Assembly: GCA_029556545.1 (NCBI GenBank)
Contig: JAKQEQ010000042.1
Coordinates: 18,729-82,728 of the forward strand
Length of the DNA: 64,000 nt
Direction: 5' to 3'
Source of the DNA: Candidatus Hydrogenedentota bacterium
GTDB lineage: Bacteria; Hydrogenedentota; Hydrogenedentia; Hydrogenedentales; JAGMZX01
Part shown: one piece after another, positions 1 through 64,000 of the stretch
How positions within the stretch are numbered: the stretch's first letter is position 1
How the letters are laid out: each line of letters starts with the position of its first letter
The notes under the pieces: model-generated
What the model saw: the letters and a program-made list of their open reading frames with translations, nothing else
What the model was told of the DNA's origin: nothing
Databases searched by the model: none
Position numbers and translations under genes: made by a program

Positions 1-747
1 CCCGTTATCGAGTCGTACGGCGGACATTCGACGGCCCTATGGGACGACGCGATATTCCGGGCGAACAGCGTCTATCACACGTTCAGCCAGGACCAGAACC
101 TGCGACGCATCACCCACTTCTATCCCCTCGCGGTGGTCTACATCCCCAGCCGCACCAACGGCGTACCCCACACCACGCTCACCTACGCCGGCTTCGCCAT
201 GTCCCCCATCGGCGTGAATCTCGGCGGCATCAGCGTGGGCGCCGTCGGCAATCCCGCCGACCCCTACGTTCGCGGGACCAGCCACTTCCTGCCGCTGTTC
301 CGCCAGGTCCTCTACGACACGACGAACCTGCGCGACGCCTTGTCGCTGGTCTACAACACCCCCCTCGGCACGCGCCACACGTTCATTATCGGCGATGGCC
401 GTTACGAGACGCGCGCCGCGAAGGTGCGCATCCTCTCGCCGGGGACGGCGGTTACCTGGTTCGAGAACGACTTTACCGACGAGTTCTCGCCGGCGGTGCT
501 GCCGGGCGTCGTGTATGGCGGCGGGACCGGAGAGGTGTTCACCGGAATCGCGACCGGCTATGGCAATTTCGTGCCAAGCAGCATTCGGGCACTGACCAAT
601 CAATTTTCGACGCCCGGAAGCAACATCCAGAACGTCGTGATTGATACCGAGTTCCTGAACCTCTACGTCACCTACGCCCAGCAAGACCTCGAGGCGTTCA
701 GGCGCAGCGGCTACGCCGTCTTCAACATGCAATTACTGTTGCCGTAA
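1..747 (+). CDS. hypothetical protein, 3'-terminal part (5' end lies upstream of the window)
   Basis: Frame 1 is open from base 1 (PVIESYGGHS...) to TAA at 745-747. The listed ORF 133..747 is only the Met-initiated part. No family recognisable from the C-terminal fragment alone. Confidence 0.5.
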   Translation, partial: PVIESYGGHSTALWDDAIFRANSVYHTFSQDQNLRRITHFYPLAVVYIPSRTNGVPHTTLTYAGFAMSPIGVNLGGISVGAVGNPADPYVRGTSHFLPLFRQVLYDTTNLRDALSLVYNTPLGTRHTFIIGDGRYETRAAKVRILSPGTAVTWFENDFTDEFSPAVLPGVVYGGGTGEVFTGIATGYGNFVPSSIRALTNQFSTPGSNIQNVVIDTEFLNLYVTYAQQDLEAFRRSGYAVFNMQLLLP

Positions 748-846
748 CCGCCGCGCCTAATATCGATAAGGAATTGGGCCGCTCGCCCGCCGCGGGCGGC
801 CCTTTGCACCGCGGTCCAGTCCCGCCCACTACGAAAGCTACGCGAA

Positions 847-1842
847 ATGTACAAAGCGCCCGAAATCATCTCCGGGTCAGGCGTCGTGCGCCAACTGCGC
901 GACCTCAAGGGCCGCGTACTGGTCTGCACCATGGAAATTCCCTGGAGACTCGCCCAGGAATCCCTGCAATGGACGCCCGACCAGGTGCACATGGTTGCGG
1001 ACATGGACAAGGCCACCGTCGAAGCCCTCCACGAAACCCTGCCGCCCTGCGACGTCGTGGTCGGGATCGGCGGCGGCTCCTGCTGCGATTCGGCCAAGTA
1101 TCTCGCCTGGAAACGCGGCTGCGACATGGTCCTCGTCCCCACGATTGTCTCCGTGGACGCCCCGCTCACCAATATGATCGCCGTGCGCGTGGACAAAACG
1201 GTCCAATACGTCGGCGACATCTTTCCCGAGAAGTTGTTGATCGACTACGACCTCATTCGGAAAGCCCCGCCCGAGTTGAACCGCGCCGGCGCGTGCGACA
1301 TCGCCAGCATCCACACCGCCCTCTTCGACTGGAAACTTGCCCACGATCACACGGGCGAGGCCTATCACCCCGATGTGGCGCACCTTGCCCGCCAATGCCT
1401 CGATGAACTGGACCGCAACGCCGACGAGGTCTATCGGGTGACGGACAAGGGCATCGACACCATCGTCGACCTGTTCCGCCGCGAGGTCGAATTCTGCGCC
1501 CGCATCGGTTCCAGCCGGCCCGAGGAAGGCGCCGAACACCTCGTCGCCTACAACCTCGAACACATCACCCGCCGCCACTTCCTCCACGGCGACCTCGTGG
1601 GACTGGGCATCTTCACCGTGTCGCGCCTGCAAGAAAACGCGCCCGAGTGGGCCGCGGACCTCATCCGCCGCTGCGGCCTGCGCTACACCGCGCCCGACGC
1701 CGCCCCCGAGGAAATCGCGCAGGCGCTGCGCACGCTGAAGACGTTCAAGGACAATGCTGGCTATTTCTACAGCGTCGTCGATACTGAGCCCATCACGGAG
1801 GACTTCATCCAGGACACGCTGGACGCCCTCTGCCGCTCCTGA
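847..1842 (+). CDS. iron-containing alcohol dehydrogenase family protein (glycerol-1-phosphate dehydrogenase/AraM-like)
   Basis: 331 aa. GIGGGSCCDSAKY glycine-rich NAD(P)-binding motif and overall size typical of the Fe-ADH / glycerol-1-phosphate dehydrogenase family. Confidence 0.75.
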   Translation: MYKAPEIISGSGVVRQLRDLKGRVLVCTMEIPWRLAQESLQWTPDQVHMVADMDKATVEALHETLPPCDVVVGIGGGSCCDSAKYLAWKRGCDMVLVPTIVSVDAPLTNMIAVRVDKTVQYVGDIFPEKLLIDYDLIRKAPPELNRAGACDIASIHTALFDWKLAHDHTGEAYHPDVAHLARQCLDELDRNADEVYRVTDKGIDTIVDLFRREVEFCARIGSSRPEEGAEHLVAYNLEHITRRHFLHGDLVGLGIFTVSRLQENAPEWAADLIRRCGLRYTAPDAAPEEIAQALRTLKTFKDNAGYFYSVVDTEPITEDFIQDTLDALCRS

Positions 1843-1848
1843 CCCGGC

Positions 1849-2409
1849 CTACTCCGGCGATGCGTCGCGCGTGACTGAAAACGTGCCCGCCGACGTGTAG
1901 TCCACCCGCTCGCGCCCCGGGATGGTCGTCGTGATGCTGAACGTGATCGCGTAATCGCCCGCGTAGACGTCCATCACGCCGTCGTCGTCCGTATCCGCGC
2001 CCGTCCCGTCGAAATCGATGTCGATGCTGAACGGGAACGCCAGCGCGGCCGTGTCGATCCCCAGCCGGATGCGGCCCGACCCGTCGTCCTCCATGTTGCC
2101 GAACAGCGGCACTTTGAGTTCCGGCAGTTCGTCCTGGATTTGTTCAAGCAGCGCATTGTCCAGCAGGCACCCATACGAAAACTCGACCACGCCGAGAATC
2201 TGGTGATTCAGCGGATAGATGAAATTCGGCTTATGCACCAAGGACAAGGTGAAGGGACACGCCCCCTTGGCCTCCCCGGTTTCCCACGCGCCCGAATAAG
2301 CGCCCGCGGCGTCAAACGGCGGCACGGGCAGGTCCGGGCATCCCGCAAGTAAGACCGACGCGCCGATGAGCGTCAAACCCAGAATCGAATATCGCGTGAC
2401 GGTGCGCAT
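1849..2409 (-). CDS. hypothetical lipoprotein
   Basis: 186 aa. N-terminal signal peptide ending in lipobox LLAGC. Asp-rich C-terminal half. No recognisable family. Confidence 0.6.
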   Translation of the reverse strand: MRTVTRYSILGLTLIGASVLLAGCPDLPVPPFDAAGAYSGAWETGEAKGACPFTLSLVHKPNFIYPLNHQILGVVEFSYGCLLDNALLEQIQDELPELKVPLFGNMEDDGSGRIRLGIDTAALAFPFSIDIDFDGTGADTDDDGVMDVYAGDYAITFSITTTIPGRERVDYTSAGTFSVTRDASPE

Positions 2410-2513
2410 CTTGATGTTCTCCGCTTTCCTTGCCCCTATTCTACCGCGTCCACCCGCTTCGTTACAGCGCGCCGGATGGACTTTCCCGCCCGCAAGGTTG
2501 TAGCCTCACCCCC

Positions 2514-3023
2514 ATGACGGACGTCGCCCTCCACATAGACGACCCGGCGGTCCGCATCACGATCAAGGCGATGCTCGAAGCCGCCGGCCACCGCGTCGTC
2601 ACGCATAACCCCGACGTCATCATCGCCGACGCGCCCGACGCCGCCGTCGAACTCGCGAAACACGCCCCGACGCTGACCCTCGCCGCCGCCGCCGACCTCC
2701 CCCGCGCCATCGACGCCATGCGCAACGGCGTCTTCGGCTACATCTTTCTCCCCCTTCAGCCCGGCGAGGCCGTCCTCATGGTCGACCGCGCCGTGAACGC
2801 GCCCCAGACCCGTCATTCCCGCGGAAGCGGGAATCCAGCAAACGCGCCTTCCGACACCATGCCCGATCCGACCGAAGACCTCACCCTCGCGACCCTCGAG
2901 CGCGATCATGTCCTGCGCGTGTTGCGCGCGCACAAATCCAATCACACTGCGGCCGCGCGCGCCCTCGGCATCGGACGCAACACGCTCTGGCGCAAACTGA
3001 AGCAGTATCAACGGGAGGTATGA
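2514..3023 (+). CDS. Fis-family HTH transcriptional regulator with degenerate receiver-like N-terminal domain
   Basis: C-terminal ...HTAAARALGIGRNTLWRKLKQY is the Fis/NtrC-type HTH. N-terminal ~110 aa resemble a CheY-like receiver (VIIADAPD). No sigma-54 AAA+ domain. Start chosen at MTDVALH (2514) inside longer ORF 2430..3023. Confidence 0.6.
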   Translation: MTDVALHIDDPAVRITIKAMLEAAGHRVVTHNPDVIIADAPDAAVELAKHAPTLTLAAAADLPRAIDAMRNGVFGYIFLPLQPGEAVLMVDRAVNAPQTRHSRGSGNPANAPSDTMPDPTEDLTLATLERDHVLRVLRAHKSNHTAAARALGIGRNTLWRKLKQYQREV

Positions 3024-3027
3024 ACTT

Positions 3028-4995
3028 ATGCGGCCACGATGCGTCCTACTCGCGGGCGGACTGTGCCTGGCAATCCTGGTCGGCAGCAACGCCCCGACCG
3101 CCGCCGCGCCGCTGGCCGTCGGCCCCATGTCGGACGCACCCGCGCCCGCCGACCTGCCGGAAATCCTCGACCGGCTCTACGTCTCCATCGAGGGCCAGGC
3201 GCGCCACCTGCTCACCCACGTGGACCCCTGGAGCAAGGACCGCGCGCTGAAACTGCTGACGCGAAGCAAGCACGGCGAGCACTGGATTCGCCCGAACACC
3301 GGCGCGTTCGCGGCCTTCTGTTTCCTGCACCGCTTCGGCCCGTACGATGCGGCGCGCGTCGGCGCCTCGCGCGAGACGCTGCTCGACGAAACCATCATTC
3401 CGATGGCCCGCTATCTGGTCACGACGCACGTCACCGGCTCGCGACCCACCGGCGACGGCGATCCCTGGGGCGACCAGTGGCAGTCCGCGCATTGGGCGCA
3501 CATGCTCGCGCGCGGCGCGTGGTGGGTCTGGGGCGCGCTCCCGCCGGACCTGCGCGACGGCATGTGCCGCGTCATCGCGCACGAGGCCGACCGTTTCGTC
3601 GACCTGACGCCGCCGCACAACCTCGTGGACGACACGAAGGCCGAGGAGAACGCCTGGAATGCTCAGGTTCTCTCGACGGCCGTCGTGCTGATGCCCGAGG
3701 ACCCGCGCCGCCCCGATTGGGACCGCGCGTTTCAGCGCTGGGCCTTGTCGTCGTTCCTGCGGCCCGCCGACGCGACCTCGGACGCGATGGTGGACGGACG
3801 CCCCCTCGCGGACCAATTCACCGGCGCGAACATCTACGACGACTTCACGCTCGAAAACCACCGCCGCGTGCATCCCGACTACATGGCCACGTTCCTGCTC
3901 TCGATGGGCTGCGTCATCGACTTCGCGATGACCGGCCGCATACCGCCCGAGGCCGTTTATCACAACGCCGCCGGCATCTACGAGAACCTCAAGTGGTTCT
4001 CGCTCCCGAGCGGCGGGTTCGTCTATCCGAACGGCCAGGATTGGGAACTCTTCCGCGACCCCGAGTGGCTCGTCGTCCACGTGCTCATGGCCGCCCACGG
4101 CGGCGACCCCGATGCGTGGGCCCTCGCGCGGCCCTGCATCGACACCCAGGACAAGATGCAGGCGCGCGACCCCTCCGGCGCGGTCTACCTCGACAACGAA
4201 TTCTTCTTCCCCTCGACCCGAACGGACCAGGTGTACTACTCCGTCCTCGCGTGGCTCTTCGCGCAATACCGCAACCCCATCATCGACGCGACGCGCCCGC
4301 GCCTCGGCGTGCTCGCCCTCGAACACGGGCGCATCCTGCTCCACCGCACGCCCGCCGCCGTCCACGCCGTGAGTTGGGGCCCCGAGACCATGATCCAGTT
4401 CGTGCCGTACCGCCTCGACCGCGTCACCTCGCCCCACCCGAGCAGCGGCGTCGGCCATATCCGCCTCGCGGGCGAGAAGGACCCCTTGCCCGTCCGCGCG
4501 CGCAACGTCGCGGTCTCACGCGACGACGGCTTCACCGCCGACCTCGATCTCATTTACGGCGACGACCTCGTCAATGCGCGCTGGCGCGTGCGGTCCACGT
4601 CCGACGGCGTCATGCACTGGCGCGCGACGATCACCGCCCTCGCCGACGTCGAGACCGCCGAGATCGCCGCGGGCCTCATCGGCGTCCTGAACAACACGCT
4701 CTGGATATACGAACGCGGCGCGCGCACCCTCGCCGTCGACGGCGCGAAACGGACCCTGGCCTGCGGCAGCGGCGAAGAAGTCCGCGCCGACGGCGCGCGC
4801 GTCGTCGTGATTGACGGTGTGCTGCGGGTCGAATCCGAAGCCCCGCTGCGCATGCGCTACAAGACTGCCGCCGCGCCCGAACGCGCCCGTTTCACCGACG
4901 AACTGCACCTGGTTTACAATGACGCGCCCGCGACGTGGCCCAAAGGCGCGACCATTGCCGAACTCGACGTCCGCTTGTCCACAGTACCGCAATAA
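3028..4995 (+). CDS. secreted hypothetical protein (655 aa)
   Basis: N-terminal signal peptide (MRPRCVLLAGGLCLAILVGSNAPTAAA). Long uninterrupted ORF. Alternate-frame ORFs over the same span are Arg-rich GC artefacts. Confidence 0.65.
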   Translation: MRPRCVLLAGGLCLAILVGSNAPTAAAPLAVGPMSDAPAPADLPEILDRLYVSIEGQARHLLTHVDPWSKDRALKLLTRSKHGEHWIRPNTGAFAAFCFLHRFGPYDAARVGASRETLLDETIIPMARYLVTTHVTGSRPTGDGDPWGDQWQSAHWAHMLARGAWWVWGALPPDLRDGMCRVIAHEADRFVDLTPPHNLVDDTKAEENAWNAQVLSTAVVLMPEDPRRPDWDRAFQRWALSSFLRPADATSDAMVDGRPLADQFTGANIYDDFTLENHRRVHPDYMATFLLSMGCVIDFAMTGRIPPEAVYHNAAGIYENLKWFSLPSGGFVYPNGQDWELFRDPEWLVVHVLMAAHGGDPDAWALARPCIDTQDKMQARDPSGAVYLDNEFFFPSTRTDQVYYSVLAWLFAQYRNPIIDATRPRLGVLALEHGRILLHRTPAAVHAVSWGPETMIQFVPYRLDRVTSPHPSSGVGHIRLAGEKDPLPVRARNVAVSRDDGFTADLDLIYGDDLVNARWRVRSTSDGVMHWRATITALADVETAEIAAGLIGVLNNTLWIYERGARTLAVDGAKRTLACGSGEEVRADGARVVVIDGVLRVESEAPLRMRYKTAAAPERARFTDELHLVYNDAPATWPKGATIAELDVRLSTVPQ

Positions 4996-5003
4996 CGCCG
5001 GAA

Positions 5004-5150
5004 ATGGGGTATCACATGCACGACGACAGCGAAAAACAGTTCTCTCCACTGCAAATCCTCCTGTGGCCCTACTACCTCGCCTACTACGTCTTCCCCATCC
5101 TCTTCGCCGTCGCCGTCGCCTGGTTCGAAGACCGCCTCGGCCTCAACTGA
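5004..5150 (+). CDS. possible small membrane protein (48 aa)
   Basis: MGYHMHDDSEKQFSPLQILLWPYYLAYYVFPILFAVAVAWFEDRLGLN has one hydrophobic helix. Immediately followed by a hairpin/A-T tract. Weak support. Confidence 0.25.
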   Translation: MGYHMHDDSEKQFSPLQILLWPYYLAYYVFPILFAVAVAWFEDRLGLN

Positions 5151-5153
5151 AAC

Positions 5154-5188
5154 CCAAAAAACCGTGGCACGGGCGTCCCGCCCGTGGT
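5154..5188. terminator. GC-rich hairpin flanked by A6 (plus) / T6GGGTTT (minus), terminator-like, possibly bidirectional
   Basis: aaaaaaCCGTGGCACGGGCGtccCGCCCGTGgtc: 8-bp stem CACGGGCG/CGCCCGTG with a 3-nt loop. On the minus strand the hairpin is followed by TTTTTTGGGTTT. Confidence 0.35.
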
Positions 5189-5193
5189 CTTCA

Positions 5194-5245
5194 ATCATGG
5201 GCAAAATGCCCATGCCACGCAATCAACAGATACGCCGCAATTCGG
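5194..5245. repeat. copy 1 of a ~50 bp imperfect direct repeat (ATCATGGGCAARATGCCCATGCCACG...CAGATRCGCSGCAATT)
   Basis: About 84% identical (by hand alignment) to 6563..6612. Contains the small palindrome ATGGGCA-N3-TGCCCAT. Confidence 0.7.
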
Positions 5246-5313
5246 CGCGGCAATCTCTTCCTCCTCTCCGGTCTGCTATACTGGAGACGGACCGCGCCAA
5301 GAGGACCTCGAAA

Positions 5314-5613
5314 ATGGATTTGCCGATTGTTATCGACGAGGAACAGATCGCGGCATTTTGCCGCAAGCACCCCCTGACGAAGCTCGCGTTATTCGGGTCG
5401 GTGCTGACGGACCGCTTCGGACCGGACAGCGACGTCGACGTGCTCTTCGAGTACGACCCCCAACACGTGCCAAGCCTGTTCGACGTCGTCGAGATGGAAG
5501 AGGAACTCAGCGCAATCCTTGGACGCCGGGCCGACATGCGAACGCCCTGCGACCTGAGTCGCTACTTCCGCGACGAAGTCGTCCGCACCGCGCAGGTCCA
5601 CTATGCTGCTTGA
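5314..5613 (+). CDS. nucleotidyltransferase domain protein (MntA/AbiEii-like minimal nucleotidyltransferase), no HepT partner
   Basis: GSVLTDRFGPDSDVDVLFEY is the classic GS...DxD minimal nucleotidyltransferase motif. Start at MDLPIVIDEE (5314) inside ORF 5164..5613. No DUF86/HepT-like ORF downstream. Confidence 0.75.
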   Translation: MDLPIVIDEEQIAAFCRKHPLTKLALFGSVLTDRFGPDSDVDVLFEYDPQHVPSLFDVVEMEEELSAILGRRADMRTPCDLSRYFRDEVVRTAQVHYAA

Positions 5614-5642
5614 CTCGGACCACATCCCCACGCACGACCGTC

Positions 5643-5802
5643 ATACCCGCGCAAGCGGGTATCCAGCGCAATGCGCCATTCCCGCGCGTTCGCGCGGGAA
5701 TGACCGGTTTATTCTGATTGCTGGATTCCCGCTTTCGCGGGAATGACGGGGAGGGACTGGGTTCCCGCTTCCCGCTTCCCGCTTCCCGCTTCCGCGGGAA
5801 CA
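5643..5802. repeat. cluster of palindromic hairpin units (family A: GTCATTCCCGCG-GNRA/GAAA-CGCGGGAATCCAG) plus (CCCGCTT)x4
   Basis: Contains TTCCCGCGCGTTCGCGCGGGAA (perfect hairpin), CTGGATTCCCGCTTTCGCGGGAATGAC (reverse-orientation unit) and gttCCCGCTTCCCGCTTCCCGCTTCCCGCTTCCgcgggaac. Same family as 6185-6450 and 37422-37503. Confidence 0.8.
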
Positions 5803-5839
5803 GGTTTCGTGGAAATGATGAAGCAAGGAGGGCTGACCC

Positions 5840-6133
5840 ATGCGGAAGAGAGAACCCGCCGTATACATTCTCGCAAGCCGGCGGAATGGGACCTTGTACA
5901 CTGGAGTTACAAGCGATCTGAGCAGGCGGGTCTGGGAGCACAAAACCGACGCGGTCCCGGGGTTCACCAAGAAGCATGGCGTACACCTGCTTGTGTACTA
6001 TGAATGGCATACAACCATGGACTCCGCCATATCCCGCGAGAAGCAGATCAAGAAGTGGAACCGCGCGTGGAAGCTGCAATTGATCGAGGACTATAACGCG
6101 GACTGGCGAGACTTGTACGAAGAATTGATGTAG
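5840..6133 (+). CDS. GIY-YIG nuclease family protein (97 aa)
   Basis: VYILASRRNGTLYTGVTSDLSRRVWEHK... is the canonical GIY-YIG motif with the conserved R and E. Size typical of stand-alone URI-domain proteins. Confidence 0.85.
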   Translation: MRKREPAVYILASRRNGTLYTGVTSDLSRRVWEHKTDAVPGFTKKHGVHLLVYYEWHTTMDSAISREKQIKKWNRAWKLQLIEDYNADWRDLYEELM

Positions 6134-6184
6134 TACGGGATCGTTGCTCGCGCGGGCATAACGCAACATGGCCCAGAATCACTC

Positions 6185-6450
6185 CCCCCCGTCATTCCCG
6201 CGCAAGCGGGAATCCAGCGCCCCCCGTCATTCCCGCGCAAGCGGGAATCCAGCGCCCCCGTCATTCCCGCGCAAGCGGGAATCCAGCGCCCCCCGTCATT
6301 CCCGCGAAACCTGTTCCCGCGGAAGCGGGAAGCGGGAATCCAGCGCCCCCCGTCATTCCTGCGAAACCTGTTCCCGCGGAAGCGGGAAGCGGGAATCCAG
6401 CACCCCCCCGTCATTCCCGCGCAAGCGGGAATCCAGTCATTTCCACACGG
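6185..6450. repeat. tandem array of 6 copies of a ~35 bp hairpin unit (CCCCCCGTCATTCCCGCGCAAGCGGGAATCCAGCG), two copies carrying a ~24 bp nested-hairpin insertion
   Basis: Units abut head-to-tail with no unique spacers. 8-bp stem ATTCCCGC/GCGGGAAT with GNRA-type loop GCAA. Translates as the spurious WIPACAGMTG/SFPRKRESS repeats seen in ORFs 6091..6960(-) and 6168..6470(+). Confidence 0.9.
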
Positions 6451-6562
6451 TCTCGCCCGTCCCCGTCTAGCCCCCTCGCGCGGGCATGAAGCAAAGGCAC
6501 AAGGGCAAGAATGTCCCATCGCCGGTCGGTTCCGAGATGGCTTCCAGTCTCGCCATGAGCAA

Positions 6563-6612
6563 GGATCATGGGCAAGATGCCCATGCCACGGCGTCAGCAG
6601 ATGCGCGGCAAT
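6563..6612. repeat. copy 2 of the ~50 bp imperfect direct repeat; overlaps the last 7 codons of hypE
   Basis: Matches 5194..5245. Together the two copies bound a ~1.4 kb segment containing the MNT gene, the GIY-YIG gene and both hairpin-repeat blocks. Confidence 0.7.
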
Positions 6613-7645
6613 TGCTCGCCGCTGAGCATATCGAGAATGCGCTGCGCGCCGATGCGGCTTTCGAGCGTGACCCGCCCTGGCGCGTCGGCGTGGGCGTGGC
6701 CGATGATCGCGGGCTGCGGCGCCTGGGGATGGCCGCGCAGCACGTCGAGCGCGCGCGCCGCGTCGTCCGCGGCGACGACCGCCATGAAGCGCCCCTCGTT
6801 CGCGACGTAGAGCGGGTCGAACCCGAGCAGTTCGCACGCGCCGCGCACGTCGTCGCGGACGGGGATGTCCGTCTCGCGCAGGTGCAACCCGACGCCCGCC
6901 GCCTGCGCGATCTCGTTCGCCGCGCTCACGAGCCCGCCCCGGGTCAGGTCGCGCAGGCAATGCACTTCGACGCCCCCGCGCAGCAGCGCGAGCACGGCGT
7001 CCGCCACCGGCGCGGAATCGCTCTCGATGGCCGTCTCGAATTCGAGCCCCTCGCGCGTGGCCATAATCGCAATGCCGTGGCGGCCCAGGTCGCCGTTGAT
7101 GAGGACGACGTCGCCGGGCCGCACCGCGCCGGGCCCGATGACGCAGTCGTGCTCGATGACGCCGATCCCCGCCGTGTTGATGAAGAGGCCGTCGCCGCCG
7201 CGCCGCTCGATGACCTTCGTGTCGCCCGTCACGACTTGCACGCCGCAGGCGTCCGCCGCGCGCCGCATCGACGCGACCAGCCGCAGCAGCAGTTCTATCG
7301 AAAGCCCCTCTTCGAGGATGAATCCCGCGCTAAGGTACAACGGCCGCGCGCCCGCCATCGCCAAGTCGTTCACCGTCCCGTGGACCGCCAGCGACGCGAT
7401 GTCGCCGCCGGGGAATTCGAGAGGCTGCACGACGTAGGAGTCCGTTGTGAACGCGATCCGCGCGCCGTCGATCGCGATCCGCGCCGCGTCGTGCCGCTGC
7501 GCCAGCAGCGGGTTGTCGAAGGCGCGGAGGAACACGTCCTCGATCAGGCGGTGCATGGCCGTGCCGCCGCCGCCGTGCGCCATCGTGATCACCGGGCTCG
7601 ATGCGTGCGGCATCGGGCAGGACAGCGTGAATTCCCCCGGCGTGC

Positions 7646-7649
<4 letters not shown>
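6594..7649 (-). CDS. hypE: hydrogenase expression/formation protein HypE
   Basis: PurM-like fold. Ends ...EQLPRIC as is typical for HypE. Start ATG (rc of cat 7647-7649) gives MSTPGEF and overlaps the hypD stop by 4 nt. Confidence 0.9.
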
Positions 7650-8745
<1,096 letters not shown>

Positions 8746-8749
<4 letters not shown>

Positions 8750-8977
8750 GGGCCCGCCGCCTCCGCGTCGTCGAGGGCGTCGAGTTCCGCGAACGTATCG
8801 AGGATGCTCCGCGCCTCTTCCTGATCCACGACGCTGATCGCCAGCCCCGCGTGGACCAGCACGTAATCGCGCGCCATCGCCTCGGGCACGAGCGCCAGCG
8901 ACACCTCCTTCACCACGCCGCCGAAGCTCACCCGCGCATTCCGCGCCAGCGGGTCGCCGTCGTCGATGCTCAGTATT

Positions 8978-9000
<23 letters not shown>
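8746..9000 (-). CDS. hypC: hydrogenase assembly chaperone HypC
   Basis: Begins MCLAIPG (HypC/HupF signature). ~84 aa from that start. Upstream in-frame extension of ORF 8746..9039 disregarded. Confidence 0.85.
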
Positions 9001-11314
<2,314 letters not shown>

Positions 11315-11354
11315 GTTCGTCCTCGTACACGCGCTGCTGCGAAAATCGACTCGG

Positions 11355-11470
11355 GCAGGCCGGTCAGCCCGCTTCAGCGGGCTCTTCTTTGCCCCCGGCT
11401 TCAGCCGGGGGGTAAGAGGTCTTGCCCGGCAAAGGGCGCTTCAGCGCCGCTTGTGCACTGCTTCAGCATC
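11355..11470. repeat. multi-hairpin element (family B): three TTCA-loop hairpins GCCCGC-TTCA-GCGGGC, CCCCGGC-TTCA-GCCGGGG, GGCGC-TTCA-GCGCC, then CTTCAGC
   Basis: Read directly. Same order, spacing and linker sequences (tcYtctttgc, ggcgcttcagcgccgctt, cttcagc) as 37648-37760 but with different, compensating stem sequences. Confidence 0.7.
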
Positions 11471-11520
11471 CATTTTCGTCCTCTCCGGGAGAAACCACTC
11501 GTTTCATGACAACTCGTGAT

Positions 11521-11544
11521 CGTAATCGTAATCGTAATCGTATT
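11521..11544. repeat. hexanucleotide microsatellite (CGTAAT)x3 + CGTATT
   Basis: cgtaatcgtaatcgtaatcgtatt in the divergent intergenic region between hypF and the 11738 membrane-protein gene. Confidence 0.8.
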
Positions 11545-11737
11545 CCCACTCGCCCTCGTGCTACCCCGAGAATCGACCCGAACGCGTTAGGAGCGCGCCG
11601 CTCCGACCACCGCAAACGTTTGATAGCGCTCTCACCGCCATATATGATATGCGGGCTTGCCGGACACGCGCGAGGCGCGCGTCCTGATTCTTCGGCAATG
11701 CGGGGAGACGCCTGTGCATCACGGTCGAGACGCGGAC

Positions 11738-13579
11738 ATGCCCGGACAGAACGGTCGTCATGGACCCTATGGACGTGCTCGCCTCGCGTTGTTTGCATGT
11801 TGCCTCGCCGCCCTGGCCATTTTCTGCGGCGTGCCCGTGGCCGCGCAACCACCCGACGACACGGCAACGTCCGAGACAAGCGCGGCTGTTCCACAGGCCC
11901 CTGTTCCGCCACTGCCGCGACCGCCGGCCCCGCCCGCGCAGGCGCGTCCCCAGACGCCTCCGCAAACCCGCGGAGTAATCGTCCCGCCCATGAAGGATCG
12001 CGCGCAACTCGTCACGACGGACCCGGCCACGCCCGCGGACCGCTTGCGCACCGCCGTGACGCGGCTGCGGCCCCAACTCTTTTTGCTGATCTCGGTGGGC
12101 ACGGTCCTCATGGCCTTGGTCTATGTGGCGATTGCGCGTTGGCGCGTGCCGTTTCTTCGCGGCCTGCTGGCCGTGCCATTGCTCGGCATCGCGATCCTCT
12201 CTCTCGGCCACTACACCAGCTTCTATCCCTGGATCAGCAAGCACTATTTCAACGAATACGAGTTCTATCACTACTACATCGGCGCGAAATACGCGCCCGA
12301 GATCGGCTATACCAAGCTGTACGAAGCCACAATCATCGCCGATGAGGAGACGAAGCGCCTCTATTCCGCCAACTCCATCCGCGACCTCGCCACGGGCCGT
12401 TACCTGGGCGTTCCCAACGTCCTCGCCCGCAAGGACGAGATCAAAGCGCGCTTCTCGGAGGAACGCTGGGCCGAATTCGTCAAAGATATCGAGTTCTTCA
12501 AGCGGAACCTCGGCGGCGGACGCTGGTCGCGCATCCTCCGCGACAAAGGATACAACGCCACGCCCATCTGGGGCCTCACCGGCGGTCTCATCAGCAACGC
12601 CGTCAGCACGGACAACGTCAAGGCCCTGCGCGCCGTCGCGCTGCTCGATCCCGCGCTTATCCTCCTCGCGCTCCTGGCCGCGTTCTGGGCGTTCGGCCAC
12701 CGCGCGGCCTTCTTCGCGGCGGCCTTCTTCGGGATCAACTTCCTTACGATGCAGTCGCCCACCATGAAGGCCGCGTTCCTGCGGACCGACTGGATTATGC
12801 TGACGATCGTCGGCGCGGCGCTCATCAAAAAGGGCTGGTACAAGACCGCCGGCGGCGTCATGGCCTACGCGGGACTCGCCCGCATCTTCCCCGTCATTTT
12901 CGCCTTCGGCATCGGCGCGCGCGCCCTCGTCGAACTCGCGCGCACCCGGCGCATCCCCTGGAAGCACTTCCAGTTCTTCGCTGCCTACGCCATTGTCGGC
13001 GGCCTGCTCGTCGGCGCATCGGTGCTCTACGCGGGCGGCCTCCACCAGTGGCGCGAGTTTTTCGACAAGATCAGCTACCACAACAACGACATCTCGACGT
13101 GGCGCGTCGGCTTCCGATACGTCTTCCTCGGCACCTTCGACCTCGTGCCGCGCGGCGTCGATTGGTGGGCGTACAAAGCGCAGCTCCAGGAATTCCACGC
13201 TCAATGGGCGCACGTCTGGTGGGGCATCCAGGCGATCGTACTGCTCGCATCCGTCTATCTCGCCCGGTATCTCGACGACGGCGAAGCCGTCCTCTTCAGC
13301 TTCGTGCCCGTCTTCTTCCTCGTCGCGCCCACGCACTATTACTACATGATGCTCGTTATCCCCGCGTTGTTTTTCGCGGTGCGCATCGATTCGCCTTACC
13401 GCGCGGCGGGCCTCATCTACCTCATCCTCGCCGGCAACGTAGGCCAGAGCTACAACTACGTCGGCTGGCGCTTCCCCCTGGCCTTCGACATGTCGTGCGC
13501 CCTCCTCGGCATGGTCCTCTACATGATGTTAATCACCTGGATCGAGGGCCGCCTGCGCCGCCCGGCGCCGGATCAGTAA
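11738..13579 (+). CDS. polytopic membrane protein with N-terminal signal peptide and Pro-rich linker
   Basis: Signal-like LALFACCLAALAIFCGVPVAAQ, then a P/A/Q-rich linker, then more than 10 predicted TM helices. Start (11738) uncertain; ORF opens at 11657. No family recognisable from sequence alone. Confidence 0.6.
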   Translation: MPGQNGRHGPYGRARLALFACCLAALAIFCGVPVAAQPPDDTATSETSAAVPQAPVPPLPRPPAPPAQARPQTPPQTRGVIVPPMKDRAQLVTTDPATPADRLRTAVTRLRPQLFLLISVGTVLMALVYVAIARWRVPFLRGLLAVPLLGIAILSLGHYTSFYPWISKHYFNEYEFYHYYIGAKYAPEIGYTKLYEATIIADEETKRLYSANSIRDLATGRYLGVPNVLARKDEIKARFSEERWAEFVKDIEFFKRNLGGGRWSRILRDKGYNATPIWGLTGGLISNAVSTDNVKALRAVALLDPALILLALLAAFWAFGHRAAFFAAAFFGINFLTMQSPTMKAAFLRTDWIMLTIVGAALIKKGWYKTAGGVMAYAGLARIFPVIFAFGIGARALVELARTRRIPWKHFQFFAAYAIVGGLLVGASVLYAGGLHQWREFFDKISYHNNDISTWRVGFRYVFLGTFDLVPRGVDWWAYKAQLQEFHAQWAHVWWGIQAIVLLASVYLARYLDDGEAVLFSFVPVFFLVAPTHYYYMMLVIPALFFAVRIDSPYRAAGLIYLILAGNVGQSYNYVGWRFPLAFDMSCALLGMVLYMMLITWIEGRLRRPAPDQ

Positions 13580-13639
13580 TTTCATCCCATCCCGCGCCAA
13601 CGCGTATACTACCTCCGCCGCGTGGGGCGGCGACGGGGA

Positions 13640-14251
13640 ATGCCTCAAGCGAACATGGACGAACCGTTCGAGGACGAAAAACGCCTGCTGGCCGCCGCGC
13701 GAAAAGGCAATCGCGACGCCTTTGGGCATCTCGTGCGCGCATATCAACGGCGCGCCTACGCCGCGGCCTACGGCTTCGTCGGCAATCGCGACGACGCCCT
13801 CGAACTGGCGCAGGAGTCCTTCGCCCGCGCGTTCCGGGCCATGCGGCGCTTCAAGCCCGATATGCCCTTCTATCCCTGGTTGCACCGCATCATCCGCAAC
13901 ACCTGTCTGAACCACCTCAAGCGTAAGCGCCGCCACGGCGAGCAATCCCTCGAGGCATTGGTCGCCAACGGCTTCGACGCGCGCGACACCCGGCCCGACC
14001 CCGAGGCCGTCGCCGAGCGGAACGACCTGAAAGCCTCCATCGCGGCGGCCATGCGCCGGCTCAGCCCGGAACACCGCGAAATCCTGCGGTTGCGCCACTT
14101 CATGGAAATGTCCTATGCGGAAATCGCGGTTTGCCTCGCCGTTCCCGAGGGAACGGTCATGTCGCGGCTCCACGGCGCCCGCAAGAGCCTGCGGCGCGTC
14201 CTCGAACAGCAGACCCGGGACACGGCGAATGTTTTGCCCAATTCGGTGTAA
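13640..14251 (+). CDS. RNA polymerase ECF-type sigma factor
   Basis: Sigma-70 region 2 and 4 features (FGHLVRAYQRRAYAAAYGFVGNRDDALELAQESF...; C-terminal HTH EIAVCLAVPEGTVMSRL). Start could be 13622 (GTG), 13640 or 13655. Confidence 0.8.
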   Translation: MPQANMDEPFEDEKRLLAAARKGNRDAFGHLVRAYQRRAYAAAYGFVGNRDDALELAQESFARAFRAMRRFKPDMPFYPWLHRIIRNTCLNHLKRKRRHGEQSLEALVANGFDARDTRPDPEAVAERNDLKASIAAAMRRLSPEHREILRLRHFMEMSYAEIAVCLAVPEGTVMSRLHGARKSLRRVLEQQTRDTANVLPNSV

Positions 14252-14286
14252 TTACTCTATGTGGACGCTCATTGCCGGACCAACTT

Positions 14287-14733
14287 ATGACAACACCTTG
14301 TGAACGCTACCAGATGCTGATCTCCGGACACCTCGACGGCGAATTGCGCCCCGAAGACCGCCGCGATCTCGATCAGCATCTTGCCGCCTGCGAGGCGTGC
14401 CGCCGCGAATTCGACGAAATGCAACGCCTCGCCGCCGGCACGGCCGCCGCGTTGATCGGCGACAGCCCCCCCGACGACGTCTGGGACGGCTTCGTGGACG
14501 GCGTGTACAACCGCATCGAGCGGCGGACCGGCTGGCTCGTCCTCATCGTCGGCGCGGCGCTGCTCCTCGCGTACGGGATCTATCAGTTCGTCACCGACGA
14601 CTGGGCCGGCGCGCTCGTCAAGGCCCTGATCGCCGCCCCCGTCATCGGCCTCGCCGTCTTGTTCGTATCCGTCTTGCGACAGCGGCTGCGCGCGGCGCGC
14701 ACGGACCGCTACAGCCGGGAGGTCCGTCATTGA
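14287..14733 (+). CDS. anti-sigma factor (zf-HC2 type, single TM)
   Basis: MTTPCERYQMLISGHLDGEL...HLAACEACRREF has the H-x3-C-x2-C zinc motif. One TM helix (WLVLIVGAALLLAYGIY). Directly downstream of the ECF sigma gene. ATG 14287 inside longer ORF 14131..14733. Confidence 0.75.
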   Translation: MTTPCERYQMLISGHLDGELRPEDRRDLDQHLAACEACRREFDEMQRLAAGTAAALIGDSPPDDVWDGFVDGVYNRIERRTGWLVLIVGAALLLAYGIYQFVTDDWAGALVKALIAAPVIGLAVLFVSVLRQRLRAARTDRYSREVRH

Positions 14734-15065
14734 TAGTCGTCACCACGTCGTCCATCGCGGGCAAGCGCATCGTCGAAACCATCGGCCTCGTCCGCGGCAG
14801 TACCGTGCGCTGCCGCCACCTCGGCAAGGATATCCTCGCCGTCTTGCGCAACATGGTCGGCGGCGAAATCCCCGAATACACGAAGATGCTCGCCGAGGCG
14901 CGCGAGCAGGCACTTGATCGCATGATCGAGGACGCCGCGAAGCTCGGCGCGAACGCCGTGCTCGATATGCGATTCGGAACGGCGGCCATCTCCGGCGGCA
15001 TGGCCGAAATCGTGGCCTACGGCACAGCCGCCTTCGTCGAAGACGCGCCGCAGCCCCCCGCGTGA
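14730..15065 (+). CDS. YbjQ/UPF0145 family protein
   Basis: TTG start gives (M)IVVTTSSIAGKRIVETIGLVRG..., matching the MIVTTT... N-terminus typical of this family. Overlaps the anti-sigma stop by 4 nt. Confidence 0.7.
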   Translation: MIVVTTSSIAGKRIVETIGLVRGSTVRCRHLGKDILAVLRNMVGGEIPEYTKMLAEAREQALDRMIEDAAKLGANAVLDMRFGTAAISGGMAEIVAYGTAAFVEDAPQPPA

Positions 15066-15081
15066 AGCGCGTTGCCCCCTC

Positions 15082-16053
15082 TCACTCCGCCGCGTCAGCC
15101 CGTGAAAAGAACGCCGTCAGCATCGCGTGGACGGCCTCGGGGTTGTCCTGCTGCGCCGTGTGATCCGCCCCCTCGATCGCGTGAAACTCGATGTTCGGGA
15201 TCGCGGCCCGCACACGTTCCTGGTGAGCAAACGGCACGACGTGGTCCGCCGTCCCCCAGATAAGCAGCGACGGCTTGCCGAGCCTCCCTACGCGCCGATA
15301 CACCGGTTCGAGCGTCAGCAGCGGCGTGTGCCGCAGCGTCGAGAGCAATGCCCGCTTATACCCCCGATAGCGCATCTGCTCGAGGTAATCCCGGCGATAC
15401 GGCGCGTCCTCCGGCACGCCCATGCGGTCCAGCGCGCGAGTCAACGTCGCGTCGCCGAACATCCCCATCGACCACTCCCCAACGCCCGGCCAGTGCAGCA
15501 TGCGATAACGGATCGGCTCGTGCAACGAGAACCCGGCGGGCGCCATCAGCGCAAAACGCCGCACCCGCTCCGGGTGGCGGTCCACAAAATGTACGACAAT
15601 CGCGCCGCCCATCGACTGCCCCACCAGGTCTATCGGCCCGGCTACGCCCTCCGCATCGAGCAATTCAAGAAGTTGCCGGTCGAACAGGTCGGTCGTATAC
15701 CGGACCTCGGGCCGGTCCGAGTAGCCGCGCCCGAAAAGGTCGTAACACAGCACCCGGAAGCCCGCCGCGCTCAGTGCCCGCGCCGTCCCCGCCCACAGCG
15801 TCATCGGGCCGGTGTAGCCGTGCACCAACGCCACGACCGCCCCGTCCTCGGGACCGGTCCACGCAAAATGCGTGTATCCGTCCGAGAGACGCGCAAAAGT
15901 CAGCCCGCGAGACCCCGCAAGCGACGCCCGCGCCGCGTCGTCGAGCGCGATCGTCTCCGTCCCGCCGACAAGGAACGGATACGCCGCGACAGCGGCGAAA
16001 ACGACCGCCAGCATGGCAAGAACCGCACAACCGTACCGATACGCGCGACGCAT
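15082..16053 (-). CDS. alpha/beta hydrolase
   Basis: 323 aa. N-terminal TM/signal, nucleophile elbow GQSMGG, HGYTG oxyanion region, C-terminal His (ADHTAQQD). Confidence 0.85.
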   Translation of the reverse strand: MRRAYRYGCAVLAMLAVVFAAVAAYPFLVGGTETIALDDAARASLAGSRGLTFARLSDGYTHFAWTGPEDGAVVALVHGYTGPMTLWAGTARALSAAGFRVLCYDLFGRGYSDRPEVRYTTDLFDRQLLELLDAEGVAGPIDLVGQSMGGAIVVHFVDRHPERVRRFALMAPAGFSLHEPIRYRMLHWPGVGEWSMGMFGDATLTRALDRMGVPEDAPYRRDYLEQMRYRGYKRALLSTLRHTPLLTLEPVYRRVGRLGKPSLLIWGTADHVVPFAHQERVRAAIPNIEFHAIEGADHTAQQDNPEAVHAMLTAFFSRADAAE

Positions 16054-16169
16054 GACCGCCCCTCCTTGACGCGATCCGTACTATAAGGGACCCAGCCCCC
16101 GAACCGCCACTAGCAACCGAGTCTCGCACGCGGCAACACCCATCGTGTCGCGCATCTTGGCGTCTCCTC

Positions 16170-16250
16170 GCCCTCTTGGTTCTCCTGCTTCTCTTGGTCC
16201 ACTTGGCCCTTTCGGTCCTTTTTGTCCATTTGGTCCCTTTCCCCCCACCG
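16170..16250. repeat. degenerate 9-bp tandem repeat (~CTTGGTCCN x9)
   Basis: cttggttct cctgcttct cttggtcca cttggccct ttcggtcct ttttgtcca tttggtccc in the intergenic region upstream of the 16358 gene. Confidence 0.6.
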
Positions 16251-16357
16251 TGCGGCGATCCCGCGTCGCGCCTACCCGTAACGAATATCCATTTCGTCGG
16301 TATTGTGCACACTGTGGTGAATCCGCGTCTTTGACGCACTATCCGAGGGAGACCGTC

Positions 16358-16966
16358 TTGCCATACCGAATATTCGCTCCGCGCGCATTGCCGCGGACCG
16401 CGCCGCTCTGCTTCGTAATCGCCGTCTTGGCGAACGGCTGCATCGGCTGGATCGAGTTGCCGCCGGTGACGGCCCGCGCAACCGTTGTTTCGGGCGCTGC
16501 CTTCGGCCCGACCGAGAACCGGCCCGCGGGCGAGACGCTCAGCAAAGCCGTCATGATCGAGGGCCTTACCTGCAATTTGCCTGACCGCAACGCCCTCGAA
16601 AGCATGGTGCGCGACTACGCGCCGGACTACGTCGGCGGCCTCATCCAGTTGCGTCACGTCTATCTCGACGAGGTGATCGTCTCCGCCACACAAGGCAATT
16701 TCAGCGCCCTGACTTCGCTCAGTCTCTTTTACGTAACCGTGGGCGGCAAAGGCGTGAAGCTCGCCTACCTCGGCGGCGCCGTCGCAATCGAGGGATTCGG
16801 CCAGACCATCAGCCTCGTCCCGGCGGACACAGTGGACCTGCTCAAGCTGATGGAGGGACAACTGTGCGGGGCCGTGATTGTGGCCGCGGACGGCGTGACC
16901 CCCGACGAAACGATAGTATTCGACGCTGAGGCGGTGCTGACCGTGCGCGCCGCAGTCGGCCTTTGA
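16358..16966 (+). CDS. hypothetical secreted protein
   Basis: TTG start preceded by GAGGGAG 8 nt upstream. N-terminal hydrophobic segment (PLCFVIAVLANGC). Upstream part of ORF 16145..16966 only encodes the repeat-derived LGP run. Confidence 0.5.
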   Translation: MPYRIFAPRALPRTAPLCFVIAVLANGCIGWIELPPVTARATVVSGAAFGPTENRPAGETLSKAVMIEGLTCNLPDRNALESMVRDYAPDYVGGLIQLRHVYLDEVIVSATQGNFSALTSLSLFYVTVGGKGVKLAYLGGAVAIEGFGQTISLVPADTVDLLKLMEGQLCGAVIVAADGVTPDETIVFDAEAVLTVRAAVGL

Positions 16967-17057
16967 CCACGACGCACCTCGGGCCCCGACTCGAGGTTGC
17001 GTCTACCTACAGCCGCGCTTGGGGCGTCCGGACGCCTGTCCGGACGCCTCGGTGCTG

Positions 17058-17786
17058 TCACCACGGCTCGAACGCGCGCGGCGGGCCGAGAACTTCACGC
17101 AGGACAATGGCGCGGCGCACATCCTCGAGGCCGCTAAAGAGCAGCGCGGCCTTGGGACGCGGCGGCGGCGCGGCGCGGCGCGGCGGCGCGACCTGTGCGG
17201 CGCGCGCACGGGCCATTGCGGCGGGTGACTGGGCTACTTGCTGCCGCTGCGGGCGTTGGTATTGTTGCCGCTGCGGGCGCTGCTGATGCCGCTGCGCCAC
17301 GGGCCGCGGCGCGACGGGCGCGGGCTGGGGACGCGGCGCGGGCGACGTCTCCGGCTGCAGGCGTCGCTGCACCTCGCGCTGCATCTCGTGCCAGAGTTCC
17401 TCGAGCGTCTTCGGGCGCTGGGCGGGCGCCTGCTCGGGCGGCGCTTCCTGGCTCGCGGGCCGCCCCGGTGCCTCGCGCACTTCCTCGCGCGCCACGTGGC
17501 GATCCTCGGGAGATTCCCGTCGCTCGAGCGGTGAATGATACGGCTGCGGCTCTTGCGGCGCGGGTGCGCCGGGGCGCGGCGCGCTCTCACGGCGCTTGGC
17601 CACGGGCGGTCCGACCTCGCCGTAGAGTGTCCGGCGCGTGGCCTCCGGCAGTTCGGTTTGTTGCCGCGCCTGTTCGCGCGCCTTTTCCGCCCGCCGCTGT
17701 TCCTCGGCGCGTTGCTCGCGCACCTTGCTCAACACGCTGAACCCGGCCAGCGCGAGAAAGATCAGAAAACCGATGAGTTGCTCCAT
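17058..17786 (-). CDS. membrane-anchored Pro/Gln/Arg-rich low-complexity protein
   Basis: MEQLIGFLIFLALAGFSVL is a TM helix, followed by a charged coiled/low-complexity region rich in PQPAP/QRPQRQQ. Last gene of the nfeD-floA string on the minus strand. Confidence 0.55.
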   Translation of the reverse strand: MEQLIGFLIFLALAGFSVLSKVREQRAEEQRRAEKAREQARQQTELPEATRRTLYGEVGPPVAKRRESAPRPGAPAPQEPQPYHSPLERRESPEDRHVAREEVREAPGRPASQEAPPEQAPAQRPKTLEELWHEMQREVQRRLQPETSPAPRPQPAPVAPRPVAQRHQQRPQRQQYQRPQRQQVAQSPAAMARARAAQVAPPRRAAPPPRPKAALLFSGLEDVRRAIVLREVLGPPRAFEPW

Positions 17787-17796
17787 GCCTTCACCT

Positions 17797-18816
17797 TCAG
17801 TCTTGACGGCCCTCGTCCTGCTGCGTCGGCGGACCCATCTTCGCAATCGAGTCGCGCATGTCCGTATCCGCCATCACATTCTTCAGCCGATAGTAATCCA
17901 TGATCCCCAGGTTGCCGCTGCGAAACGCCTCCGCGATGGCGCGCGGGATTTGCGCTTCGGCCTCGACGACCCGGGCGCGCATCTCGATGACCTGCGCCTT
18001 CATCTCCGCCTCGCGAGCGAGCGCCATGGCGCGGCGCTCCTCGGCCCGGGCCTGGGCGATCTGCTTGTCCGCCTCGGCCTGCTTGATCTGCAACTGCGCG
18101 CCGATGTTCTCGCCCACGTCCACGTCCGCGATATCGATCGACAGAATCTCGAAGGCCGTGCCGGCGTCCAGGCCGCGATCGAGGACCACGCGCGAAATCG
18201 AGTCGGGGTTCTCCAGCACCTTCTTGTGCGACTCCGCGGAGCCGATGGTCGTAACGATCCCCTCGCCCACCCGCGCGATGATCGTCTCTTCCGTCGCGCC
18301 GCCGACGAGCCGGTGGATGTTCGTGCGCACGGTAACGCGCGCCTTGGCGTGCAATTGGATGCCGTCCATCGCCACGGCGGACACGGTTTGCGGTCCCTTG
18401 TTCGGGTCGGGGCAGTCAATGACCTTCGGGCGCACCGACGTCTGGACCGCATCGAGCACGTCGCGTCCGGCGAGGTCGATGGCCGTCGCGCGCTGGAAAT
18501 TCAGCTCGATGTTCGCCTTGCTCGCCGCGATCAACGCCTGAACGACGCGGACCACGTTGCCGCCCGCCAGGTAGTGCGCCTCGAGTTCGTCCGTCTTCAG
18601 GTCTACGCCCGCCTTCACGGCCATGATCCGGCTGTCGACAATCACGGCGCTATTCACGCGCCGCAACGACATGCCGACGAGGCTCCATAGGCCCACGTGC
18701 GCGCCGGACAGCCACGCCCGCAGCCACAAGCGGAAGAAACTGAGCAGCACCACGACGAACATGAGGCCGAAGACCCCCAACACGACAAGCAAGATGAGCA
18801 GAATTGAGTTTTCCAT
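17797..18816 (-). CDS. floA: flotillin-like protein FloA (SPFH/band-7, UPF0365)
   Basis: [23 protein letters not shown]... N-terminus, SPFH body and C-terminal coiled region. ~339 aa. Start at MENS (18816) inside ORF ..18849. Confidence 0.85.
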
Positions 18817-18907
18817 GGGATTCCCCTTTCTCCAAAGGTTTCCTTGCAATTTATGTTACTGCTCCGGCATCCTCCGCGGGAAATCCGCGGAACGCCGACG
18901 CAGATTC

Positions 18908-19390
18908 TCATGAATCGGCGCGCTCGACTACAATCCGGTTCCCATGCACCGCGACGACGCGGACGGGAGCGTATTTCTCGATAAACGTCCCTTGCGCCAC
19001 CGCGTCGAGGCGGCGTCCGTCCAGGACGATGGTGCCCGCCGGCCGCAGCGCCGTGAGCACGGTCCCCGCCTGGCCAACCAGTGCGTCTTCATTCGGCGTG
19101 TTCGTGTAGCCGTCCTCGGGCCGCTGCCGCGTTTCGAGCGTCAGGAAGCGCGCGGCGCGCGTGCGCGTAAGCAACAGCATGGACACCGCCACGGTCGCGA
19201 AGGCGCCCAGCGCCTCGAACAGCACGATGAAGAAGACGTACTGGCCCTCGAAGCTGTAGATGCCGATGCCCGCGCTTACGCAAACGAGCACGAAGCCCGC
19301 CAAGCCGCAGATGCCGCCCGGCAACACCGCCTCGGCGAGGATCAGCACCAATCCCGCGAAATACAGGAGCGCCATCCAGAAAATGATCAT
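18908..19390 (-). CDS. NfeD family protein (short form, membrane anchor + C-terminal OB-fold)
   Basis: 160 aa. Three N-terminal TM helices, then the ...TVLTALRPAGTIVLDGRRLDAVAQGTFIEKYAPVRVVAVHGNRIVVER beta domain typical of NfeD C-termini. Confidence 0.8.
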   Translation of the reverse strand: MIIFWMALLYFAGLVLILAEAVLPGGICGLAGFVLVCVSAGIGIYSFEGQYVFFIVLFEALGAFATVAVSMLLLTRTRAARFLTLETRQRPEDGYTNTPNEDALVGQAGTVLTALRPAGTIVLDGRRLDAVAQGTFIEKYAPVRVVAVHGNRIVVERADS

Positions 19391-19689
19391 GACACCGCGT
19401 CTCCCCGGGTCGACTCGAGCAGCGAGATCAATTGGCTGATCTCGACCCGCAGCCCCATGAGATACTTGCTCTTGACGCTCGGGTCCTTCGGGTCGTTCTC
19501 GTCCTGCGCCTCAAAGGTGCCGATGATGCCGTCGCCCTCGGGAAACAGGGTGCGCGCCTGCCCGAGCAGCTTATTGTACCGCTTTGCGAAGGGCGCGCAC
19601 GTGTAGTAGCCCGCGCCCTGCGAACTGACGATCTCCATCTCCTTGAGGAGTTGTCGCAGCATGTTCACCAGCGTGTGTCGCGTGTCCAT
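19387..19689 (-). CDS. hypothetical protein (100 aa)
   Basis: MDTRHTLVNMLRQLLKEMEIVSSQGAGYYTCAPFAKRY... Start ATG shares one base with the long-nfeD stop (TGATG) and its stop overlaps the short-nfeD start. Only this last third of ORF 19387..20430 is plausible. Confidence 0.5.
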   Translation of the reverse strand: MDTRHTLVNMLRQLLKEMEIVSSQGAGYYTCAPFAKRYNKLLGQARTLFPEGDGIIGTFEAQDENDPKDPSVKSKYLMGLRVEISQLISLLESTRGDAVS

Positions 19690-21188
19690 CAACTCTTGTC
19701 CTCCCGCGCCTCCGTGACCACGAGACGGTTGCCCTCCGCTTGGATGATCACTACGGGCCGGCCCTTTTCTATGAACTCGCCGCGGGTCATGACGTCCAGC
19801 GTCCGGTCGCCGAACCGCGCGCGGCCCGCCGGACGCAACATCGACGTCGCGACGCCGTACATACCCACGTACATACCCGCCTCCTGCGGCGCCTGCACGA
19901 TGTAGCCCGAATGCGTGGCCTCGGCCTGCGCCAGCACAAGCCAGTTGAGCAGGCGCGTCCGCGGCAGGTAAAACCACGAAATCAGCATGATCGCGGTAAG
20001 CGCGATGGCCGCGATGGCCAGCGTCTGGACCGCCTCGCTCAGCCGAACGAAATCCCAAGTGTACTGCGGCACCGGCACCCGCGTCAGCGACAAATACAGG
20101 CCCGCGAACAGGCAGCCGATACCGGCCATGCCCGCGATCCCGAACCCCGGCAAGACAAATATTTCCACGCCCAATAAGACCACGCCCGCAAGCACCAGCA
20201 GCACGTCCATCCAATCGGCCAGCCCGATAATGAACTGCGCGCCGAAAAACAGCGCCAGACACGTCAGCCCGATGATCCCCGGCAGGCCGAAGCCCGGCGT
20301 GCGCACCTCGAAGTACAGGCCGCCCAGCCCGCACATCAACAAAAGACTCGATATCAGCGGGCTGGTCAGAAACCCGAACAGCGCCTCGGCCCACGTCGGC
20401 GTGATGACCACCCGCCGCAGTTCCGCCCATCCGAAATGCCCGAGCACTTCTTCCTCGTCTTTCGCCTTGACTTCGATGAGCCCGAACTCGATGGCCTCTT
20501 CCGCCGTCAGCGTCAGCAGATTCCCCCGCGGCGAGATCAACCGCGCCTCCGCTGGCAGCCCCGGCGGCGGACCCTCCTCCCCGCCTTCCTCCTGACTTCC
20601 CGCCCGCAAGTCTTTCTCGATGACAAAACGCCCGTCAGCGTCCCGGTAGCCGTACAGCGCCACGTCCGGATCCACCATGGCCTCGCCGAGCAGCGGATCA
20701 TGGCCTTTCGCCTCGCCCAACGCCCGGAATTTCGCACGAACGAAGGACCGCGATTTCTCGTCCAGGCTCACGTTCGGCTCCATGCCAGGAACAAACGGCA
20801 GAGCCGCCCCGATGTTCGATGCGGGCGACATGACAATATCGTCGCACGCGAAACTGATCAGCGCGCCCGCGGATATGGCCCCCATTTTGTGAATAAACGC
20901 CACGCTTCGGCAGCGCGCGCCCATGATGTGCTCGGTGATGTCGATCGCCGAATCCACCCGCCCGCCCGGCGTGTCGATCAGGAACACGATCGCCCGCGCG
21001 CCCGCAGCCTCGCGCACCGCACGCTCCACCACCACCGCCACGCCGTCGTCGATCTCATCGTTGATAGGACAGAGAACGATGAATTCGTCCGGCAGCGGCG
21101 GCGACTCCGGCGGGATCGGCGCCGTATTCTCCACCGCGCCGCCCGCGGCCAGGGAAACAACGCCCGCTATCAATAAAGCACGCCACAT
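19689..21188 (-). CDS. NfeD family membrane-bound serine protease (long form, ClpP-like domain + TM + OB)
   Basis: 499 aa. Signal peptide, ClpP/crotonase-like region (IVFLIDTPGGRVDSAIDI...GAISAGALISFACD), multiple TM helices, and a C-terminal OB domain (MLRPAGRARFGDRTLDVMTRGEFIEKGRPVVII). Confidence 0.85.
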   Translation of the reverse strand: MWRALLIAGVVSLAAGGAVENTAPIPPESPPLPDEFIVLCPINDEIDDGVAVVVERAVREAAGARAIVFLIDTPGGRVDSAIDITEHIMGARCRSVAFIHKMGAISAGALISFACDDIVMSPASNIGAALPFVPGMEPNVSLDEKSRSFVRAKFRALGEAKGHDPLLGEAMVDPDVALYGYRDADGRFVIEKDLRAGSQEEGGEEGPPPGLPAEARLISPRGNLLTLTAEEAIEFGLIEVKAKDEEEVLGHFGWAELRRVVITPTWAEALFGFLTSPLISSLLLMCGLGGLYFEVRTPGFGLPGIIGLTCLALFFGAQFIIGLADWMDVLLVLAGVVLLGVEIFVLPGFGIAGMAGIGCLFAGLYLSLTRVPVPQYTWDFVRLSEAVQTLAIAAIALTAIMLISWFYLPRTRLLNWLVLAQAEATHSGYIVQAPQEAGMYVGMYGVATSMLRPAGRARFGDRTLDVMTRGEFIEKGRPVVIIQAEGNRLVVTEAREDKS

Positions 21189-21316
21189 AGACCTACCACA
21201 GGGTTATGATTGAGCCTTCTCGCACAACCACCGCCAGAAATACAACCAACGTCGTCGGTGTATTCTACGCCCGCCGTCGAAGGTGGTCAATGCGCGGCGC
21301 GCTCCGTCCATCCCAT

Positions 21317-21364
21317 CCGTCTTGTCCACCCCGTCCACCTCGTCCACCCCGTCCACCCCTCCCC
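21317..21364. repeat. 12-bp tandem repeat (CGTCCACCYC x ~4)
   Basis: ccgtcttgtccaccccgtccacctcgtccaccccgtccacccc upstream of the 21429 gene. Confidence 0.7.
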
Positions 21365-21403
21365 CCGCGCCGCCGCCTACATGCCAGGCGGCCCATGCCT
21401 CTA

Positions 21404-21409
21404 TAATGG
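21404..21409 (+). promoter_or_regulatory. consensus -10 hexamer TATAAT ~20 nt upstream of ATG 21429
   Basis: gcctcTATAATgggcgcggagacctctgcttcATG. No good -35 seen (ctacat). Supports 21429 as the start of the downstream gene. Confidence 0.4.
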
Positions 21410-21428
21410 GCGCGGAGACCTCTGCTTC

Positions 21429-23696
21429 ATGGATGCTGCCCCGTCGAGAAGGCTGTGCGCCGCGTGCGCCGTCGCGGCGTTCCTGTGCATCGCCGCGGCC
21501 ATGTTCACCCATACCGTCCTCGCCCGCGCCCCGTGGTTCGGCGAAGCGCCCATGAACATCGCCGGCTGGATGACCGGCGGTTCCACGCTCATGGCGAAGC
21601 ATTGGCACCACGAGGGCGCGTGCGCGATGCGGTTCGCCATGGTTTGGGAGCCGGACTCCATCGAGCAGCCGTACCTCGGCGAACGCACGCCCTACGTCTC
21701 CTATCCCCCCGGCGCGATCCTGCCCCTCCATCTGCTGGCCCTGTGCCGGGGCCGCGAACCGACGCCCAGCCTCGCAATGGCCCTCAACCTCGCGCTGCAT
21801 CTGGTCACCGCCCTGGTCCTCGCGGCAACCGTCGCCCTGTTATTGCGGCGCGCCGCATTCTCCCGGTGGAACGCCTTCGTCCTCGCGCTGGTCCCGCTGT
21901 CGCTCTATCTCTACCTCCCCATTGCCTACCACGAACACCTCATGAGCTACTTCGCCGACGCCGCCGTCCTTCCGCTCTACGCCCTCTTCATCTTCCTCGA
22001 AATGCTCAGAGACCGCGTCGAAAGACCTTGGATGCGTCGTTCGCTGGCCATGATTCAGGGGTTTGTCGGCGCGCTCGGGCTGCTCACCGACTGGCTATTC
22101 GCGTTCCTCGCGGCGTGCGTCTGGTTGGCGCGGCTCGGGCGCGGGCGGCTTGGGCGCGGCATCTTCGAACCCGCGCGAAACTCGCTCGTCTATGCCCTGC
22201 CCTTTGTGGCGGTACTCGCGCTCTTCATAGTCCAAGTGATCGCAATCGGGGGAAAAGACATGATCATCGAGCGGTTCCTCCTGCGATCGGGAGCCACGCC
22301 CGGCCACGGTCTCGCCGACGGTCGCAACCCGCTCGATTACGCCTCGCTGGACACCTTCCTCAGGTTCTCGCTCGATACGCGCTTCTGGAACGAGCATGTC
22401 CCCGCATCCTTCGGCCGACACGGAACACCGATCATCGTCTTCTCCTTCGCCGCATGGGCCGTCCTGACGCTCCTGACCGCCTTCAAGACCCTGCTTCACC
22501 GCCTCCGCCCCCGTCGTGGCCGGTCTCCCGACCGTGCCACCGACACGACCGAAGGTCTCCCCCGTTGTGGCCGGTCTCCCGACCGTACCACCGACACGAC
22601 CGAAGGTCTCCCCCGTTGTGGCCGGTCTCCCGACCGTACCACCGACACGACCGAAGGTCTCCAATCGTCCTCACCCTCGCCGAGAGCAAATGCCGCTGCC
22701 GGCCTGCTCGCCGCCGCGTTCCTGTATCTCGTTCCCTGCCTCCTCTACTACCACGTCTTCAAGCAGCACAACAACCTCCTCTTTCACCGCTACAGCACCC
22801 TCAAGTTCGCCCTGCCCCTGGCCGCGCTGCCCCTCGCGATCCTGCCGGCCGCGTGCTGGCGACTCTGGTTTCCGGCCCCCGCACCGCAACCCTTTCCCAT
22901 AGGTAAACGGGGGGAGTGGAAATTGGGTCCCTTGGCCGGTCGATGCGCTCCGGTGGCCCTGCTCGCGCTCGCCGCCGCGTTTCTCGTAGCCGTGACGCCC
23001 GAACGCAAGGCGCTCTTCTTCTCCGATGACGACCTCCGCCACGTCGCCGCCGGAAAGTTCATCGCCGCGAACACGACCCGGAACGACATCGTCTTCGCCC
23101 CCGCGCGCCCTGCCTGGGCCGATATGCCCCAGTTCCGATGCTACGCCATGAAGCGGCTCCACCCCGCGAGCTCCGTCTGGGACCTCTACGCCTTTGTGCG
23201 CGATATCGACGGTCCCTGGCGCATCGCGCTGTTCCTCGACCGCGCCGACCGGCTTGATCGGCTGCCGGAGTTGCGCGCGCTTGGGACCCTCATTCGGGAC
23301 CGCGTTTTCTTTCAGGGCGCGTTGTTGCTTTATGTTGATAAATGTATTTTTGCATCGTTTTGTGAACGTATACGTGTCAATACGAAACACCCGAATGACC
23401 GCAACCGCGATGGCCGACTGACCCTTGACGAACTCGCGCCCGTCATTGACGCCTATCTCGCCGGGGCCTATCACGACGACCCAAGCGCCCCTTCCGGCTA
23501 TGCCGCCGGGCCCGGCCCCGTTGCACTGCCGCATCCCGGAGACTACGGCCCGGACGTGGTGGACGGCCAAATCAATCTGTCGGAACTGCTCCGGCAGACG
23601 CAGTTGTACAATAGCGGCGGATACCGTTTCGACGCGACGGCGCAAGGCCGCTTCGCGCCGCACGCGCCCACGGAAACCACAGGAAGCATTCCATGA
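21429..23696 (+). CDS. polytopic membrane protein with internal 3x17-aa tandem repeat and C-terminal dockerin/EF-hand-like Ca-binding repeats
   Basis: More than 10 TM helices. PRRGRSPDRATDTTEGL x3. C-terminal DRNRDGRLTLDELAPVIDAY and DVVDGQINLSELL loops. Start chosen at MDAAPSRRL (21429); ORF opens at 21210. Confidence 0.6.
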   Translation: MDAAPSRRLCAACAVAAFLCIAAAMFTHTVLARAPWFGEAPMNIAGWMTGGSTLMAKHWHHEGACAMRFAMVWEPDSIEQPYLGERTPYVSYPPGAILPLHLLALCRGREPTPSLAMALNLALHLVTALVLAATVALLLRRAAFSRWNAFVLALVPLSLYLYLPIAYHEHLMSYFADAAVLPLYALFIFLEMLRDRVERPWMRRSLAMIQGFVGALGLLTDWLFAFLAACVWLARLGRGRLGRGIFEPARNSLVYALPFVAVLALFIVQVIAIGGKDMIIERFLLRSGATPGHGLADGRNPLDYASLDTFLRFSLDTRFWNEHVPASFGRHGTPIIVFSFAAWAVLTLLTAFKTLLHRLRPRRGRSPDRATDTTEGLPRCGRSPDRTTDTTEGLPRCGRSPDRTTDTTEGLQSSSPSPRANAAAGLLAAAFLYLVPCLLYYHVFKQHNNLLFHRYSTLKFALPLAALPLAILPAACWRLWFPAPAPQPFPIGKRGEWKLGPLAGRCAPVALLALAAAFLVAVTPERKALFFSDDDLRHVAAGKFIAANTTRNDIVFAPARPAWADMPQFRCYAMKRLHPASSVWDLYAFVRDIDGPWRIALFLDRADRLDRLPELRALGTLIRDRVFFQGALLLYVDKCIFASFCERIRVNTKHPNDRNRDGRLTLDELAPVIDAYLAGAYHDDPSAPSGYAAGPGPVALPHPGDYGPDVVDGQINLSELLRQTQLYNSGGYRFDATAQGRFAPHAPTETTGSIP
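22509..22661. repeat. 3 x 51 bp near-perfect in-frame tandem repeat inside the 21429 CDS
   Basis: cccgtYgtggccggtctcccgaccgtRccaccgacacgaccgaaggtctcc x3 with 2 mismatches. Also produces spurious minus-strand ORF 22095..22664. Confidence 0.9.
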
Positions 23697-25177
23697 GCAA
23701 TAAGACAAGGAGCGCCGACGGCGGCGGCCCGCTGGCCATCATTCTCATTGGGGCTTCAGGCGACCTCGCACTCAAGAAAGTGATTCCGGCGCTGTTCGCT
23801 CTGTACAGTCGGCAACTCCTGCCCGATCGATTCCAGATCATCGGCTACGCGCGTTCGGCGCTCAGCGACGAGGCGTTCCGCGAGCACATGATGGCCCACC
23901 TCACGTGCCGCTACGCGCCGGGCGACCAGTGCGACGCGCGGATTCGCGAGTTCCTCGAACACTGCGTCTACATCGCCGGGCAGTACGATTCAGCGGACGC
24001 TCTGCGCCGGATACAGCCCGCGCTGGCGTCCCTCGGCCCGACCGACGCGGTCAACCGCATCTTCTACATGGCGATACCGCCATTCCTCTTCATGGATGTG
24101 GCCCGCGCCCTTGCTGACGCCGGGCTCGTGACCCACAAGGACGACCCGGGCTGGTCGCGCGTGGTCATCGAAAAGCCCTTCGGTCGCGACCGGGCCTCCT
24201 CGGACGAATTGACGCGCAACATGGCGCGGGTGTTCGCCGAAGACCAGACCTACCGCATCGACCACTATCTCGGAAAGGAGGTCATCCAGAACCTGCTGGT
24301 GCTGCGCTTCGCCAACCTCATCTTCGATCCCATCTGGAATCGGGCCCACGTCGAGCACGTGAAGATTTCGTGGATGGAGGACTTCGGCCTCGAAGGACGC
24401 GCCGGCTATTTCGACGACTACGGCATTATCCGCGACGTGATGCAGAATCACCTGCTGCAAATCCTGGCGCTTGTCGCGATGGAGCAGCCGGTGAGTCTCG
24501 AAGCGGGTTACGTGCGCGACGAGAAAGTAAAGGCGCTGCGGTGCGTACAGCCGGCCACCCTCGAAGACCTCGTGGTGGGGCAATACACGGCGGGGTCCCT
24601 CCGCAGCGCGCGTCGTCCCGGCTATCGCGAGGAGGAAGGCGTGCCGCCGGACTCGATTACACCCACCTACGCCGCAGCGGCGCTCCGAATCCGCAATCGG
24701 CGCTGGGACGGCGTGCCCTTCCTCGTGCGCGCGGGCAAAGGGCTCAACGCGCGCATGACGGAAATCCGAATCCGGTTCCGTCCCGTGCCGGGTAACATCT
24801 TTCAGCATGCCGCGGGACACCTGGCGAACAACGAACTCCTTATTCGCGTGCAGCCCGACGCGGCCATCGCGTTTCGCATCGTCAACAAGGCGCCCGGACT
24901 GACCATCGCGCTCGAGGAAAGCGACCTCGACCTGCAGTATGCGTCCGCCTTCCCTGTACAAATTCCCGACGCCTACGAGTGCCTGCTGCTCGACGTGATC
25001 GAGGGAGACCGCAGCCTGTTTATACGTGCGGACGAACTTGCCGCGGCGTGGGACATCTTCACGCCCGCGCTGCACGAACTCGAATCGCACCGCATCCAGC
25101 CGCGGCCATATCCGTTCGGCGGTACCGGGCCCGACGCGGCCCAGGCACTGGCCGCGCGCTACGGCGCTACCTGGTGA
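23693..25177 (+). CDS. zwf: glucose-6-phosphate dehydrogenase
   Basis: 494 aa. GASGDLA dinucleotide motif, RIDHYLGKE substrate motif, EKPFGRD. Start overlaps the upstream stop (ATGA). Confidence 0.95.
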   Translation: MSNKTRSADGGGPLAIILIGASGDLALKKVIPALFALYSRQLLPDRFQIIGYARSALSDEAFREHMMAHLTCRYAPGDQCDARIREFLEHCVYIAGQYDSADALRRIQPALASLGPTDAVNRIFYMAIPPFLFMDVARALADAGLVTHKDDPGWSRVVIEKPFGRDRASSDELTRNMARVFAEDQTYRIDHYLGKEVIQNLLVLRFANLIFDPIWNRAHVEHVKISWMEDFGLEGRAGYFDDYGIIRDVMQNHLLQILALVAMEQPVSLEAGYVRDEKVKALRCVQPATLEDLVVGQYTAGSLRSARRPGYREEEGVPPDSITPTYAAAALRIRNRRWDGVPFLVRAGKGLNARMTEIRIRFRPVPGNIFQHAAGHLANNELLIRVQPDAAIAFRIVNKAPGLTIALEESDLDLQYASAFPVQIPDAYECLLLDVIEGDRSLFIRADELAAAWDIFTPALHELESHRIQPRPYPFGGTGPDAAQALAARYGATW

Positions 25178-25182
25178 TCCTC

Positions 25183-25968
25183 TTAGATACCAGATCCGTC
25201 CGATCCGTCCGATCTACCGGCGTCCCCGGTCGCCGGCCTCACTTTCTCGACGATGTGGCCGCGCAGCCAGCGGAAATACTCAGCCCGCTCGCCGGTCCCG
25301 GTTTCGAGGTAGGCGTCAATATACGGCAGCGCCTGCTCGAGCGCGCCCTGTTCGTAATACATCAGGCCAAGCTCCGACGCATTGCGGCCTCCGGGCACGT
25401 GCTGCACGCCCTCGAGGAAACACGCCTCCGCCCGTTCCGGGTCGCCTTGCGCCAGCGCGATCTCGCCCTCGTAGTACTTCGCTTTCGCGATTTCGATGGG
25501 AAGCCCCAATTCTCCGGCGATAGTTATCCAGCGCGCGATGAGGCCCTCCGCCTCGGCGTACTGGCCCAGCGCCATCAGGCAGTCGCACAGCGGCTCGAAC
25601 ACCGAAAGCGGCGGCGGATCGAATACCGCAGCCTCGCGCAAGAGCGGCGCCGCCGCCTCCAGTTCGCCCGCCTGCCAGTGAAGCACACCCAAGCGTTTGG
25701 CCGTGTCCGCCCGGTTCTGTGGGCCGTAAAAAGGTCGCGCGATCGCCTCGCCATACACGGCCTTCGCATTCTCAATCGCGCCGGCCTCCTCGAAACGCAT
25801 GGCCCGATCCATCAGCACCTCGCCAAGTTCGTTGTCGAGTCCATCGATGAACTCGCCCCCAAATCGCGCATACGCCCACGCCGCTGCAAAGAACACCGCG
25901 ACGCCGGCCACCGTAAACGCGGCCAGCGCCACCATCAGTTCCCGACGTGAGATCGCTTCCGTGCTCAT
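25183..25968 (-). CDS. TPR repeat protein with N-terminal TM anchor
   Basis: 261 aa. N-terminal TM (LMVALAAFTVAGVAVFFAAAWAYA) followed by TPR-like helical repeats. Start overlaps the stop of the upstream O-antigen-ligase gene. Confidence 0.7.
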   Translation of the reverse strand: MSTEAISRRELMVALAAFTVAGVAVFFAAAWAYARFGGEFIDGLDNELGEVLMDRAMRFEEAGAIENAKAVYGEAIARPFYGPQNRADTAKRLGVLHWQAGELEAAAPLLREAAVFDPPPLSVFEPLCDCLMALGQYAEAEGLIARWITIAGELGLPIEIAKAKYYEGEIALAQGDPERAEACFLEGVQHVPGGRNASELGLMYYEQGALEQALPYIDAYLETGTGERAEYFRWLRGHIVEKVRPATGDAGRSDGSDGSGI

Positions 25969-28955
25969 GGCGAACCTCCCGCGCCGGCATCCGCGGACTG
26001 TCCGCGTTCGAGCGCCGCCAGTTCCGCCTCCAGAACCGCGTACAGCGCCGAACTCGCGGCCGTCTTCTGGAGCAGCGCCTTATACTCGAATCGGGCCTCG
26101 GCCGCGCGGCCCGACTCCGCAAGCCGCCGCGCCAGCATGTGCCGCGTCAGCATCTGCTCGCCCCCTTCCGCCGCCGCCTGGCGCGCCGCATCGAGCGCCT
26201 CGGCCGCGCGCCCCAAGCGCGCGAGCGCCTCCGAGTAGTGGGCGAGCGCCGTGGCCCGTTTCGCGCCATCGAGTCCCGGCATTGCCGCCGCGAACACTTC
26301 GTGCGCCGCTTCCCAACGCCCGCTCCACACGAAAAGTTCGCCCATCGCCGCGAGAAAGGCCGCCTGATCAACGGGCGTCATCGCCGCCGACTGCAAGGAG
26401 TCAATGTACAGGTCGCCGATCCAGCTCAACGTGCGCTGCACGGCATCCGCGTCGCGCCCGAACGCAGGCGAGCGCGCCAGCGCGGCCAGTTTTTCGCCGC
26501 CCGCCAACAGCGACGCCGATGTGGGCACATCCAGCGCCGCCAGCAGCCCCAGCGCCTCCGGCGGAGTCCTGCGCTCCGCCTCCAGGCGGGCTATCGCCGA
26601 CACGGCGCGTTTCGCAAGCGCCGCGTTCCGCGTGGACCGGTCCATGACAATACTCAACTCGCCCCATAAGGGGAGGGAGGCCGGGTCGCGGTCGAGTGCC
26701 GCGTCGATCACCGTGCGCGCAAGCTGGACCTCCCCCGCTTCGCGATAGACCACCGCCTGGTGCCATGCGATTTCCGACAACGTCGCCGCCTGCGGCGGCT
26801 GCGCCCGCGCAAGACGCTCCGCCGCCGCGTGGAGCGCGTCCAGGAAACAGGCGCGCCGGTCGCACTCGCGCGCAAAGCCGTGATACACGCGCCACAGTTC
26901 AGGATCGTCAGGCCGCAGTTCCGCCGCCTGCCGGAACGCCCGCTCCGCCTCATCGACCGCACCGGCGTTGGCCCACGCAAGCGCGATCCGCTGTTGCAGA
27001 CCCGCCCGGTCGCGCGCGCCGTACACCAGCGCCCGATTCAGATGCTCCGCGACAACACGCCAGGAGTCGGCGTCATGCGCCTGAGTCGCGGCAAGGGCCG
27101 CGCGCATATCCCACAGGTCCGAGAGCGGCGGACAGAGCCGCTCGAGGCGATCAAGCACCCGCGCGGCGTCCTCCCGCGCGCGCGCGGCGCGCTCCGGCTG
27201 CGATTCCCGCGCAAGGACGGCGATATTCACGCGGGCCCGGGCCAGGCGCAGTAGCGCCTGCACGTCCCGGCAATCCTCCTGGTCGGCCCAGACCAGCCGT
27301 TTGACCGCCCCCGCATTGTCGCCCCGCCGCAGATCGAGTAAGGCCATGAACTGAGGGAATCGCGTGTCCCACGACGCAAGCGCCGCGCCGCGCGCCAGCG
27401 CTTCATAGGCTTTCCGGCGCACCGCCGCCGCCGCCGCGTTGTCGCCGCGCGCGGCGTATTGTTCCGATCCGTAGCGCGCGAACTCGGCCGTCTGCAAGTG
27501 CCGCTCCGCCGCGAACCACTGCGTCCCGTAGTACGCCGACACGAGGGCCGCAATCCCCGCGACGCTCGCGACCGTCACGGAGGCGGACCGACGCATCGCG
27601 CGCCCTGGCGCGAGCGCATCGAGTCCGCCAAGCAGCATGAAGAACAGGCCCGACGATACCGGAACACGGGCGTTGAAACCGAAGAAGCCGTCCACGGCGA
27701 AGACGCAGACGCAGGCCGCAAGCGTCATGCCGAGCCGACGCCGGTCCGGGTCGTCTCTCACGGCGGCGAGGGCCAGCCCCTGAAGCAACGCCCAGACCAG
27801 CAGAGCGATGTAGACCGCCGCGCCCGGCACGCCGGTCTCGACGGCGGTTTCGAGCAGGTCGTTGTGGACGTGCATGTTCTTCTTGCCCGTCGTCGCGAAC
27901 CAGTACTGCTCGTACTCCGTCCAATACGCCGCGTTATGAAGCGCATACTGACCGGGACCGAATCCCAGCGGCGGTTTGTCGAGCGCCATCCGCGCCGCGC
28001 CGTAGTAGCCGTTGTAGCGCAACAGTAGCGAACTGTCCAGCGGCACGTCCGCCCCGCGCGCCTCCGCACTTTCGCCCGCACCGCCCCGCCGGGAAACGAT
28101 CCCCGTTCGATACGCCGCCAGCAAACCCGCCAGCGCGACAGCGGCGACAATCACAGACGTCATCAACGTCACCCACGCCGCGCGCGCGGGGCGCGCTTCC
28201 CGGCGACACACCAGGGCCGCGATTCCCACAAGCGCGAGTGCGGCCAGCACCGCCACGCGCGGGCCGCGCGTGGACGTGAGATAAAGGTGGACACCGATGA
28301 GCAGTCCCGGCGCGATGTACAGCGGCTGACTGCGCGCCAGGCCCGCCGCGAGGATCAACGCGATCACGAGCGTGTGCGCCGCGAAATTCGGGTTGGCGTA
28401 GGTCGCCGGGAGCCCGAAATACTCCTCGACGTCCTTCTGGCCCCAGGGGAACGGGTCCGGCAGGCCGCTCGCCTGGTACAGCCCGTAGAGGCTCGATAGC
28501 GCCACGGCGAGAACCATGACCCCGGCAAGCCGCCGCACGTGCGCGGGCGTCCGGCAGGCGTGCGCGGTATAGAGCGCCAACAGCGAAAGCCCAAGCCATC
28601 GGCGTAATTCGACGAGACCGTGGGCCGCGCTCTCCGACGCCAGCGCGGACGCGAGATGAACAAGCAGAAACACCGCCAGCAATGCCGCCAGCGGCGACCG
28701 CCACCGCAACGCGCCGCCGGCAAACAGCGCATCCGCCACGCACAGCGGCGCAATCAGGAGCAGCGCCCAGTCCGTGATGAGCTGCTTGATCGGCCCCGCC
28801 GGGTTGTGCGTGTAGGGGTACAGGGCAAGCACAAGAAGGAACACGTACCCCATCAGGAGCGCGCGCATGCCCCGCCGCATTATCGTGTCCGATTCCCGCA
28901 TGCGTGGTGGTATAGCAAGTCGCGCGCATGCAGGCAAGTCAGCCTCGCGCATCAC
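25965..28955 (-). CDS. O-antigen ligase (Wzy_C)-like polytopic membrane domain fused to long C-terminal TPR repeat region
   Basis: N-terminal ~450 aa with more than 10 TM helices and a periplasmic loop typical of O-antigen polymerase/ligase proteins, then ~500 aa of TPR repeats. True start may be MRESD (28901) or MRRGMRALL (28880). Confidence 0.7.
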   Translation of the reverse strand: MMREADLPACARLAIPPRMRESDTIMRRGMRALLMGYVFLLVLALYPYTHNPAGPIKQLITDWALLLIAPLCVADALFAGGALRWRSPLAALLAVFLLVHLASALASESAAHGLVELRRWLGLSLLALYTAHACRTPAHVRRLAGVMVLAVALSSLYGLYQASGLPDPFPWGQKDVEEYFGLPATYANPNFAAHTLVIALILAAGLARSQPLYIAPGLLIGVHLYLTSTRGPRVAVLAALALVGIAALVCRREARPARAAWVTLMTSVIVAAVALAGLLAAYRTGIVSRRGGAGESAEARGADVPLDSSLLLRYNGYYGAARMALDKPPLGFGPGQYALHNAAYWTEYEQYWFATTGKKNMHVHNDLLETAVETGVPGAAVYIALLVWALLQGLALAAVRDDPDRRRLGMTLAACVCVFAVDGFFGFNARVPVSSGLFFMLLGGLDALAPGRAMRRSASVTVASVAGIAALVSAYYGTQWFAAERHLQTAEFARYGSEQYAARGDNAAAAAVRRKAYEALARGAALASWDTRFPQFMALLDLRRGDNAGAVKRLVWADQEDCRDVQALLRLARARVNIAVLARESQPERAARAREDAARVLDRLERLCPPLSDLWDMRAALAATQAHDADSWRVVAEHLNRALVYGARDRAGLQQRIALAWANAGAVDEAERAFRQAAELRPDDPELWRVYHGFARECDRRACFLDALHAAAERLARAQPPQAATLSEIAWHQAVVYREAGEVQLARTVIDAALDRDPASLPLWGELSIVMDRSTRNAALAKRAVSAIARLEAERRTPPEALGLLAALDVPTSASLLAGGEKLAALARSPAFGRDADAVQRTLSWIGDLYIDSLQSAAMTPVDQAAFLAAMGELFVWSGRWEAAHEVFAAAMPGLDGAKRATALAHYSEALARLGRAAEALDAARQAAAEGGEQMLTRHMLARRLAESGRAAEARFEYKALLQKTAASSALYAVLEAELAALERGQSADAGAGGSP

Positions 28956-29021
28956 GCGGTAACACGGGAATTCCAGGAATGCCCGGCCCGCGTAAGCGTA
29001 ACCTGCAATGCAATGTCGCGA

Positions 29022-29362
29022 TTACTCCGACCTCAGTGCAACGGACCGGGATTCCAACGATGAGAGACGCAGCAATCGCTGGTCATTTGTCAACAGCTCC
29101 GCTCCGAGAACCTGCGCTGTTGCTGCGATTATCGCGTCCGGCAGCTTCACACTTTCTCTGCGGCGTATTTTGATCGCGGCATATCGAATGTCAGGGGTAA
29201 GCTCAACAACGCCGACATCGCCCAGGAACACCCCAATCTCGTCTAGCTTAATAACTCCATCTCTGTGATGACGGAGACATAGTACGCGCACGACTCCAGG
29301 TCTTCCGCCACCATTCCTCGGAGAAGATAGAGGACGACGTTCGTGTCCAGAACGCGCCTCAC
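29022..29362 (-). pseudogene. vapC: vapC-like PIN-domain toxin gene, frameshifted
   Basis: GTG at 29362 (overlapping the antitoxin stop: GTGA) gives (M)RRVLDTNVVLYLLRGMVAEDLESCAYYVSVITEMELLS then a stop (~29243). The -1 frame continues ...VIKLDEIGVF...LPDAIIAATAQVLGAELLTNDQRL (ORF 29022..29291). The two halves together make a complete PIN domain. Confidence 0.65.
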
Positions 29363-29580
29363 CTCTCCCATTCTTCGCGCATCCGATGTTGAAAAGCCAA
29401 CGGCTCCTCGCCGCCCTTCAACTTACCCGAGAACGCCATCAAGTCCACCATCGCCGGCGCCCGCCTTCGAACGCCGCCAAGCTGTTGCTCGATTTCCAGC
29501 CAATCCCCGTAGGCAATCTGCACGGCTATCGGCTTTCCGGCGTCATCGGTGACAATCTTCTTTCGAATTTCTTGCATCAC
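29359..29580 (-). CDS. putative type II antitoxin (VapB-like, 73 aa)
   Basis: Small acidic/basic protein immediately upstream of the PIN gene with GTGA stop-start overlap. Family not recognised. Confidence 0.55.
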   Translation of the reverse strand: MMQEIRKKIVTDDAGKPIAVQIAYGDWLEIEQQLGGVRRRAPAMVDLMAFSGKLKGGEEPLAFQHRMREEWER

Positions 29581-29617
29581 CGTATTCCATCACAACTCGT
29601 CGCTTCGTGCGATTATA

Positions 29618-30487
29618 TCACGTTACGAAGCGCATTGGCGCGGGCCGCGGGTCGTCCGGGGCGACTTCCTCGGGCGAACACACCGGTGTGATGCCCGTAT
29701 CGATCCAGTGTTGCACCAGGCCGCGCAAGACCGGCGCCATCGCGTAGTACTGCCGCCCCTGTTCTTTCGGGTTGGCCGTTATCGCCGCCTCGCCCCGGAG
29801 GAACGCGGGCAGCACCTCCAAGAGCAGATCAAGCCCCGCCAGCACCACGCGCGCCCGGATGTGGCCAAGCTGCTCGCCTTGCGCCACGTCCACCACCCGG
29901 CGCGCGAGAATAGGGCCCGTGTCGATGCCACGGTCGATGAGGTGCACCGTCGCCGCGGGCTGCATGCCGTAGTACAGGCTCCATTCGGCGGCGTTCATGC
30001 CCCGAACGTGGGGCAGCCACGCGCTGTGCACGTTCAGGATGCCGCCGGGCACGCGTTCGAGGAAGGATGCGCGGAGTATGCCGCCGCCGGTAAAAAGGGC
30101 GTGACGTGGCCCGTATTGGTCGAGGAGGCGCAGCGCCGTCAACGAGTCGAGGCTTGGAACGACGTGCAAAGGCACGTCGAGTTCGCGACACAGCCGACGC
30201 AGACTGCGATGAGGCACGTTCCAGTCATCGAGTCGTTCGCGATACGTCGCGTATTCCGCGTCGTGAACCGTCGCCGTGCGGAACCCGAGCGCGCTCGCGA
30301 CGCGCCCGACCGCCTCGGGGCCCAGTCTGCGCCGCCACTGTCGCCACCGTCTCGGCGAGAATTCGTTGACGCACAGCACGGCCTTGACGGGCGGCGCCTC
30401 GGCCACGCGCCGCTTGAGCGCCCACAGGAGCGCCAGCGCCGTCGGCGCGCGCCGGTAGCCCGCCAGTAGGACGACGCCGTCAGCCAT
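29618..30487 (-). CDS. formyltransferase family protein (Fmt/ArnA-N-like)
   Basis: ILNVHSAWLPHVRGMNAAEWSL matches the formyl_trans_N catalytic region (N-x-H...LP-x-RG). Start at MADGVVLL (30487), overlapping the upstream gene's stop by 8 nt. Confidence 0.75.
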   Translation of the reverse strand: MADGVVLLAGYRRAPTALALLWALKRRVAEAPPVKAVLCVNEFSPRRWRQWRRRLGPEAVGRVASALGFRTATVHDAEYATYRERLDDWNVPHRSLRRLCRELDVPLHVVPSLDSLTALRLLDQYGPRHALFTGGGILRASFLERVPGGILNVHSAWLPHVRGMNAAEWSLYYGMQPAATVHLIDRGIDTGPILARRVVDVAQGEQLGHIRARVVLAGLDLLLEVLPAFLRGEAAITANPKEQGRQYYAMAPVLRGLVQHWIDTGITPVCSPEEVAPDDPRPAPMRFVT

Positions 30488-31613
30488 GCGTCGCGCCTCC
30501 CGCGTCAAGCGCATCGAGACGTCGTTGGAAATCGAGCATCGCATCGACAAAGAATTTCGCGGCCCAATTCGGGTAGCGCATGGTCAGATAACACCCATAT
30601 AGCGGATGCGAGCCCGCGATCGCGCCGTGCAGCCGCCGCCCCGGTCGCAGGCGCTGCCGCCGGCACACCTCGTCCAGCGCCTTCGCCGCGACGTTCAGAT
30701 AGCGCGGGTCGCCGCCGCGCTCGTACACGCGCAGCCAAGCCGACGCCAACTGGCAGTGGCCCGTGAGGCACACGAAACTGAGATCGCCCCGCCAGTCCGC
30801 GTCGTAGGAGCCGGCGATGCGCCCCTGTGTCTCGCACCGGCGCAACAGGCGCGCGCAGGAGTCCGCCGCGGGCGCGCCGTATCGGTCCCAGGCCTCGAGC
30901 GCGACGGCGCACTCGAGCAGTCCCTGAAGGATGTAGCCGATGGTGTGCGTAAACGCGGGCGCGCCAGGTCGAAAGCCCCAATTCACGAACGCGCCGTTCG
31001 CGAGCCGATCCGACAAGACCGCTTCCAGGCCCCGTTCCACGCAACGAAGCACCTCGGGGTCTCCAAACTGCTTCCCATACACGGCGAGGGGCCAGCACAC
31101 GTGGGCGTAGTAGCTCGGCGAAAATTCCGGTTCATAGGCGTGCTTCCGCCAGCGTCCGTCGGGGTCCTGCTCGCGGACAAGCCACGTCGCCGCGCGCTCC
31201 GCGGCCTCGTGAAACCGCGACTCGCGGCTGTACACGTGCATGACACACAGGCCGAGCAGGATTTGCGCCGTGTTGAACACGCTGGCCCGCCCGGGCCGCC
31301 TCGGGCGATACAGTCCGCCCGGAAACGCGCCCTCCGGCAGTTGCAGCGCCAACAACCAGTCCGCCATTCGCAACGCCCGTACCGCATACTCCGGGTAGTC
31401 GTAAACCGCCGCCGCCCGCAGCAGCGTCGGGATGATATAGCCCGTTGTCTCGGGATAGGGCGGAAACCACCCCACAATCGGCACATAGTACGCAGACGAC
31501 CCGCCCCCGGCGACAGCGTCCTGAGACGCGCACAGCCAGTCCAGCGCCGCGCGGATGCGTTCGGACATCGCCGCGCGCGCGGCTACGGGCTCATCCGGTA
31601 ATGGTCGCTTCAA
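30480..31613 (-). CDS. hypothetical protein, predicted alpha/alpha-toroid fold enzyme (prenyltransferase/squalene-oxidase-repeat or C5-epimerase-like)
   Basis: 377 aa, helical, W/Y-rich repeats. Co-operonic with the formyltransferase. Family assignment is inference only. Confidence 0.55.
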   Translation of the reverse strand: MKRPLPDEPVAARAAMSERIRAALDWLCASQDAVAGGGSSAYYVPIVGWFPPYPETTGYIIPTLLRAAAVYDYPEYAVRALRMADWLLALQLPEGAFPGGLYRPRRPGRASVFNTAQILLGLCVMHVYSRESRFHEAAERAATWLVREQDPDGRWRKHAYEPEFSPSYYAHVCWPLAVYGKQFGDPEVLRCVERGLEAVLSDRLANGAFVNWGFRPGAPAFTHTIGYILQGLLECAVALEAWDRYGAPAADSCARLLRRCETQGRIAGSYDADWRGDLSFVCLTGHCQLASAWLRVYERGGDPRYLNVAAKALDEVCRRQRLRPGRRLHGAIAGSHPLYGCYLTMRYPNWAAKFFVDAMLDFQRRLDALDAGGATHG

Positions 31614-31816
31614 GATGGGTTCACTCCCGCTTCGCCGAGCAGTCTACGGGAAGGACCGCGCGGGGTGTCAAGCAACTCGCACTTATCCGATCTGTCCGAT
31701 CGGTCCGATCAGTCCGATCGGTCCGATCAGTCGGCGGGGGCCCGAAGGCTAATGAACGGTTGACAGTCCCGGAAATATCCCTCTAGAATGGCGCTCTTGT
31801 TTGGGGTTACGACTCT

Positions 31817-33058
31817 GTGCGTATCTTGTTTCTGTGCCAGTACTTCCCCCCGGAGATGGGCGCGCCGGCCGCCCGCACCTTCGAGCATGCCCGGAATTGG
31901 GTGAAGGCGGGCCATGACGTCACGGTCGTCTGCGGCAAACCCAACCATCCCGACGGCGTGGTCCCGCCGAAATACCGGGGTCCCCTCCTCTATCGCGAGA
32001 ACATGGAAGGTATCGACGTGCTGCGGTGCTGGCTGTACGCGACGCCCAACCGGGGCGTATTCAAGCGCAGTATCGCGTTCCTGACGTTCATGCTGTCCGC
32101 GATGTTCTTCGGCTCGTTCGCGTCCGGGAAATCCGACGTGGTCGTGGCGACGTCGCCCCAATTGCTGTGCGCCCTCGCGGGATACGTGGTCTCGGTGCTC
32201 AAGCGCAAGCCCTTCGTCTTCGAGGTGCGCGACCTCTGGCCGAAACAGATCATCGATCTCGGGGCCGTCCGCAATCCGATCATCATCGGCCTGCTCACAT
32301 GGGCGGAGATGTTCCTGTACCGCCGCGCCAAGGCCATCGTCACCGTATCCCCGGCCACGGCGGACGAAATCGCCGCTCGCGGCATCCCGCGCGACAAGCT
32401 CTTCACCGTCACCAACGGCATCAACGAGCGCTTCTTCGCGCCCCGCGGCCGTCTCGGGCCGCTGCGCGACACCTACGGCTGGAACGACGACATCGTCGTG
32501 ATGTACATCGGCACGCACGGCCTGTCTCAGGGGCTTACAACCATTATCGAGACGGCGGAGATGCTCCAGGACCGCGAGGACATTCGTTTTGTGTTCGCGG
32601 GCCAGGGCGCCGAGCGTGAGATGCTTATGGAAATGGTTCACGCGAAGAAACTGCGCAACGTGCAGTTTCTTCCCATGCAAACCAAGGAGAAGATGCCCGA
32701 ATTCTATGCTGCGGCGGACATCTGCCTCGTGCCGCTCAAGAAACGCGACTATTTCCTCTACAACATCCCGTCGAAGATGTTCGAGATCATGGCGTGCGCC
32801 CGGCCCATCATTCTCGGCGTCGAGGGCCAGTCGCTCGAAATACTCAATGAGGCGTCGGCGGGCGTCGCCGTCGATCCCGAAAACGCGCGCGCGTACGCCG
32901 ACGCCATCCGCAAACTGGCCGACGACCCGGAGTTGCGCGCTTCCTACGGCAAGAATGGCTGCGAATATGTCTTGCGCCACTACACGCGCAAGCAGAAGGC
33001 GGAACAATATCTCGAATACCTCCAACGGGTCGTAGACAAAAAGCGCGCCTCGGGATGA
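31817..33058 (+). CDS. glycosyltransferase family 4 (WbuB-like)
   Basis: MRILFLCQYFPPEMGAPAARTFE... N-terminus typical of WbuB/GT4. C-terminal GT1 domain with E-x7-E region (FLPMQTKEKMPEFY..., VPSKMFEIMACARPII). GTG start. Confidence 0.85.
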   Translation: MRILFLCQYFPPEMGAPAARTFEHARNWVKAGHDVTVVCGKPNHPDGVVPPKYRGPLLYRENMEGIDVLRCWLYATPNRGVFKRSIAFLTFMLSAMFFGSFASGKSDVVVATSPQLLCALAGYVVSVLKRKPFVFEVRDLWPKQIIDLGAVRNPIIIGLLTWAEMFLYRRAKAIVTVSPATADEIAARGIPRDKLFTVTNGINERFFAPRGRLGPLRDTYGWNDDIVVMYIGTHGLSQGLTTIIETAEMLQDREDIRFVFAGQGAEREMLMEMVHAKKLRNVQFLPMQTKEKMPEFYAAADICLVPLKKRDYFLYNIPSKMFEIMACARPIILGVEGQSLEILNEASAGVAVDPENARAYADAIRKLADDPELRASYGKNGCEYVLRHYTRKQKAEQYLEYLQRVVDKKRASG

Positions 33059-34938
33059 ACACGCTCCGACGCTATTACGAGACCTTGCGGTGGCTGCGGC
33101 CCCGCCAGGTCCGGGCGCGCGTGGGTCTGCGTCTGCGCCGGGCGACGGACCCGCTGTGTTTCCCGCGGCGGCTCGCCCGCGCGATACGCCGCGAGGGCGC
33201 CCCGCCGGATTTCGCGCCGCACGTGCGCGATGGCCGCCTGGGCGGTGTCGCGGCGCGGCCCGCCCTTGACCCGGAAGCCATCCTCGCGGGCGAGTTTCGA
33301 TACGCGAACGTGACGCGCCGGTTCCCGGACGCGCCGGACTGGCTCTGCCCCGATCCGGCCCAGCGGTTCTGGTACTACAACCTGCATTATTTCGAGTACG
33401 GCCCGGCGCTGGCGCATGCATGGCGCGACACGGGGAACCGGGCCTATCTCGAACGACTGGAGGCGCTCCTGCGTTCGTGGCTCGACGCGAACCCGCCCGG
33501 ACCGACCTTCGCGTGGGACGGCGGCCCCCTTTCCCACCGCATCATCCACTGGTGCGACACGGCCTTTGTGCTTTCCGGCGAATTCAGCGACCGGGCCATC
33601 GCGCGGGCGTTCAAGGATAGTCTGTACACCCAGGCGCTCTACCTCGAAGACCACCTCGAATATCACCTCGGCGGCAATCATCTGCTCGCCAACGGCGTCG
33701 CGCTGCTCCATGCGGGCGCGGCATTCGCGGGACGCGCCGCCGCGCGCTGGCGCGATCGGGGCCTGCGCATCCTTCTCGAAGAACTGGAAGAACAGATTCT
33801 CGATGACGGCGGCCACTACGAGCGTTCGCCGATGTACCACGCGATCGTGCTTGATCAGTGCCTGCGCGCGATGCGCCTGGTCCGCGCGGCGGAAATCCCG
33901 GAGCCGCCGCTATTGCGCCACAAGATCGTCGCAATGGCGCGTTTCCTCGGCAACGTGCGCGCGCCCGACGGTGAAATCCCGCTGCTGAACGACGCGGCCT
34001 TCGGCATCGCGCGTCCGCCCGCCGCCTTGCTCGAAGAGGCCGCGGCGCTGCTCGACGCGCCCGAACTCCGTGACGCGCCCGCAGGCATCGTGGCGCTGCC
34101 CGATACCGGCTTCTACGTCGCGCGGCCCCAGCCGGACGATTTCCTCGTGTTCGACGCCGGCCCCGTCGGGCCGGACTACAACCCGGGCCACGCCCACAGC
34201 GACACGCTTTCCTTCGAGTTGTCCCTCGGCGGACGGCGCGTCGTCGTCGATTCGGGAACGTTCAGCTACGCCGCCGACCCGTGGCGCGAATACTGCCAGA
34301 GCACGCGCGCCCACAACACCGTGATGATCGACGGCGTCGAGCAGACGGAAAAATGGGGACCTTGGCATTTCCGGGTCGCGCGCCGGGCGAAGCCCGCGGA
34401 CGTGGACTGGTACGAACACGAGGGGCTCGTCGTGTTCCAGGGGAGTCATACCGGCTATGACCACCTGCCCGGCGGGCCGCGCCACGTGCGGCGCGTGTTG
34501 CTTATCGAGGCGCGCCACTGGGTCGTCTACGACGAGGTGTGGGGCGCGGGCGATCACGTCGCTGAGAGTTTCCTGCATTTCCATCCCGAGGTGACCTTGA
34601 CCGACGACGGCGCGTCCTGGCGGGCCGATGCGTCCGGCCACGATTTGCGCGTCCTCTTCTTCGGCGAGGGCGCGGTCGAGCGGCTTCCCGCGACGGAGTC
34701 GCCACCCCAGGGGTGGTATTGCCCCGAGTTCGGCCTGCGATTGCCCCAGGCGGTCTTGCGCGCGACGGCGCGCGGCCAGCTCCCGCTGCGCTTCGGCTGG
34801 GCGCTGTTGCCGGGGGTGCAAGAGGCGGAAATCGCTATCGAAACATCGCAGAAATACATCGCCCTGCGGTGCCGTTTCGATGACGCGACATACCTGTTGC
34901 GCCAGACCCGAGGCGGGCGATTCCATCGCGCGCCGTAG
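33055..34938 (+). CDS. heparinase II/III-like protein
   Basis: 627 aa. N-terminal alpha-toroid (alginate-lyase-like) region and C-terminal Hepar_II_III motif [14 protein letters not shown]. Start overlaps the GT4 stop (ATGA). Confidence 0.8.
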
Positions 34939-35053
34939 GCCGCAGGTTTGCGGGGAATCGCTCCGGTCTTCTACAATAACGCCGTCTAACCGGTCCGTGG
35001 GTGCGGCTGTCTTTCCCCCAAGTTGTAGCGGATCAAGCAAGAGGAACTGTGCA

Positions 35054-37324
35054 ATGGCTTTCGATTTCGACGTGATTCAAACGGTGTATGGGCGGCTTCC
35101 CGAGCGTGTGGCGGCGGCGCGCAAGCTGCTCGGACGGCCCATGACGCTCGCCGAGAAGACACTTTATGCCCACCTCTGGGAAGGGACGCCGACGCAAGTC
35201 CACACCCGCGGCGAATCCTACGTGAACTTCGCGCCGGACCGCGTCGCCATGCAGGACGCCACCGCGCAGATGGCGCTGCTCCAGTTCATGCAGGCGGGCA
35301 AGCCGAAGACCGCGGTGCCGTCGACGGTCCATTGCGACCACTTGATCCAGGCGGAGACCGGCGCGGCGGCGGACCTCAAGAAATCGCTCGACATGAACCG
35401 CGAGGTCTTCGATTTTCTGGCGTCGGTCTCCAACAAGTACGGCATCGGCTTCTGGAAGCCGGGCGCGGGCATTATCCATCAGGTGGTCCTCGAAAACTAT
35501 GCGTTCCCCGGCGGCATGATGATCGGCACCGATTCGCATACGCCGAACGCGGGCGGGCTCGGGATGCTCGCCGTCGGTGTCGGCGGCGCGGACGCGGTGG
35601 ACGTCATGGCGGGTATGGCGTGGGAACTTAAGTTCCCGAAGCTGATCGGAGTGCATCTCACGGGCCACCTGAGCGGCTGGGCCTCGCCCAAGGACGTGAT
35701 CTTGAAGGTCGCGGGCATCCTCACCGTAAAGGGCGGCACGGGCGCGATCGTCGAGTACTTCGGCGAAGGCGCGGAGAACCTGTCCTGCACGGGCAAGGGC
35801 ACCATCTGCAACATGGGCGCCGAGGTCGGCGCGACCACCTCGACCTTCGCGTTCGACGAGTCGATGCTGCGGTATCTCGAGGCGACGGCGCGCCCGGACG
35901 TGGCCGAGGCCGCGCGGCAAGTGGCCGATCACCTGCGGCCCGACCCGGAGGTGTACCGGGACCCGGCGAAGTACTTCGACCAGGTGATCGAGATCGACCT
36001 GAGCGCGCTCGAACCCCACCTGAACGGCCCCTTCACGCCGGACCGCGCCACGCCGGTGTCCCAGATGCGCGTCGAATGCGAGAAGTACGGCTGGCCGCGC
36101 GCGGTCGAGGTCGGCCTCATCGGCTCGTGCACCAATTCGTCCTACGAGGACATGACGGCGGCGGCCTCGATTGCGCGGCAGGCCCGCGAGAAGAAACTCA
36201 AGGCGAAGGCCGAGTTCACCATCACGCCCGGGTCCGAGCAGGTCCGCGCGACCATCGAGCGCGACGGACTCCTCACGGATTTCGAGGCCATCGGCGGCGT
36301 CGTGCTCGCGAACGCCTGCGGACCCTGCATCGGCCAGTGGGCGCGCCACCGCCACGGCGGCAACGACCAACCAAACACGATTGTCACGTCGTTCAACCGC
36401 AACTTCGCGAAGCGCAACGACGGCAACCCGAAGACGCACGCCTTCGTCGCGTCGCCTGCCCTTGTGACCGCCCTCGCCCTCGCGGGCGATCTCGCGTTCA
36501 ACCCCGCCGCGGACAGCCTGATGAACGAAGAAGGGCATCCCGTGCGGCTCGACCCGCCCGCGCCCGTCGAATTGCCGCCGAACGGCTTCGGCTGCGACGA
36601 CCCGGGCTATGTCGCGCCCGCCACGGACGGTGCCGCCGTCCAGGTGGCTGTGCGGCCCGACTCGAAGCGCCTGCAACTGCTCGAACCCTTCGCGGCCAAC
36701 ACGGAGCCGGCGCTGACCGGGCTGCGGCTGCTGATCAAGGCCAAGGGCAAGTGCACAACGGACCATATATCTATGGCGGGACCGTGGTTGCGTTTCCGCG
36801 GCCACCTCGACAATATCGCGGATAACACGCTCACCGGCGCGATTAACGCCTTCAACGACGAGCCGAACAAGGTCAAGAACCTGCTCACCGGCGAATACGG
36901 CGAAGTGCCGAAAGTGCAACGCGCGTACAAGGCCCAGAGCGTCGGCACAATTGTCGTGGGCGACGAGAACTACGGCGAGGGCTCATCCCGCGAGCACGCG
37001 GCCATGCAGCCGCGCCACCTCGGCGTGCGCGCCGTACTCGTCAAGAGCTTCGCGCGCATCCACGAGACCAACTTGAAGAAACAGGGTATGCTCGCCCTCA
37101 CCTTCGCCGACCCGGCGGATTACGACAGAATCCGCGAGGACGACGTGATCGACATCCTCGGCCTCGATGCGTTCGCGCCCGGCAAGCCGCTCCGTCTCGT
37201 CCTGCGCCACGCCGACGGCACCACCGACGAATGCGCCGTGAACCACACCTACAACGACGCCCAGATCGCGTGGTACAAGGCCGGCGGCGCCCTCAACCTC
37301 ATCCGCGCCGGCGCGGGGGCGTGA
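35054..37324 (+). CDS. acnA: aconitate hydratase (mitochondrial-type/AcnA-like, 756 aa)
   Basis: Aconitase family motifs ([33 protein letters not shown]). Start [10 protein letters not shown] at 35054 inside ORF 34628..37324. Confidence 0.9.
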
Positions 37325-37421
37325 GTTGGCTGCTTTTTGGTGCATTCGTGGTCGGTTAAGCCGCTGCACATAACGTCTCCAAGCGTATAACGCATACTTC
37401 TTCCTCGTCTGCACGAATTGG

Positions 37422-37503
37422 CCTGGATTCCCGCTTCCGCGGGAATGACGGAGAAGAGGGCCAAATTCGCCCCCGGCGTCATTCCCGCGGAAGCGGGAAT
37501 CCA
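37422..37503. repeat. inverted pair of family-A hairpin units (CTGGATTCCCGCTTCCGCGGGAATGAC ... GTCATTCCCGCGGAAGCGGGAATCCAG)
   Basis: Read directly. Same unit as the 6185-6450 array. Gives spurious IPASAGMT peptides in ORFs 37249..37527 and 37418..37627. Confidence 0.85.
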
Positions 37504-37647
37504 GAAAGACACAGACAGTGCCCTCAACCGAACACGAATGCTTTTTGGTGTGCTGTTCCGCTATTACCGCTGGATTGCCGGATTCTTGGCGGAGTCGCGG
37601 TCGAATCGCGGCGTATGTTGCGGATAGCGCGGACGACTTGTTAGCGC

Positions 37648-37860
37648 GCTTCAGCGCGCTCCTCTTTGCACCCTGCTTTAGCAGGGGTGTAGGGGAGTTG
37701 CCTTTCCGGACAGGGCGCTTCAGCGCCGCTTTCCGGATGGCTTCAGCGCTGAAGCGCTTGAAAAGCCGCGCTGAAGCGCGCTCTGGCGGAGGGGAGTCTT
37801 CCTTTCACCCCGCATGAATGCGGGTGCAAAGAGGAGCCCGCCGAGGCGGGCTAATCAGCC
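37648..37860. repeat. multi-hairpin element (family B copy 2): GCGCGC-TTCA-GCGCGC, ACCCTGC-TTTA-GCAGGGGT, GGCGC-TTCA-GCGCC, CTTCAGCGCTGAAG palindrome, plus two further hairpins
   Basis: Same architecture and linkers as 11355-11470 with compensatory stem substitutions. Intergenic between acn and recD2. Confidence 0.7.
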
Positions 37861-38292
37861 CCTGAGACGCCGCAGTCGGCAACAGCGGAGTTGCACCCGC
37901 TTTTTCTGGATGAGAGCGGCCACGACCATCGGCACGTGCCGCATGAGGTTCGGGGAGGGGTGGCGATCCATGCCCGCGAAGTGTGGCCATTCGTGCAAGA
38001 TCTGCAATCTCTCGAGCTACATGCTTTCGGAGCGAATCTGGCCCGCTTTGCAGAGGAGTTGAAGGGGACAAAGCTTCTGGACAGGGATCGCTTCAAATGG
38101 GCGCGGCAGAAGGTTCCGATGCCCGAAGAGTCCCGGCGGAAGCAAATTGCGAGGCCCAACCCGAAGCCGGCTTCGGTTGAACTCGCCGGCGGCGGGGAAG
38201 CAGCGAAAACCTCGCCCGCTTTTGCGCCGCGCGGTGCGGATGCCGTATCGTTTGCTGGGCGTGGACGGGTGCATTTCGAGGGCGGGACGGTT

Positions 38293-40470
38293 ATGAACGA
38301 CGCGGATACGTCGCCGGAGCAAACGGACCTCGAACCCCTCGTGACGATCGAGGGCGTGGTCGAGCGCATCGTTTTCGAGAACGCGGAGAACGGCTATGTC
38401 GTGGCGCGGCTGCGTCAGGAGGGCCGCCCGGACCTTCGCACCTTCGTCGGGAACTTCCTGGCCGTGTCGCCGGGGGAGACGGTGCGCCTGACGGGGCGCT
38501 GGGTGGACGACAAGCGCTTCGGGAAACAACTGCGCGTCGAATCGTTCCAGACGATTCTGCCGGGGTCGGTCGAGGGGATCGAGCGCTACCTCGGTTCGGG
38601 GCTGATCGAGGGGATCGGCCCGGTATACGCGAAGCGGCTGGTCGCGGCGTTCGGCGTCGAGACGCTGCGCGTAATCGACGAGGAGCCGGCGCGTCTGCGG
38701 CGCGTGGCGGGGATCGGCCCGAAGCGGGCGGCGCAAATCCGGGAGGCGTGGGCGCGGCAGAAGGCGATCCAGTCCATCATGATCTTCCTCCAGGGGCACG
38801 GCATCGGCACGGCCCTCGCCGTCAAGATATACAAGCATTACGGCGACGCGGCGGTCGCGGTGCTGCGGGAGAACCCGTATCGGCTCGCCCAGGACCTCTC
38901 GGGCGTCGCGTTCCGCACGGCGGACAAGATCGCGCGGGAGTTGGGCATCGCGGCGGACGCCCCGCAGCGGATGCAGGCGGGGTTGTTCCACGTGCTGCAC
39001 GAGTCCGCGGGCGACGGCCACGTCTGCCTCAAGCGCGAGGACCTCGTGCGCGACGGCGCGGAATTGCTCGGCGTGCCTGAGGCGGTCCTCGACGGGCCGT
39101 TGCAGGCGCTGGTCATGGAGCATTGCGCGGTCGTCGAGGGCGAATGGTGCTTTCAGGTTCCGTTGTACGCGGCGGAATCGGGCTGCGCCGATCGGCTCAA
39201 GCGCCTGGCCGCGGCGAAGGCCGACCTCCCGCCCATCGCGCACGTGGACAACGCGCTGCGCTACGCCGAGCGCGCGCAGTTTATCGAATTGTCGCCCGAG
39301 CAGCGCGACGCGGTCCGTGCGGCCCTCGATGCGAAGGTGATGATCATCACGGGCGGCCCGGGCACGGGCAAGACCACGGTGATCAAGAGCGTCCTGAGCA
39401 TCTACCAGAAGAAGGGCGTCGTCTACCTGCTTGCCGCGCCGACGGGCCGCGCCGCCAAGCGCATGGAGGAGGCGACGGGCCGCCCGGCGCGGACCATCCA
39501 TCGCCTGCTCGAGTACAGTCCCCAGAGCGGCGGATTCACGCGCAACGAGTACAACCCGCTGCACGTCGAGCTGCTGATCGTGGACGAGGCGTCGATGATC
39601 GACATTGCGCTGATGCACCACCTGCTCAAGGCGCTGCCGCCCTACGCGAAACTCATCCTGGTCGGCGACATCGATCAATTGCCGTCGGTCGGGCCCGGCA
39701 ACGTGCTCATGGACCTCATCGCGAGCAATTGCTTCCCGGTGGTCCGCCTGCGCACGGTGTTCCGGCAGGCCGCCGAGAGCGGCATCATCGCGAACGCGCA
39801 CCGCATCAACACGGGGCAACAGCCGGTGTTCAACCAGACGGACTTCTTCCTGATCCAGCGGCCCGACCCCGTCCAGGCCCTCGAAACCGTGATCGAGGTC
39901 GTGCGGCAGCGGCTGCCCCGGTCCTTCGGCCTGAACCCGACCCGCGACATCCAGGTGCTCGCCCCCATGCACCGCGGTGACGCGGGCGTCACGCGGCTGA
40001 ACGAAGCGCTCCAGGCGGCGCTGAACCCAGGCGGCGAACCGATTCCGCGCCGCACTTTCCGGGTCGGCGACAAGGTGATGCAACTGCGCAACAACTACGA
40101 ACTCGAGGTGTATAACGGCGACGTCGGGATCATCACGCGCGCGAACGCGGACGACCGGATGCTCCATATCGCGTTCGAGGACCGCGCAGTGCTCTATGAC
40201 TTCGACGACCTGGACGACCTCGGCCTCGCGTATGCCGCCACGGTCCATAAGTCGCAGGGCAGCGAATATCCCGCCGTCGTGCTCGCGCTCCTGCCGCAGC
40301 ACTACATGATGCTCCAGCGCAACGTGCTCTATACCGCCGTCACCCGCGCCCGCCGCATCGTCGTCATCGTCGGCACGCCCAAGGCCGTCGCCCTCGCCGT
40401 GCGCAACAACACGATCGCCCGCCGCAACACCCGCCTCACCGAACGGCTGCGCAACGTCGGCGGCCTGTAG
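38293..40470 (+). CDS. recD2: ATP-dependent RecD-like DNA helicase (RecD2)
   Basis: 725 aa from MNDADTSPEQ. N-terminal OB/HhH region, Walker A GGPGTGKTT, motif II LIVDEASM, C-terminal SF1B motifs (VHKSQGSEY, YTAVTRAR). Confidence 0.9.
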   Translation: MNDADTSPEQTDLEPLVTIEGVVERIVFENAENGYVVARLRQEGRPDLRTFVGNFLAVSPGETVRLTGRWVDDKRFGKQLRVESFQTILPGSVEGIERYLGSGLIEGIGPVYAKRLVAAFGVETLRVIDEEPARLRRVAGIGPKRAAQIREAWARQKAIQSIMIFLQGHGIGTALAVKIYKHYGDAAVAVLRENPYRLAQDLSGVAFRTADKIARELGIAADAPQRMQAGLFHVLHESAGDGHVCLKREDLVRDGAELLGVPEAVLDGPLQALVMEHCAVVEGEWCFQVPLYAAESGCADRLKRLAAAKADLPPIAHVDNALRYAERAQFIELSPEQRDAVRAALDAKVMIITGGPGTGKTTVIKSVLSIYQKKGVVYLLAAPTGRAAKRMEEATGRPARTIHRLLEYSPQSGGFTRNEYNPLHVELLIVDEASMIDIALMHHLLKALPPYAKLILVGDIDQLPSVGPGNVLMDLIASNCFPVVRLRTVFRQAAESGIIANAHRINTGQQPVFNQTDFFLIQRPDPVQALETVIEVVRQRLPRSFGLNPTRDIQVLAPMHRGDAGVTRLNEALQAALNPGGEPIPRRTFRVGDKVMQLRNNYELEVYNGDVGIITRANADDRMLHIAFEDRAVLYDFDDLDDLGLAYAATVHKSQGSEYPAVVLALLPQHYMMLQRNVLYTAVTRARRIVVIVGTPKAVALAVRNNTIARRNTRLTERLRNVGGL

Positions 40471-40638
40471 CACGACGCGCGTTTGAACCGAACGCAAACG
40501 TTTGCTATACTTCCTCTTCCACGAACGTGTCCGGCACGTATTTTGCCGTGTTTCCGCTGAAGAACCGTGATGGGAATCCGTCCCGCCGCTGACGTATCGG
40601 CGGACGGTGTCCCGGGAAACGAGGTTTAAGAACGACAT

Positions 40639-40902
40639 ATGGCGAATATCAAACAACAAAAGAAGCGAATCGGGCAGGACCGCCGGCGGCGCCTGCGCAA
40701 TATGGACGTGAAGTCGCGGATGCGCACGTTCATCAAGCGCGCGATGACCGCGCTGAACGCGGGTGACAAGGCGACGGCAGGCGTGGCGGTGCCCGAGGCG
40801 GTGACGGCTATTGACCGCGCCGTGGCGAAGGGCGTTATCCACCGCAACGCGGGCGCCCGGAAGAAATCCTCGCTCGTGACGCGCATCAACGCGCTTCAAT
40901 AA
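40639..40902 (+). CDS. rpsT: 30S ribosomal protein S20
   Basis: MANIKQQKKRIGQDRRRRLRNMDVKSRMRTFIKR...AKGVIHRNAGARKKSSL matches S20 along its whole length. Confidence 0.9.
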   Translation: MANIKQQKKRIGQDRRRRLRNMDVKSRMRTFIKRAMTALNAGDKATAGVAVPEAVTAIDRAVAKGVIHRNAGARKKSSLVTRINALQ

Positions 40903-40920
40903 GACCAGTCGCCATCCACC

Positions 40921-40962
40921 GACCGCGAACCCGACCATTGTTCGCGGTCGCGGTGTTTCTTG
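40921..40962 (+). terminator. rho-independent terminator after rpsT
   Basis: GACCGCGAAC-ccgaccatt-GTTCGCGGTC 10-bp stem followed by gcggTGTTTCTT. Confidence 0.5.
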
Positions 40963-41149
40963 CGGCGGCGCGTCCCGCGGGAATCGTGGAGGGGGATTTC
41001 ATGTGGCAAGCCTTTTTGCAGCGGAACAGCCCCCCCCTATCCGTACTCGCCCCGCCGTCTGAGCCCGGCAGCGCGCGGCACACCTCACCCCCCTGAAGTG
41101 GAAATCACGCCCCGCAGCCACGTAAGGGGCAGCGAGTATCCCGACGCGA

Positions 41150-41458
41150 CTACGCTTCGATCCGGCAGTATTCCTGCTCGTACCACTCGCGCCATTGGGC
41201 GGCGTACCGGTTAATCCAGTCGAATACCGCCTCCGCGCCCAAGTCGCGTTGCGCTCTCTCCGATTCGAGCCACTTGTGCTCCTCGATCGCCCGTCGCTCC
41301 AGGGCCATCATGTGCCGCATCCGCCAATCCTTGGCGTGATACCGCAGCCAATCCAAGGCCGCGTAGTCGAAGCCGACATCGCGACCCTCCTGCTGCGACA
41401 GGTGGTACTTGTGTACCTCGATAGCCTGTAGCTCGTCCTGACTGAAATCAACCTCCAT
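41150..41458 (-). CDS. hypothetical protein (102 aa, Trp/Glu/Arg-rich)
   Basis: Clean ORF convergent with rpsT. No family recognised. Confidence 0.55.
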   Translation of the reverse strand: MEVDFSQDELQAIEVHKYHLSQQEGRDVGFDYAALDWLRYHAKDWRMRHMMALERRAIEEHKWLESERAQRDLGAEAVFDWINRYAAQWREWYEQEYCRIEA

Positions 41459-42324
41459 CTGTTGCGTACCTCATGCAGCCTAACCCTGGTCTTCCCGCGC
41501 TCCGCTCTCACGCGCCACTCTCGATTATTATTGACGGATTAAGGCCGGCGGTTATTCATGTTCAACTCCGAGCAGCGCAATGAGCTACACCCAAAATTAT
41601 ACCATAAACTCTTGGCAAATACTGTCATAATTCTGCGAAAATGTCAACCCCTGCCGTCGGGTTGCCCCGCTACGAACCCCGGAAAGGCCCGTAACGAGAC
41701 CCGCCCGCCACCGCCCCCCGGTCCCCAAGTCGATTTCCCAGTCTCTCCGCCGCATGGAACGGAGTCTACTGCAAGAATCGCTGAAAGTCAATAGGTTGGC
41801 GCGCAGTTTCCCGGTTTCGATTCGTATTATTGATTTCATGCGCGCCGTCCCGCAGTCATGGCGGCCATTTCGCAGATGTTCGCGGTCCCGTCGGCTTCGG
41901 TATGTCAAATGGAGCACACGAGCCCTCGGCAACGCGGGCTCAGTACGCATCCCTTTGCGGGACAGTCCCGCGAAACTTCCGCTTCAAGACCACCTTCATT
42001 TCCGCGACAAACGGGCATCGACTTCCGCGTGAATGCGGCCACCGTGAAGTTGTATCTCGCCCGCTTCTTTCGCTATCCTTCTTCCGTGCCGCGTGTGCGC
42101 GCGCCGGCGTTGCGCGGGCGGCGCGCGTGAAGGGTCGGGGGAGGGGATGGCGTTAATTCCCGCAGGAGACTCGGTGGCTAATAGCCGCCATTTCCAGTTA
42201 CGGGCAGAGATTACGGGGGACACATCGTCTCCCGGGTGGCGCGGGGGCGGGCGGAAGACAATTTCGAAAACCGCGACCGATCGCGGTCTTGTGCAGGACG
42301 CTGGGCGCATAGCGCCGGGAGACG

Positions 42325-43446
42325 ATGTTTATGGACCTGTTCCCCGCTGTAGACCCAATCCCTTTGCCGGCCCCCGTGTGGCTGTTCAAAGTACTGCACA
42401 GCGCCACGCTCGCGCTGCACTTCACGGCGGTCCACCTGCTCGTGGGCGGGCTGGCTATGGCCGCATTCTGGGCGTTAGTCGGCCGCATGCGCGGGGACGA
42501 GGCGCGCCTGAACGCAAGCGGCGCGCTGGCGTATCGGCTCCCTGTGGCCATGGCCTACGTGATCAACCTCGGCGTACCGCCGCTGCTGTTCGCGCAGGTC
42601 TTGTATGGCCGGGCGCTGTATACGTCGAGCGTGATCATCGGCCTGTACTGGATCAGCGTCGTCTTCCTGGTGATCGCGGCCTATTTCGTACTGTACATGA
42701 TGGCCAAGCGCGCGGAGAACGGCGTCGCTTACGGCTGGCTCGGCCTGATTGCCCTCGCCATCGTGCTTAAGGTCGCCGTCATCTATACCAACAACATGAC
42801 GCTGATGCTACGGCCCGACGCGTGGATCGAGATGTACCGGAACAACCCGGTCGGCGGGCAATTGAATGGAGACGACCCGACGGTGTTGCCGCGCTGGCTA
42901 TTCATGATGATCGGTTCGCTGGGCGTGGCCGGCGTCGGGCTTATCTTGCTCGGGATGAAGACCCGTCTGCCCGCCTCGGCCACCCTGCTGCTGCGACGCC
43001 GCGGCGGCCTGGCCCTGGCCGCATTCACGCTGCTGCAAGTGGCGCTGGCTTGGCGCGTGCTGGCGGCGCAACCGGAGTCGGTGCGCACGGCGTTAGCGGG
43101 CCACGCCTTTTACAGGCTCGTTGCCCTGCTCTGGCTGGCGACCGCCGTGCTGCTTGTGGCGCTGGGACTGTTTGCCGCCGTCCGCGCGGCCAAGCGCAGT
43201 TGGCTTTCCGCGACGCTCTGCGGCGCGGCGGCGTTCGTGAATATTCTGCTCATGGTGCTCTTCCGCGACGGTATCCGTGACATGGCCCTGCTGCAATTCG
43301 GCTACGACGTGTGGGCCCGTGAGATCAACACGAACTGGGCCATCGTCATGCTGTTCCTGGCGCTGTTTGTGGGGGCGGCGGGGCTGGTCGCGTGGATGGC
43401 GGCGGTTACCGCGCGAGCGAAAGGAGTGGACGAGACCTATGCCTGA
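42325..43446 (+). CDS. polytopic membrane protein, first gene of the Rieske/cytochrome b operon
   Basis: 373 aa, ~10 TM helices. Stop overlaps the Rieske start by 8 nt (ATGCCTGA). Function unknown. Confidence 0.65.
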   Translation: MFMDLFPAVDPIPLPAPVWLFKVLHSATLALHFTAVHLLVGGLAMAAFWALVGRMRGDEARLNASGALAYRLPVAMAYVINLGVPPLLFAQVLYGRALYTSSVIIGLYWISVVFLVIAAYFVLYMMAKRAENGVAYGWLGLIALAIVLKVAVIYTNNMTLMLRPDAWIEMYRNNPVGGQLNGDDPTVLPRWLFMMIGSLGVAGVGLILLGMKTRLPASATLLLRRRGGLALAAFTLLQVALAWRVLAAQPESVRTALAGHAFYRLVALLWLATAVLLVALGLFAAVRAAKRSWLSATLCGAAAFVNILLMVLFRDGIRDMALLQFGYDVWAREINTNWAIVMLFLALFVGAAGLVAWMAAVTARAKGVDETYA

Positions 43447-43939
43447 ACAGGAATCCAAGGGCGATCCCGCCCCGGCAACGGAAATGTCGGAAGCGGTAAG
43501 CCGGCGCGCCTTCGCCGCGCGCGTGGGCTTGGGCGCGGTCGGCGCGTGCTACGCCGCGGCTTTCGGCTACCCCGTGTATCGCTACCTTGCCGCGCCCGCC
43601 CGGGACGCTGCGGAGCTCGCGGCGATCACCGAAGTGACGATTCCCCGGGAGAACATCCCGCCCGCGGGATCCGTGCTGATGTTCAAGTTCGGCGCGAAGC
43701 CCGCCATGCTGATTCACCACGCGGACGGGGGGAAGGTGTGCTTTTCGGCGGTCTGCACGCACCTTGGCTGCACGGTGCAGTACCAGGCGGCCGAGGACCA
43801 CATCCATTGCGCGTGTCACGGCGGTGTGTACGACAGCCGCACGGGAAAAAACGTGAGCGGTCCGCCGCCGAAACCGCTCCCCCGATTTGACGTGATAGAG
43901 GAGACTCCCGATGGCCCAGTCGTCGTCAAGCGTGTCTGA
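43439..43939 (+). CDS. Rieske [2Fe-2S] iron-sulfur protein
   Basis: Box I CTHLGC and box II CACHGG. N-terminal TM/Tat-like segment (RRAFAARVGLGAVGA). Confidence 0.85.
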   Translation: MPEQESKGDPAPATEMSEAVSRRAFAARVGLGAVGACYAAAFGYPVYRYLAAPARDAAELAAITEVTIPRENIPPAGSVLMFKFGAKPAMLIHHADGGKVCFSAVCTHLGCTVQYQAAEDHIHCACHGGVYDSRTGKNVSGPPPKPLPRFDVIEETPDGPVVVKRV

Positions 43940-45032
43940 CGCGCCGCCGCGCGGCCCGATCTACGAGTGGTTAAATGATCGGCTCGGGCTCGATTGGTTC
44001 CTCGCGTTCGCGCGGAAGAAGACGGTCCCGGACCACGCCCACACCTTCTGGTACTACTGGGGCGGGATTTCGCTGTTCTTCTTCGTGGTGCAGTTGGTGA
44101 GCGGCATCCTGCTGCTGATGTACTACCGTCCCGGCGAGCAGGCCTACGACTCCGTGCGCGAGATCACCTACGCGATCGATTTCGGCTGGCTCATCCGCTC
44201 CGCGCACTCGTGGTCCGCGAACCTGATGGTGCTGGCCGTGTTCATCCACATGTTCTCCGTGTTCTTCATGAAGGCGTATCGCAAGCCCCGCGAGTTCGGG
44301 TGGTGGAGCGGCCTTGTCCTGCTCGGGCTGACCATGGTTTTCGGGTTCAGCGGCTACCTCCTGCCCATGGACGACCTGGCCTATTTCGCGACCCAGGTCG
44401 GACTGAATATCCCGAAGAGCCTGCCCGGCATGGGGCCGATCATCGAGCAACTCGTGCAGGGCGGCCCGGACGTGTCGAGCGTCACCATACAACGGTTCTT
44501 CGCGCTGCACGTGGTCGTGCTGCCGCTGGTTTTCCTCGGCGTGCTCGCGTTCCACCTGTGGCTCGTGTTCAAACACGGCAGCGCGCTGCCCCCTTCGGAG
44601 GAGGTCAAGCCGGAACCGCAGCGCCGCTCGATCCCGTTCTTCCCAAACTTCATGCTGAAAGACCTGGCGATGTGGCTGTTCGCGCTGAACCTGCTGACCC
44701 TGCTCGCGTTTCTCTACCCGTGGCCGCTCGGGCCCCAGGCGGACCCGCTCGCCGCCGCGCCCGAGGGCATTCACCCCGAGTGGTATTTCATGAGCCAATT
44801 CCAGGCGCTCAAGGTGATTGGCCGCTACGTGCCCGGCATGGCGGGCGAATTGCTCGGCATCGGCCTGTTCTCGATGGGCGGCGTCCTCTGGGGCCTTATC
44901 CCCTTCTTCGATACCCGCAAGGCAGGTGCGGCCCGGGCGCGCGCAATCACGTGGTTCGGATTGGCGGTCGTGCTGGGGCTGGCGGCGCTGACCGTCATGG
45001 GATATTGGGAAGTATGGAGCGTCGCGGAATGA
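43911..45032 (+). CDS. cytochrome b (fused b6 + subunit IV type)
   Basis: 373 aa. Heme-ligand His pairs in helices B and D (AHSWSANLMVLAVFIHM, HVVVLPLVFL...FHL). PEWY motif (PEWYF). Start overlaps the Rieske 3' end. Confidence 0.9.
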   Translation: MAQSSSSVSDAPPRGPIYEWLNDRLGLDWFLAFARKKTVPDHAHTFWYYWGGISLFFFVVQLVSGILLLMYYRPGEQAYDSVREITYAIDFGWLIRSAHSWSANLMVLAVFIHMFSVFFMKAYRKPREFGWWSGLVLLGLTMVFGFSGYLLPMDDLAYFATQVGLNIPKSLPGMGPIIEQLVQGGPDVSSVTIQRFFALHVVVLPLVFLGVLAFHLWLVFKHGSALPPSEEVKPEPQRRSIPFFPNFMLKDLAMWLFALNLLTLLAFLYPWPLGPQADPLAAAPEGIHPEWYFMSQFQALKVIGRYVPGMAGELLGIGLFSMGGVLWGLIPFFDTRKAGAARARAITWFGLAVVLGLAALTVMGYWEVWSVAE

Positions 45033-45078
45033 GAATTGGGGATCTTCCCTGGTTCTTCAGTCGTTTGGGAGAATTGAG

Positions 45079-46482
45079 ATGAATTACCCCCTCTGGGACG
45101 TGCCCGTCATCGGCGGCATGTGGGTCATTGGCGGGATCGCGATCATCCACGTGATGATCTCGCATTTCGCCATCGGCGGCGGCTTCTATTTGCCAATGGC
45201 CGAGCGAAAGGCCCTGCGCGAAGGCCGCGACGACTGGATGCAAGTCCTTCGGAAGCACGCGAAGTTCTTCATGGTGCTCACGGCGGTCTTCGGCGCGGTG
45301 ACCGGCGTCGGCATCTGGTTCTCGATCGGTCTGGCCAATCCCGAGGGCACCAGCACGCTTATTCACAACTTCGTGTTCGGCTGGGCCATGGAATACGCGT
45401 TCTTCCTCGCGGAGATCACGGCCGCCGCGGTCTATTACTACACCTGGGGCCGTGTCTCCGACCGCCTCCATCTGATGATCGGCTGGATATACGCCGGGAC
45501 CGCATGGATGAGCCTCGTCATCATCAACGGCATCCTCGCGTTCATGCTCACGCCCGGCCGCGCGTGGCTCGAAGTCGCGGGCACAGGCGACGAGGCGGCG
45601 CGCTTCTGGAGCGCCTTCTTCAATCCGACCTACTTCCCGAGCCTCGCGCTGCGCACCCTGGTGTGCATCTCCCTGGCGGGCATCTGGGCGTTCGTCACCG
45701 CAAGCCGTATCGACAGTTATGCCCAACCGAGACTCAAGACCGAAGTGCTGCGCTGGTCCGTCAAATGGCTTATCCCGTCCTTTGTGCTGTTGCCGTTCTG
45801 CTTCGCCTGGTACCTCGCCATGGTCCCCGAGCAACAGTTGAATCTCCTCGAACTCGGCATCAGCACCATCGGCCAAGGCACCTTCACCCAGGTCACCCGC
45901 GCCGCGCTCGTGACCGTGATGACCTCCGCGACCATCGCCGCCATAGCCTACCTCTTCGCGTGGCGGCATCCCCTCGACTTCAACTTCGGCCACGCCTGCG
46001 CGCTGTTGTTCCTGGCGTTCGCGGCCACCGGCGCCACCGAATACGCCCGCGAGATGCTGCGCAAGCCCTACGTCGTCGGCGATCACATGTACTCGAACGG
46101 CGTGCGCAAGAGCGACGTCGATCGCTTCAACCGCGACGGCTACCTGACGCGCAGCCCCTGGGCCCGCCCCGCGGAACGCGCGGGCGTAGCGGCTGTGGTG
46201 ACTTCAGGTTCCCAGGTTGAGGCCGCGCACCTGGGCCGGGGCTGGCTCATGTTCCGCGGCCAGTGCATGGCCTGCCACACCATAGACGGCTACCGATCGA
46301 TGCGCCGGCTTCTGGCCGACCGCGATCGCGAGGCCATCGGCAGCATCCTTACCATGCTCCACGAATACAAGGAAGACTCGACATACCGCGCGTACATGCC
46401 GCCGCTCGTCGGCTTGCCTGAGGAGGTCGATGCGCTCGGCGACTACCTCGCCACCCTGACGCCCAAGCCCGGCAATACGTGA
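45079..46482 (+). CDS. polytopic membrane protein with C-terminal mono-heme cytochrome c domain
   Basis: 467 aa, ~10 TM helices, then a soluble C-terminal domain with CMACH heme-binding motif. Last gene of the bc-like operon. Confidence 0.7.
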   Translation: MNYPLWDVPVIGGMWVIGGIAIIHVMISHFAIGGGFYLPMAERKALREGRDDWMQVLRKHAKFFMVLTAVFGAVTGVGIWFSIGLANPEGTSTLIHNFVFGWAMEYAFFLAEITAAAVYYYTWGRVSDRLHLMIGWIYAGTAWMSLVIINGILAFMLTPGRAWLEVAGTGDEAARFWSAFFNPTYFPSLALRTLVCISLAGIWAFVTASRIDSYAQPRLKTEVLRWSVKWLIPSFVLLPFCFAWYLAMVPEQQLNLLELGISTIGQGTFTQVTRAALVTVMTSATIAAIAYLFAWRHPLDFNFGHACALLFLAFAATGATEYAREMLRKPYVVGDHMYSNGVRKSDVDRFNRDGYLTRSPWARPAERAGVAAVVTSGSQVEAAHLGRGWLMFRGQCMACHTIDGYRSMRRLLADRDREAIGSILTMLHEYKEDSTYRAYMPPLVGLPEEVDALGDYLATLTPKPGNT

Positions 46483-46551
46483 TCAAGTTCGCCGTCATCG
46501 TTGTCGTCCAGGTGCGGCTTTCGATGCAACTGCGGTACAATGTTTTCAGCC

Positions 46552-46635
46552 CGCCCGACGGAGGGTTAGCGTAATTGGTAACGCACCGGTCTTGAAAACC
46601 GGCGCCTTCGGGCTTGGGGGTTCGAGTCCCCCACC
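46552..46635 (+). tRNA. tRNA-Ser (anticodon UGA)
   Basis: Hand-folded. Acceptor GGAGGGT/ACCCTCC, 3-bp D-stem (GCG/CGC), anticodon stem CCGGT/ACCGG with loop CUUGAAA (anticodon UGA), long variable arm GCC-TTCG-GGC, T-arm GGGGG-TTCGAGT-CCCCC, discriminator G, encoded CCA. Confidence 0.85.
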
Positions 46636-47219
46636 CTCCGCCATCACTGTAAACACGCACAATACCCCCGAAAACACAAGCGATTCCGCAAACAGCCCGC
46701 CGGTTCCGTAAGTGACCCCAAGCGCCCCCAAGCGTTCTCAAGAGTCGTTAATTCGTCCAAAATTCGTCCAGGTAAGTCGGCGCTTCACCCGTATCCTTTT
46801 CTCCGAGGACACGTCCGCGATCCTGTAATTCCACCAGCCGGTGGCCTTTCACCCTCATGATCGGAAATCCCGACCCGCCTCCGTACCCGCGGGCATGTCC
46901 GGCGGCCCGTCATCCGGCCCGCGGACCCGCACCCGAAACCCGCTCGCCGGAGGCGGCGATAGTCCGTTCTTCCCCTGCTCCCGGCACAGGCGTGTTCCGC
47001 CGATAAGTCCGTGTTTTCGGTCATACCTCGGGCGCGCTACCACATTTGTAAGTGCCTGTCAGGACACCCCTTAGAAAACCGACTTGACTTCTGGTATATC
47101 CCTGTGGTCAAGCGCACATCCCATGCGACTGCTTGACTCGGGCGCGGAGAACAGGTACGCTCTAGTGGATTTGCACCGTAACAAGGGGAGCGTTTTTCGC
47201 GAACTCGACCGGAGGGATT

Positions 47220-47552
47220 GTGCCTCGGATTTTCGACAATATCGGCGAGTCGCTTCTGCCCGCCTTGCAGAACACGCTTAAGCTGTCTCATCGGGCGGAT
47301 TTCTGTGTTGGATACTTCAATCTTCGCGGTTGGCGGCTCGTGGATTCCCTGACGACGGCACCCTGGGAAGTAGCCCGGCAGCCCGCCAATGAAGGGATGC
47401 ACCGGACGGACGAACTGGACGACGGCGTGCGCAACCCGCCGTCAGTTCTTTTCGGGGCTCTTGAGAGAATCACCTGCCGAAAACGCATTCCACAGTCTCA
47501 GGCGGCGACGGCGACGGCAAATCTTCCGCGCACGCTGCGGTCCCAGACGTAG
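47220..47552 (+). pseudogene. possible N-terminal remnant of a PLD-like nuclease/helicase-type defence gene
   Basis: [38 protein letters not shown] resembles N-termini of PLD-domain restriction/helicase proteins. Loses similarity after ~60 aa and runs antisense into the hsdR 3' end. Weak. Confidence 0.25.
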
Positions 47553-50500
47553 TCGTATACCCGCTTCACAAGCGTCTCGGTTTCCTCTTCGGAAAACGGC
47601 GGTTGGGGAAGGCTCTGCCAGAGCGAATCCCGAATTACTGTTTCCACCTGGGCTTGCGTGGCAGCATTCTTCGTCCAGTCGTGCATCGGTTCGAGCAGTT
47701 GGACAAGCGTACTCAACAGGGACCGGCTGGCCTGTTTGAGCCGCTCCCGGTCGGCTTTACTGATGTCCTCCCGGAACAGCATCTGGAACAGGGCGTACTC
47801 GGTCTCGGAAAGCCCTTCCTCCGCTGCTTTCCGCTGTTCCGCGTCGAGTTCCTGGGCGAGTGCAACCAGTCTCGTGAAAGTCTCCTCCACGGAGACTCGG
47901 TCCTTTTCCCGGTTGTAGTCGGCGATGATTTCCTGATACCGCTTGTAGTAATCCATCCGCGCCGGGTTGACGGCAAGCATGGCGGCCAGCTTCTCTTCCA
48001 CAAGTTGGCAGAGGTCCTGGACCGCCGTATGCTTCCGGGTCACTCGCGACGCGAATTCCTCCCGCAACCGCTCGAAATCAATCGTGCTCAGGTCCACCGC
48101 GAGACCCTCGGCGCGGTCGTCGCCGGGCTGCTGCGCGCGGATGGCCTCGTTGACGATTCGATGTATTTCCTTCAAGACCTCCGTGACGTCGGCCGTGTCG
48201 CGCCGCTCCAAGAGCTTCCTGTAAATGGTCTCGATATTGTCATGCCGCTCCACGTAGGCGTAGGCGCCAGGCTCCGTGACCAGGGCCTTGAACCGGGAAA
48301 ACACCTGGCGCGCGATGATCTCGAATTTCCGTCTTGCCGCATCTGACGTGTAAAGCACCTCGACGGCGTCGCGCAACGCCTCGATTCGGTCGAAGCCGCG
48401 CGCGCCGGCGAACCTGCCCGGATCAAACCCCAAGGCGCGGAGATGCCCCTCAGCGGCCTCGATGGCATCCACGAGCGCCGCGACAAGCGCCTCGATAGGC
48501 TCTGCGACGTCTTCCACTCCGCCCGCGCCGTCGTCGTCAACGCCCTCATCCCCGAGCGCGTACTGCGCAAGCGCCTCCCGCAGGCTTCGCAGCATGCCGT
48601 TGTAGTCCACGATAACGCCGCACTCCTTGCCGGGGTACACCCGGTTGGGGCGGGCAATCGCCTGCATCAGCGTATGCGCTTTCATCGGCTTATCGATGTA
48701 CAACGTCGAGAGACACTCGACGTCGAAGCCCGTCAGCCACATGGCGCACACAATGGCCACGCGGAATGGATGTTCCGGGTCCTTGAAGGCGTCCTCGACG
48801 CTGACGCGGCGCCCGTCCGGCGTCTCGAAGCCGAATTTCATGACGGTGCGATGGGGGATGATATCAACGCCCCACCGCTGGAAGTCCCGCACCTCGTTCT
48901 GCGCCTCGCTGATGATGAACTCGATGATCGCGCTTTCCATCCACGCGATTTGCCCGCGCAGGGCGGTTATCTTTCGCAGGACGGCCTCGCGCTCATCTTC
49001 ATCGGAACAAGCCGCGAACGCCGACTCCACCGCCGCCAATTCGCCCCGCAGCGCGGCTGTCTTCGCGTCCCAACGGGGCATGATCCGCTGATGCATGCGC
49101 CCGCACGTGATCTTGTCGATGCACACCATCATCGACTTGCCGCTTTCCCATCGAGCGGCGCAATGTTCGACAAAATCGTCCGCCAGCTTGTCCAGCCGGT
49201 CATCCGCGGTAATGACTTCGTAATCCTGCCCGAGCAACCGCTCGAGCAGTGCCGTCTGGTCCACATCGAGTTCGGCCTCTTCGATCTTTTCGGCGATCTG
49301 GTCGTTCAGGTCGAGCCGCGCGATGCCCAATTTTTCGCCCCGGCTCTCGTAGACCAGTTTGACCGTTGAATTGTCTTCCTCCGAACGCTTGAAATCGTAC
49401 CGGGAAACGTAATCGCCGAAAATGCGTCGTGTCAGTTCGTCATGTTTGAACAAGGGCGTGCCCGTGAACCCGATGAACGAAGCGTTCGGCAGGGCCAGCC
49501 GCATGTTCCGCGCGAATTTGCCCGCCTGCGTGCGGTGCGCCTCGTCCGAGATCACGATGATGTCGTCGCGCTCGCTGTAGGGCGCGGTCACGTCCTGATT
49601 GAACTTGTGGATGAGGCTGAAGATGAAGCCGTGGTTCTCGCCGAGCAGGCGACGCAGGTCGTCGCCCGAGGCCGCGCGCGGCGTCTGTTCATTCGCCACG
49701 CCGCAGCCCACAAAGGTGCGGAACAACTGCTCGTCGAGGTCTTCCCGGTCCGTCATCAACACGAACGTGAAGTTGCCCGGCACCACGCGCCGCACCTTCT
49801 CCGCGAAAAACACCATCGAATACGACTTGCCGCTCCCCTGCGTGTGCCAGAACACGCCCAGGCGCCCGAGGTCGGGGTGCGCGCGCTCGATCACTTGCAG
49901 CAGTTCCGTTTCTCTTCGCGGGAGCGCCCTGGCGGCCTCGCCTTCTTCGGCGGCCTTCTTCGGCACCGAACGCTGTATCTCATAGCGAAGCAGGCGCTCT
50001 TCCGGCGGATATTCGCGCTTCAAGTCCTCCTGACGCCGCACCGACGCTACCGCGCGGTTAACGCCCAGCACCTGATGGTTCCGCGCCATTATCTTCCGCG
50101 TGCCACCCGCGCGGCTGTCGTCGAACAACACAAAATTCTCGATCAGATCGAGCAGCCGATCCTTCGCAAGCATCCCCTCGACCAGCGCCTGCGCGTCCAG
50201 CCGCGCCGTGGACTGCTCGTCGTCCCGCTTCCACTCCGCGAAATGCTCCCACCGGCCCGTGATCGTGCCGTACCGCGCCCGGTCGCCGTTACTGACCACC
50301 AGAAATGCGTTGTGGTGGAACGCGTGCGCGATCGTGTATTCGTTCAGGTAATCGGTCAGGTTCTTGTCGAATCCCTCGCGGATGTTCTTGTAGACCGCCT
50401 TCAACTCGATGAAGACCAGCGGCAGCCCGTTTACGAAACACACCAGGTCCGCGCGTCGGTTGTAATGCGGCACGCGCACCCCCTGTATCTTCAACTCGCG

Positions 50501-50914
50501 CACCGCCAGAAAGCGGTTATTCGCCGGTGCCCGGAAGTCGATCACCCGCGCCCGTGCGTACTGCGTCTCGCCGGACCCGTCCCGCCACTCGACCGGCACC
50601 CCATTCCGGATATACCCGTGGAACTCCCGGTTGTGCTGCACCAGCGACCGCGAATAATCCACCCGCGTCAGTTTTTCGACCGCCTGCTCGACTGCTTCCC
50701 CCGGCAATTCCGGATTCAACCGGACCACCGCCGCCCGCAAGTCCCGCGTCAGCACCACCTCCCGCTCCGAACCCCGCCCCAGCAGCCCCGACGGCCCGAA
50801 CGTCTCCTCGTTCCACGCGAAACACGTCTCCCAACCCAGCGCTTCCTCAAGGTGCCGCGCCACGGTCTCCTGGACCAGCCGGTCTTCGCTGTTGATGTCC
50901 GTAATCAACGCCAA
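47498..50914 (-). CDS. hsdR: type I restriction enzyme R subunit
   Basis: 1138 aa. N-terminal nuclease region, SF2 helicase motifs (GSGKS Walker A, DEAHR motif II in ...[11 protein letters not shown]), C-terminal helical domain. Confidence 0.9.
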
Positions 50915-51000
50915 TCGGCCTTTCTAAAGGACACTCAGCCCAATTCTAAAGGACATTCGGTTTTGGGCGCCATTTATATAAAACATTGCGCTGCAATGCG

Positions 51001-51471
51001 TTACAGCAATTCATATCGTACAGGGTCTTTATAGACATCGGTTATTTGCAGCATTTTGGACTTTATGCCGTCTGTGGCCTCACGAGCCACGGGGACGGGA
51101 ATAAACATGCCCGCAGTCGCTTGACCCAAGCCGCCATTCCTTCGCTGGTCGTGTCCGCAATCATCGCCTATCCGCCTTTCTATTGGACACTCGACGCAAG
51201 TCAATTGGACAATGCTCCAATTGTGCCCAATATGCAAATCCTTTCCATTGCACAGTTTACGAGATTTGAAGCGATCCGGTCTATTGACCCATTCAGGTAT
51301 TTGTCCAATAGAACTCGGCCCACGACCTTCCAATTGCCTCGGGAAGACACCCGACTCAATTTGCCGATGCAGCAGCCCTTTCCACGCGGACTGCCACCTT
51401 GGCTCATCACGCAGATACTCTGCCAGCGTCGCTTGGGCCAGCCGGTCCTCGCTGTTGATGTCGGTGACCAT
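51001..51471 (-). pseudogene. duplicated 5' fragment of hsdR (insertion scar)
   Basis: [23 protein letters not shown] aligns to the hsdR N-terminus [27 protein letters not shown] ~88% identical over ~35 nt by hand alignment (accgacatcaacagcgaggaccggctggcccaag vs acggacatcaacagcgaagaccggctggtccagg). The rest of the ORF is unrelated. Confidence 0.5.
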
Positions 51472-51486
51472 GTGGATGTTATCGAT

Positions 51487-53970
51487 CTACCTCTTTTCGT
51501 GATTGATCGGAACGGGAATCGCGATACCAAGCTGCACCGCGACAGGAGTGTAAATGTCTATCTCCTGCTCCGGCGTCTCAATAGAGACTATCAGGGAGTA
51601 CCGGCAGCGGCTGTCCCATCTTCGAAGGTGCTGTCGCTCGCGCCACCAGCCGGTGGTTGGATACACGGCGACCAGATTCGAAGTCGCCAACTCGGCTGCC
51701 GTGCCGTGCCAAATATCAGAGTGAATAGAACCTACGTTCCGTGCCTCCCCGATAAACCACTTGCCGCCCGGACCCACAGTGCCAGGGTGGCCTTCGTCAT
51801 CTTCCCATGCCTGACGGTTTACTCTCCGGACGAACTCATCCTTCGATTCCTGCGGCCCATTCAACGCGAAGCGGAGCGCATGCGACGCGTACCGGTAGCG
51901 ATTGCCCCATCCTACTTCGCCTGGCCCAGGTTCAACAAAATAGGAGAGTGTCACCCTCATCTCGACGGCACTCTCACCTAGAGAGGATAAGACCTCCGTG
52001 GGCCATGGCAAGTTGTATAGATGCATTTCATTCGTTACATACCGGCTGTCGCGCCTATCAAACGGTTGCAGTTCTGCCTGGGAAATCAACGTCAGCGAAC
52101 TTGCCAAGGAATACAAAGCACGTGGCAGGCTGGGCACACCGTACCCGCAAATCCGCAGGAGGTTCGCGATCTCCTGCTTGCTTGGATTGAGCTGCGGCAA
52201 GAACTGTTGCAGCATTGTCTGCGTCCAGCGTGCCGAGTGCACAAGGAGTCCGCGTACTGTTTCAGGCCAAGCTTCGGGGTATGCGATGTGAATCTGAGCG
52301 GCCATCCAGGCCGCCTGTGCAGCGGCAGCGCTCGTGGCGCTGAACGGCAAGAACTGAGCCGTTGACGGATCAGAACTGGTCGAAAGTAATTTCAAGTCTT
52401 CGGTATCGAATATGGAATTATTTGGACCGGCCGCGACGTTGCCACCTTCCAGAAGTATGTCGGGCTTGATTGGCCAGCGCCGCCGATCCCATGCGGCAGA
52501 AGTCGTGCTGAACGGTGAAAGCCCACCAGCGGGCGCGACGGCACTCCAAGAGATCATTGTGGGGTCAGTAATGCGTACCTTTTCCGTATACGCACCTGCC
52601 GTCAGGGCATTCCACGCCTGAGCCGGATCATGTACCTCTTCGGTCAGATTTGCATGCGGATAGTTGCGCCAACTGTTGGACTCCACAACATTTCCCGCAC
52701 TTACTATGATTAACCGTTTGCGATCGTCTTCATAGCCCGACGCAATAGAGTCAAGTTCTGCGGACCACGAGGAGGGGCGGCCCCGGTCAAGGTCCTCCGG
52801 TGAGGTCACCGCAAGACAGACAATTCTCCGACGCTGCGGTGCCTGGATTTCCGCGAGACTGATTCCTTGTGCTGTCCGATGCCCCCAAAGCTCTTTCGGG
52901 TTCTGTGCTGGCGGCGGCGGGAGTATTTTCGAGGATTCGAGTCGATGTGATACCCGAATGGCCGAAGTACTATTGAGAATCTGCAACAAGTCGCCGTATG
53001 CGGCCGTTCCCGCCATCAGCGTTCCGTGTCCATCATTGTCATGGATGCCCCACTGGCGAATCACGGCGTGCATGTCGCTTGCGTCGAGCACCGGTTGGAG
53101 CAGCACATGTCCGCTGTTCACGCCGCTGTCAAGGATACAGACTGCGATGTCGCCGTCCCCCTCGAATCGTGTTCTTTGCAGCAAGTCTTGAACCAGTTGT
53201 ACTTGATCCCGGCTCTCCATCTCGATGTAGTACGTGGCAACCTGCTTTGCAACGCGAAATTCAACAATAATGTCGGATCGTTCAATAAGGCTGGCCAGTT
53301 GCCCGCCGGTCGCCTTGATCAGTAATACGGAACGCTCAGGGAACGTCAATTGTCCCTCGGCCTGAGTAACCTCCAGCGATTCGAGCAACGCCCTGAATTG
53401 GGCAATTTCATCGCCGGATTCCGTACCAAGCCAGACCTCGATCCAATCGGCCGAAGAACCGGGTATCTGGTCCCGCTCTTCCGGACGCCAGAACGATTCC
53501 AGTACTGCGCGGCGAATGTCGGAAATGCTCCGGACGAGTTTGTCATGCTTTGGCTTCTTACGTTCTTCAGGCGGAAGGGCGTAGCCCTCCAGAATCTTAA
53601 GGAAATGCCTGCGTTTCTCATTCGGCACATAGACTGTTGCCAATGTGCGCGCTCCGTCCGGTCCCGGAACCTCGCGTACGTTGCATAGGCGGATCCCTGA
53701 ACGAAGACGTTCCAGACTCGTTACTCTGAGGTCGTATCCGGGTTCCCCTTCAAACTCGATATATGCGCCGCGACGGGTTGTTTGCACCACGGCGCGCGCG
53801 GCGTCTACCTCGTGCCACGTGGCATTCAGTCGGGACAACAGAAGTTCGCTGTGGCTGGCTTGATCACGCACAGGGATATTTGCGTCGCCGCCCCCGCGTC
53901 GCGGGTTGGTGAATCCCTGTGATTCTTCACGGCCCGATATGTCGAGGTGTTGGTAGAGAGGCCCCCCCAT
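51487..53970 (-). CDS. ietS: S8 family (subtilisin-like) serine peptidase, 827 aa; candidate IetS-like defence protease
   Basis: Catalytic triad motifs present: CILDSGV (Asp), HGTLMAGTAA (His), FSATSAAAAQAA (Ser). ~290 aa N-terminal extension. ATG 6 nt downstream of the AAA-ATPase stop. Gene symbol rests on my recollection of the IetAS ATPase + S8 architecture and is tentative. Confidence 0.8.
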   Translation of the reverse strand: MGGPLYQHLDISGREESQGFTNPRRGGGDANIPVRDQASHSELLLSRLNATWHEVDAARAVVQTTRRGAYIEFEGEPGYDLRVTSLERLRSGIRLCNVREVPGPDGARTLATVYVPNEKRRHFLKILEGYALPPEERKKPKHDKLVRSISDIRRAVLESFWRPEERDQIPGSSADWIEVWLGTESGDEIAQFRALLESLEVTQAEGQLTFPERSVLLIKATGGQLASLIERSDIIVEFRVAKQVATYYIEMESRDQVQLVQDLLQRTRFEGDGDIAVCILDSGVNSGHVLLQPVLDASDMHAVIRQWGIHDNDGHGTLMAGTAAYGDLLQILNSTSAIRVSHRLESSKILPPPPAQNPKELWGHRTAQGISLAEIQAPQRRRIVCLAVTSPEDLDRGRPSSWSAELDSIASGYEDDRKRLIIVSAGNVVESNSWRNYPHANLTEEVHDPAQAWNALTAGAYTEKVRITDPTMISWSAVAPAGGLSPFSTTSAAWDRRRWPIKPDILLEGGNVAAGPNNSIFDTEDLKLLSTSSDPSTAQFLPFSATSAAAAQAAWMAAQIHIAYPEAWPETVRGLLVHSARWTQTMLQQFLPQLNPSKQEIANLLRICGYGVPSLPRALYSLASSLTLISQAELQPFDRRDSRYVTNEMHLYNLPWPTEVLSSLGESAVEMRVTLSYFVEPGPGEVGWGNRYRYASHALRFALNGPQESKDEFVRRVNRQAWEDDEGHPGTVGPGGKWFIGEARNVGSIHSDIWHGTAAELATSNLVAVYPTTGWWRERQHLRRWDSRCRYSLIVSIETPEQEIDIYTPVAVQLGIAIPVPINHEKR

Positions 53971-53976
53971 CCTGCT

Positions 53977-54945
53977 TTACCCCCTTATCCCTTGATGGAC
54001 ACTCCGCCGTTCTGCCAGACTTTGCCGCAGAGCGCCGGCCGTCACCTTCGTCTTGTCCGCAAGAATGGCCCGCTTGATGGCGTCGCGGCAGGCGGTGTCG
54101 ATTTCGGCATGGCTGAGACGCGCGCTCTGGCGCAGCACCGCCGCCCACGCGAATTTGGGCGCGAGGAAGGTGCCCAACACGTTCTGCATGAGCCGTTTGC
54201 GGTCGGCTTCTTCCGGCAGTGCGTAGTACAACACATCGTCGAAACGGCGGTACAGCGCGCGGTCGAGCAGCTTCGGGCTGTTCGTCGCCGCCACGATCAG
54301 ACTGTCGGAACTGTCCTGCTCGATAAACTGTAGAAAGGCATTCAGCACCCGGCGCATCTCCGCCACATCGTTTTCCAGCATGCGTTCGCCACCGATGGCG
54401 TCGAACTCGTCGAAAAGGTAGACCCCCGGCTCCTGCTGAATCAGCTCGAAGATCTGGCGCAGCTTCGCGCTCGTCTCACCCATGAACTTCGTCACCAGCT
54501 TGTCCACCTGGACGGTGTGCAGCGGCAACCTTAGTTCATGCGCCAGCACCCGCGCCGTCATCGTCTTGCCCGTGCCCGGCGGCCCGACAAGCAGCACCTT
54601 GCGCCGGTGCGCCAGCCCGTGCAATTTCAGCTTCTGCTGTTGACGGTACTCATGAACGATGCGCTGCACCCGGTCGGACAACGACTCCGGAATCACCAGC
54701 GCAGAGCGCGGCGTGTCCGGTTCCTCGGAAAACACCAGCCCGCGCAAGTCCACCGGAAACTTCAATATCCGAGGGCCGCGCTCCCGCCGTGCCTTATCCA
54801 CGAGTTCCCGGATGTCAAGGGCCAGCGCCCCGTGGCCCTGTTGGGCCTCATGCGCCGCTACTTGCAGCGCAATCGTGTAAAACCGCTCCGCGTCGTCACT
54901 TAGGTGCGACCGAATCAGCGCCTTCAGTTGTTCCGCAGTGGCCAT
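53977..54945 (-). CDS. ietA: AAA+ ATPase (classic AAA, SpoVK/CbbX-like); candidate IetA-like partner of the S8 peptidase
   Basis: 322 aa. Walker A GPPGTGKT, Walker B LFDEFDA, sensor/Arg-finger region ATNSPKLLDRALYRRF. Sits between hsdS and the S8 gene. Gene symbol tentative. Confidence 0.8.
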   Translation of the reverse strand: MATAEQLKALIRSHLSDDAERFYTIALQVAAHEAQQGHGALALDIRELVDKARRERGPRILKFPVDLRGLVFSEEPDTPRSALVIPESLSDRVQRIVHEYRQQQKLKLHGLAHRRKVLLVGPPGTGKTMTARVLAHELRLPLHTVQVDKLVTKFMGETSAKLRQIFELIQQEPGVYLFDEFDAIGGERMLENDVAEMRRVLNAFLQFIEQDSSDSLIVAATNSPKLLDRALYRRFDDVLYYALPEEADRKRLMQNVLGTFLAPKFAWAAVLRQSARLSHAEIDTACRDAIKRAILADKTKVTAGALRQSLAERRSVHQGIRG

Positions 54946-55055
54946 CGATAATCCCCGGCTGTGTCCCGCTTGATGTTACCTTCTTTCCGATTCTACATCA
55001 ACAATTCGCAACCTGAACCCCGATGTTCAAGCGGACCGGTGGTCCTGGCTTCTTG

Positions 55056-56261
55056 TCATACCGCAATCTCCCCGTTCATCAGGCGCGGCAGGAGTAGATC
55101 GCGCGCCGCGCGGAGACGTTCATTGTGCTGCTTGAGCACACGAATTTGAGCAAAGTGGAGGCTGGCCTGCTCGGAAAACTCCAGAGTGAAGCTGTGCGCG
55201 GGAATCACCACCTCGAATTCGCGAAACTTCCCTCGACTGACTTCGGGGTACGTGCTCCCGCTGCCCATGGAGCGGATTTCTTCAACCCGGTCGGAAAGAT
55301 GAAACACGAGGTACGGGGTCAAAACGGGTTCGTGGGGCACAACAGAAATGAAACCCTGGTTGGTGCAGACTTCGCGGCCCGCTATGCCAAAGAAGCCGAC
55401 GGAGGCGCGACTCGTCATGAGAATGGCATGGGGTTTGACAAGCTTTGCCGAACTATTCTGTAACCCCGCCTCTGTAATCTTCTTCTCGGCATCCAGAAGA
55501 ACGAAATGCTTATTCCTCGTTACATCAGTTGGTGTCACCCACGTGATTTCGCCGTCGTCCCAATAAGCAGCATTCGCAGTTGAAGGCGTGCCGCCCCCAA
55601 CGCAATCGGCCACATCACCTATTCGTTTCCGTTCCCAGCCTTGGGGGAGGCCGTTCGTGATGGGGGTGTGTTCGTGGCCGGGGAAGCGGAGGCGGACAAA
55701 CCATTCGCGGTAGAGTTGGCGGGCCGATTCTTCCAACAACGCCATCCGCCGCCGGTTGTTCTCGATCAGGTCGTCATACGCCGACAAGATGTCTGCAATG
55801 CGTTGCTGCACTTCGAGCGAAGGAAAGCTTATCTCGACTCCTGCGAGCTTTTCTCGTGGAAGATGCTTGATTGTTGCGCCGGTTAACAGAGGCGTAAAGC
55901 CCCCGAGCCTTCCCTTATGAAGCAGTGAATAGAACAGGAACCGGTAATCGAGGCAATCATGAGGACGAATGCGGTGAAGGGCTTTTTGGTACATTACTCC
56001 GGGCATAGGCTCTTTCCAAACTGCGCAACGTCCGGGTTCGCCGCCTTCACACAGGAGAATGTCGCCGCACTTCAACCCGTATCGCTCCATTTCATCTTGC
56101 TCGAACCGCATCTCGCGAAGGTTCTCAAGATCGAACTCGCCCCAGCGAACGTTGATATTTGCAAGATACGGAAGGGCTTCTCCCCTATTTTTCCTTTCGT
56201 CCAACATTTTACCCAAGCTAAAATCCGCAATCTCGGCCAAGGGCTTAGTCATCCACTTCAT
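55056..56261 (-). CDS. hsdS: type I restriction-modification system specificity subunit
   Basis: 401 aa. Two target-recognition domains separated by a conserved central coiled region (LIENNRRRMALLEE...). Start overlaps the hsdM stop (ATGA). Confidence 0.85.
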   Translation of the reverse strand: MKWMTKPLAEIADFSLGKMLDERKNRGEALPYLANINVRWGEFDLENLREMRFEQDEMERYGLKCGDILLCEGGEPGRCAVWKEPMPGVMYQKALHRIRPHDCLDYRFLFYSLLHKGRLGGFTPLLTGATIKHLPREKLAGVEISFPSLEVQQRIADILSAYDDLIENNRRRMALLEESARQLYREWFVRLRFPGHEHTPITNGLPQGWERKRIGDVADCVGGGTPSTANAAYWDDGEITWVTPTDVTRNKHFVLLDAEKKITEAGLQNSSAKLVKPHAILMTSRASVGFFGIAGREVCTNQGFISVVPHEPVLTPYLVFHLSDRVEEIRSMGSGSTYPEVSRGKFREFEVVIPAHSFTLEFSEQASLHFAQIRVLKQHNERLRAARDLLLPRLMNGEIAV

Positions 56262-58378
56262 ATCCCCAACTCCTGGAAGTTGGCCTGGATTTTGGCGGCG
56301 AGATCGGCGGCTTCGGTGTTGAGGTCGGCGAGTTCGACGTGGATGCCGCGGAGGGTCTCCTCGAAGTCGAAGTCTTCGTCGTCTTCCTGGGGCGCGACGC
56401 CGACGTAGCGGCCGGGGGTGAGGCTCCAGTCGGCGGCGGCGATTTCGGCGCGGGTGACGAGCCGGACCAGACCGGGCACGGCTTCGAGGTCGGCCTTCGG
56501 GAAGCGGTCTTCGAGCCAGGCGACCTGCCGGTGGAAGTAGACGGTGCGCTTGAGTTGTTCGACGGCGTCCTTGCGCGTGTCGTCGAGTTGTTTGACGAGG
56601 CGGTTGGCGGCGCGGCGGTCGTAGCTGGATTCGAGGCCGGTTTCCACGACGAGGTTCGCGGCGTGGTCCGCCACGCGCGCGGTAAGCTTGAAGACGAGGT
56701 CCACCTGTTTGACGAGGCCGCGCAGGCGCTCCGCGACAGGCTCGAAGGCATGGCGCGCGGCATGCTGCGCGGCGTTCGATTTGGGCGGCTTCTTCCCGTA
56801 CTTCTTCACGAACGCGGCGCAGTCTTTGATCGCGCGCTTCCGGTCGGCGATATAGGCCGTCACGGCGTCAGACGATTCAAGGAGCGCGTCCAGGAACGGC
56901 TGTTTCGTCTCCGCGGGCACGTCCCAAACGTTATTGACGCTTATCGCCAGCGCGGCCAGTCGCATTCGGAGTTCGCCCAGCGCCTTCTCGAATGTGTCGA
57001 TCGCGCCGGGCACGGCGGCGCACTCTTCGCAGACGCGGCGGAAGTAGTCGGTCACGAGCGCGAGGAAGCGGTCGCGTTGGCCGCGGTAGAGCCAGACGAT
57101 GGCGGCGAGGTTGTGCAGTTGTTCGGGCGAGAAATCGTTGATCTTGCGGTTGACCTTGCGGAACACATTGCGCGCGTCGATCATGAGGACCGTATCGCGC
57201 CGTTCGGCGGGCTTGCCGCGGTCGAAGAACCAGAGTTCGCAGGGGACGGTGCGCGTATAGAAGAAATTCGAGCGGATCGAGACCATGACGTCCACGTCGC
57301 CGGTCTCGACCATCTTGCGGCGGACTTCCTTCTCGCCGTGGCCCGCGCTCGAAGCCTGAGACGACATGACGCAGCCGGCGCGGCCTTTCTCGTTCAGGTA
57401 GCTCCAGAAATACGAGAGCCAGAGGTAGTTGCCGTTCGAGACCTTCTTGGCCTTGTTCACGCCGGGCAGGCCGAAGGGCAGGCGCGGATCGCCCTGGATG
57501 CGCTCGGCATCGACCAGATCGACGTTGAACGGGGGATTGGCCATGACGAAGTCGCATTTGCCGTAGAGGCTGTGTTCGTCCTGGTAGTAGGTGATGGCCT
57601 CGGCAATCTGGCCTTCGAGGCCGTGTACGGCGAGGTTCATCTTGGCGATGCGGATGGTGTCGCGGTTCTTTTCCTGGCCGTAGAACACGACTTTCTTCGC
57701 CGTGTCGCCGCCGGCCTGCTCGATGAAGTGGCTCGATTGCACGAACATGCCGCCGGAGCCGCAGGCGGGGTCGAAAACGGTCCCGTGGTCCGGCTCGATG
57801 ACGTTGACGATGGTCTGCACGATCGAGGCGGGCGTGAAGAACTCGCCGTTGTCGTGGGCCTTCTGGATCGAGAACTTGGCGAGAAAGTATTCGTAGATGC
57901 GGCCGAACACGTCGCCCGTGGCGTTCTTGATGCGCTCGGTGTTGAAGGTGCGCATCAGGTTTTCGAGCACGGCGGGCTCGAAAATGCCGTAGTCCTTCGG
58001 GAGCACGTTCTTGAGCGGATCGAAGGCCGCCTCGATGGCCTCCATCGCGCCGGTCACCAGTTTGGGCAGGCCCGACTGGTCAGAGGTGGCCTTTTTCATG
58101 ATCGTGTCGTAATGCGCCGCCTCCGGCAGCCAAAGCGCGCGGCGCGAGATGTAGTCGGCGGGCTGCACCTTGCGTTTGGGCATCTTGCCGCTCGCCTGGT
58201 CCGCCTGAATCTGGCGCGTGGCGGCGTCGAACCGGTTGGCGGCGTGGCGCAGGAAGATAACGCCCAGCACGGGCATGAAATAGTCGCTCGAGGTGAGCTT
58301 CGAATTCGCGCGGAGGTTGTCCGCCGCCTCCCACAAGTCGGCTTCCAGCTTGTCGATGTCTCTGAAAACGTCCGGCAT
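56258..58378 (-). CDS. hsdM: type I restriction-modification system methyltransferase subunit (long form)
   Basis: 706 aa from MPDVFRDID. N6-adenine MTase motifs (VFDPACGSGGMF motif I, NPPF motif IV) and N-terminal HsdM_N region. ORF opens at 58432. Confidence 0.9.
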   Translation of the reverse strand: MPDVFRDIDKLEADLWEAADNLRANSKLTSSDYFMPVLGVIFLRHAANRFDAATRQIQADQASGKMPKRKVQPADYISRRALWLPEAAHYDTIMKKATSDQSGLPKLVTGAMEAIEAAFDPLKNVLPKDYGIFEPAVLENLMRTFNTERIKNATGDVFGRIYEYFLAKFSIQKAHDNGEFFTPASIVQTIVNVIEPDHGTVFDPACGSGGMFVQSSHFIEQAGGDTAKKVVFYGQEKNRDTIRIAKMNLAVHGLEGQIAEAITYYQDEHSLYGKCDFVMANPPFNVDLVDAERIQGDPRLPFGLPGVNKAKKVSNGNYLWLSYFWSYLNEKGRAGCVMSSQASSAGHGEKEVRRKMVETGDVDVMVSIRSNFFYTRTVPCELWFFDRGKPAERRDTVLMIDARNVFRKVNRKINDFSPEQLHNLAAIVWLYRGQRDRFLALVTDYFRRVCEECAAVPGAIDTFEKALGELRMRLAALAISVNNVWDVPAETKQPFLDALLESSDAVTAYIADRKRAIKDCAAFVKKYGKKPPKSNAAQHAARHAFEPVAERLRGLVKQVDLVFKLTARVADHAANLVVETGLESSYDRRAANRLVKQLDDTRKDAVEQLKRTVYFHRQVAWLEDRFPKADLEAVPGLVRLVTRAEIAAADWSLTPGRYVGVAPQEDDEDFDFEETLRGIHVELADLNTEAADLAAKIQANFQELGI

Positions 58379-58559
58379 GCAATCTCCCCTCGGGCGGGCA
58401 CGCATCCTGGTCCAACCTGACCACGCAGGCATTCCGCCTGCCCGACACTTTCCATGGAAACCGGCTTCATTCTACTGCGCAACCGGCGACGGCGCAAGGG
58501 GCGCCCGCGGGCAACTTTCGACGCACGGCCTTTGTTACAGACAGCCCTCGCCGGGCACG

Positions 58560-60011
58560 CTACCGGCGCCCGTACGAACTCATGGTGACGGGCGAACTGG
58601 CGGTTGCCGTCTCTCTGGACATGCTGCGGGAAAGAGCGGCAAGCACCGCGGCTTCTTCCCATCGTCTCCTATGCTCGATAACGCGCGCCAGCGTTCTTAT
58701 CGCCGGCCTGACGTTCCTCCGGGTACGGCCATCCTTTCCTGGCCCATCACCGCCCTTCAGTCGGTCGAGGCACTTCTCAGCCTCGGCAAGTCTTCCCAAC
58801 TCCACCAGGATCAGGCCGCGGAGAAAGGTCGCATCGGGGGATTGGTCAAGGGGCGCATGCAGTTCACTGATCTGATCAAGGGCGCGCGCGTAGCTGCCGT
58901 CATGATACATCTTCTCCGTATTCACGAGGATCATGTAGTAGACAAAGCCAAGCAAGGCCCGCGCCCGCACTTGAGAATCAGGCATTGTGATCTGTTCCAT
59001 GTTGGCCAGCATCACATACCGCGAATATCGCTCCTGGTCCTTCCTTTGAAGCGCCAATCGGGCATGCAGCACCCGGGCCATGGCACAGTAGGGCCAAGTC
59101 CGCAGCGCTTTCCGGCACTTTGCCTCCGCGCGCGCAATCTTGAAAACTCGCGCGCGCTGAAGCAAACGACAACCGCGCAAGGCCAGGCGCTCCGCCTTCC
59201 TGTCCAGCGATGCCTCCAGATTGCCGGGGGCATCAAACGGCAGCGGTCCGAGGCCAAAGGAACTCATGATTTCTCGCGTGGCGTTGCGACTGAATTCCGC
59301 CCCCGCGGCAGGCGTTTCCAATGCTTTTCCAGCCAGTCTTTCCGCGTCGGCCATACCATGGCGTTTCAGGGCGTCAACTGCGCGTTGCGCCGCGCGGTGG
59401 TGTCCTGAAATTCCGTGGAGTGATTGTAGGTAGGTCTTCCATGCCGCAATTGCCGATTCGTTATTGCCGGCGCGTTCGTGAGCCATGGCTATAAGATAGC
59501 GGAGTTGGGGGGCTTTCGGTTTCAAGTCATTGGCAGCCCGTTCCGCAACCGCAATGGCTTCGTTCACGTTACCCAGCGCCAGCAGGATGGCGGCGTGGTC
59601 GTGATGAAAGTAGGCGTGTTTCGGGATACGCGCCAGCGCTCTCTTACAGGGAGCCAGGGCTTCGTTGGGTTTGCCAAGGCGCAATTGGCACCAGGCGATG
59701 TTGTTCCATGCTTCGCCGGAGTTCGGGTCTTTCGACAACTGAAGCTGCAAACACGCGATGGCTTTTTCATACTCGCCGAAGCGGATGAGTTCGAACCCGA
59801 GATAGCCAAGGTACTCAGCATCGTCCGGCGGCCGTTCAAGCGCCGCGAGCGTTATGTCTCTCGCGGTCTTGTAGAGGGGGTTTTCGACATCAATCGCCCC
59901 GTCAATGTAGATGTAATCCAGATCCTCAGGCCCCATCATTACGAGGAGCCGCGCCATGTCCACAAGTTCTTTCGGGGAGAGCGCTTCTGTCCCTTTGGTT
60001 CCTATCACCAC
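58560..60011 (-). CDS. TPR repeat protein
   Basis: 483 aa, multiple TPR-like repeats (GEAWNNIAWCQLRLGKPNEA..., YLIAMAHERAGNNESA...). In the lower-GC island. Confidence 0.6.
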   Translation of the reverse strand: MVIGTKGTEALSPKELVDMARLLVMMGPEDLDYIYIDGAIDVENPLYKTARDITLAALERPPDDAEYLGYLGFELIRFGEYEKAIACLQLQLSKDPNSGEAWNNIAWCQLRLGKPNEALAPCKRALARIPKHAYFHHDHAAILLALGNVNEAIAVAERAANDLKPKAPQLRYLIAMAHERAGNNESAIAAWKTYLQSLHGISGHHRAAQRAVDALKRHGMADAERLAGKALETPAAGAEFSRNATREIMSSFGLGPLPFDAPGNLEASLDRKAERLALRGCRLLQRARVFKIARAEAKCRKALRTWPYCAMARVLHARLALQRKDQERYSRYVMLANMEQITMPDSQVRARALLGFVYYMILVNTEKMYHDGSYARALDQISELHAPLDQSPDATFLRGLILVELGRLAEAEKCLDRLKGGDGPGKDGRTRRNVRPAIRTLARVIEHRRRWEEAAVLAALSRSMSRETATASSPVTMSSYGRR

Positions 60012-60075
60012 GCCCCTTTCCGTTTTGCCCTGTTGTCGAGGGCAAATTCACCCTAGCGCTGCCGCACGCATGTTT

Positions 60076-61785
60076 TCAACGCGACGGCGCGCGGTCTCCA
60101 AACAATTTGCGGAGCGTGTCTCGTTTTTCCATCGCGGCGGCGTCTTCCGGGTCAATCGCTACCGCGCGTTCATAGCATCGCAGCGCCTCCCCCGCATTGC
60201 CCAAGCCGCACAAGGCATCGCCAAGGTTGACGCAGGCGTCGCAGAAGAACGGGTCCACGTCCAGCGCCTTCCGATAGCACTCGATGGCCTTCTTGAAATC
60301 CCGTTGCTGCTGGTGCAAGCCGCCCAGGGTGTTCCACGCGTCGCGGAACGTGTCGTCCAATTGGATGGCCTTCTGGGCCGCGGCGAAGGCGTCGGGCGTT
60401 CGGCCGAGGCGCTTGTGCGCGCAAGCGAGATTGTTCCAGGCGAGCGCGTTCTCCGGTTCACGGGTGAGGGCAGTTTTCAGGTCCTCGACCGCCTCCCGGG
60501 GTTGATTCAGGTTCAAATGACACAGGCTCCGGTTGATTCTTGCCGCCACATAGCCGGCATCCATTTCGACGGCTTGGTTCGCGATTTCGAGGGCCTCCTC
60601 GTAACGTTGCAGGTAGCACAGACTCGCGGCCCAGTCCTTCAGCCTTTCAGCGTTCACGGGAAGCGGCGGCGTGTCGGGAACGTCGATACCCGATTCGGCG
60701 GCGTGCTGCTCCAGCTCTCGTCGCAATACCGCGAATTCCTGATACCGGTCTTCGGGCGATTTTTGGAGGCATCGCCCCACAACAGGCCCGAGCGGATCGG
60801 GCAAGGGGGGAGGCGGCATGTCCCGGTGCAGGTTCGCGTAATCCTGTAACGTGTTTCCCTGAAACGGCAGGACGCCGCACGTCAGCATCTGGAACAAGAC
60901 CACTCCAAAGGAGTAGATATCACTGCGAACATCGGCATGCTTTGCGTCGCCAAACTGCTCGGGCGACATCCACGGCGGCGAACCGCAACACGAACCTTCC
61001 TTGGTGGCGATGACCGACAGGCTGCTTGGTCTTGGGACCGCCCCTGCGGCGGGCTCGGGCGGAACATCGCCATCAAGTGATTTCGCAAGTCCGAAATCCG
61101 TTATTTTCACGCGTCCCTCCGCGTCAATCATGATGTTGTCGGGCTTGACATCTCGGTGCACATCAATTCCGTGCGCGAGGGCAAATTCCATACCGCGGCA
61201 GAACTGAATACTCCACGGAATCACGCGAACCAGGGGCAACTGTTCCCCTTGAAGGTAATGCGTAAGGGTGTTACGGCCTTCCGGGTCCGGCCCGATGAAT
61301 TCCAGCACAAGACACAACCGCCCATCGGGTTTTCGGACCGTGTGGGCTCGGACGATGTGTGGATGGTGCCCCATACCGATCCAGAGTTCCGCTTCGCGCC
61401 GGAACACCGCCGCCACCCGTTTGTTCCATACCGACGGGTCCTGAAACGTCTTGATCGCGCGCTGCTGCCGGTCCCACCGGTCCCAGACCAGGTATACCAC
61501 TCCCATGCCCGATTTTCCCGGCCCACCGAAGACATTCAGGACTTCGTACCGGCCCCCTATCAGTGCGCCGGGCGCATACCGCGCGGGAGGAAGCAACGTT
61601 GCCGCGCCGTCGGACACCGCGGACGAGTCTTCTGAAGACTGCGCCCAGAACTGTGAGTCGCGCTGAACAACCCGCTCGGCTGAAGATGCCATGGTCGATG
61701 CGACCACAGTATTCGTGGCTTGCGGCGGCGCCTTGTGTCCGGCGTGGGCGCGTCGTCGGAACATGTCTGCAAGTCGCTTCAGCAT
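60076..61785 (-). CDS. serine/threonine protein kinase with C-terminal TPR repeats
   Basis: Hanks kinase motifs: catalytic loop HRDVKPDNIMID, DFG (ITDFGLAK), APE-like region, then 4-5 TPR repeats. Confidence 0.8.
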   Translation of the reverse strand: MLKRLADMFRRRAHAGHKAPPQATNTVVASTMASSAERVVQRDSQFWAQSSEDSSAVSDGAATLLPPARYAPGALIGGRYEVLNVFGGPGKSGMGVVYLVWDRWDRQQRAIKTFQDPSVWNKRVAAVFRREAELWIGMGHHPHIVRAHTVRKPDGRLCLVLEFIGPDPEGRNTLTHYLQGEQLPLVRVIPWSIQFCRGMEFALAHGIDVHRDVKPDNIMIDAEGRVKITDFGLAKSLDGDVPPEPAAGAVPRPSSLSVIATKEGSCCGSPPWMSPEQFGDAKHADVRSDIYSFGVVLFQMLTCGVLPFQGNTLQDYANLHRDMPPPPLPDPLGPVVGRCLQKSPEDRYQEFAVLRRELEQHAAESGIDVPDTPPLPVNAERLKDWAASLCYLQRYEEALEIANQAVEMDAGYVAARINRSLCHLNLNQPREAVEDLKTALTREPENALAWNNLACAHKRLGRTPDAFAAAQKAIQLDDTFRDAWNTLGGLHQQQRDFKKAIECYRKALDVDPFFCDACVNLGDALCGLGNAGEALRCYERAVAIDPEDAAAMEKRDTLRKLFGDRAPSR

Positions 61786-62031
61786 AGTGGCTCTGCCTCA
61801 CGGATACTGGCTGTCGCTCCCCTCGGGCCCCGCTCTGAACCCATATTCTAACAGAAGACGCTTGACCGGCTTCTCCGCCCGCTTGACGCTCGGCAAGGGG
61901 CCGCGAACACGTTGAGAACTACCGCTGAATGCAATTGAATTGCCGGAGACATCGGTAACGGGAATTGCCAGAGTCGCCTAAGCGAAACTTCGACTGGTAC
62001 GTTGCGACGGCACCCCTGCCTCACGTGTCTC

Positions 62032-63960
62032 TCACTTGGACTGTTCCAGCACCACTCGTTGTTCCAGGCAGATTTTCGAGCAGCCATGCCCCTGCGTCGT
62101 AATGCTGTATTCGATGTCTTGCCCCTGTGACCGGCGCTGGTTCCGTCCGACGTATTTCCCGCACCTTGAAAGACTGCCACAAACCTCCGTCACCTGTTCA
62201 TCGCTGAACCTGAACTCTTCAGACATGCGCCGGCGAAGGTGACTGGGCACTTCAGAGAATGTGCCCGGCGGCGGCATCAAGGGATGAAAGTCCGAGGTCG
62301 TCAGGTCATTTGGGATGAACAGGGCACATATCCTGTTCAGGGCAGGCCATTCCAACTCATACACCGGGCCAAACGCGAGAAGCGGCTCGAAGTCCAGCAG
62401 GGCGAGGTCTTGCTTCTCCGTGCACAGTATTGTATCCGTGCCAAACCTGAAGAGATCATGAACGCGGATACTCGAAGAGTTCCGCAAGACGGGCGTCCAT
62501 TCCGCAGCTGCCGCCACGTCTTTGACGGCCGCGGCGTAGGCGTCCACTGTCATCGAAATCCAAAATGTCCTCGTAGGGCATTGGGATATGTCCAGCTTCA
62601 GCGGCGTCACGCCCAGTACGGTGTCTAGCTGCGGCTCGCCGTCTTTGACCGCGAATACGCTCGCGCCCGGCGGCACGGAATCGATGTAGACCGTTCGGGA
62701 CTGGACGCCCGAATCAGTCTTCTGCGAGCAGGCAGGGCTCGCAAGACCCGCAAGAAGCGAGACCAAGAGCAAGCCGTACCCCACATCCATGGCAAACCGG
62801 GAGCGTTTTGTTCGCAGCGACGCGCCGAACAGGCCCCACAGCAAGAGCACGATGCCTGTCAGAGTAAATACGATGCCCACCGCGATAAGGGGAGTCGCCA
62901 AGCGCCCATACCATGGCATTGGCTGCCCATCCGGGAAGGTCCAACGGATGTTATCCAGGTAGACGGAAACGGGAGCATCGGGCAACTGGTCCGATTGGTT
63001 GCCCTGCGCCAAGCAGACATAGAACGACGTGACGACCCGGCTGACATCGGCCGAACCGACCGGCATTTGAAAATGCCGCCGTTCCGTGGTCAAAGTCGAA
63101 AGCGGCTTCTCTGGCTGGATGGCTGCCTTGGCCGAGTCTCCATGGATCTTCTTGTCTCCACCAGTGAAACACGCTTTGAATTCGACGGCCAATGGAAAGA
63201 CAGCGAAATCCGTCCACGCGTCGAATTCAATGGACTTCGCGCCGGTCAGATTCACCGACGTGTCCATTCCCCCCAAGAGTTCCTCCGGCGTACAGCGTGT
63301 CCAAGCCACACCGACCCATCCTCGCGGGCTCAAGTCCGACCGGAATTCCAACTTAAGCACCCGATCTTCCGAAGACGCCTCTCCTCCTGATACAAGCCGA
63401 AAACACAATACTCTTTCGTAATCATCGCGTGGAAAGCTGGCGTCGCCCACCATGAAGTATTGCGGGATCCACTCGTTGGACCAACCATCCTCGAAGAGAT
63501 GGTAGTCTTGACCCTGGAGCGGAATCGATGGCGGCATCATCGAACGGGCAATCAGACCGCCTGCGAAGAGCAAGGCGCCTAGTCCAATTGTGACAAGGCT
63601 GCGCCGGAACCGGCGCCGCCTGGCAAACTCGCACGCAACACACCGGAACTTGTTTGCCATGTGCCAGGAATGAAGCCGTTTCCCGCAGGAAACACACTTT
63701 GCCGGTTGGCTGTCCAGTTTCAAGGACAGGCCGCACAGGTCACAGGTGAGGTCTTGCGTAGCCGATTCAGTTTCCGCGGGGGCAAGAGATCGTGGTGCAA
63801 ATAAGGACTGGAGCAGTTCCATACCTTGACTTGCCGCGAGACGCGCGATCTCGTCCTGTGTGATGAGTCTCTGGTCCTTCATCTCATCCAGAATACGGGC
63901 GGCATCTTGATCACATTGATGCGCCAACCCTCCTGCGACGGCGGCACGCCAATCCTCCAC
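62032..63960 (-). CDS. hypothetical membrane protein with N-terminal zinc-ribbon-like Cys pairs
   Basis: 642 aa. CDLCG...CVSCG and CVACEF motifs, at least 2 TM helices, large extracytoplasmic domain. Start may lie at or beyond 63960. Lowest-GC gene in the window. Confidence 0.55.
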   Translation of the reverse strand: MEDWRAAVAGGLAHQCDQDAARILDEMKDQRLITQDEIARLAASQGMELLQSLFAPRSLAPAETESATQDLTCDLCGLSLKLDSQPAKCVSCGKRLHSWHMANKFRCVACEFARRRRFRRSLVTIGLGALLFAGGLIARSMMPPSIPLQGQDYHLFEDGWSNEWIPQYFMVGDASFPRDDYERVLCFRLVSGGEASSEDRVLKLEFRSDLSPRGWVGVAWTRCTPEELLGGMDTSVNLTGAKSIEFDAWTDFAVFPLAVEFKACFTGGDKKIHGDSAKAAIQPEKPLSTLTTERRHFQMPVGSADVSRVVTSFYVCLAQGNQSDQLPDAPVSVYLDNIRWTFPDGQPMPWYGRLATPLIAVGIVFTLTGIVLLLWGLFGASLRTKRSRFAMDVGYGLLLVSLLAGLASPACSQKTDSGVQSRTVYIDSVPPGASVFAVKDGEPQLDTVLGVTPLKLDISQCPTRTFWISMTVDAYAAAVKDVAAAAEWTPVLRNSSSIRVHDLFRFGTDTILCTEKQDLALLDFEPLLAFGPVYELEWPALNRICALFIPNDLTTSDFHPLMPPPGTFSEVPSHLRRRMSEEFRFSDEQVTEVCGSLSRCGKYVGRNQRRSQGQDIEYSITTQGHGCSKICLEQRVVLEQSK

Positions 63961-64000
63961 CAGTTTGAGAGCGCGCGCATGGTGCTCCAGCCAACGGGTT

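Follow-up and report, generated by a model that had tools for sequence, protein, structure and literature searches.

An ssnA-like hairpin module and an orphan MntA-like antitoxin gene between a live and a relic hypE end: a probable insertion scar of known parts

Genes for SsnA, a site-specific nuclease of the Ssn family that acts on ssDNA, have NTS/SRM hairpins on their flanks (Chenal et al., Nat Commun 2025, PMC11893778). The enzymes of Neisseria and Wolbachia cut ssDNA, not dsDNA or RNA, 5' of the hairpin, and the likeness of the hairpin-gene-hairpin layout to an insertion sequence was remarked on by the same authors, who proposed IS-like behavior and left mobility open (PMC11893778). For the CGTC repeats, no dedicated enzyme was found by Di Nocera et al. 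(BMC Genomics 2013, PMC3733652). Here, we analyzed a 64-kb stretch of DNA (the window) in which an ssnA-like gene with its hairpins and the remains of an antitoxin-toxin operon lie between two copies of a hypE 3' end. Since these parts are known ones (an antitoxin gene, SsnA, and NTS hairpins), the segment is not a new kind of element but probably an insertion scar.

The ssnA-like gene (5840-6133, + strand), which has an AGGAGG ribosome-binding site upstream and is single-copy in the 64-kb window, encodes the 97-aa GIY-YIG nuclease that a first-pass annotation had placed inside the segment. The protein is single-domain, as PF01541 spans residues 7-79 (E 3.7e-16) and other domains are absent, and an alignment of 13 homologs from at least 10 phyla or classes shows no variation at residues Y9, Y20, R30, H34, and E67. 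Homologs 67-77% identical occur in many phyla, and none is closer than 77%. Classification as a GIY-YIG homing endonuclease was rejected, given the lack of an extra domain and a TIGR01453 score of 19.9 bits against a cut-off of 56.

Hairpins lie on both sides of the gene, in the cluster and six-unit tandem array already recognized by the first-pass annotation. The upstream cluster (5639-5818), delimited by repeat, fold, and consensus searches, holds a degenerate unit with a compensatory T>A/A>T change (5639-5666, + strand), a half unit (5687-5707), a perfect NTS (5721-5748, - strand), and a composite unit that includes a TTCCCGC x4.6 run (5749-5818, - strand). The downstream array (6185-6436, + strand; TRF periods 35 and 57) has its arms inverted relative to this cluster and is made up of four simple units of 34-36 nt (6190, 6225, 6259, and 6409) plus two 57-nt composites with a nested hairpin. 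Next comes degenerate SRM debris (6437-6494), in which CTCGCGCGGGCATGAAGCAA repeats 6147-6166, and then a unique spacer of about 70 nt that extends to 6564. The strict published 28-nt NTS consensus has five matches in 64 kb, all flanking the GIY-YIG gene (5721-5748 on the - strand and the four simple units on the + strand), while a degenerate SRM pattern gives six (also 5639) vs about 0.7 expected by chance. A CGTC-tagged unit, CGTC-ATTCCCGCG-CAA-GCGGGAAT-CCAG, is present in nine copies in the window, one of them in frame within a gene (2812-2836), and its DNA hairpin folds at -9 kcal/mol (z -4.6). Rfam returned sub-threshold noise only.

Placed by domain, conserved residues, and flanking NTS, the GIY-YIG gene and its hairpins are a predicted SRM-ssnA-SRM module of the Ssn family. 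The first-pass annotation had suggested that the GIY-YIG gene with its "family-A" hairpins could be a selfish element; this idea gives way to a match with a published module. In a Chloroflexi genome, a homolog with 71% identity has the same NTS 28-mer on either side. By analogy with the described enzymes, the 97-aa protein is presumed to be an active nuclease, which should bind the NTS hairpin (CGTCATTCCCGCG-CAA-GCGGGAATCCAG) in ssDNA and cut a few bases 5' of it; the hairpins around the gene would then be its putative cognate sites. The NTS-bearing sequence CCCCCCGTCATTCCCGCGCAAGCGGGAATCCAG is a candidate substrate of the protein.

The other gene inside the segment, for only two were found there, encodes a minimal nucleotidyltransferase (MNT). 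Its cassette (5258-5621, + strand) consists of a promoter-like TGCTATACT region, a CDS of 99 aa (5314-5613), and the first ~19 nt of HepT. The product matches PF01909 (E 6e-13) and the minimal nucleotidyltransferase PDB 1WOT (E 3e-6), and PADLOC matched the MNT only, to candidate system PDC-S09. Over 5258-5621 the window shows 78-80% DNA identity to the intact MNT-HepT operons L106-L112, in which HepT (116 aa, PF01934) starts 11 nt ahead of the MNT stop. This homology ends at 5621, about 19 nt into HepT, leaving a remnant of ~6 codons (5603-5621; ATG at 5603, MLLDSD...) that breaks off 17 nt before the first hairpin. Searches with four partner HepT proteins (tblastn) found no HepT anywhere in the 64-kb window, and a HepT C-terminal remnant was looked for after the array without success. 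These results show an MntA-like orphan antitoxin gene whose HepT partner has been truncated. They agree with the first-pass view of an MNT lacking its HepT partner, possibly a decayed toxin-antitoxin cassette.

The segment is bounded by a direct repeat, which a repeat search returned as a single family of two copies, 5194-5251 and 6565-6622, with 81% identity over 58 nt and a spacing of 1371. The ~50-bp, ~84% repeat reported earlier is therefore real, with copy 2 starting at 6565 rather than 6563 and the similarity running about 6-10 nt longer. Each copy comprises a hairpin half (26 nt, 25/26 identical) and a tail half (32 nt, 22/32 identical), and both halves were found at these two sites only in the window; in shuffles, the hairpin part is expected to match 0.00 times and the tail part 0.19 times. 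The tail match has a binomial P of about 1e-6, and 2.4e-5 of random 32-mer pairs from the window score as well. The longest identical core of the 58-nt repeat is at most 14 nt, and the tails have diverged more than the hairpins (10/32 vs 1/26 positions; Fisher P 0.016). As the first-pass annotation had stated, copy 2 supplies the end of hypE, combining hairpin H1 (6590->6567, minus strand) with the live stop codon (6594-6596) and last codons (...GEQLPRIC*). Copy 1 pairs H1 with a decayed hypE end, read on the minus strand as ...RAELRRIC* (stop 5223-5225), and its tail shows no homology to DNA upstream of other MNT cassettes. Two differences between the copies are synonymous (TGC/TGT and CGC/CGT). 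An integron attC reading was dropped, since neither copy has RYYYAAC/GTTRRRY ends by inspection.

Directly beside the relic is a terminator-like structure (5156-5219, minus strand), in which the family-B hairpins H1 (5219->5196) and H0 (5163-5186) form a single long stem; TTTTTT, the A-run 5156-5161 of the + strand, comes after it. The stem folds at -40.1 kcal/mol as RNA (z -4.3, then U6) and at -21.4 kcal/mol as DNA (z -4.25); a simple terminator scan misses it, its sole hit being a weak site within the relic. This strong structure adjoins the relic only, and the live hypE end has a hairpin without a U-run. Together, the relic hypE end and its adjoining terminator-like structure support the view of the segment as accessory DNA behind hypE, in line with the small composite insertion downstream of the hyp operon that had been proposed at first. 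The family-B hairpin, CGTGGCAYGGGC-N5-GCCCRTG, also turns up in 17 viral-collection contigs, where its flanks are unrelated and it often forms doublets, and H0 is the third copy in 64 kb; the 32-nt tail was not found beside any of the other copies examined. Hence the possibility, raised at the outset as grounds for doubt, that the repeat recurs at many unrelated places applies to its generic, REP-like hairpin half, but not to the tail, which is at two sites only in 64 kb.

From these parts, we think it probable, though well short of certain, that accessory DNA was inserted between hypE and its former terminator, duplicating the junction and leaving a mosaic of two modules. The first is an MntA-like antitoxin gene that has a promoter of its own and whose HepT ends after about 6 codons; the second is an SRM-ssnA-SRM unit, which most likely displaced HepT. 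The joining point would be the REP-like hairpin just past the hypE stop codon, and joining would have left the junction (the terminal ~29 nt of hypE with its stop codon, plus the hairpin) on both sides: the copy attached to hypE would have remained functional, and the other would have remained with the old terminator and decayed. Recombination, illegitimate or homology-assisted, probably joined the DNA, which possibly came with its own hypE end; transposition is not favored. A transposon or IS with a target-site duplication was rejected, as no transposase gene lies inside and the segment is bounded by direct repeats that share 81% identity over 58 nt. Likewise, the first-pass suggestion of a clean TSD or att site fails, because the tails differ at 10 of 32 positions and recombinase and transposase are absent from the segment. 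Since the repeats are too diverged for a fresh target-site duplication, we infer the recombination mechanism, as we do the order of events. With differences at 31% of positions, the tails have diverged as much as fourfold-degenerate sites have between this species and its closest relative, L100 (0.295; HypE 87.5% identical), so either the event took place long ago or the two copies differed from the start.

Comparison with relatives centered on hypE (6594-7652, - strand; TIGR02124 E 5e-130), the last gene of hypF-C-D-E, which is syntenic with L088 and L095. The first-pass annotation had proposed looking for an empty site, with hypE followed by sequence from outside the segment. No such allele was seen among about 20 same-species contigs from at least nine samples, obtained by exact look-ups of SsnA, HypC, the 48-aa ORF, and MNT; each of them matches the window at 99.9-100% identity and carries the segment. 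Where a contig extends to the hairpins, it breaks off within or close to the array, and several end sooner. The exact 352-aa HypE has no record in the collection, where another start is called (351 aa in L088), and a HypE genome scan gave no relative closer than 75%. HypE relatives at about 87%, 85%, 77%, and 76% each have different DNA after hypE, and synteny among relatives breaks at the 3' flank of hypE, with rarA next in L095 and a CitMHS transporter in L104 and L105. In L100, hypE is followed by hairpin H1, which bears a compensatory G>A/C>T pair, and, about 150 nt on, by an H0-type hairpin, with no MNT or ssnA between them; the contig ends there, and the L100 spacer aligns with neither side of the window segment. 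In a metagenome scan, no homolog of the 655-aa neighbor exceeded 58% identity, apart from one partial match at 63%, and hypE was not adjacent to any of them, so that no orthologous left flank was found. The relic resembles none of 88 other hypE ends more than it does the live end, so that this comparison pointed to no donor. A sliding identity profile showed no identity step along the hyp operon that would mark a recombination tract, and no plasmids with similar DNA were found.

One alternative, which we regard as unlikely, is that a site-specific recombinase placed a larger integrative element, carrying a replacement hypE end, in the hypE 3' end and that the segment is what erosion has left of it, with the repeats as attL/attR and the integrase and most cargo deleted. 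Imperfect direct repeats that rebuild a gene 3' end are typical of tRNA- and gene-3'-end-targeting islands, and repeats including the target gene's 3' end are present here. The differences between the copies, including the synonymous TGC/TGT and CGC/CGT, fit two diverged hypE ends, and a toxin-antitoxin remnant with a repeat-associated nuclease is island-type cargo. Against this, no recombinase, integrase, or transposase was found in 5194-6622 or among the neighbors scanned or annotated (a Fis-type regulator, the 655-aa protein, the 48-aa ORF, and hypE/hypD), the identical core never exceeds 14 nt, and we know of no report of hypE as an integration target. Since only 1.37 kb remains, the idea depends on lost parts.

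Equally doubtful is a local tandem duplication of the hypE 3' region, e.g., by slippage or template switching at the hairpins, after which the spare copy eroded and MNT and ssnA were inserted later and independently. REP-type hairpins are known join points for duplications, as with the REPs of E. coli and Salmonella, and the two window hairpins (25/26) are closer to each other than to the L100 ortholog; moreover, the MNT cassette is seen nested in other loci too. However, this scenario requires more steps and leaves the significantly greater divergence of the tail than of the hairpin against it, while the left edge of the MNT cassette is only 6 nt from the relic end, which suits a single joining event.

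It is very improbable that the GIY-YIG gene, together with its hairpins, moved as an autonomous element and by its own insertion produced a long target-site duplication. The hairpin-gene-hairpin layout is IS-like, the homologs at 67-77% identity are spread across many phyla, and HepT is missing exactly at the module's position, but the direct repeats enclose the MNT cassette too, are not built from the module's hairpins, and are 19% diverged. Furthermore, the gene is single-copy in the window with no homolog above 77% identity, and SsnA cuts ssDNA only, with no strand-transfer activity known (PMC11893778). Finally, the notion that no event occurred, i.e., that two copies of a generic hairpin carry tails alike by chance, may draw on the doublets with unrelated flanks and on the third hairpin copy, but is hardly credible given a 22/32 tail match in fixed register with the stop codon and RIC motif aligned, the lack of such a tail at other family-B copies, and a tail local-alignment score of 15 vs 7.9 +/- 1.2 for shuffled sequences, a control taken from another pair (the copy-1 region vs L111).

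Within the favored junction-duplicating insertion at the REP-like hairpin, there is a slim chance that the SRM-ssnA-SRM unit arrived as a mobile unit in the MntA-HepT cassette, removing the toxin gene. If so, the locus would offer comparative evidence for the IS-like behavior proposed by the Ssn authors (PMC11893778) and a hint that loci are reshaped by the ssDNA-cutting Ssn modules that enter them; should sister genomes confirm an empty site, it could tell whether such modules move. The analysis also gives a name and a likely activity, by analogy, to a gene and array auto-annotated as "GIY-YIG nuclease family protein" plus unexplained hairpins, and extends the reach of the Ssn/NTS pairing, with the exact Neisseria NTS 28-mer in Hydrogenedentota-type and Chloroflexi genomes. 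In addition, the segment is a worked example of small accessory cassettes accumulating between a gene and its terminator and leaving a relic gene end.

Among known systems, the Ssn modules (PMC11893778) are matched by a single-domain GIY-YIG protein of 97 aa, compared with 94 aa for Neisseria SsnA, and by clustered, directional hairpins on both sides that fit the NTS consensus CGTCATTCCCGCGMAVGCGGGAATCYRG exactly. Unlike those modules, this one resides in a Hydrogenedentota-type bacterium from anaerobic digesters, has two composite units with a hairpin nested in another's loop, and abuts a truncated toxin gene. The CGTC-tagged REPs, dRS3, and RPE (PMC3733652) share the CGTC tag, G+C-rich palindromic stem, CCA-type tail, and clustered copies, as well as, for REPs/RPEs, the in-frame copy inside a gene, whereas here a GIY-YIG gene lies among the hairpins, as in PMC11893778. 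Like type VII MntA-HepT (MNT-HEPN) pairs, the cassette encodes a 99-aa minimal nucleotidyltransferase that has a GS...DxD motif and shares 85-87% identity with proteins encoded ahead of a HepT gene, and it retains the overlapping HepT start codon; it differs in the loss of HepT after about 6 codons and in an NCBIfam MntA equivalog score of 39.7 bits, under the cut-off of 60. The family-B hairpins resemble REPIN/RAYT and REP-type terminator hairpins in forming head-to-head doublets that fold into one long stem, in following stop codons, and in being present in many unrelated contigs, but their tag is CGTG rather than GTAG or CGTC, there are only three copies in the 64 kb, and a RAYT or other transposase was not found here. 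In comparison with islands that duplicate a target gene's 3' end and with the minimal mobile elements of Neisseria, the integrase is absent and the cargo very small; what the locus has in common with them is accessory cargo between conserved genes, imperfect direct repeats that include a gene 3' end, and variable content behind hypE among relatives.

The segment downstream of hypE is bounded by one two-copy direct repeat of 58 nt (5194-5251 and 6565-6622; 81% identity, spacing 1371 nt), as determined by a repeat search of the window. The first-pass annotation had placed these copies correctly to within a few bases and described the anatomy of the segment accurately; the feature is real. No further copies of either repeat half were found in the 64 kb beyond these two sites (matches predicted from shuffled sequence for the two halves, 0.00 and 0.19). 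The halves are unlike: the first 26 nt (ATCATGGGCAARATGCCCATGCCACG), which fold as an 8-bp hairpin, are identical at 25/26 positions between copies, while the 32-nt tail matches at 22/32, a significantly greater divergence (Fisher P 0.016). In its fixed register, the tail match far exceeds chance (binomial P ~1e-6), and when 32-mers of the window were paired at random, a fraction of 2.4e-5 matched at least as well.

The hypE gene (6594-7652, minus strand; TIGR02124, E 5e-130) ends within copy 2, which reads on the hypE strand ...GEQLPRIC, stop codon, 4 nt and the hairpin. Copy 1 reads ...RAELRRIC, stop codon (5223-5225), 4 nt and the same hairpin, with the universally conserved PRIC of the HypE C-terminus appearing as RRIC. 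Since the layout is that of copy 2 (RIC, stop, 4 nt, hairpin), copy 1 is a relic hypE 3' end. Just past the relic's hairpin (H1; 5219 to 5196, minus strand) lies another of the same family in inverted orientation (H0; 5163-5186), followed by TTTTTT. On the hypE strand, H1 and H0 pair as a single long stem (RNA, -40.1 kcal/mol, z -4.3) ahead of U6, and this terminator-like structure makes a convincing predicted intrinsic terminator. At the live hypE end, H1 is present with neither partner hairpin nor U-run. The simplest reading is that the ancestral hypE finished and terminated at the relic, and that 1.37 kb now separates the gene from its terminator.

The pattern of these family-B hairpins, CGTGGCAYGGGC-N5-GCCCRTG, matches three times in the window, always at the hypE locus (5163-5186, 5196-5219, and 6567-6590), and also occurs in 17 contigs of a viral collection (L159-L175). 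Since the viral-collection copies have unrelated flanks and are often head-to-head doublets with a short spacer, as in the H1/H0 layout, the hairpin half is a REP/REPIN-like element with a CGTG tag; no enzyme associated with these CGTG-tagged hairpins was identified. The possibility, raised earlier, that the repeat is a generic motif thus holds for the hairpin half but fails for the tail: none of the copies in the 17 contigs carries a hypE-like tail, which is therefore no part of the motif.

Only 6 nt past the relic end (5251) is the left edge (5258) of a cassette containing a 99-aa minimal nucleotidyltransferase gene (MNT; 5314-5613; PF01909, E 6e-13; PDB 1WOT). The protein reached 39.7 bits with the NCBIfam MntA model, for which the cut-off is 60, and matched the PADLOC candidate system PDC-S09; proteins 75-88% identical to it number in the hundreds, many named Hydrogenedentes. 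In the two sets of genomic contexts compared, homologous MNT genes are followed by a 116-aa HepT (PF01934), the toxin partner, whose start codon overlaps the end of MNT, 11 nt ahead of its stop. Window positions 5258-5621 share 78-80% DNA identity with these operons. This stretch takes in a promoter-like region, the whole MNT gene, and ~19 nt from the beginning of HepT, whose start is kept (ATG at 5603; MLLDSD... vs. MLPDSD... in intact operons), and the homology ends 17 nt short of the first hairpin (5639). No intact or remnant HepT was found elsewhere in the window. Hence MNT lacks its HepT partner, as the first-pass annotation had noted, apart from the ~19-nt start described here, and the annotation's suggestion of a decayed toxin-antitoxin cassette agrees with a retained MNT and a truncated HepT. 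In other genomes (L106-L112; ~2548-3640 in L106, L107, and L111), the 99-aa MNT cassette directly follows a truncated HepT that belongs to an upstream 106-aa MNT gene; judging from these sequences, MNT/HepT cassettes seem to nest into one another, and their left boundary is the one seen in the window.

Further along the segment lie a gene for a 97-aa single-domain GIY-YIG protein (5840-6133; PF01541, E 3.7e-16) and surrounding hairpin units (CGTCATTCCCGCGCAAGCGGGAATCCAG), which fall in the class of CGTC-tagged REPs, including Neisseria dRS3, for which no enzyme was found (Di Nocera et al., 2013, PMC3733652). Neisseria SsnA, a 94-aa GIY-YIG protein, binds the Neisseria Transformation Sequence (NTS; CGTCATTCCCGCGMAVGCGGGAATCYRG) in single-stranded DNA and cleaves just 5' of it, with no action on dsDNA or RNA; NTS-like motifs (SRMs) flank ssnA homologs across phyla, and the ssnA/NTS pair lowers transformation by NTS-bearing DNA in Neisseria (Chenal et al., 2025, PMC11893778). 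All five strict NTS matches in the window adjoin the ssnA-like gene, one upstream (5721-5748, minus strand) and four downstream (6190, 6225, 6259, and 6409, plus strand); the two clusters are mutually inverted. A degenerate SRM pattern additionally matched a unit at 5639-5666 with a compensatory T>A/A>T stem change, and in two composite array units (6293-6349 and 6350-6406) the hairpin loop itself contains another, nested hairpin. SsnA-like proteins with 67-77% identity are present in TA06, Desulfobulbaceae, Nitrospirae, Acidobacteria, Chloroflexi, Planctomycetes, Elusimicrobia, and Gammaproteobacteria. Among homologs, no variation is seen at the catalytic Tyr, Arg, and Glu positions, and a 71%-identical Chloroflexi gene has the same 28-mer on both sides. 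Because of these homologs, residues, and flanking repeats, the module fits an Ssn-type SRM-ssnA-SRM arrangement, that is, a predicted nuclease with the hairpins of a known system.

Several other repeats were observed. A 20-nt direct repeat (CTCGCGCGGGCATRAMGCAA; 6147-6166 and 6475-6494, 90% identical) brackets the downstream array and resembles a degenerate SRM half-unit in reverse orientation. In a same-species metagenome contig, L001, the array downstream of ssnA counts seven hairpin units (10560-10640 vs. window 6395-6436) rather than six; the extra 36-nt unit reflects copy-number variation or else a difference in assembly. An intergenic head-to-head SRM-like pair (37425-37449, minus; 37478-37502, plus) lies far from ssnA, and such repeats are therefore dispersed in the genome. 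The same SRM-like hairpin (GTCATTCCCGCGGAAGCGGGAATCC, 2812-2836) is also in frame within a Fis-type (HTH_8) regulator ORF (2430-3023), where it adds '...TRHSRGSGNPA...' to the linker ahead of the helix-turn-helix; from its sequence, it looks like an intragenic REP insertion tolerated by the protein. Tandem Repeats Finder also reported a 51-nt tandem repeat at 22508-22662 (3.0 copies, 98% matches; CCCCCGTTGTGGCCGGTCTCCCGACCG...).

The names attached to identical proteins indicate a Hydrogenedentota-type bacterium of anaerobic digesters as the source. Approximately 20 short-read contigs, drawn from at least nine samples, are 99.9-100% identical to the window; those reaching the hairpins end in or near the array, and all those reaching the junctions are occupied. 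No orthologous empty site was found among these contigs or the HypE relatives compared. In L095 (HypE 85%), synteny upstream of hypF is kept, a convergent rarA starts 22 nt past hypE, and no hairpin follows hypE; in L104 and L105 (77% and 76%), a CitMHS transporter is next. L100 (87.5%) comes closest to an empty site: the same hairpin (3716-3740), in which a G>A/C>T pair of changes is compensatory, directly follows the hypE stop, and an H0-type hairpin lies ~150 nt beyond (3877-3907), where the contig ends and leaves the comparison incomplete. Metagenome relatives of the 655-aa left-flank protein are at most 58% identical (63% for one partial match), and none adjoined hypE in a metagenome scan. 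Since differing genes follow hypE and no such relative adjoins it, the hypE 3' locus is a synteny breakpoint.

The relic, the predicted terminator beside it, the truncated HepT, and the Ssn-type module are established parts of the locus. Accessory DNA would have been inserted at the hairpin that follows hypE, leaving the 58-nt junction on both sides, and we consider this insertion-scar reading, as a whole, moderately probable. The tails differ by 31%, as much as fourfold sites do between this species and L100 (0.295), which suggests that the event is old or that the two hypE ends differed from the outset. Such ends would follow if the incoming DNA brought its own hypE end, as in att-type or homology-assisted recombination; the relic is no closer to any other hypE end compared, and no step in identity was seen along the hyp operon. 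The remaining probability is shared by an integrative element that has since eroded, a tandem duplication into which insertions later fell, transposition driven by Ssn, and pure chance, the last facing the statistics of the tail match. A classical target-site duplication, the long form of which was proposed earlier, is unlikely, as such duplications are shorter than 58 nt, the two copies differ by 19%, and there are no inverted ends or transposase.

The pieces of this locus are already known, namely the Ssn/NTS module, the orphan MntA-like antitoxin, and REP-like hairpins. Particular to it are the relic gene end with its displaced terminator and, on indirect evidence, the possible replacement of HepT by an Ssn module. 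If true, this replacement bears on the mobility of Ssn modules, a question left open in the work on the Neisseria system (PMC11893778).

Follow-up and report, generated by a model that had tools for sequence, protein, structure and literature searches.

A probable cluster of Ssn recognition sequences directly downstream of an ssnA homologue in a Candidatus Hydrogenedentes genome

For Neisseria, a repeat termed Neisseria Transformation Sequence (NTS) has been described, an oriented motif of 28 nt with the consensus CGTCATTCCCGCGMAVGCGGGAATCYRG (Chenal et al., Nat Commun 2025, PMC11893778), which contains the older dRS3 palindrome ATTCCCN8GGGAAT. The NTS is bound, as single-stranded DNA (ssDNA) only, by SsnA, a single-domain GIY-YIG nuclease of 94 aa. 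The N. meningitidis enzyme cleaves a few nucleotides 5' of the motif, and the reverse strand, double-stranded DNA and RNA are not substrates. Here, the key bases are GTC ahead of the palindrome for cutting and C directly after it for binding. Homologues of ssn in many phyla have flanking NTS-like motifs, termed SRM, and a 71% association of the gene with a looser SRM motif has been reported, with homologues taken by blastp at E < 1e-10 (cd10448) and one motif mismatch allowed. An analogy with IS was raised in the same study (PMC11893778), in whose main text the words 'tandem', 'RAYT' and 'REPIN' are absent. The dRS3 palindrome is also part of the NIME arrays, in which RS elements of 19-214 bp lie between dRS3 copies, often in alternating orientation, and which have been thought to be Neisseria-specific (Bentley et al. 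2007, PMC1797815).

Here, a 64-kb stretch of DNA from a Candidatus Hydrogenedentes genome, in the following called the window, was analysed around a tandem hairpin array. The array comprises six head-to-tail units at 6190-6436, four of 28 nt and two composites of 50 nt, all on the + strand and separated by C-rich linkers of 6-8 nt (CGCCCCC, CGCCCC and CACCCCCC). An earlier sequence-only reading had described six abutting hairpin units, two of them with a nested hairpin, and Tandem Repeats Finder (TRF), the sequence and DNA folding bear this out. The simple units at 6190-6217, 6225-6252, 6259-6286 and 6409-6436 are all identical (CGTCATTCCCGCGCAAGCGGGAATCCAG). The first of them is abutted on its 5' side by a C7 tract at 6183-6189. 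The first three, spanning 6190-6286 with CGCCCCC and CGCCCC between them, fall into a 35-nt period (6185-6306, 3.5 copies, 97% matches), and the composites into one of 57 nt (6273-6421, 2.6 copies, 95%). The last simple unit is followed by a truncated half unit, TCATTTCCAC, at 6437-6446.

Folded as ssDNA (-9.0 kcal/mol, z = -4.6), a simple unit has a stem of 8 bp capped by a GCAA loop, so that the 8-bp stem with GNRA-type loop proposed before holds as well. In the composites at 6294-6343 and 6351-6400, the second of which differs by C>T at 6360, the loop of the unit is replaced by CCTGTTCCCGCGGAAGCGGGAA, which adds a second, inner hairpin; folded as ssDNA they form two stacked stems (-15.8 kcal/mol). 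Their 3' arm GCGGGAA is repeated and is seen by TRF as a 7-nt microsatellite (period 7). Among 87 loci checked, the nested composite was seen in no other organism. The 20-nt palindromic core has 12 matches at up to three mismatches, most of them in the ssnA cluster described below, versus 0.03 expected from shuffles, an enrichment that is counted within the 64-kb window.

Two further repeats were noticed around the array. The first is a 20-nt direct repeat (CTCGCGCGGGCATAACGCAA and CTCGCGCGGGCATGAAGCAA, 18/20 identical) at 6147-6166 and 6475-6494, which encloses the whole array and looks like a degenerate half of an NTS; within its second copy, contig L001 departs from the window sequence. The second is a separate repeat family, ATCATGGGCAARATGCCCATGCCACG, present at about 5185-5215 in the region of an NTase ORF and at about 6560-6590 past the array, near the hypE end, and encoding GKMPMPR and HGQ(D/N)AHAT peptides.

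The NTS paper was reached by a full-text literature search with the string ATTCCCGCG; a literature search combining GIY-YIG with 'repetitive extragenic palindromic' found nothing. The repeat unit CGTCATTCCCGCGCAAGCGGGAATCCAG agrees with the NTS consensus at every position. The window contains five exact matches to the consensus and eight at up to one mismatch, and the GTC 5' and the C 3' of the palindrome are kept in six of six array units as well as in the copies starting at 2811, 5721, 37423 and 37477. From its consensus match and its flanking bases, the repeat is identified as the NTS/SRM motif of the Ssn system, an identity that the sequence-only reading had missed. That reading had set the array apart from CRISPR, and rightly so, since the linkers are near-identical and only 6-8 nt long, spacers are absent, and neither a cas gene nor a Cas domain is found in 34 ORFs scanned in the window.

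Directly upstream of the array lies a gene which had been overlooked. The ORF at 5840-6133 (+ strand) is preceded by a good ribosome-binding site, AAGGAGGG, at 5825-5832, and ends about 50 nt ahead of the C7 tract. It encodes a protein of 97 aa, in which GIY-YIG is the sole domain (Pfam, E 3.7e-16). Alignment with the 94-aa SsnA homologue of N. gonorrhoeae gives 61% identity (E 1e-44) with no gaps, and Y9, Y20 and E67 of the window protein align with Y6, Y17 and E64 of Neisseria, the residues that were mutated in PMC11893778. The Neisseria reference gene was taken from N. gonorrhoeae chromosomes mislabelled as plasmids in PLSDB. One of these entries (NZ_CP119140.1) is a 2.17-Mb chromosome, in which ssnA is unannotated and 16 NTS copies lie within 3.3 kb around the gene. 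An identical 97-aa protein is annotated in the Candidatus Hydrogenedentes MAG GCA_035342535.1, and exact-protein look-ups returned identical or near-identical proteins from several metagenome assemblies. NCBIfam offers no specific family for the protein, only a weak group I intron endonuclease match below the cut-off, and a PDB sequence search gave only the distant UPF0213 proteins 1zg2 and 1ywl. On alignment and position, ORF 5840-6133 is assigned as an SsnA homologue, cognate to the adjoining NTS array. The sequence-only reading had pointed to a possible transposase elsewhere in the genome; the partner enzyme is instead this GIY-YIG nuclease next to the array.

NTS copies are present on both sides of ssnA, upstream at 5639, 5677, 5721 and 5757, and downstream at 6190-6436. 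Closest to the start codon, 21 nt upstream of the ATG, a degenerate composite occupies 5757-5818 on the - strand. It is 93-95% complementary to the right-hand composites (inverted repeats I3/I4) and holds 4.6 copies of the 7-mer GCGGGAA (TRF period 7, 5762-5793). Next to it, at 5721-5748 (-), a canonical NTS with a GAAA loop matches the consensus exactly and belongs to a 59-nt inverted repeat of 92% (I1). Together, these two elements form a left flank that mirrors the outer right array at 6351-6436 (I1, I3). Further out, an NTS-like variant at 5677-5707 (-) has a 12-13-bp stem (-15.1 kcal/mol) and G in place of the C after the palindrome. The variant ATACCC...GGGTAT at 5639-5666 (+) has two consensus mismatches, both in one base pair, a compensatory two-sided change that preserves the stem (-8.7 kcal/mol). 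The sequence-only reading had placed one inverted copy at 5700-5730; such a copy does exist, with slightly different coordinates, the exact one being 5721-5748 and the long-stem variant 5677-5707. On the downstream side, 15 nt past the ssnA stop codon, a degenerate half NTS, TCGCGCGGGCATAAC, is found at 6148-6162 (-; repeat family D4/D5), the site at which most homologous loci carry an NTS on the - strand.

Away from the gene, two perfectly inverted 28-nt copies, 26 nt apart, form an NTS doublet between the aconitase and recD2 genes, at 37423-37450 (-) and 37477-37504 (+), which agrees with the inverted pair reported before at 37422-37503. With 5639/5677, it is one of two inverted doublets of short extragenic palindromes in the window. 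The doublet is central in a segment of about 200 nt (37331-37550), apparently of lower GC by eye, whose borders are formed by an imperfect inverted repeat of 19 nt (37342-37360 / 37523-37541) and a direct repeat of 12 identical nt, TGCTTTTTGGTG. This segment has the form of a MITE-like shell, and its terminal repeat is found nowhere else in the window.

A solitary NTS lies at 2811-2838 (+), in frame, in the linker between the domains of an HTH_8/Fis-type regulator (ORF 2514-3023; region 2796-2848). On either side of it stands AACGCGCC, a direct repeat of 8 identical nt whose copies are 45 nt (15 codons) apart, so that the NTS looks like a tolerated in-frame insertion. Since a target-site duplication is not a general feature of 199 other isolated NTS copies, which deviate only slightly from the cross-locus null and without consistent length or position, this 8-nt repeat is treated as an isolated case. 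For the same reason, and since the unit is a single hairpin lacking terminal inverted repeats, a MITE nature of the units is not supported. Of the earlier label of a dispersed REP/MITE-like family, the dispersal holds, the likeness to REPs is fair in the light of Bertels et al. (bioRxiv 10.1101/2021.07.10.451892), and the likeness to MITEs is not supported. As had been stated, the repeats also give rise to spurious ORFs, namely 6091-6960 (-) and 6168-6470 (+) with their WIPACAGMTG and SFPRKRESS peptides; the NTS explains how such ORFs are seeded in annotations. Elsewhere in the window, a 51-nt tandem repeat (3.0 copies, 98% identity, 22508-22662) lies inside ORF 21210-23696, for which there is no Pfam match, and a Methylase_S gene (type I restriction-modification specificity subunit) adjoins an AAA ATPase gene at 53977-58432, possibly a defence island.

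The array is located between the convergent genes ssnA and hypE and, as RNA, the region has a strong fold (z = -5.75), which would suit a locus-specific RNA structure, a terminator or an mRNA stabiliser. Several observations argue against such a function. No terminator-like or promoter-like site was found by scan, and no Rfam family reached threshold, the scan of 5000-7000 giving only sub-threshold chance matches to miRNA, snoRNA, Transposase-2 RNA (20.5 vs 42.7 bits) and P36. Furthermore, the motif is dispersed in both orientations, with one copy inside a coding region, and RNA is not acted on by SsnA (PMC11893778). The sequence-only reading had held that a repeat confined to these loci and conserved in position would favour such a regulatory structure; the motif occurs in many phyla and metagenomes and is thus not confined in this way. 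We regard an RNA element as barely credible.

Across taxa, 80 loci with SsnA relatives of 58-71% identity were fetched from GTDB species representatives, covering Pseudomonadota, Elusimicrobia, Planctomycetota, Nitrospirota, Chloroflexi, Acidobacteriota, CPR and others. An NTS with up to two mismatches lies beside the gene in 57 of them, and the looser SRM pattern of PMC11893778 is matched in 65. The median distance of the NTS from the start and stop codons is about 22 nt. Usually, a gene-strand NTS is found about 23 nt before the start codon and an opposite-strand NTS about 22 nt past the stop; this (+,-) layout dominates (32/80), and outside both copies the sequence is unrelated between loci. 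The layout of the window, (-) upstream and (+) downstream, is the nearest-neighbour pattern in none of the 80, and it also surrounds ssnA of N. gonorrhoeae. Same-orientation runs of at least three NTS are present in only three of the 80 loci, and in one of these, from a Planctomycetota MAG, the four units abut and repeat every 33 nt. Matching the full consensus in a Hydrogenedentes MAG fits a strong co-constraint between protein and DNA together with horizontal spread of the module. Among the matches listed, the exact NTS consensus was also seen in viral or prophage sequences of IMG/VR, in over 120 contig stretches, some of them with many copies.

The serious rival to an Ssn-centred view is the REP/REPIN-RAYT system, according to which a domesticated tyrosine (HUH) transposase of the IS200/IS605 type, with its gene at another place, copies the hairpins around the genome as REPs, and Ssn is only a secondary binder or regulator. 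For Neisseria, Bertels et al. (10.1101/2021.07.10.451892) described the same repeat (ATTCCCGCGCAGGCGGGAATC, 241 copies) as REPINs whose population is linked to a Group 2 RAYT and decays where the RAYT is frameshifted. The inverted doublets at 37423/37477 and 5639/5677 are likewise typical for REPINs. Nevertheless, no Y1 transposase domain was detected in 34 ORFs scanned in the window or in 20 ORFs flanking long arrays in other contigs, and it is ssnA to which the motif is linked, both physically and phylogenetically. Since the window is a 64-kb part of a larger genome, the absence of a RAYT from it is weak evidence. Taken together, spread by a RAYT appears unlikely as the main explanation, although the two partners are not mutually exclusive and may coexist.

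Tandem arrays of this kind are not restricted to the window. A metagenome-wide pattern scan for abutting NTS, with the linker set at 3-10 nt, yielded arrays in 44 contigs, mostly of 3-21 units with a period of 30-39 nt, in hosts whose GC content ranges from 34% to 70%. Each of these arrays has its own linker sequence (2-12 nt). Only five of the 44 contigs carry an ssn gene within the retrieved stretch, so that an array does not depend on a cis-encoded ssn. The 20 ORFs next to long arrays elsewhere are unrelated ordinary genes, e.g. tRNA synthetases, topoisomerase I and ABC transporters, with no transposase, RAYT or cas gene among them. For the locus of the window itself, a longer form exists in sample 3300010356, in which the terminal unit is present twice, giving 7 units vs 6 in the window. 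This form was seen in two contigs, one entering from the ssnA side and the other from the hypE side; all of these are short-read assemblies, and six other contigs end inside the array.

The near-identity of the array units (97%), and linkers that are constant within an array and differ between arrays, indicate growth by local duplication of a founder rather than repeated arrival of a fixed mobile unit. Most likely, a founder unit made of NTS plus linker was duplicated in tandem on the spot, via slippage or unequal exchange. The same instability would have left the nested composites and the 7-nt GCGGGAA microsatellite as by-products.

A different view is that NTS-ssnA-NTS is a selfish mobile module and that the arrays are footprints of Ssn-driven amplification or reinsertion of units at its own cut sites, not of passive slippage. 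In favour of this view, NTS copies delimit the module no more than about 22 nt from either end of the gene, its flanks are unrelated, and protein identities of 58-77% extend across Elusimicrobia, Planctomycetota, Chloroflexi, Nitrospirota, Pseudomonadota, CPR and other phyla. The array period of 30-39 nt corresponds to an NTS plus a short 5' stretch, which is where the enzyme cuts, the observed size change is exactly one unit, and the analogy with IS from PMC11893778 points in the same direction. On the other hand, Ssn is not known to transfer strands or to ligate DNA, the canonical layout gives each strand only one cleavable site, the 199 isolated copies lack a consistent target-site duplication, and array-specific linkers fit local duplication equally well. 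We therefore consider the selfish module quite unlikely. That the abutting head-to-tail arrays are made by Ssn itself, through 5' cuts and re-joining or re-copying of unit-length ssDNA, is in our estimate very unlikely; if true, NTS-ssnA would represent a new GIY-YIG-driven class of self-amplifying repeats, distinct from those driven by HUH (RAYT) and DDE enzymes.

The preferred reading is that the array is an NTS/SRM cluster, i.e., a set of Ssn recognition sequences, directly downstream of its cognate ssnA in a Candidatus Hydrogenedentes genome, and we hold this to be very probable. The NTS-ssnA-NTS locus itself is present in a Candidatus Hydrogenedentes MAG, as seen from the motif, the gene and the association of gene and repeat across taxa. 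Mechanistically, the + strand would become single-stranded during replication, repair or DNA uptake, upon which the units could fold into their 8-bp hairpins with GNRA-type loop. Ssn would then bind both the hairpin and its oriented flanks, namely the GTC that precedes the palindrome and the C that immediately follows it, and would cut a few nucleotides 5' of the motif, i.e., within the C-rich linkers, leaving the opposite strand and duplex DNA uncut. The C7 tract and the C-rich linkers are accordingly the predicted cleavage zone on the + strand, the cut position being that of the N. meningitidis enzyme. That the SsnA homologue of the window binds and cleaves in this way is predicted from the enzymes of Neisseria and Wolbachia. 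With regard to the cellular role, the analogy with Neisseria would suggest a modulation of recombination with incoming motif-bearing ssDNA, although this is uncertain.

With this, a named and biochemically characterised system, Ssn/NTS, is assigned to an otherwise anonymous repeat. New relative to what the main text of PMC11893778 describes are the recurrent abutting form, the nested composites and the one-unit length polymorphism, and the host lineage would be new as well. The abutting arrays, the one-unit change and the nested hairpins provide material on how NTS copies multiply, and the array accounts for the short-read assembly breaks at this locus in the source organism.

Compared with the known systems, the locus is closest to Ssn/NTS (PMC11893778), with which it shares the 28-nt motif at every position of the N. 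meningitidis consensus, the 8-bp hairpin, the oriented flanks, the adjoining single-domain GIY-YIG protein of about 95 aa and repeats on both sides of the gene. It differs in its host, Candidatus Hydrogenedentes, and in being known from sequence alone. Furthermore, its units abut with linkers of 6-8 nt instead of being spaced, two of them are nested double hairpins, and the orientation around the gene is divergent, in contrast to the convergent one of most homologous loci.

The NIME arrays of dRS3 (PMC1797815) have in common with the window the core ATTCCCN8GGGAAT, the position beside genes and a length that varies between strains. In contrast to NIMEs, the 'RS' of the window is only 6-8 nt long and all array units have one orientation. 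REP/BIME and REPIN-RAYT systems resemble the locus in their short GC-rich extragenic hairpins, which are dispersed and sometimes form inverted doublets, and in a small dedicated enzyme that recognises the repeats as ssDNA and is encoded between copies of them. Here, the partner is a GIY-YIG nuclease and not an HUH tyrosine transposase, a RAYT is absent from the window, and the array runs head-to-tail, whereas BIMEs alternate in orientation. With CRISPR, the array shares its tandem of palindromic direct repeats, each about 28 nt long; in contrast to CRISPR, it lacks spacers, cas genes and a leader, and its unit is also dispersed singly, in both orientations and even inside a gene.

Follow-up and report, generated by a model that had tools for sequence, protein, structure and literature searches.

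The intergenic repeats of family B are probably the terminal module, about 105-125 nt long, of a small IS200-like element, together with the gene-less derivatives of that element. The full unit of about 700 bp consists of a left arm, a gene for a Y1 (HUH) transposase of 140-156 aa and a right arm that is an inverted left arm. The window, the whole 64-kb stretch of DNA that was analysed, holds non-autonomous forms alone: a solo arm upstream of hypF and a doublet between acn and recD2 that is laid out as the unit minus its gene.

Each arm is built from three GC-rich hairpins with TTYA loops, the T-rich linker GCTCYTCTTTGC and the tail GCTTCAGC. A T[TC]AG tag leads into hairpin H1 (a GC stem of 6-7 bp closed by a TTCA loop), which is followed by the linker CTCYTCTTTG and by H2, C[A/C]CCNNN TTYA NNNGG-G-G[T/G]G, with a single bulged G on its 3′ side. 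Some 25 variable nucleotides 3′ of H2 separate it from H3 (AG[C/G]GCGC TTYA GCG[C/T][G/C]-N-CT), and about 8 nt further on lies the short tail, a fourth arm motif that was missing from the earlier description. A search of the window with a covariance model (R1) built from 21 related arms recovered just three copies, referred to as c1, c2 and c3. The copies and the genes beside c1 are as follows.

8978-11314, minus strand: hypF
11364-11467, plus strand: c1, a solo arm, from sequence and R1 (105.6 bits over 11356-11477, E ~1e-33); DNA fold z = -4.1
11364-11367, plus strand: TCAG tag of c1
11366-11383, plus strand: H1 of c1, AGCCCGC TTCA GCGGGCT
11384-11391, plus strand: T-rich linker of c1
11392-11412, plus strand: H2 of c1, CCCCCGGC TTCA GCCGG[G]GGG, with the bulged G; a variable stretch lies 3′ of it
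11433-11451, plus strand: H3 of c1
11460-11467, plus strand: tail of c1, GCTTCAGC
11990-13579, plus strand: 529-aa gene, the other neighbour of c1
37641-37747, plus strand: c2, left half of a tail-to-tail doublet, from sequence and R1 (112.6 bits over 37633-37757, E ~1e-33); DNA fold z = -5.3
37641-37644, 37643-37660 and 37661-37668, plus strand: TTAG tag, H1 and linker of c2
37669-37689, 37712-37730 and 37740-37747, plus strand: H2, H3 and tail (GCTTCAGC) of c2
37748-37854, minus strand: c3, the inverted right half of the doublet, from inverted repeat I2, alignment and R1 (106.7 bits over 37738-37862)
37748-37755, 37764-37782 and 37807-37827, read on the plus strand: tail (GCTGAAGC), H3′ and H2′ of c3
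37828-37837, 37836-37852 and 37851-37854, read on the plus strand: linker′, H1′ and CTAA tag of c3

The exact 12-nt linker occurs three times in the window, confined to these copies, and the DNA folds of the window copies are 3-5 standard deviations better than those of shuffled sequences. The inverted repeat I2, detected by a repeat scan, pairs 37641-37708 with 37787-37854 (68 nt, 72% complementary). All three copies are intergenic. The first lies between hypF and the divergent 529-aa gene. The doublet occupies the spacer from acn to recD2, two plus-strand genes, and c2 stands there in the sense orientation, some 300 nt past the acn stop codon. The original prediction had described two copies in this gene context, with stems differing as GCCCGC/GCGGGC versus GCGCGC/GCGCGC and CCCCGGC/GCCGGGG versus ACCCTGC/GCAGGGGT, and both copies, their quoted stems and their neighbours were found as described. 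Its count of two becomes three, since a complete copy also lies on the minus strand. What it had read as a continuation of the second copy, a 14-bp palindrome (CTTCAGCGCTGAAG) followed by two further hairpins, is really the junction of the c2 and c3 tails, in which GCTTCAGC runs directly into GCTGAAGC, together with the hairpins of c3.

Two of the neighbouring genes appear to be annotated too long. The longest aconitase ORF (34628-37324) encodes 898 aa, 84% of which is covered by homologues of about 756 aa; given these shorter homologues, the true start is probably near 35054. For HypF, a 767-aa protein with identity across 99% of the query points to a start approximately 11 codons downstream of 11314.

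The stems of the arms vary in a manner that preserves pairing. When 54 metagenome arms were aligned by fitting to the covariance model, 97.8% of stem cells were paired, compared with 82.4% in column shuffles and 31-48% in controls with slid partners, and double changes were present at 10 of the 20 pairs (121 cells). A plain MAFFT alignment of 21 arms gave identical helices with 8 covarying pairs. The TTYA loops, their closing G-C pairs (GC-TTYA-GC), the bulged G of H2 and the linker are near-invariant. G-T cells outnumber A-C cells by 22 to 5, so that the “forward” strand is the strand under selection to fold. The compensatory changes first noted between two copies are thus general across the 54 arms, and the proposal that pairing rather than sequence is conserved holds statistically in both alignments, which bears out the structural inference drawn from it. 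That inference had left a choice between a structured RNA and a structure-specific protein-binding site. The second option is favoured, at the level of single-stranded DNA (ssDNA), and the RNA option disfavoured, because the arms flank a Y1 gene, occur in unrelated contexts and in both orientations, are absent from the hypF site of a relative and have no match in Rfam.

Relatives of the arms were found in other genomes by several routes. A two-anchor pattern in which H1 and H2 were unconstrained gave 15 true loci in species-representative genomes, and a 16-mer spanning the linker and the foot of H2 gave further loci in metagenomes; a Clostridia locus (L011) was set aside as a chance pattern match. 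Applied to 150 fetched loci, R1 detected about 70 arms. Solo arms and inverted doublets alike stand beside unrelated genes, and either orientation is found. The DNA patterns by themselves identified 36 arm loci: a Y1 gene is present in 3, tail-to-tail doublets number about 22 and solo arms about 13, a ratio of gene-less doublets and solo arms to gene-bearing units of around 10:1. The solo arms are full-length, and the doublets are always oriented as the arms are around the Y1 gene. The centre of one doublet (L005) retains “CATG” and “AATGGCTGA”, the initial and terminal codons of the Y1 gene carried by the same MAG. On account of these codon remnants, the gene-less doublets look like internal deletions of the transposase unit.

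The phylum labels of the arm-bearing MAG contigs, “Bathyarchaeia” included, are unreliable and were rejected as a guide to host range. Identical contigs with a Y1 unit (L002 and L003) are found in bins labelled Nitrospiraceae and Ktedonobacterales, and at least one of them must therefore be mis-binned.

An all-against-all comparison of the ORFs near the arms yielded one common protein, of 146-156 aa, encoded between two inverted arms. It matches Pfam Y1_Tnp at 4.6e-20 and the NCBIfam equivalog transpos_IS200 with 61.9-65.7 bits against a cut-off of 55, a model matched by all 33 homologues; the match to NCBIfam REP_Tyr_transpos is weak and extends to 11 of the 33. Conserved over these homologues are the HUH motif (HVHL), WQRGYG and Y119-x3-Q123 (YxxxQ). 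The profile of the family matches the TnpA structures of IS608 and ISDra2 at 7e-14 to 1e-11, and no match to TnpA_REP chains was obtained at E values up to 10.

The gene has arms on both sides in L002, L013, L093, L145, L146 and L150, and is partly flanked by arms in L021, L019, L018 and L023. The association also holds in the opposite direction, as arms are present at the nine Y1 homologue loci that were fetched by protein identity alone. Of these, L145, L146-149 and L150/151 have arms on both sides, L021 has a left arm and a weak right arm, L019 has a left arm alone, and the arms of L018 and L023 are degenerate. In 8 of 9 units the ATG lies 0-4 nt 3′ of the left tail GGCTTCAGC; a GGAGG shortly precedes it. 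The TGA falls within GCTGAAGC of the right arm in 4 of 9 units, and TGAAG is retained in 7 of 9. As both start and stop are embedded in the arm tails, the arm is the whole non-coding end of the ~700-bp unit. Up to 5 samples share one Y1 protein at an unchanged locus, and one Y1 gene was seen per MAG, in metagenome fragments from which genome copy number cannot be read; this fits a stable, low-copy gene. No Y1 transposase was found in the 64-kb window by tblastn or by profile search (best E = 5).

The aconitase of the window has a 100% identical counterpart in a Candidatus Hydrogenedentes MAG. A related Hydrogenedentes contig, L155, has a syntenic order of neighbours and a HypF that is 81% identical. 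Its intergenic region upstream of hypF measures 143 bp, compared with 675 bp in the window, and the contig gave no covariance-model hit. One extra block of the window is missing there.

~11337-11616, no strand assigned: extra block of about 280 bp (approximate coordinates) that takes in c1 and its 3′ extension, the latter closing with (TAATCG)n; missing in L155

IS200/IS605 elements insert 3′ of a specific tetra- or pentanucleotide and produce no target duplication. The arms of family B start at T[TC]AG and finish at T[TC]AGC, and the sole empty-site comparison, that with L155, is too diverged for nucleotide resolution. No arms were found in the contigs of relatives whose aconitase is 91-92% identical. 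An orthologous empty site for the acn-recD2 doublet was sought in these relatives and had to be abandoned, as synteny downstream of acn is lost.

The surroundings of c1 contain further repeats. A c1-like arm in L095, in a different context, shares a 55-nt 3′ extension that is 94% identical. In the window this extension is closed by a short (TAATCG)n / CGTAAT tandem at 11515-11542, and a shorter run closes the L095 copy. An imperfect direct repeat of about 30 nt, TCGTAC.CG.GCT.C..CGA.AATCGAC, brackets c1 at 11323-11352 and 11551-11580 (20 of 30 positions match). The same motif is present in L095 (~7865-7893), upstream of an unrelated UvrD-like gene, and its first half occurs once upstream of hypF in L155 (~5962-5985). 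A duplicated target, a promoter element and a small repeat are all possible readings.

By analogy with the TnpA enzymes of IS200/IS605 and with REP-RAYT systems, the hairpins would form on one strand of transiently single-stranded DNA, where a putative Y1 transposase acting in trans would bind them. Such an enzyme may read the shape, the bulge, the loop and the flanking TYAG tag, and not the stem sequence, so that the stems would drift freely while pairing is kept. Shape recognition of this kind would give a DNA element the covariation expected of an RNA. TYAG itself is, by conjecture, a candidate target or cleavage site. H1 and the T-rich linker could additionally act as a putative terminator on neighbouring genes.

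The copies in the window may have travelled by other means. It is possible, albeit doubtful, that they are passengers of other mobile units, with c2 and c3 having been carried at the core of a 349-bp MITE that is bounded by short terminal inverted repeats (TIRs) and 9-bp target duplications and was mobilized by a DDE transposase and not by Y1. The block in question was delimited by blastn and by inspection of its flanks.

37550-37898, no strand assigned: 349-bp block holding the c2/c3 doublet

This block recurs in L102 (797-1148) at 92% identity, with unrelated flanks and sharp boundaries. Its ends are imperfect inverted repeats of about 20 bp, GTGCTGTTCCGCTATTACCG and CGGCAACAGCGGAGTTGCAC, with 14-15 of 20 positions matching. 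The L102 copy is bracketed by the 9-bp direct repeat AAAGAGAGG, with an extra T before the right-hand copy, and the window copy by the imperfect repeat GCTTTTTGG(T) and GCTTTTTCTGG. The short inverted ends and 9-bp repeats are hints of a DDE-type arrival of that copy. However, the duplication at the window ends is imperfect, the outer block is known from these two copies and was encountered nowhere else in the ~1 Mb of fetched loci, and its outer ends are missing from all other doublets. At most, the MITE accounts for how one copy arrived, not for the nature of the family, for which the Y1-associated terminal module is preferred.

Directly upstream of this block, a unit of about 200 bp (37342-37540) contains an inverted pair of NTS-like repeats. 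It occurs twice in L095, at 78% and 75% identity overall and up to 95% over the best 105 nt. With the family B doublet, it makes the 566-bp acn-recD2 spacer almost wholly two stacked doublets, family A and then family B.

A second alternative is that the copies are kept mainly for a role in the host of the kind served by REP-like hairpins, namely termination or insulation of transcription, stabilization of mRNA 3′ ends or binding of nucleoid proteins, with mobility being historical. REPs have been reported to terminate transcription and to stabilize mRNA (PMC6006769, PMC3733652). In the window, H1 of c1 with CTTCTTTG fits a simple terminator pattern, and c2 lies in the sense orientation past the acn stop codon. 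Yet c1 sits in a divergent promoter region and not at a 3′ end, and the H1 hairpins of c2 and c3 were not called terminator-like. Moreover, hypF of a close relative does without the element, and the contigs with ~91% identical aconitase are armless. No link of the repeats to any particular host gene was found. A host function as the main reason for retention is hence considered unlikely; a side role at the host level is possible.

The reading of the arms as structured-RNA genes or cis-elements (an sRNA family or UTR element), with the covariation reflecting RNA function, is considered very unlikely. It would explain the strong covariation in three helices, and the bias of G-U-compatible wobble to one strand (22 versus 5 cells) fits RNA too, as does the high conservation of linker and loops across MAGs labelled as different phyla. 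Against it, the arms stand in both orientations relative to their neighbours and form inverted doublets, their sole recurrent neighbouring gene is the Y1 transposase, and the orthologous hypF site of L155 is armless. No promoter-like site was found upstream of the copies, and the RNA folds of four transposase-proximal arms were no better than shuffles (z +0.6 to -1.6). Neither the window as a whole nor the two regions scanned separately matched an Rfam (15) family, at gathering or at permissive thresholds, the sub-threshold miRNA-like and SRP-like hits being artefacts of the inverted doublets.

Four narrower candidates were rejected. Sequestration of the transposase ribosome-binding site (GGAGG before the tail) by the linker CTCCTCTTT fails, since those same four left-arm RNA folds gave no consistent pairing of linker and Shine–Dalgarno sequence; the reverse-complement linker AAGAGGAG is 55-70 nt away from the starts of hypF and recD2, a distance too great for it to be such a site itself. 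An integron attC is contradicted by its core GTTRRRY, which GTTAGCC misfits, and by the housekeeping genes alongside, and a guide RNA of omega, bridge or tracr type by the inspected arms, beside which no TnpB, IscB or IS110 was noticed and the sole shared ORF is Y1.

For the preferred reading of family B as the ends of an IS200-like unit and their gene-less derivatives, one implication is that covariation of the RNA type does not by itself establish an intergenic repeat as an RNA gene: the same signature is left by hairpins that HUH transposases recognize as ssDNA. The family adds a well-defined and unusually long multi-hairpin repeat, paired with an IS200-type Y1 protein, in poorly studied candidate phyla. 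Such repeats confound the prediction of sRNAs and terminators and fragment metagenome assemblies, and the pair of arm and transposase is a candidate ssDNA-recognition module. More tentatively, the IS200-clade Y1 protein and the three-hairpin arms might constitute an independently evolved partnership of REPIN-RAYT type in Hydrogenedentota and Sumerlaeota, in which a single-copy, stably located transposase maintains the gene-less arms. If so, a single arm with TYAG at either end would amount to a complete minimal single-strand transposon, and IS200 stock would have led by a second route to long-lived populations of intragenomic repeats.

The window contains a second dispersed hairpin repeat with a nuclease of its own. 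Family A, CGTCATTCCCGCG[C/G]AAGCGGGAATCCAG, is an exact fit to the published NTS consensus CGTCATTCCCGCGCAAGCGGGAATCCAG (PMC11893778).

5625-6460: family A arrays, flanking a 97-aa GIY-YIG gene at 5840-6133 on the plus strand (Pfam 3.7e-16)
2809-2839, 37423-37451 and 37475-37505: further family A copies

The segment 5625-6460 is, judged by its sequence, an Ssn-NTS locus in a Hydrogenedentes genome. The closest relative of the GIY-YIG gene in a plasmid collection is a Neisseria gonorrhoeae record (61% identity). Its homologues in Neisseria, Azospirillum, Sinorhizobium and Novosphingobium each have their own flanking hairpin repeats, which are CCTC-tagged in Sinorhizobium and CGTC-tagged in the other three. 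A 58-nt direct repeat, 81% identical and starting ATCATGGGCAARATGCCCATGCCACG, is located at 5194-5251 and 6565-6622 and brackets a nucleotidyltransferase gene (5164-5613), the Ssn gene and the NTS arrays; it possibly marks the boundary of a larger inserted segment. Elsewhere in the window, three tandem 51-nt repeats (CCCCCGTYGTGGCCGGTCTCCCGACCGTRCCACCGACACGACCGAAGGTCTCC), 96% identical, occupy 22508-22662.

Of the known systems, IS200/IS605 elements share with family B a total length of about 700 bp, a single Y1 TnpA of IS200 type and ~150 aa, and hairpin-rich non-coding ends. The left end of IS200 carries a terminator hairpin, which the outer hairpin and T-rich run of family B resemble. Classically, however, IS200/IS605 elements lack terminal inverted repeats, and their two end hairpins lie on the same strand, whereas the ends of family B are inverted copies of ~120-125 nt; this counts against the IS200-like reading.

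The REP/REPIN-RAYT systems (REPtrons, BIMEs) were described by Nunvar 2010, Bertels & Rainey 2011 and Ton-Hoang 2012. As in these, a Y1 gene is flanked by inverted repeats (at ~10 family B loci), the repeats are extragenic palindromes in which pairing is kept through compensatory changes, inverted doublets predominate and gene-less copies, dispersed extragenically, far outnumber the gene. A short tag at the 5′ foot is also common to both, TYAG in family B and GTAG in REP. Compensatory changes are common in REPIN hairpins (PMC3116915), and they follow from the reading of hairpin shape on ssDNA by HUH enzymes (PMC6006769, PMC5027513). The two differ in that a REP is one hairpin of 20-40 nt, whereas a family B arm is 105-125 nt long and has three to four hairpins. 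Family B is tagged T[TC]AG as opposed to GT[AG]G, and its protein, assigned to transpos_IS200 in all 33 homologues, falls outside the TnpA_REP clade of the RAYTs, whose genes occur once per genome and are passed on vertically.

In anatomy, family B corresponds more closely to the TIRtrons than to these REPtrons. TIRtrons consist of Y1 genes between long TIRs that overlap the gene ends, and single and dimeric TIR copies are dispersed (Di Nocera et al. 2013; PMC3733652). Family B likewise has a Y1/HUH gene between long inverted repeats (here ~125 nt) that cover its start and stop codons, self-complementary tracts within the repeats, and dispersed gene-less singles and dimers (TIRtrons also form groups). 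It differs in the make-up of its arm, in which three covarying hairpins and a tail stand in fixed order and the published GGGGWSAS motif is missing, and in its hosts, which are uncultured genomes of Hydrogenedentota and Sumerlaeota type. The protein scores as an IS200-type TnpA.

The Ssn nuclease with its NTS/SRM hairpin repeats is a precedent for ssDNA protein sites: in that system a small nuclease gene sits between copies of a dispersed hairpin repeat specific to it, and the repeat is recognized as ssDNA (Nat Commun 2025, PMC11893778). It is distinct in that Ssn is a GIY-YIG and not an HUH enzyme, and its different repeat is a single 28-nt hairpin. As a strict REP/RAYT assignment fails on unit size, tag and protein clade, and a classical IS200 assignment fails on the inverted ends, family B is filed under the broader class of Y1-transposase-associated repeats. 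The best reading is that of a non-autonomous mobile repeat of REP/TIR type, of the REPtron/TIRtron kind, in a Candidatus Hydrogenedentes genome.

Follow-up and report, generated by a model that had tools for sequence, protein, structure and literature searches.

How do defence genes come to lie inside a Type I restriction-modification operon, and what traces does their exchange leave? The question is raised by a locus from Candidatus Hydrogenedentota bacterium in which an AAA ATPase gene and an S8 protease gene lie between hsdS and hsdR, and in which hsdR appears to begin three times. A preliminary description of the locus had taken the extra hsdR start beside the protease gene for the scar of the event that placed the pair there. 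We analysed the locus within a stretch of 64,000 nt, here called the window (assembly GCA_029556545.1, contig JAKQEQ010000042.1, positions 18,729 to 82,728 of the forward strand), and compared it with related loci, which are designated by L numbers.

The Type I locus and its embedded cargo

On the minus strand, the genes follow each other in the order hsdM, hsdS, ietA, ietS and, after a spacer of 572 nt, hsdR:

56258-58432, minus strand: hsdM, 724 aa; Pfam N6_Mtase (1e-73) and HsdM_N, PADLOC MTase_I (8e-242)
55056-56261, minus strand: hsdS, 401 aa; Pfam Methylase_S, PADLOC Specificity_I
53977-54945, minus strand: ietA, AAA ATPase, 322 aa, embedded cargo; PADLOC IetA (1.3e-72), Pfam AAA (4e-31)
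51487-53970, minus strand: ietS, S8 subtilase, 827 aa, embedded cargo; PADLOC IetS (4.3e-35), Pfam Peptidase_S8 (9e-60)
47498-50914, minus strand: hsdR, intact, 1136-1138 aa; Pfam HSDR_N, SWI2_SNF2, T1R_D3-like and T1RH-like_C

These genes make up a complete Type I restriction-modification system with a full-length hsdR. PADLOC REase_I was matched beside MTase_I and Specificity_I, and the resident HsdR, which starts at a TTG codon at 50914 or 50908, aligns over its full length with 78 homologues and is 84% identical to protein P0002. HsdM is 100% identical to an NCBI protein of a Candidatus Hydrogenedentes MAG, and the conserved 3' end of hsdS codes for ...AARDLLLPRLMNGEIAV followed by the stop codon. 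The ietA and ietS genes, 6 nt apart and on the same strand, were assigned as an IetAS pair from the adjacency of AAA ATPase and S8 protease genes; IetAS is reportedly an anti-phage system of an ATPase and an S8 protease, described by Gao and colleagues in 2020, and judged by its genes the pair of the window appears typical, with nothing unusual. Since ietAS lies between hsdS and hsdR on the same strand and is variable among relatives, it is embedded defence cargo. The Pfam-scanned genes in the flanks of the locus (TPR, Ser/Thr kinase, cytochrome) include no transposase, recombinase or integrase.

The closest backbones carry other cargo. The nearest HsdR (84% identity) is found in L083, where hsdR is preceded by a gene for an S_4TM effector and a 179-nt upstream region, and the nearest HsdM (89%) in L090, a contig from the same sample in which hsdM is followed by hsdS, a SMODS gene and the start of a gene cut at the contig end. 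Though the contigs do not overlap, L090 and L083 are very probably one locus with the order hsdM-hsdS-SMODS-S_4TM-upstream region-hsdR, and no extra copy of the hsdR 5' end was found in either. L084 (HsdR 77%) combines an S_4TM gene, a gene of 684 aa, ietAS (IetA 80%, IetS 65%), the upstream region and hsdR. The closest ietAS genes (IetA 94%, IetS 86%) lie in a decayed restriction-modification locus, L091, in which hsdM codons 1-103 run in frame into the final 8 codons of hsdS; then come the same intergenic region as in the window, ietAS and a piece of a resident-type hsdR that is truncated and lacks its start. Among the ietAS loci, the window version of the hsdS-ietA intergenic region is common to L091 only. 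ietAS is also present in distant members of the Type I family and, in L092 and L093, outside any Type I locus. As a separate observation, L092 and L093 have the string ATGRTYACC 14-28 nt past ietS, possibly a remnant of hsdR codons 1-3 and too short to rely on.

Across the family, the identities of HsdM and HsdR to the window covary (r = 0.69), and the loci bearing ietAS stand at or below the median identity to the window. Taken with the cargo polymorphism on the closest backbone, this shows that IetAS is mobile cargo and did not belong to the ancestral operon. The preliminary description had favoured the same view and had proposed comparing relatives with and without the insert; L090/L083 represent the state without ietAS, with SMODS and S_4TM instead, and L084 and L091 the state with it.

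The hsdR starts between ietS and hsdR

Read from ietS towards hsdR, the spacer consists of a 15-nt linker, copy C, segment u, a full copy of the hsdR upstream region, copy B, segment X2 and the proximal upstream region of the live gene:

51382-51471, minus strand: copy C, a putative pseudogene remnant of hsdR codons 1 to about 30, of a non-resident allele (nhmmer, blastn, protein alignment, allele comparison)
51314-51381, minus strand: segment u, 68 nt, origin not traceable, between copy C and the upstream-region copy
51165-51313, minus strand: full extra copy of the hsdR upstream region (similarity to L083, local alignment)
51302-51312, plus strand: the same motif as TGTCCAATAGA, inverted, in the upstream-region copy (motif count)
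51201-51211, minus strand: degenerate motif TGTCCAATTGA in the upstream-region copy (motif count)
51179-51189, minus strand: motif TGTCCAATAGA in the upstream-region copy (motif count)
51140-51164, minus strand: copy B, truncated hsdR codons 1-8 (ATG ATT GCG GAC ACG ACC AGC GAA G)
50956-51139, minus strand: segment X2, 184 nt, origin not traceable, between the two 72-nt repeat copies
50915-50955, minus strand: proximal hsdR upstream region, with two direct TGTCCTTTAGA motifs at 50945-50955 and 50923-50933

A second hsdR 5' end close to the S8 protease gene on the minus strand, as first described, is indeed present. The ATG of copy C, at 51471, lies 15 nt past the ietS stop codon (51487-51489), and not about 70 bp away as had been stated. 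A DNA profile built from 78 family hsdR 5' ends matched positions 51470-51390 (profile positions 5-85, E 1.1e-13), and this was its sole extra match in the window. Within the window, blastn aligned copy C with the resident hsdR start at 84% over 44 nt (E 4e-8), and the repeat, here called D2, reaches 82% over 49 nt. The earlier estimate of about 23 codons and about 88% over about 35 nt therefore described a real copy, although one that can be traced as protein until about codon 30. From the start of copy C to the live hsdR start there are 563 nt, and from its end 476 nt, in agreement with the roughly 490 bp given before. Two independent metagenome assemblies, ENA ERZ27257465 and JGI 3300025784, contain the spacer stretch without a single difference (100% over 8.9-10.9 kb), which rules out an assembly artefact. 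Both of these contigs being 100% identical, they are uninformative about polymorphism within the same organism.

A self-comparison, also proposed earlier, defined two direct repeats. Besides D2, repeat D1 pairs 51140-51211 with 50884-50955 (72 nt, 78%; blastn E 2e-11) and is made of 45 nt of hsdR upstream sequence and hsdR codons 1-8. D1 belongs to a third partial copy (51313-51140) that the first reading had missed: the upstream-region copy together with copy B is 74% identical over 175 nt to positions 794-967 of L083, which are its hsdR upstream region and start. The upstream-region copy served as the positive control of the local-alignment test (z = 21.7). Closer to the live gene, window positions 50955-50700 are 85% identical to L083 896-1151. 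Compared with about 90 loci by blastn, tblastx and local alignment, u and X2 showed no relatives; no microhomology could be defined at the window joints, and no hsdS 3' remnant was found in the spacer, where the best local score equalled the shuffle mean. X2 holds two overlapping terminator-like hairpins at 51008-50983 on the minus strand, one of them at 51008-50989. A search of 50600-51700 against Rfam gave a sub-threshold chance match only, and a sigma-70 promoter scan found nothing on the minus strand.

All four matches of the motif TGTCCNWTAGA in the window fall in the spacer, against 0.05 expected. Its identity with an RptR operator was considered and rejected, since the motif, upstream of hsdR, differs from the published RptR site (TAGCTA, TAGATA, TATCTA or TATATA, upstream of rptR). 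No small regulator was found among the Pfam-scanned ORFs of the window, and the locus does not look like an RptR-regulated Type I island.

We then asked from which hsdR allele copy C derives. Codons 1-12 of hsdR are nearly invariant throughout the family and so cannot separate alleles. Over 57 nt, the identity of copy C to the resident hsdR ranks 34 of 77, and over codons 13-23 it is 55%, rank 51 of 81 and below the median. The best matches over codons 13-23 are L065, L057 and L031 at 73%, followed by others such as L038 at 70%, and these best-matching alleles are of an 'LRD' type and come from unrelated phyla. The residues of copy C (QATLAEYLRD) fit the family consensus ATxAEYLRD and not the resident type ETVARHLEE. 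Because random decay of a local copy would not approach the family consensus, copy C is the leftover of an hsdR allele different from the resident one, and the notion that it duplicates the resident gene had to be given up.

It is thus unlikely that copy C arose by local duplication of the resident hsdR 5' end, in the manner of a target-site duplication made when ietAS was inserted. Such an origin would suit a second hsdR start that adjoins the cargo, and it would fit the extra copies of L068 described below, which resemble that locus's own hsdR. Copy C, however, is no nearer to the resident gene than to homologues of other phyla, and its residues are those of the consensus; the hsdS-ietA side holds no repeat matching copy C, no transposase or integrase lies nearby, and what separates copy C from the live start is not cargo but hsdR upstream region. 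A transposon target-site duplication was likewise rejected: the repeats, 49-82 nt long and 78-84% identical, do not flank ietAS, no transposase was found, and copy C is of another allele.

The position of copy C is the one at which hsdR begins after ietS in other ietAS loci. From the ietS stop to the hsdR start there are 10 nt in L065, 18 nt in L091 and 33 nt in L033, and in L094 the two overlap; the window linker between ietS and copy C, ATCGATAACATCCAC, is similar to the L065 linker, ATCGGGACAC. L055 and L084 differ in having 152-167 nt of upstream region between ietS and hsdR. Copy C is not simply the native neighbour of this ietAS lineage, since in L091, the closest ietAS relative, the hsdR fragment after ietAS is of the resident (A) type and not of the C type. 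From end to end the resident hsdR has its closest relative in L083, and it is therefore not a mosaic; a check of the ietS 3' end for an allele switch found none, L091 being closest along the entire length. The breakpoints accordingly lie inside the spacer. Copy C marks the joint at which the ietAS module meets a downstream unit made up of upstream region and hsdR.

The fragment can thus be kept as a probable recombination scar fused to unrelated sequence, as first proposed, but it cannot be tied to the insertion of ietAS itself: copy C sits at the normal post-ietS hsdR start, there is no matching scar between hsdS and ietA, and no copy C-like fragment was found in the other loci bearing ietAS.

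Cargo and junctions in related loci

To place the window in a wider context, a census was made of the hsdS-hsdR interval in 67 related loci with both genes. Its length ranges from 10 nt to 8.7 kb, being below 60 nt in 13 loci, 60-500 nt in 2, 0.5-2.5 kb in 41 and above 2.5 kb in 11. The ORFs in this slot gave 36 clusters (22 singletons) and represent at least 36 cargo families. The cluster AlbA_2/HATPase_c_4 occurs in 13 loci; others are DUF488 with a partner, zeta toxin, AAA_21/AAA_15, AbiEi/AbiEii, IetAS, AAA_14/DUF4143, GmrSD and HipA-like pairs. The interval is a cargo hotspot in a widely transferred Type I family, which counts about 8000 HsdR proteins at E <= 1e-100.

Extra copies of the hsdR 5' end were found in two of about 90 loci, the window and L068. 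The latter, from Verrucomicrobiota, has the interval of 8.7 kb and contains five such copies between cargo genes, which by Pfam encode an OLD-like nuclease, a broken AlbA_2 gene product, DUF488 with its partner, a GIY-YIG protein and a HipA-like pair. The copies are 84-94% identical to the hsdR of L068 itself. Three of them reach codon 24 (...HLRD) and continue in frame into the hsdS 3' end (LLLPRLMSGEI.V and stop), and in two of these three the junction stop overlaps the ATG of the next gene.

The same pattern, an hsdR 5' end followed by an hsdS 3' end, was recovered in five more metagenome contigs (L085, L086, L088 and L087/L089), and a search of viral contigs for the fusion junction gave no match. 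There are eight distinct in-frame junctions, four in L068 and one each in L085, L086, L088 and L087/L089, which join hsdR codons 1-24 (or 1-18) to the last ~14 codons of hsdS. In six junctions on four contigs the crossover lies at ...HLRD / LLLPRLM..., a joint that coincides with the shared GC-rich in-frame microhomology GCGCGAC; that of L087/L089 lies elsewhere, at codon 18. All eight are intact mini-ORFs of 34-40 codons, and in six cases an ORF of 80 codons or more follows next, beginning -14 to +5 nt from the mini-ORF stop. This suggests, but does not prove, that translational coupling is the reason why the fusion mini-ORFs are retained. Modules change position, as L085 and L088 have homologous cargo genes on opposite sides of the junction, upstream in L085 and downstream in L088. 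Other hsdS 3' remnants are fused to other genes, in L091 as described and in L023, where the remnant is joined to a truncated AlbA_2 gene. The hsdS 3' and hsdR 5' ends are thus recurrent recombination points in the family. With scars in two of about 90 loci and the strict pattern on five contigs, most cargo exchange would be scar-free or take another route.

These junctions can be accommodated in a tentative adapter model, which as a whole we hold to be rather doubtful. In it, the last ~14 codons of hsdS and the first ~24 of hsdR would act as universal arms, so that modules of hsdS 3' end, cargo and hsdR 5' end are swapped by homologous recombination and stacked by crossover of hsdR 5' with hsdS 3' ends at the in-frame microhomology, and the resulting 36-codon fusion mini-ORF would couple the downstream cargo. 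The slot would then be a recombinase-free, integron-like platform, and the window fragment a failed, non-homologous product of it.

A different proposal, that an integron-like, site-specific cassette system with its recombinase encoded elsewhere uses the hsdR 5' and hsdS 3' pieces as attachment sites and that the copies are duplications of these sites, we regard as quite improbable. The identical crossover point in six junctions from four contigs, the arrays of up to five cassettes bounded by these units in L068, and the motif repeated in both orientations upstream of hsdR are what such a system would be expected to display. However, the recurrent joint coincides with the GCGCGAC microhomology in the same frame, and the other joints differ, at codon 18 in L087/L089, in hsdM in L091, in a cargo gene in L023, and near codon 30 (copy C) and at codon 8 (copy B) in the window. 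No recombinase was found in the window flanks or in the scanned cargo, which covered the census clusters, L068, L083 and L084. At synonymous sites the hsdR 5' end shows only a slight excess of DNA-level conservation (0.56 against 0.49, rank 48 of 572).

In genomic islands and integron cassettes, the element brings along a copy of the end of its target gene, for example the tRNA 3' end at attL/attR, or attC. As in those elements, a mobile module is bounded here by a partial copy of a flanking gene that is itself intact, and L068 has stacked arrays; unlike in them, no integrase was found, the breakpoints vary, the copy is that of another allele, and the joints resemble products of homologous or microhomology-based recombination. 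The locus does not appear to be an integron-like site-specific cassette array.

A proposed history and its meaning

We give a probability of about 0.68 to the reading that the upstream two of the three nested hsdR starts are dead scars of recombination between alleles in the cargo slot. The ancestral layout would have been hsdM-hsdS-ietAS-hsdR, with an hsdR of another allele directly after ietS. An L083-type unit of upstream region and hsdR would then have joined downstream through a non-homologous left joint, truncating the older hsdR and leaving its codons 1 to about 30 behind as copy C. Copy B and X2 may be the scar of a second, similar event, which would have produced the 72-nt imperfect repeat with the live start around an insert of 184 nt. 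In this way hsdR would have been parted from the hsdM-hsdS-ietAS unit, and it probably has its own upstream control region bearing the TGTCCNWTAGA repeats. The seamless passage from ietAS to a resident-type hsdR in L091 could be ancestral, or could stem from homologous crossover within the conserved first 45 nt. The order of these events is tentative, as no genome, sister or intermediate, was found to combine this ietAS with an intact C-type hsdR.

The likely route would be homology-facilitated illegitimate recombination, anchored in hsdR or further downstream. This process is said to have been described by de Vries and Wackernagel in 2002 during natural transformation; with one homologous anchor and one illegitimate joint, the product would be the recipient gene cut down to a 5' remnant, followed by donor upstream DNA and an intact gene. 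The anatomy of the window would fit such a product, as the intact hsdR is preceded by foreign upstream DNA and by a remnant truncated after its 5' part. However, neither an anchor nor microhomology is identifiable in the window, hsdR having no mosaic boundary and the joints of u and X2 being unmappable. In general terms, recombination at or close to two conserved gene ends, hsdS 3' and hsdR 5', would exchange the modules of the slot and stack them.

Copy C opens a reading frame, which bears on whether the fragment is dead:

51001-51471, minus strand: 156-codon ORF that begins with the start of copy C, probably not a gene

This ORF might be a real protein with an HsdR N-terminus, or a leader tuning hsdR expression through the upstream control region, but we consider either function very unlikely. 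The frame stays open over 156 codons from a start 15 nt past the ietS stop, and close to its end there is a terminator-like hairpin; the intact hsdR-hsdS mini-ORFs of other loci indicate that such starts can stay in use. On the other side, the ORF has no Pfam or PADLOC match, its region no Rfam match, and its GC3 is 0.55, compared with 0.82-0.88 in hsdR and hsdM. Its likeness among the fetched loci is limited to the first ~30, hsdR-derived residues and the upstream-region stretch, and its body crosses the upstream-region copy, DNA that is non-coding in L083. On identical DNA one of two gene callers left it uncalled, and it ends 90 nt before hsdR, so that the two are not coupled. From its composition and the absence of homologues alone, we infer that it is probably not a gene and has no function. 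Finally, a chance likeness to the HsdR N-terminal motif, which is nearly invariant in thousands of proteins and had been named at the outset as an alternative, or a mis-assembly, can be dismissed, as the DNA-level match is in register from the start codon (E 1e-13), copy C sits at the orthologous hsdR start position and three independent assemblies are identical.

Partial copies of Type I genes within a locus are also known from hsdS shufflons such as pneumococcal SpnD39III, in which inverted hsdS target-recognition modules are flipped by a tyrosine recombinase (PMC7557576); the window copies, in contrast, are direct, are decayed hsdR starts and come with no recombinase. Defence genes embedded in Type I operons are already known, as in the portions consulted of the work on PrrC in EcoprrI, on DarTG2 between hsdS and hsdR in EPEC, and on 'guilt-by-embedding' (Payne et al. 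bioRxiv 10.1101/2024.01.29.577857; PMC12255303; PMC12707154). In the consulted portion of the RptR paper, the hsdS-hsdR slot is called a potential recombination hotspot (PMC12255303), and in that of Payne et al. the significance of embedding 'remains to be explored' and a 'genomic sink' hypothesis is suggested (10.1101/2024.01.29.577857). The window shares with these systems cargo defence genes between hsdS and hsdR on the same strand, here IetAS and in relatives at least 36 other families. It differs in that the joints are visible as hsdR 5' and hsdS 3' remnants; junction anatomy is not given, and the route of entry not addressed, in those portions of the literature.

Taken alone, the window holds an ordinary pseudogene scar beside embedded defence cargo, and a modest new clue to embedding. 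Together with the family, our findings suggest that the scars, as decayed hsdR starts and in-frame hsdR-hsdS fusions, are physical traces of cargo exchange, and they point to recombination at conserved gene ends and not to a dedicated mobile element. The fusion mini-ORFs would be a simple device for keeping stacked cargo expressed. If this is general, the boundaries of Type I cargo would be predictable from sequence, and the slot could be mined more precisely for new defence genes.

Sequence elements ahead of hsdR

The motif TGTCCNWTAGA has four matches in the window against an expected 0.05, and every one of them lies inside the ietS-hsdR spacer:
50923-50933, minus strand
50945-50955, minus strand
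51179-51189, minus strand
51302-51312, plus strand

Among 82 related loci, nine of the 11 matches were found less than 250 nt 5' of hsdR (seen upstream of this gene in L023, L025, L042, L060, L063, L083, and L084), usually 12-19 nt from its start codon. Other family members carry GAGCCAAT or CCAATAGA repeats in the same position. The region looks like a putative promoter or operator specific to hsdR; identification of the motif as an RptR site was rejected, as it does not match the published one.

Two overlapping terminator-like hairpins, followed by a T-rich, AT-rich stretch, were located about 70-95 nt 5' of the hsdR start:
51008-50989, minus strand, first hairpin
50999-50983, minus strand, second hairpin

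As predicted structures, these hairpins would set hsdR transcription apart from the hsdM-hsdS-ietAS unit.

Cargo between hsdS and hsdR

Between hsdS and hsdR in 13 loci lies the most frequent cargo of the family, a gene encoding AlbA_2 (Schlafen-like) and HATPase_c_4 domains in a product of about 550 aa. In six of these (L007, L032, L035, L036, L041, and L047), a repeat-rich region comes after it, 5' of hsdR; in L068 and L023, the gene is broken or truncated. In the nearest relative of the restriction-modification backbone, the same slot holds a SMODS nucleotidyltransferase and an S_4TM effector (L090 13405-14418 and L083 1-764), a combination resembling a minimal CBASS-like pair, here placed inside a Type I system. 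The L090 and L083 contigs come from a common sample and probably represent a single locus.

Eight distinct fusions were identified in which hsdR codons 1-24 (or 1-18) are joined in frame to the final 14 or so codons of hsdS:
L068 3039-3149, 5190-5300, 7059-7169, and 7982-8092
L085 3262-3384
L086 1473-1583, L087 1719-1823, and L088 7346-7456 (after reverse-complementing the stored locus)
L089 92-196

All eight are intact mini-ORFs of 34-40 codons sited between cargo genes, and in six of them the first following ORF with 80 codons or more starts at -14 to +5 nt relative to the stop of the mini-ORF. These mini-ORFs may be translational-coupling adapters serving stacked cargo.

ietAS in decayed and non-Type I loci

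In the two ietAS loci located outside Type I systems, ATGGTTACC or ATGATCACC, identical to hsdR codons 1-3, is present 14-28 nt past the ietS stop codon (L092, about 3760-3770; L093, about 5752-5760). This string may be all that is left of an hsdR gene once adjacent to ietS, at a length too short for certainty. Two loci encode a large protein directly 5' of ietA:
L084 567-2621, 684 aa
L093 20-2194, 724 aa

A Pfam scan of the 684-aa protein matched no family, the 724-aa protein has no Pfam family on record, and a comparison of the two detected no similarity. The two may be unrelated, each a third component of IetAS or a neighbour of the pair.

L091 (508-4270) is a decayed Type I locus that retains ietAS. 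Its hsdM codons 1-103 are fused in frame with the final 8 codons of hsdS (…RRALWLP/RLMNGEIAV-stop), the rest of hsdS being deleted, and hsdR is without a start codon and breaks off near codon 90. The ietA gene is intact (94%), and ietS (86%) is missing an internal stretch, about residues 38-164. The ietAS cargo appears to have survived the loss of its host restriction-modification system, keeping the host 5' expression signals.

Follow-up and report, generated by a model that had tools for sequence, protein, structure and literature searches.

An IetAS-family AAA+ ATPase and S8 protease pair at the hsdS/hsdR junction of a Type I restriction-modification operon: a probable autonomous defense module

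In the window analyzed here (the whole 64-kb stretch of 64,000 nucleotides from an uncultured high-GC bacterium), the genes of a Type I restriction-modification (R-M) system are interrupted by a gene for an AAA+ ATPase and a gene for a subtilisin-like protease. This arrangement raises two questions: what the pair is, and whether it works together with the R-M system or is only carried in the operon. IetAS systems, which combine such an ATPase and such a protease, were reportedly described among anti-phage systems by Gao et al. in 2020. The original prediction took the pair to be either a diverged member of that family or a new ATPase-controlled protease effector.

All the genes of the locus lie on the minus strand in the order hsdM-hsdS-ietA-ietS-hsdR. 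The gene ietA (53977..54945) encodes a classical-clade AAA+ ATPase of 322 residues, the putative antitoxin/regulator partner, and ietS (51487..53970) encodes an S8 (subtilisin-like) serine peptidase of 827 residues, the putative toxin/effector partner. The predicted position of the two genes between hsdS and hsdR was confirmed by the ORFs, Pfam, and PADLOC, with the strand assigned as minus. The stop codon of ietA (TAA, 53977-53979) is followed by a gap of 6 nt (agcagg) and the ATG of ietS at 53970, and a Shine-Dalgarno-like run, AAGGGGG, overlaps the 3′ end of ietA ahead of ietS. The reading of the pair as a two-gene unit holds: ietA is located directly upstream of ietS in every related locus with upstream DNA (72 informative loci).

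The surrounding Type I R-M system is intact, all three subunits having their catalytic motifs. The methyltransferase gene hsdM (56258..58432, minus strand; Pfam; PADLOC MTase_I, E = 8e-242) encodes the motifs DPACGSG and NPPF and overlaps hsdS by 4 nt. The specificity subunit encoded by hsdS (55056..56261, minus strand; Pfam; PADLOC Specificity_I, E = 2e-75) has two target-recognition domains. The restriction subunit gene hsdR (47498..50914, minus strand; PADLOC REase_I, E = 1.5e-158) starts with TTG, and its product is canonical, with the HSDR_N, T1R_D3, and T1RH-like_C domains (Pfam) and the nuclease D..ELK, GSGKS, and DEAH motifs.

The junctions on both sides of the pair should be noted. 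The 110-nt intergenic region between hsdS and ietA (54946..55055, minus strand) contains a ribosome-binding site, GGGGA, located 7-11 nt upstream of the ATG, and has room for a putative promoter of its own. A scan of this region for sigma-70-type promoters gave no match, and no DNA-level conservation of the region was found among the relatives. On the other side, ietS and hsdR are not closely joined: a mosaic spacer of 572 nt (50915..51486, minus strand) lies between them. This spacer contains two stubs of the 5′ end of hsdR, both diverged, one at 51422-51471, beginning 15 nt past the ietS stop codon, and the other, with a leader, at 51140-51211, as well as four copies of TGTCCWWTAGAA. We read the spacer as a recombination scar. 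The GC content of the locus is lower than that of the rest of the window, with atypical values for the individual genes, and a tRNA-Ser gene adjoins the locus. These two features together suggest a horizontal origin.

Both proteins were compared with family models. The PADLOC IetA model PDLC02196 matches the ATPase over residues 2-315 of 322 (E = 1.3e-72), and three more IetA models match it with E values from 7e-63 to 2e-35, while the next family, TRIP13, reaches merely 1e-17. The PADLOC IetS model PDLC02198 matches the protease over residues 274-811 (E = 4.3e-35), leaving residues 1-273 uncovered; four more IetS models also match, and a generic subtilase model gives merely 4e-5. Neither protein matches PrrC or RloC (ABC ATPase and anticodon nuclease) in the PADLOC search. 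IetA is 51% identical to IetA of the Agrobacterium plasmid pTi Gle001 over residues 1-315, and IetS is 41% identical to its counterpart over residues 8-814, the N- and C-terminal regions included. The pTi Gle001 pair itself shows 95.1% DNA identity to positions 97873-101373 of pTiC58, the locus where IetAS was defined. The scores against the NCBIfam equivalogs are below the cut-offs for both IteA_antiphage (NF042959; 214 bits against 510) and IteS_antiphage (NF042956; 42 bits against 900), which places the pair in the broad IetAS family but in another subfamily than the one modeled by NCBI. Judging from these sequence comparisons, we have here a genuine, if rather ordinary, representative of the known IetAS family. 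The profile-HMM search against PADLOC that the original prediction had proposed thus agrees with the IetAS identity suggested there, in the form of a diverged family member, whereas the alternative of a new protease effector is not supported.

IetA begins with a conserved helical region (aa 1-45), which is followed by a variable linker (aa 46-100) and then by the AAA module (aa 105-310), within which Pfam AAA (PF00004) matches residues 117-240 (E = 4e-31). The Walker motifs are intact, as had been expected: Walker A (GPPGTGKT) and Walker B (LFDEFD), together with pore-loop-1 (KFMGE), N221, and the RRFD arginine fingers, are invariant in the homologs from 70 loci. The best PDB sequence matches of IetA are AFG2/SPATA5, NVL, and the D2 domain of p97/Cdc48. 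In sequence, IetA is nearest to AAA proteins that thread their substrates (p97/Cdc48, AFG2, PAN, and FtsH), and it keeps their pore loop. This would suit a housekeeping ATP-dependent protease that takes no part in conflict with phages or mobile elements, the unfoldase IetA delivering substrates to IetS in regulated proteolysis or in quality control, and some free-standing pairs indeed lie among housekeeping genes. We regard this explanation as very improbable, since the distribution of the pair is patchy and mobile, with transposon, toxin-antitoxin (TA), and defense neighborhoods and plasmid carriage, the homologs act as toxin and antitoxin, and R-M operons repeatedly harbor the pair.

IetS is a cytoplasmic protein with three parts. 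The S8 catalytic domain (aa 274-611; 52138..53151, minus strand) corresponds to Pfam Peptidase_S8 (PF00082; E = 9e-60, residues 274-611). The Asp/His/Ser triad, already recognized as intact in the 827-residue protein, consists of D281, H315, and S547, and these residues and the oxyanion residue N427 are invariant across 61 homologs. The position of the start codon should be noted. The gene call of the source metagenome starts ietS late to give 718 residues, whereas the homologs favor 827 residues, and this full length is conserved among thousands of homologs.

The N-terminal region of IetS (aa 1-270; 53161..53970, minus strand) is family-specific and forms alpha/beta units in the predicted structure. 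It had been regarded as an extension of about 290 residues that could be a sensor. The region does exist, with a length of about 270 residues, but it is neither peculiar to this protein nor newly acquired. It is conserved family-wide and is seen solely at the N-terminus of IetS-like proteases, indicating that it is a family domain and not a newly acquired sensor. One of its modeled alpha/beta units suggests a resemblance to subtilisin propeptide/I9 inhibitors. In the model, this propeptide-like unit is probably formed by aa 175-243, with the order beta-alpha-beta-beta-alpha-beta, directly before the catalytic domain. The C-terminal beta-rich domain (aa 612-827; 51490..52137, minus strand), delineated by invariant columns and the predicted structure, is the best conserved part outside the active site, with the motifs TLSYF[IV]EP and GS.HSD.W, and its model has pLDDT values mostly of 80-95. 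The IetS model aligns over 345 residues with KP-43, a subtilase that has a beta domain at its C-terminus. This hints only weakly at a P-domain-like module in IetS, and the fold affinity of the C-terminal domain is uncertain.

The functions of homologs are informative about the possible role of the pair. The founding member, IetAS of pTiC58, is cited as having been discovered as a TA system for plasmid stability (Yamamoto et al. 2009, cited in PMC8562856 and PMC13069673). The protease IetS acts as the toxin and the ATPase IetA as its antitoxin, and no ietA mutant can be obtained (PMC13069673). The experimentally validated SgiAT of Salmonella Genomic Island 1 (SGI1), with 50% and 36% identity to IetA and IetS of pTiC58, stabilizes the island (PMC5006074), and the AAA/S8 pair TA132/133 of Mycoplasma mycoides is a functional TA system (PMC8562856). 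The ietAS system of Bacillus cereus works through abortive infection, and expression of yosG of SPbeta makes it toxic (bioRxiv 10.1101/2022.08.27.505566). Free-standing IetAS defends alone in Escherichia coli and Bacillus subtilis (PMC13069673; bioRxiv 10.1101/2022.08.21.504612; bioRxiv 10.1101/2022.08.27.505566). The toxin and antitoxin roles, phage defense, abortive infection, and triggering by a phage protein are assigned to the present pair by analogy with this literature, and its function in the uncultured host organism is one that we infer.

The discovery of IetAS through plasmid stability and the stabilization of SGI1 by SgiAT would also fit a module that primarily serves addiction (post-segregational killing) and stabilizes the acquired R-M island, with phage defense incidental or absent. 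Homologs are found in 484 plasmid records, mostly of conjugative plasmids. In the nearest relative (L087; 94% identity in IetA and 86% in IetS), ietA and ietS are kept, while hsdM, hsdS, and hsdR around them are reduced to fragments. The adjoining tRNA-Ser and the atypical GC content of the present locus point in the same direction. However, homologous systems do protect against phages, and Type I R-M is addictive in its own right, so that a second stabilizer is less needed. A primarily addictive role is thus rather unlikely, though addiction and defense are not mutually exclusive and the difference is one of emphasis more than a true alternative.

Relatives of the pair occur in at least 597 species-representative genomes of many phyla. 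The five-gene order hsdM-hsdS-ietA-ietS-hsdR is found in 19 of the 72 informative loci (26%), which come from many phyla and represent several families of Type I systems, the HsdM/HsdR families of the embedded loci sharing just 25-30% identity with each other. In the remaining 53 loci, the pair is not embedded in Type I R-M. The junctions of embedded loci are very short: hsdS and ietA are separated by 7-49 nt in eight loci, and ietS and hsdR by 54 nt or less in most. In addition, the identities of IetS and HsdR co-vary (Mantel r 0.73, p 2e-4). Around free-standing pairs, the 109 immediate neighbors represent 130 Pfam families, a heterogeneous set that includes transposases, other TA genes, CBASS SMODS, and AbiEii as well as housekeeping genes. 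The other recurring neighbors are solely of ATP-dependent restriction type, namely two more hsdS genes, two Type III-like methylase genes, and a SNF2 helicase gene directly upstream of the pair in one locus (L016), the sole one with the order SNF2-ietA-ietS. In the literature, E. coli is described as having ietAS co-localized with Type III R-M (bioRxiv 10.1101/2022.08.21.504612), and in ietHAS the SNF2 helicase is essential and antitoxin-like (PMC13069673).

These observations allow the pair to be seen as a guard of the restriction system, like PrrC in EcoprrI or IetH in ietHAS, in which IetAS is functionally linked with the Type I complex or with its SF2 translocase HsdR. IetS would then be released, and infection aborted, if R-M is inhibited by an anti-restriction protein of the phage (Ocr/ArdA/Stp-like) or if the complex stalls. 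The pair occupies the slot of prrC, co-oriented between hsdS and hsdR, and the recurrence of this order with distant Type I families, the short junctions, the co-variation with HsdR, and the restriction-type neighbors and partners described above are all in favor of such a guard. The 26% embedding, tight spacing, and co-divergence with hsdR could also reflect a functional link with R-M and not an incidental one. More generally, IetAS might have a functional affinity for ATP-dependent restriction machines with SF2 translocases (Type I HsdR, Type III Res/Mod, and SNF2 IetH), the R-M system or HsdR belonging, in the embedded form, to the circuit that senses the trigger or restrains the protease; we hold this general affinity to be improbable.

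The distribution and phylogeny of the pair are against such a coupling. Three quarters of the relatives are unembedded, and close ones (66-86% IetS identity) are free-standing or located in decayed R-M; three near relatives (L006, L086, and L088) have no hsdR after ietS. Near-exclusive occurrence inside Type I R-M, as for PrrC, is not observed for IetAS. In the IetA+IetS tree, embedded and free-standing pairs are interleaved with no embedded clade or sequence type, and Fitch parsimony requires 14 changes for 15 embedded leaves, equal to the shuffled-label null. Free-standing IetAS defends alone in two hosts, and at the present locus, the scarred spacer with its own leader separates hsdR from ietS. 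Furthermore, many unrelated systems are found inserted at the hsdS/hsdR junction, which is permissive in general (bioRxiv 10.1101/2024.01.29.577857). The statement in the original prediction that Type I R-M loci host other immune genes in this slot agrees with that work (Payne et al.) and with TgvAB (PMC11411939). A guard of the restriction system is accordingly an unlikely explanation for the pair.

The interleaved tree and the decayed R-M genes around the pair in the nearest relative argue for an autonomous, addictive, abortive-infection-type module that hitch-hikes in a permissive R-M slot, and against an obligate PrrC-like partnership. We therefore consider it likely that this IetAS is a TA-like defense module of abortive-infection type, carried as an autonomous passenger at the hsdMS/hsdR junction of an intact Type I R-M system. 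In such a module, IetS, a cytoplasmic subtilisin-like protease, would be toxic when unrestrained, as its homologs are. IetA, a classical AAA+ protein with an intact substrate-threading pore loop, would restrain IetS in an ATP-dependent manner, most plausibly, though this is conjecture, by acting on the propeptide-like region at the IetS N-terminus that is specific to the family. A phage-derived cue, which is a phage protein in homologs, would break the restraint, and the freed IetS would cut cellular and/or phage proteins to stop growth. The module is co-oriented and probably co-transcribed with the R-M genes. IetAS would add a second, mechanistically different layer of defense to Type I R-M, and its addictive TA nature would also stabilize the island.

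Taken alone, the locus is one more IetAS, from an uncultured high-GC bacterium, of a family already cataloged by PADLOC and DefenseFinder. The comparative picture adds the invariant ietA-ietS order, an 827-residue architecture with a propeptide-like N-terminal region conserved across phyla, and the location of about a quarter of the clade at the hsdS/hsdR junction of Type I systems of several families. Embedded and free-standing pairs do not differ in kind, which supports the view of embedding as largely hitch-hiking in permissive operon junctions. If the R-M system were part of the circuit, the pair would be a protease-based analog of the PrrC-EcoprrI guard and would give a first handle on IetAS triggering, with anti-restriction proteins or a blocked translocase unleashing IetS.

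Comparison with known systems places the pair as follows. PrrC in EcoprrI (hsdM-hsdS-prrC-hsdR) is a latent toxic effector co-oriented in the identical slot beside Type I (bioRxiv 10.1101/2024.01.29.577857). However, PrrC is an ABC-type ATPase fused to an RNase, unrelated to the AAA+ ATPase and protease of IetAS, and it is almost exclusively embedded (bioRxiv 10.1101/2024.01.29.577857), unlike IetAS with about 26% of its clade. TgvAB, a GmrSD-like Type IV system in the Type I R-M of Vibrio cholerae VPI-2, is likewise a two-gene cassette between Type I genes and works alone when cloned out (PMC11411939), but it is a modification-dependent nuclease with complementary DNA targeting and is not TA-like or abortive. 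The ietHAS system (Liu-DS4; PMC13069673) combines the IetAS core with an SF2/SNF2 translocase, a combination also seen in L016, whereas the present locus has no dedicated ietH, its sole SF2 protein being the canonical HsdR downstream past the 572-nt spacer.

The anti-phage IetAS systems of E. coli ECOR52 and B. cereus m1293 belong to the same PADLOC family and have an ATPase and a catalytically required S8 protease. The present pair is far below the NCBIfam equivalog cut-offs of their subfamily, and it is embedded in Type I R-M of an uncultured high-GC bacterium, whereas those tested are stand-alone constructs. IetAS of pTiC58 has the same construction as the present pair, an ATPase of about 325 residues followed after a few nucleotides by an S8 peptidase of about 830 residues. 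That founding pair is located on a conjugative Ti plasmid beside unrelated genes (LysR and DUF6088), outside any R-M operon, and was studied for plasmid stability and incompatibility. SgiAT (S026/S025) and TA132/133 are chromosomal-island systems in other genomic contexts, and their role was described as maintaining the island or as a kill switch, not as defense. Their toxicity and neutralization are experimental (PMC5006074, PMC8562856). They share with the present pair the combination of an AAA-ATPase antitoxin and a subtilisin-like protease toxin, and SgiAT (50%/36%) and the present pair (51%/41% to the near-identical pTi Gle001 pair) lie at a similar distance from IetAS of pTiC58.

The ATPase and the S8 protease of the original prediction were both found as open reading frames at exactly the coordinates it had given. 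ietA (53977..54945, minus strand) encodes 322 aa with a Pfam AAA domain (PF00004, E 4e-31), and ietS (51487..53970, minus strand) encodes 827 aa with a Peptidase_S8 domain (PF00082, E 9e-60) at residues 274-611. As was also predicted, the pair lies between hsdS and hsdR of a Type I R-M system on the same strand: hsdM (56258..58432, minus) overlaps hsdS (55056..56261, minus) by 4 nt, and hsdR (47498..50914, minus) follows ietS. Since all three genes show the expected domains, strong PADLOC Type I matches, and intact catalytic motifs, the R-M system looks functional and the pair is truly embedded in it. The ietS-hsdR junction is not tight, as the two genes are 572 nt apart.

The junction within the pair should be noted. 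After the ietA stop codon (TAA, 53977-53979) come 6 bases (agcagg) and then the ietS ATG at 53970. This short gap, together with a purine-rich AAGGGGG run overlapping the end of ietA ahead of ietS, makes translational coupling plausible. In the gene call of the source metagenome (JGI 3300010356, Ga0116237_10000878), ietS begins 109 codons late and encodes 718 aa, leaving an apparent gap of 330 nt after ietA (window 53644-53970, or 9674-10000 in L004, the source contig of the window). The full 827-aa frame is kept in homologues, against this call.

The predicted assignment to IetAS is borne out by the PADLOC profile HMMs and by full-length likeness to the pair on Ti plasmids. The IetA models match the ATPase nearly end to end (E 1.3e-72) and the IetS models match protease residues 274-811 (E 4.3e-35), and the families next in rank are weaker by many orders of magnitude. 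Scores against the NCBIfam anti-phage equivalog models are far below the cut-off (214/510 and 42/900 bits), indicating that the pair belongs to the broad IetAS family but to a subfamily other than the one modelled by NCBI.

Seventy IetA sequences of related loci all share, without variation, the Walker A (GPPGTGKT) and Walker B (LFDEFD) motifs, pore loop 1 (K-F-M-G-E-T-S-A-K), an EMRRVLN segment, the sensor-1 Asn, and the RRFD arginine-finger motif. The proteins of solved structure that IetA most resembles in sequence are AFG2/SPATA5, NVL, and the p97/Cdc48 D2 ring (E 1e-45 to 1e-40). These motifs and relatives identify IetA as a classical-clade AAA+ protein. Judging from established knowledge of the clade, it would have the hallmarks of a hexameric, substrate-threading machine.

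In IetS, the catalytic residues Asp281, His315, and Ser547 and the oxyanion residue Asn427 are invariant in 61 homologues (39-69% identity). The N-terminal part of about 290 aa had been regarded as an extension; however, homologues align over 99-100% of the query, so these approximately 270 residues are no add-on. A HMMER search with residues 1-272 against 1.8 billion representative proteins matched 1265 clusters, in which the region is always N-terminal, in proteins of approximately 820-850 aa or fragments. A sensor domain shuffled among other architectures was rejected, since the region occurs only at the N-terminus of such proteins. No signal-peptide-like N-terminus is found in IetS, indicating that the protease is cytoplasmic. 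A PDB sequence search with IetS gave no match at E 0.01 or better, and no solved IetAS structure was found. The first structure model, from a shallow alignment of 25 sequences, was poor (pLDDT 53.7), and its Foldseek likeness to tandem ACT/ferredoxin-like domains was set aside because the match was weak (E ~4e-3) and the model poor. In the model used here (61 sequences, pLDDT 76.4), the C-terminal 215 residues are well predicted as a highly conserved β-rich domain of uncertain fold affinity.

A scan of GTDB with one genome per species found at least 597 relatives, and the best 80 loci were compared. They span Hydrogenedentota, Desulfobacterota, Verrucomicrobiota, Planctomycetota, Bacteroidota, Spirochaetota, Cyanobacteria, Firmicutes, and others, and wherever a locus includes upstream DNA, IetS is directly preceded by an IetA homologue. 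Cultured carriers include Desulfosarcina cetonica JCM 12296 (L071) and Synechococcus sp. CS-1329 (L015). The patchy, mobile distribution makes a housekeeping role of the protease unlikely. The order hsdM-hsdS-ietA-ietS-hsdR is found in 19 of the 72 loci with enough flanking sequence (26%), a rate that holds for the clade of the query's nearest relatives. The junctions of the embedded loci are tight, with hsdS-ietA gaps as short as 7-49 nt and ietS-hsdR gaps mostly of 54 nt or less. Their Type I systems are highly diverse: HsdM is 25% to 62% identical to that of the window, and pairwise HsdR identity falls to approximately 30%. IetS and HsdR identities co-vary among these loci (Mantel r 0.73, p 2e-4). 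Clear swaps are also found. The IetS of the embedded locus L029 is nearest to that of L027 (69%), but its HsdR is nearest to that of L009 (75%), and L036 and L071 are 80% identical in IetS but only 54% in HsdR.

The slot between hsdS and hsdR, the repeated use of this slot in different Type I families, the short junctions, and the co-divergence of IetS with HsdR are what would be expected if embedded IetAS were a PrrC-like guard coupled to the R-M complex. This is the most interesting alternative, though we consider it improbable, since most relatives are free-standing and cloned stand-alone IetAS systems are active independently. Nor is there an embedded clade. Embedded and free-standing loci are fully interleaved in the neighbour-joining tree of IetA+IetS. 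For the 15 leaves that are embedded, Fitch parsimony counts 14 changes of state, with 13-15 across 30 bootstraps, no different from the mean of 13.6 obtained when labels are shuffled. A distinct embedded subtype was rejected on these grounds. The immediate neighbours of free-standing pairs vary widely, with 130 Pfam families among 109 proteins, and the only recurring classes are of restriction type: two further hsdS, two Type III-like methylases, and a helicase-methylase arrangement in L016, a Kiritimatiellae MAG. In favour of the guard, SF2 translocases are involved in all the other recurring neighbours as well as in the ietHAS variant known from the literature. In two loci (L074 6578-12493 and L022 7391-12445), hsdM-like and hsdS-like genes precede ietAS, with no hsdR detected within 10 kb downstream; these could be incomplete or decayed embeddings, or else orphan M-S units.

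The closest relative found, L087, has IetA and IetS 94% and 86% identical to those of the window. It lies at 508-4270 of a 5088-nt contig assembled from reads (Logan SRR8731049). There, hsdM is cut to a fragment (aa 12-103) that meets the ietA upstream region almost directly, hsdS is gone, ietA is intact, ietS has lost aa 38-164 in frame, and only the first approximately 90 codons of hsdR remain, directly after the ietS stop. The R-M system thus appears to have decayed while ietAS persisted, though an assembly artefact is possible in a contig so short. The hsdR start right behind ietS indicates that embedding with a tight ietS-hsdR junction goes back to the common ancestor with the window locus. 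In three other near relatives (L006, L086, and L088; IetS 66-74%), no hsdR follows ietS.

In the 572-nt spacer of the window (50915-51486, minus), the hsdR 5′ end is present as two diverged stubs, and a 12-mer is present in four copies. The first stub (51422-51471, minus) begins 15 nt behind the ietS stop; it shares 60% identity with the N-terminal ends of HsdR in related embedded loci and only 46% with the window's own HsdR. The second stub (51140-51211, minus) takes in the hsdR leader, at 78% over 72 nt. The spacer looks like a later mosaic, a recombination scar at the hsdR junction, and such scarring also argues against coupling of IetAS to the R-M complex. The 12-mer, TGTCCWWTAGAA, is found four times in the window, always within this spacer (expected 0.13); two of the four copies sit just upstream of the real hsdR start and may be an operator. 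A family-wide operator was rejected, as the 12-mer is absent from all fetched loci except L004. A spacer ORF (51001..51471, 156 aa) was considered as a third cassette gene and rejected; it has no Pfam or PADLOC match, begins with the hsdR stub, and is probably a pseudo-ORF. In a σ70 promoter and terminator scan, the hsdS-ietA gap contained no promoter that was convincing and hits did not exceed those expected from shuffled sequence, though σ70 may not be the type of this host. The 150 nt upstream of ietA, aligned in 17 relatives, show no conserved operator or promoter.

GC drops across the R-M/ietAS region, and GC3 is uneven within the operon: 0.61 in ietS and 0.63 in hsdS versus 0.79 in ietA, 0.82 in hsdR, and 0.88 in hsdM. 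The low values suggest a different recombination history of the variable partners, and ietS and hsdS may have been exchanged in from lower-GC donors. A tRNA-Ser gene (anticodon TGA, 46560-46643, plus strand) is found past the hsdR stop, at a distance of 855 nt. When an att-like repeat of its 3′ end was looked for, only the tRNA itself was matched, and no integrase was found in the window, so that neither feature marks the borders of the island. Two small ORFs between the tRNA and hsdR (47037..47402 and 47220..47552) have no Pfam or PADLOC match. Directly upstream of hsdM (58560-61785, minus) are genes for a TPR protein (483 aa) and a Ser/Thr kinase-TPR protein (569 aa), whose kinase domain matches the PADLOC PD-T4-6 and mad6 models (E 1e-51 to 1e-54). 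This could be generic kinase similarity, or the genes could be further defence genes of the same island.

Work on homologues shows IetS as the toxin and IetA as the antitoxin; defence depends on the active site of the protease, an ietA mutant could not be constructed, and how phage are countered "remains unknown" as of 2026 (PMC13069673). A Mycoplasma AAA/S8 pair is a working toxin-antitoxin system (PMC8562856), and the system of B. cereus works through abortive infection, turning toxic once SPβ YosG is expressed (bioRxiv 10.1101/2022.08.27.505566). Taken with the anatomy of IetA and IetS, these reports best support a four-part model. IetA, as an ATP-driven threading machine, would hold IetS in check continuously, probably through the propeptide-like part of its N-terminal region. 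A phage product would titrate or block IetA, or change IetS. The released cytoplasmic subtilase would then destroy essential proteins and abort the infection. The module would be autonomous, its position reflecting insertion at a permissive hsdMS/hsdR unit boundary and co-transfer with the R-M genes, with the added benefit of an abortive system layered behind a restriction system. A reading of the pair as an addiction module first agrees with everything observed, is compatible with this autonomous model, and differs from it mainly in emphasis. The recurrent embedding in Type I R-M, which no discussion of ietAS in the literature searched describes, is a useful comparative note and fits the general "embedded defence" phenomenon.

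Among known systems, the SgiAT pair of SGI1, which has been validated by experiment, gives a sense of scale: it shares 50% and 36% identity with IetA and IetS of the plasmid pTiC58, respectively (PMC5006074). In L016 (971-9267), ietA is preceded at 61 nt by an SNF2 helicase gene (995 aa) and ietS is followed at 48 nt by a Type III-like N6/N4 methylase gene. This order recalls ietHAS and is ietHAS/DISARM-like, here outside Pseudomonadota; such a methylase also lies downstream of ietS in L031 (4433-6094). A tblastn search of plasmids matched 484 records, including Agrobacterium/Rhizobium Ti and Ri plasmids with 41% identity over IetS residues 8-814. In one of these plasmids (L085), the genes for an ATP-binding protein and an S8 peptidase are 3 nt apart, and the ATPase is 51% identical to the window IetA over its full length. 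The L085 pair is nearly identical (95.1% at the DNA level) to positions 97873-101373 of pTiC58, the plasmid on which IetAS was defined.
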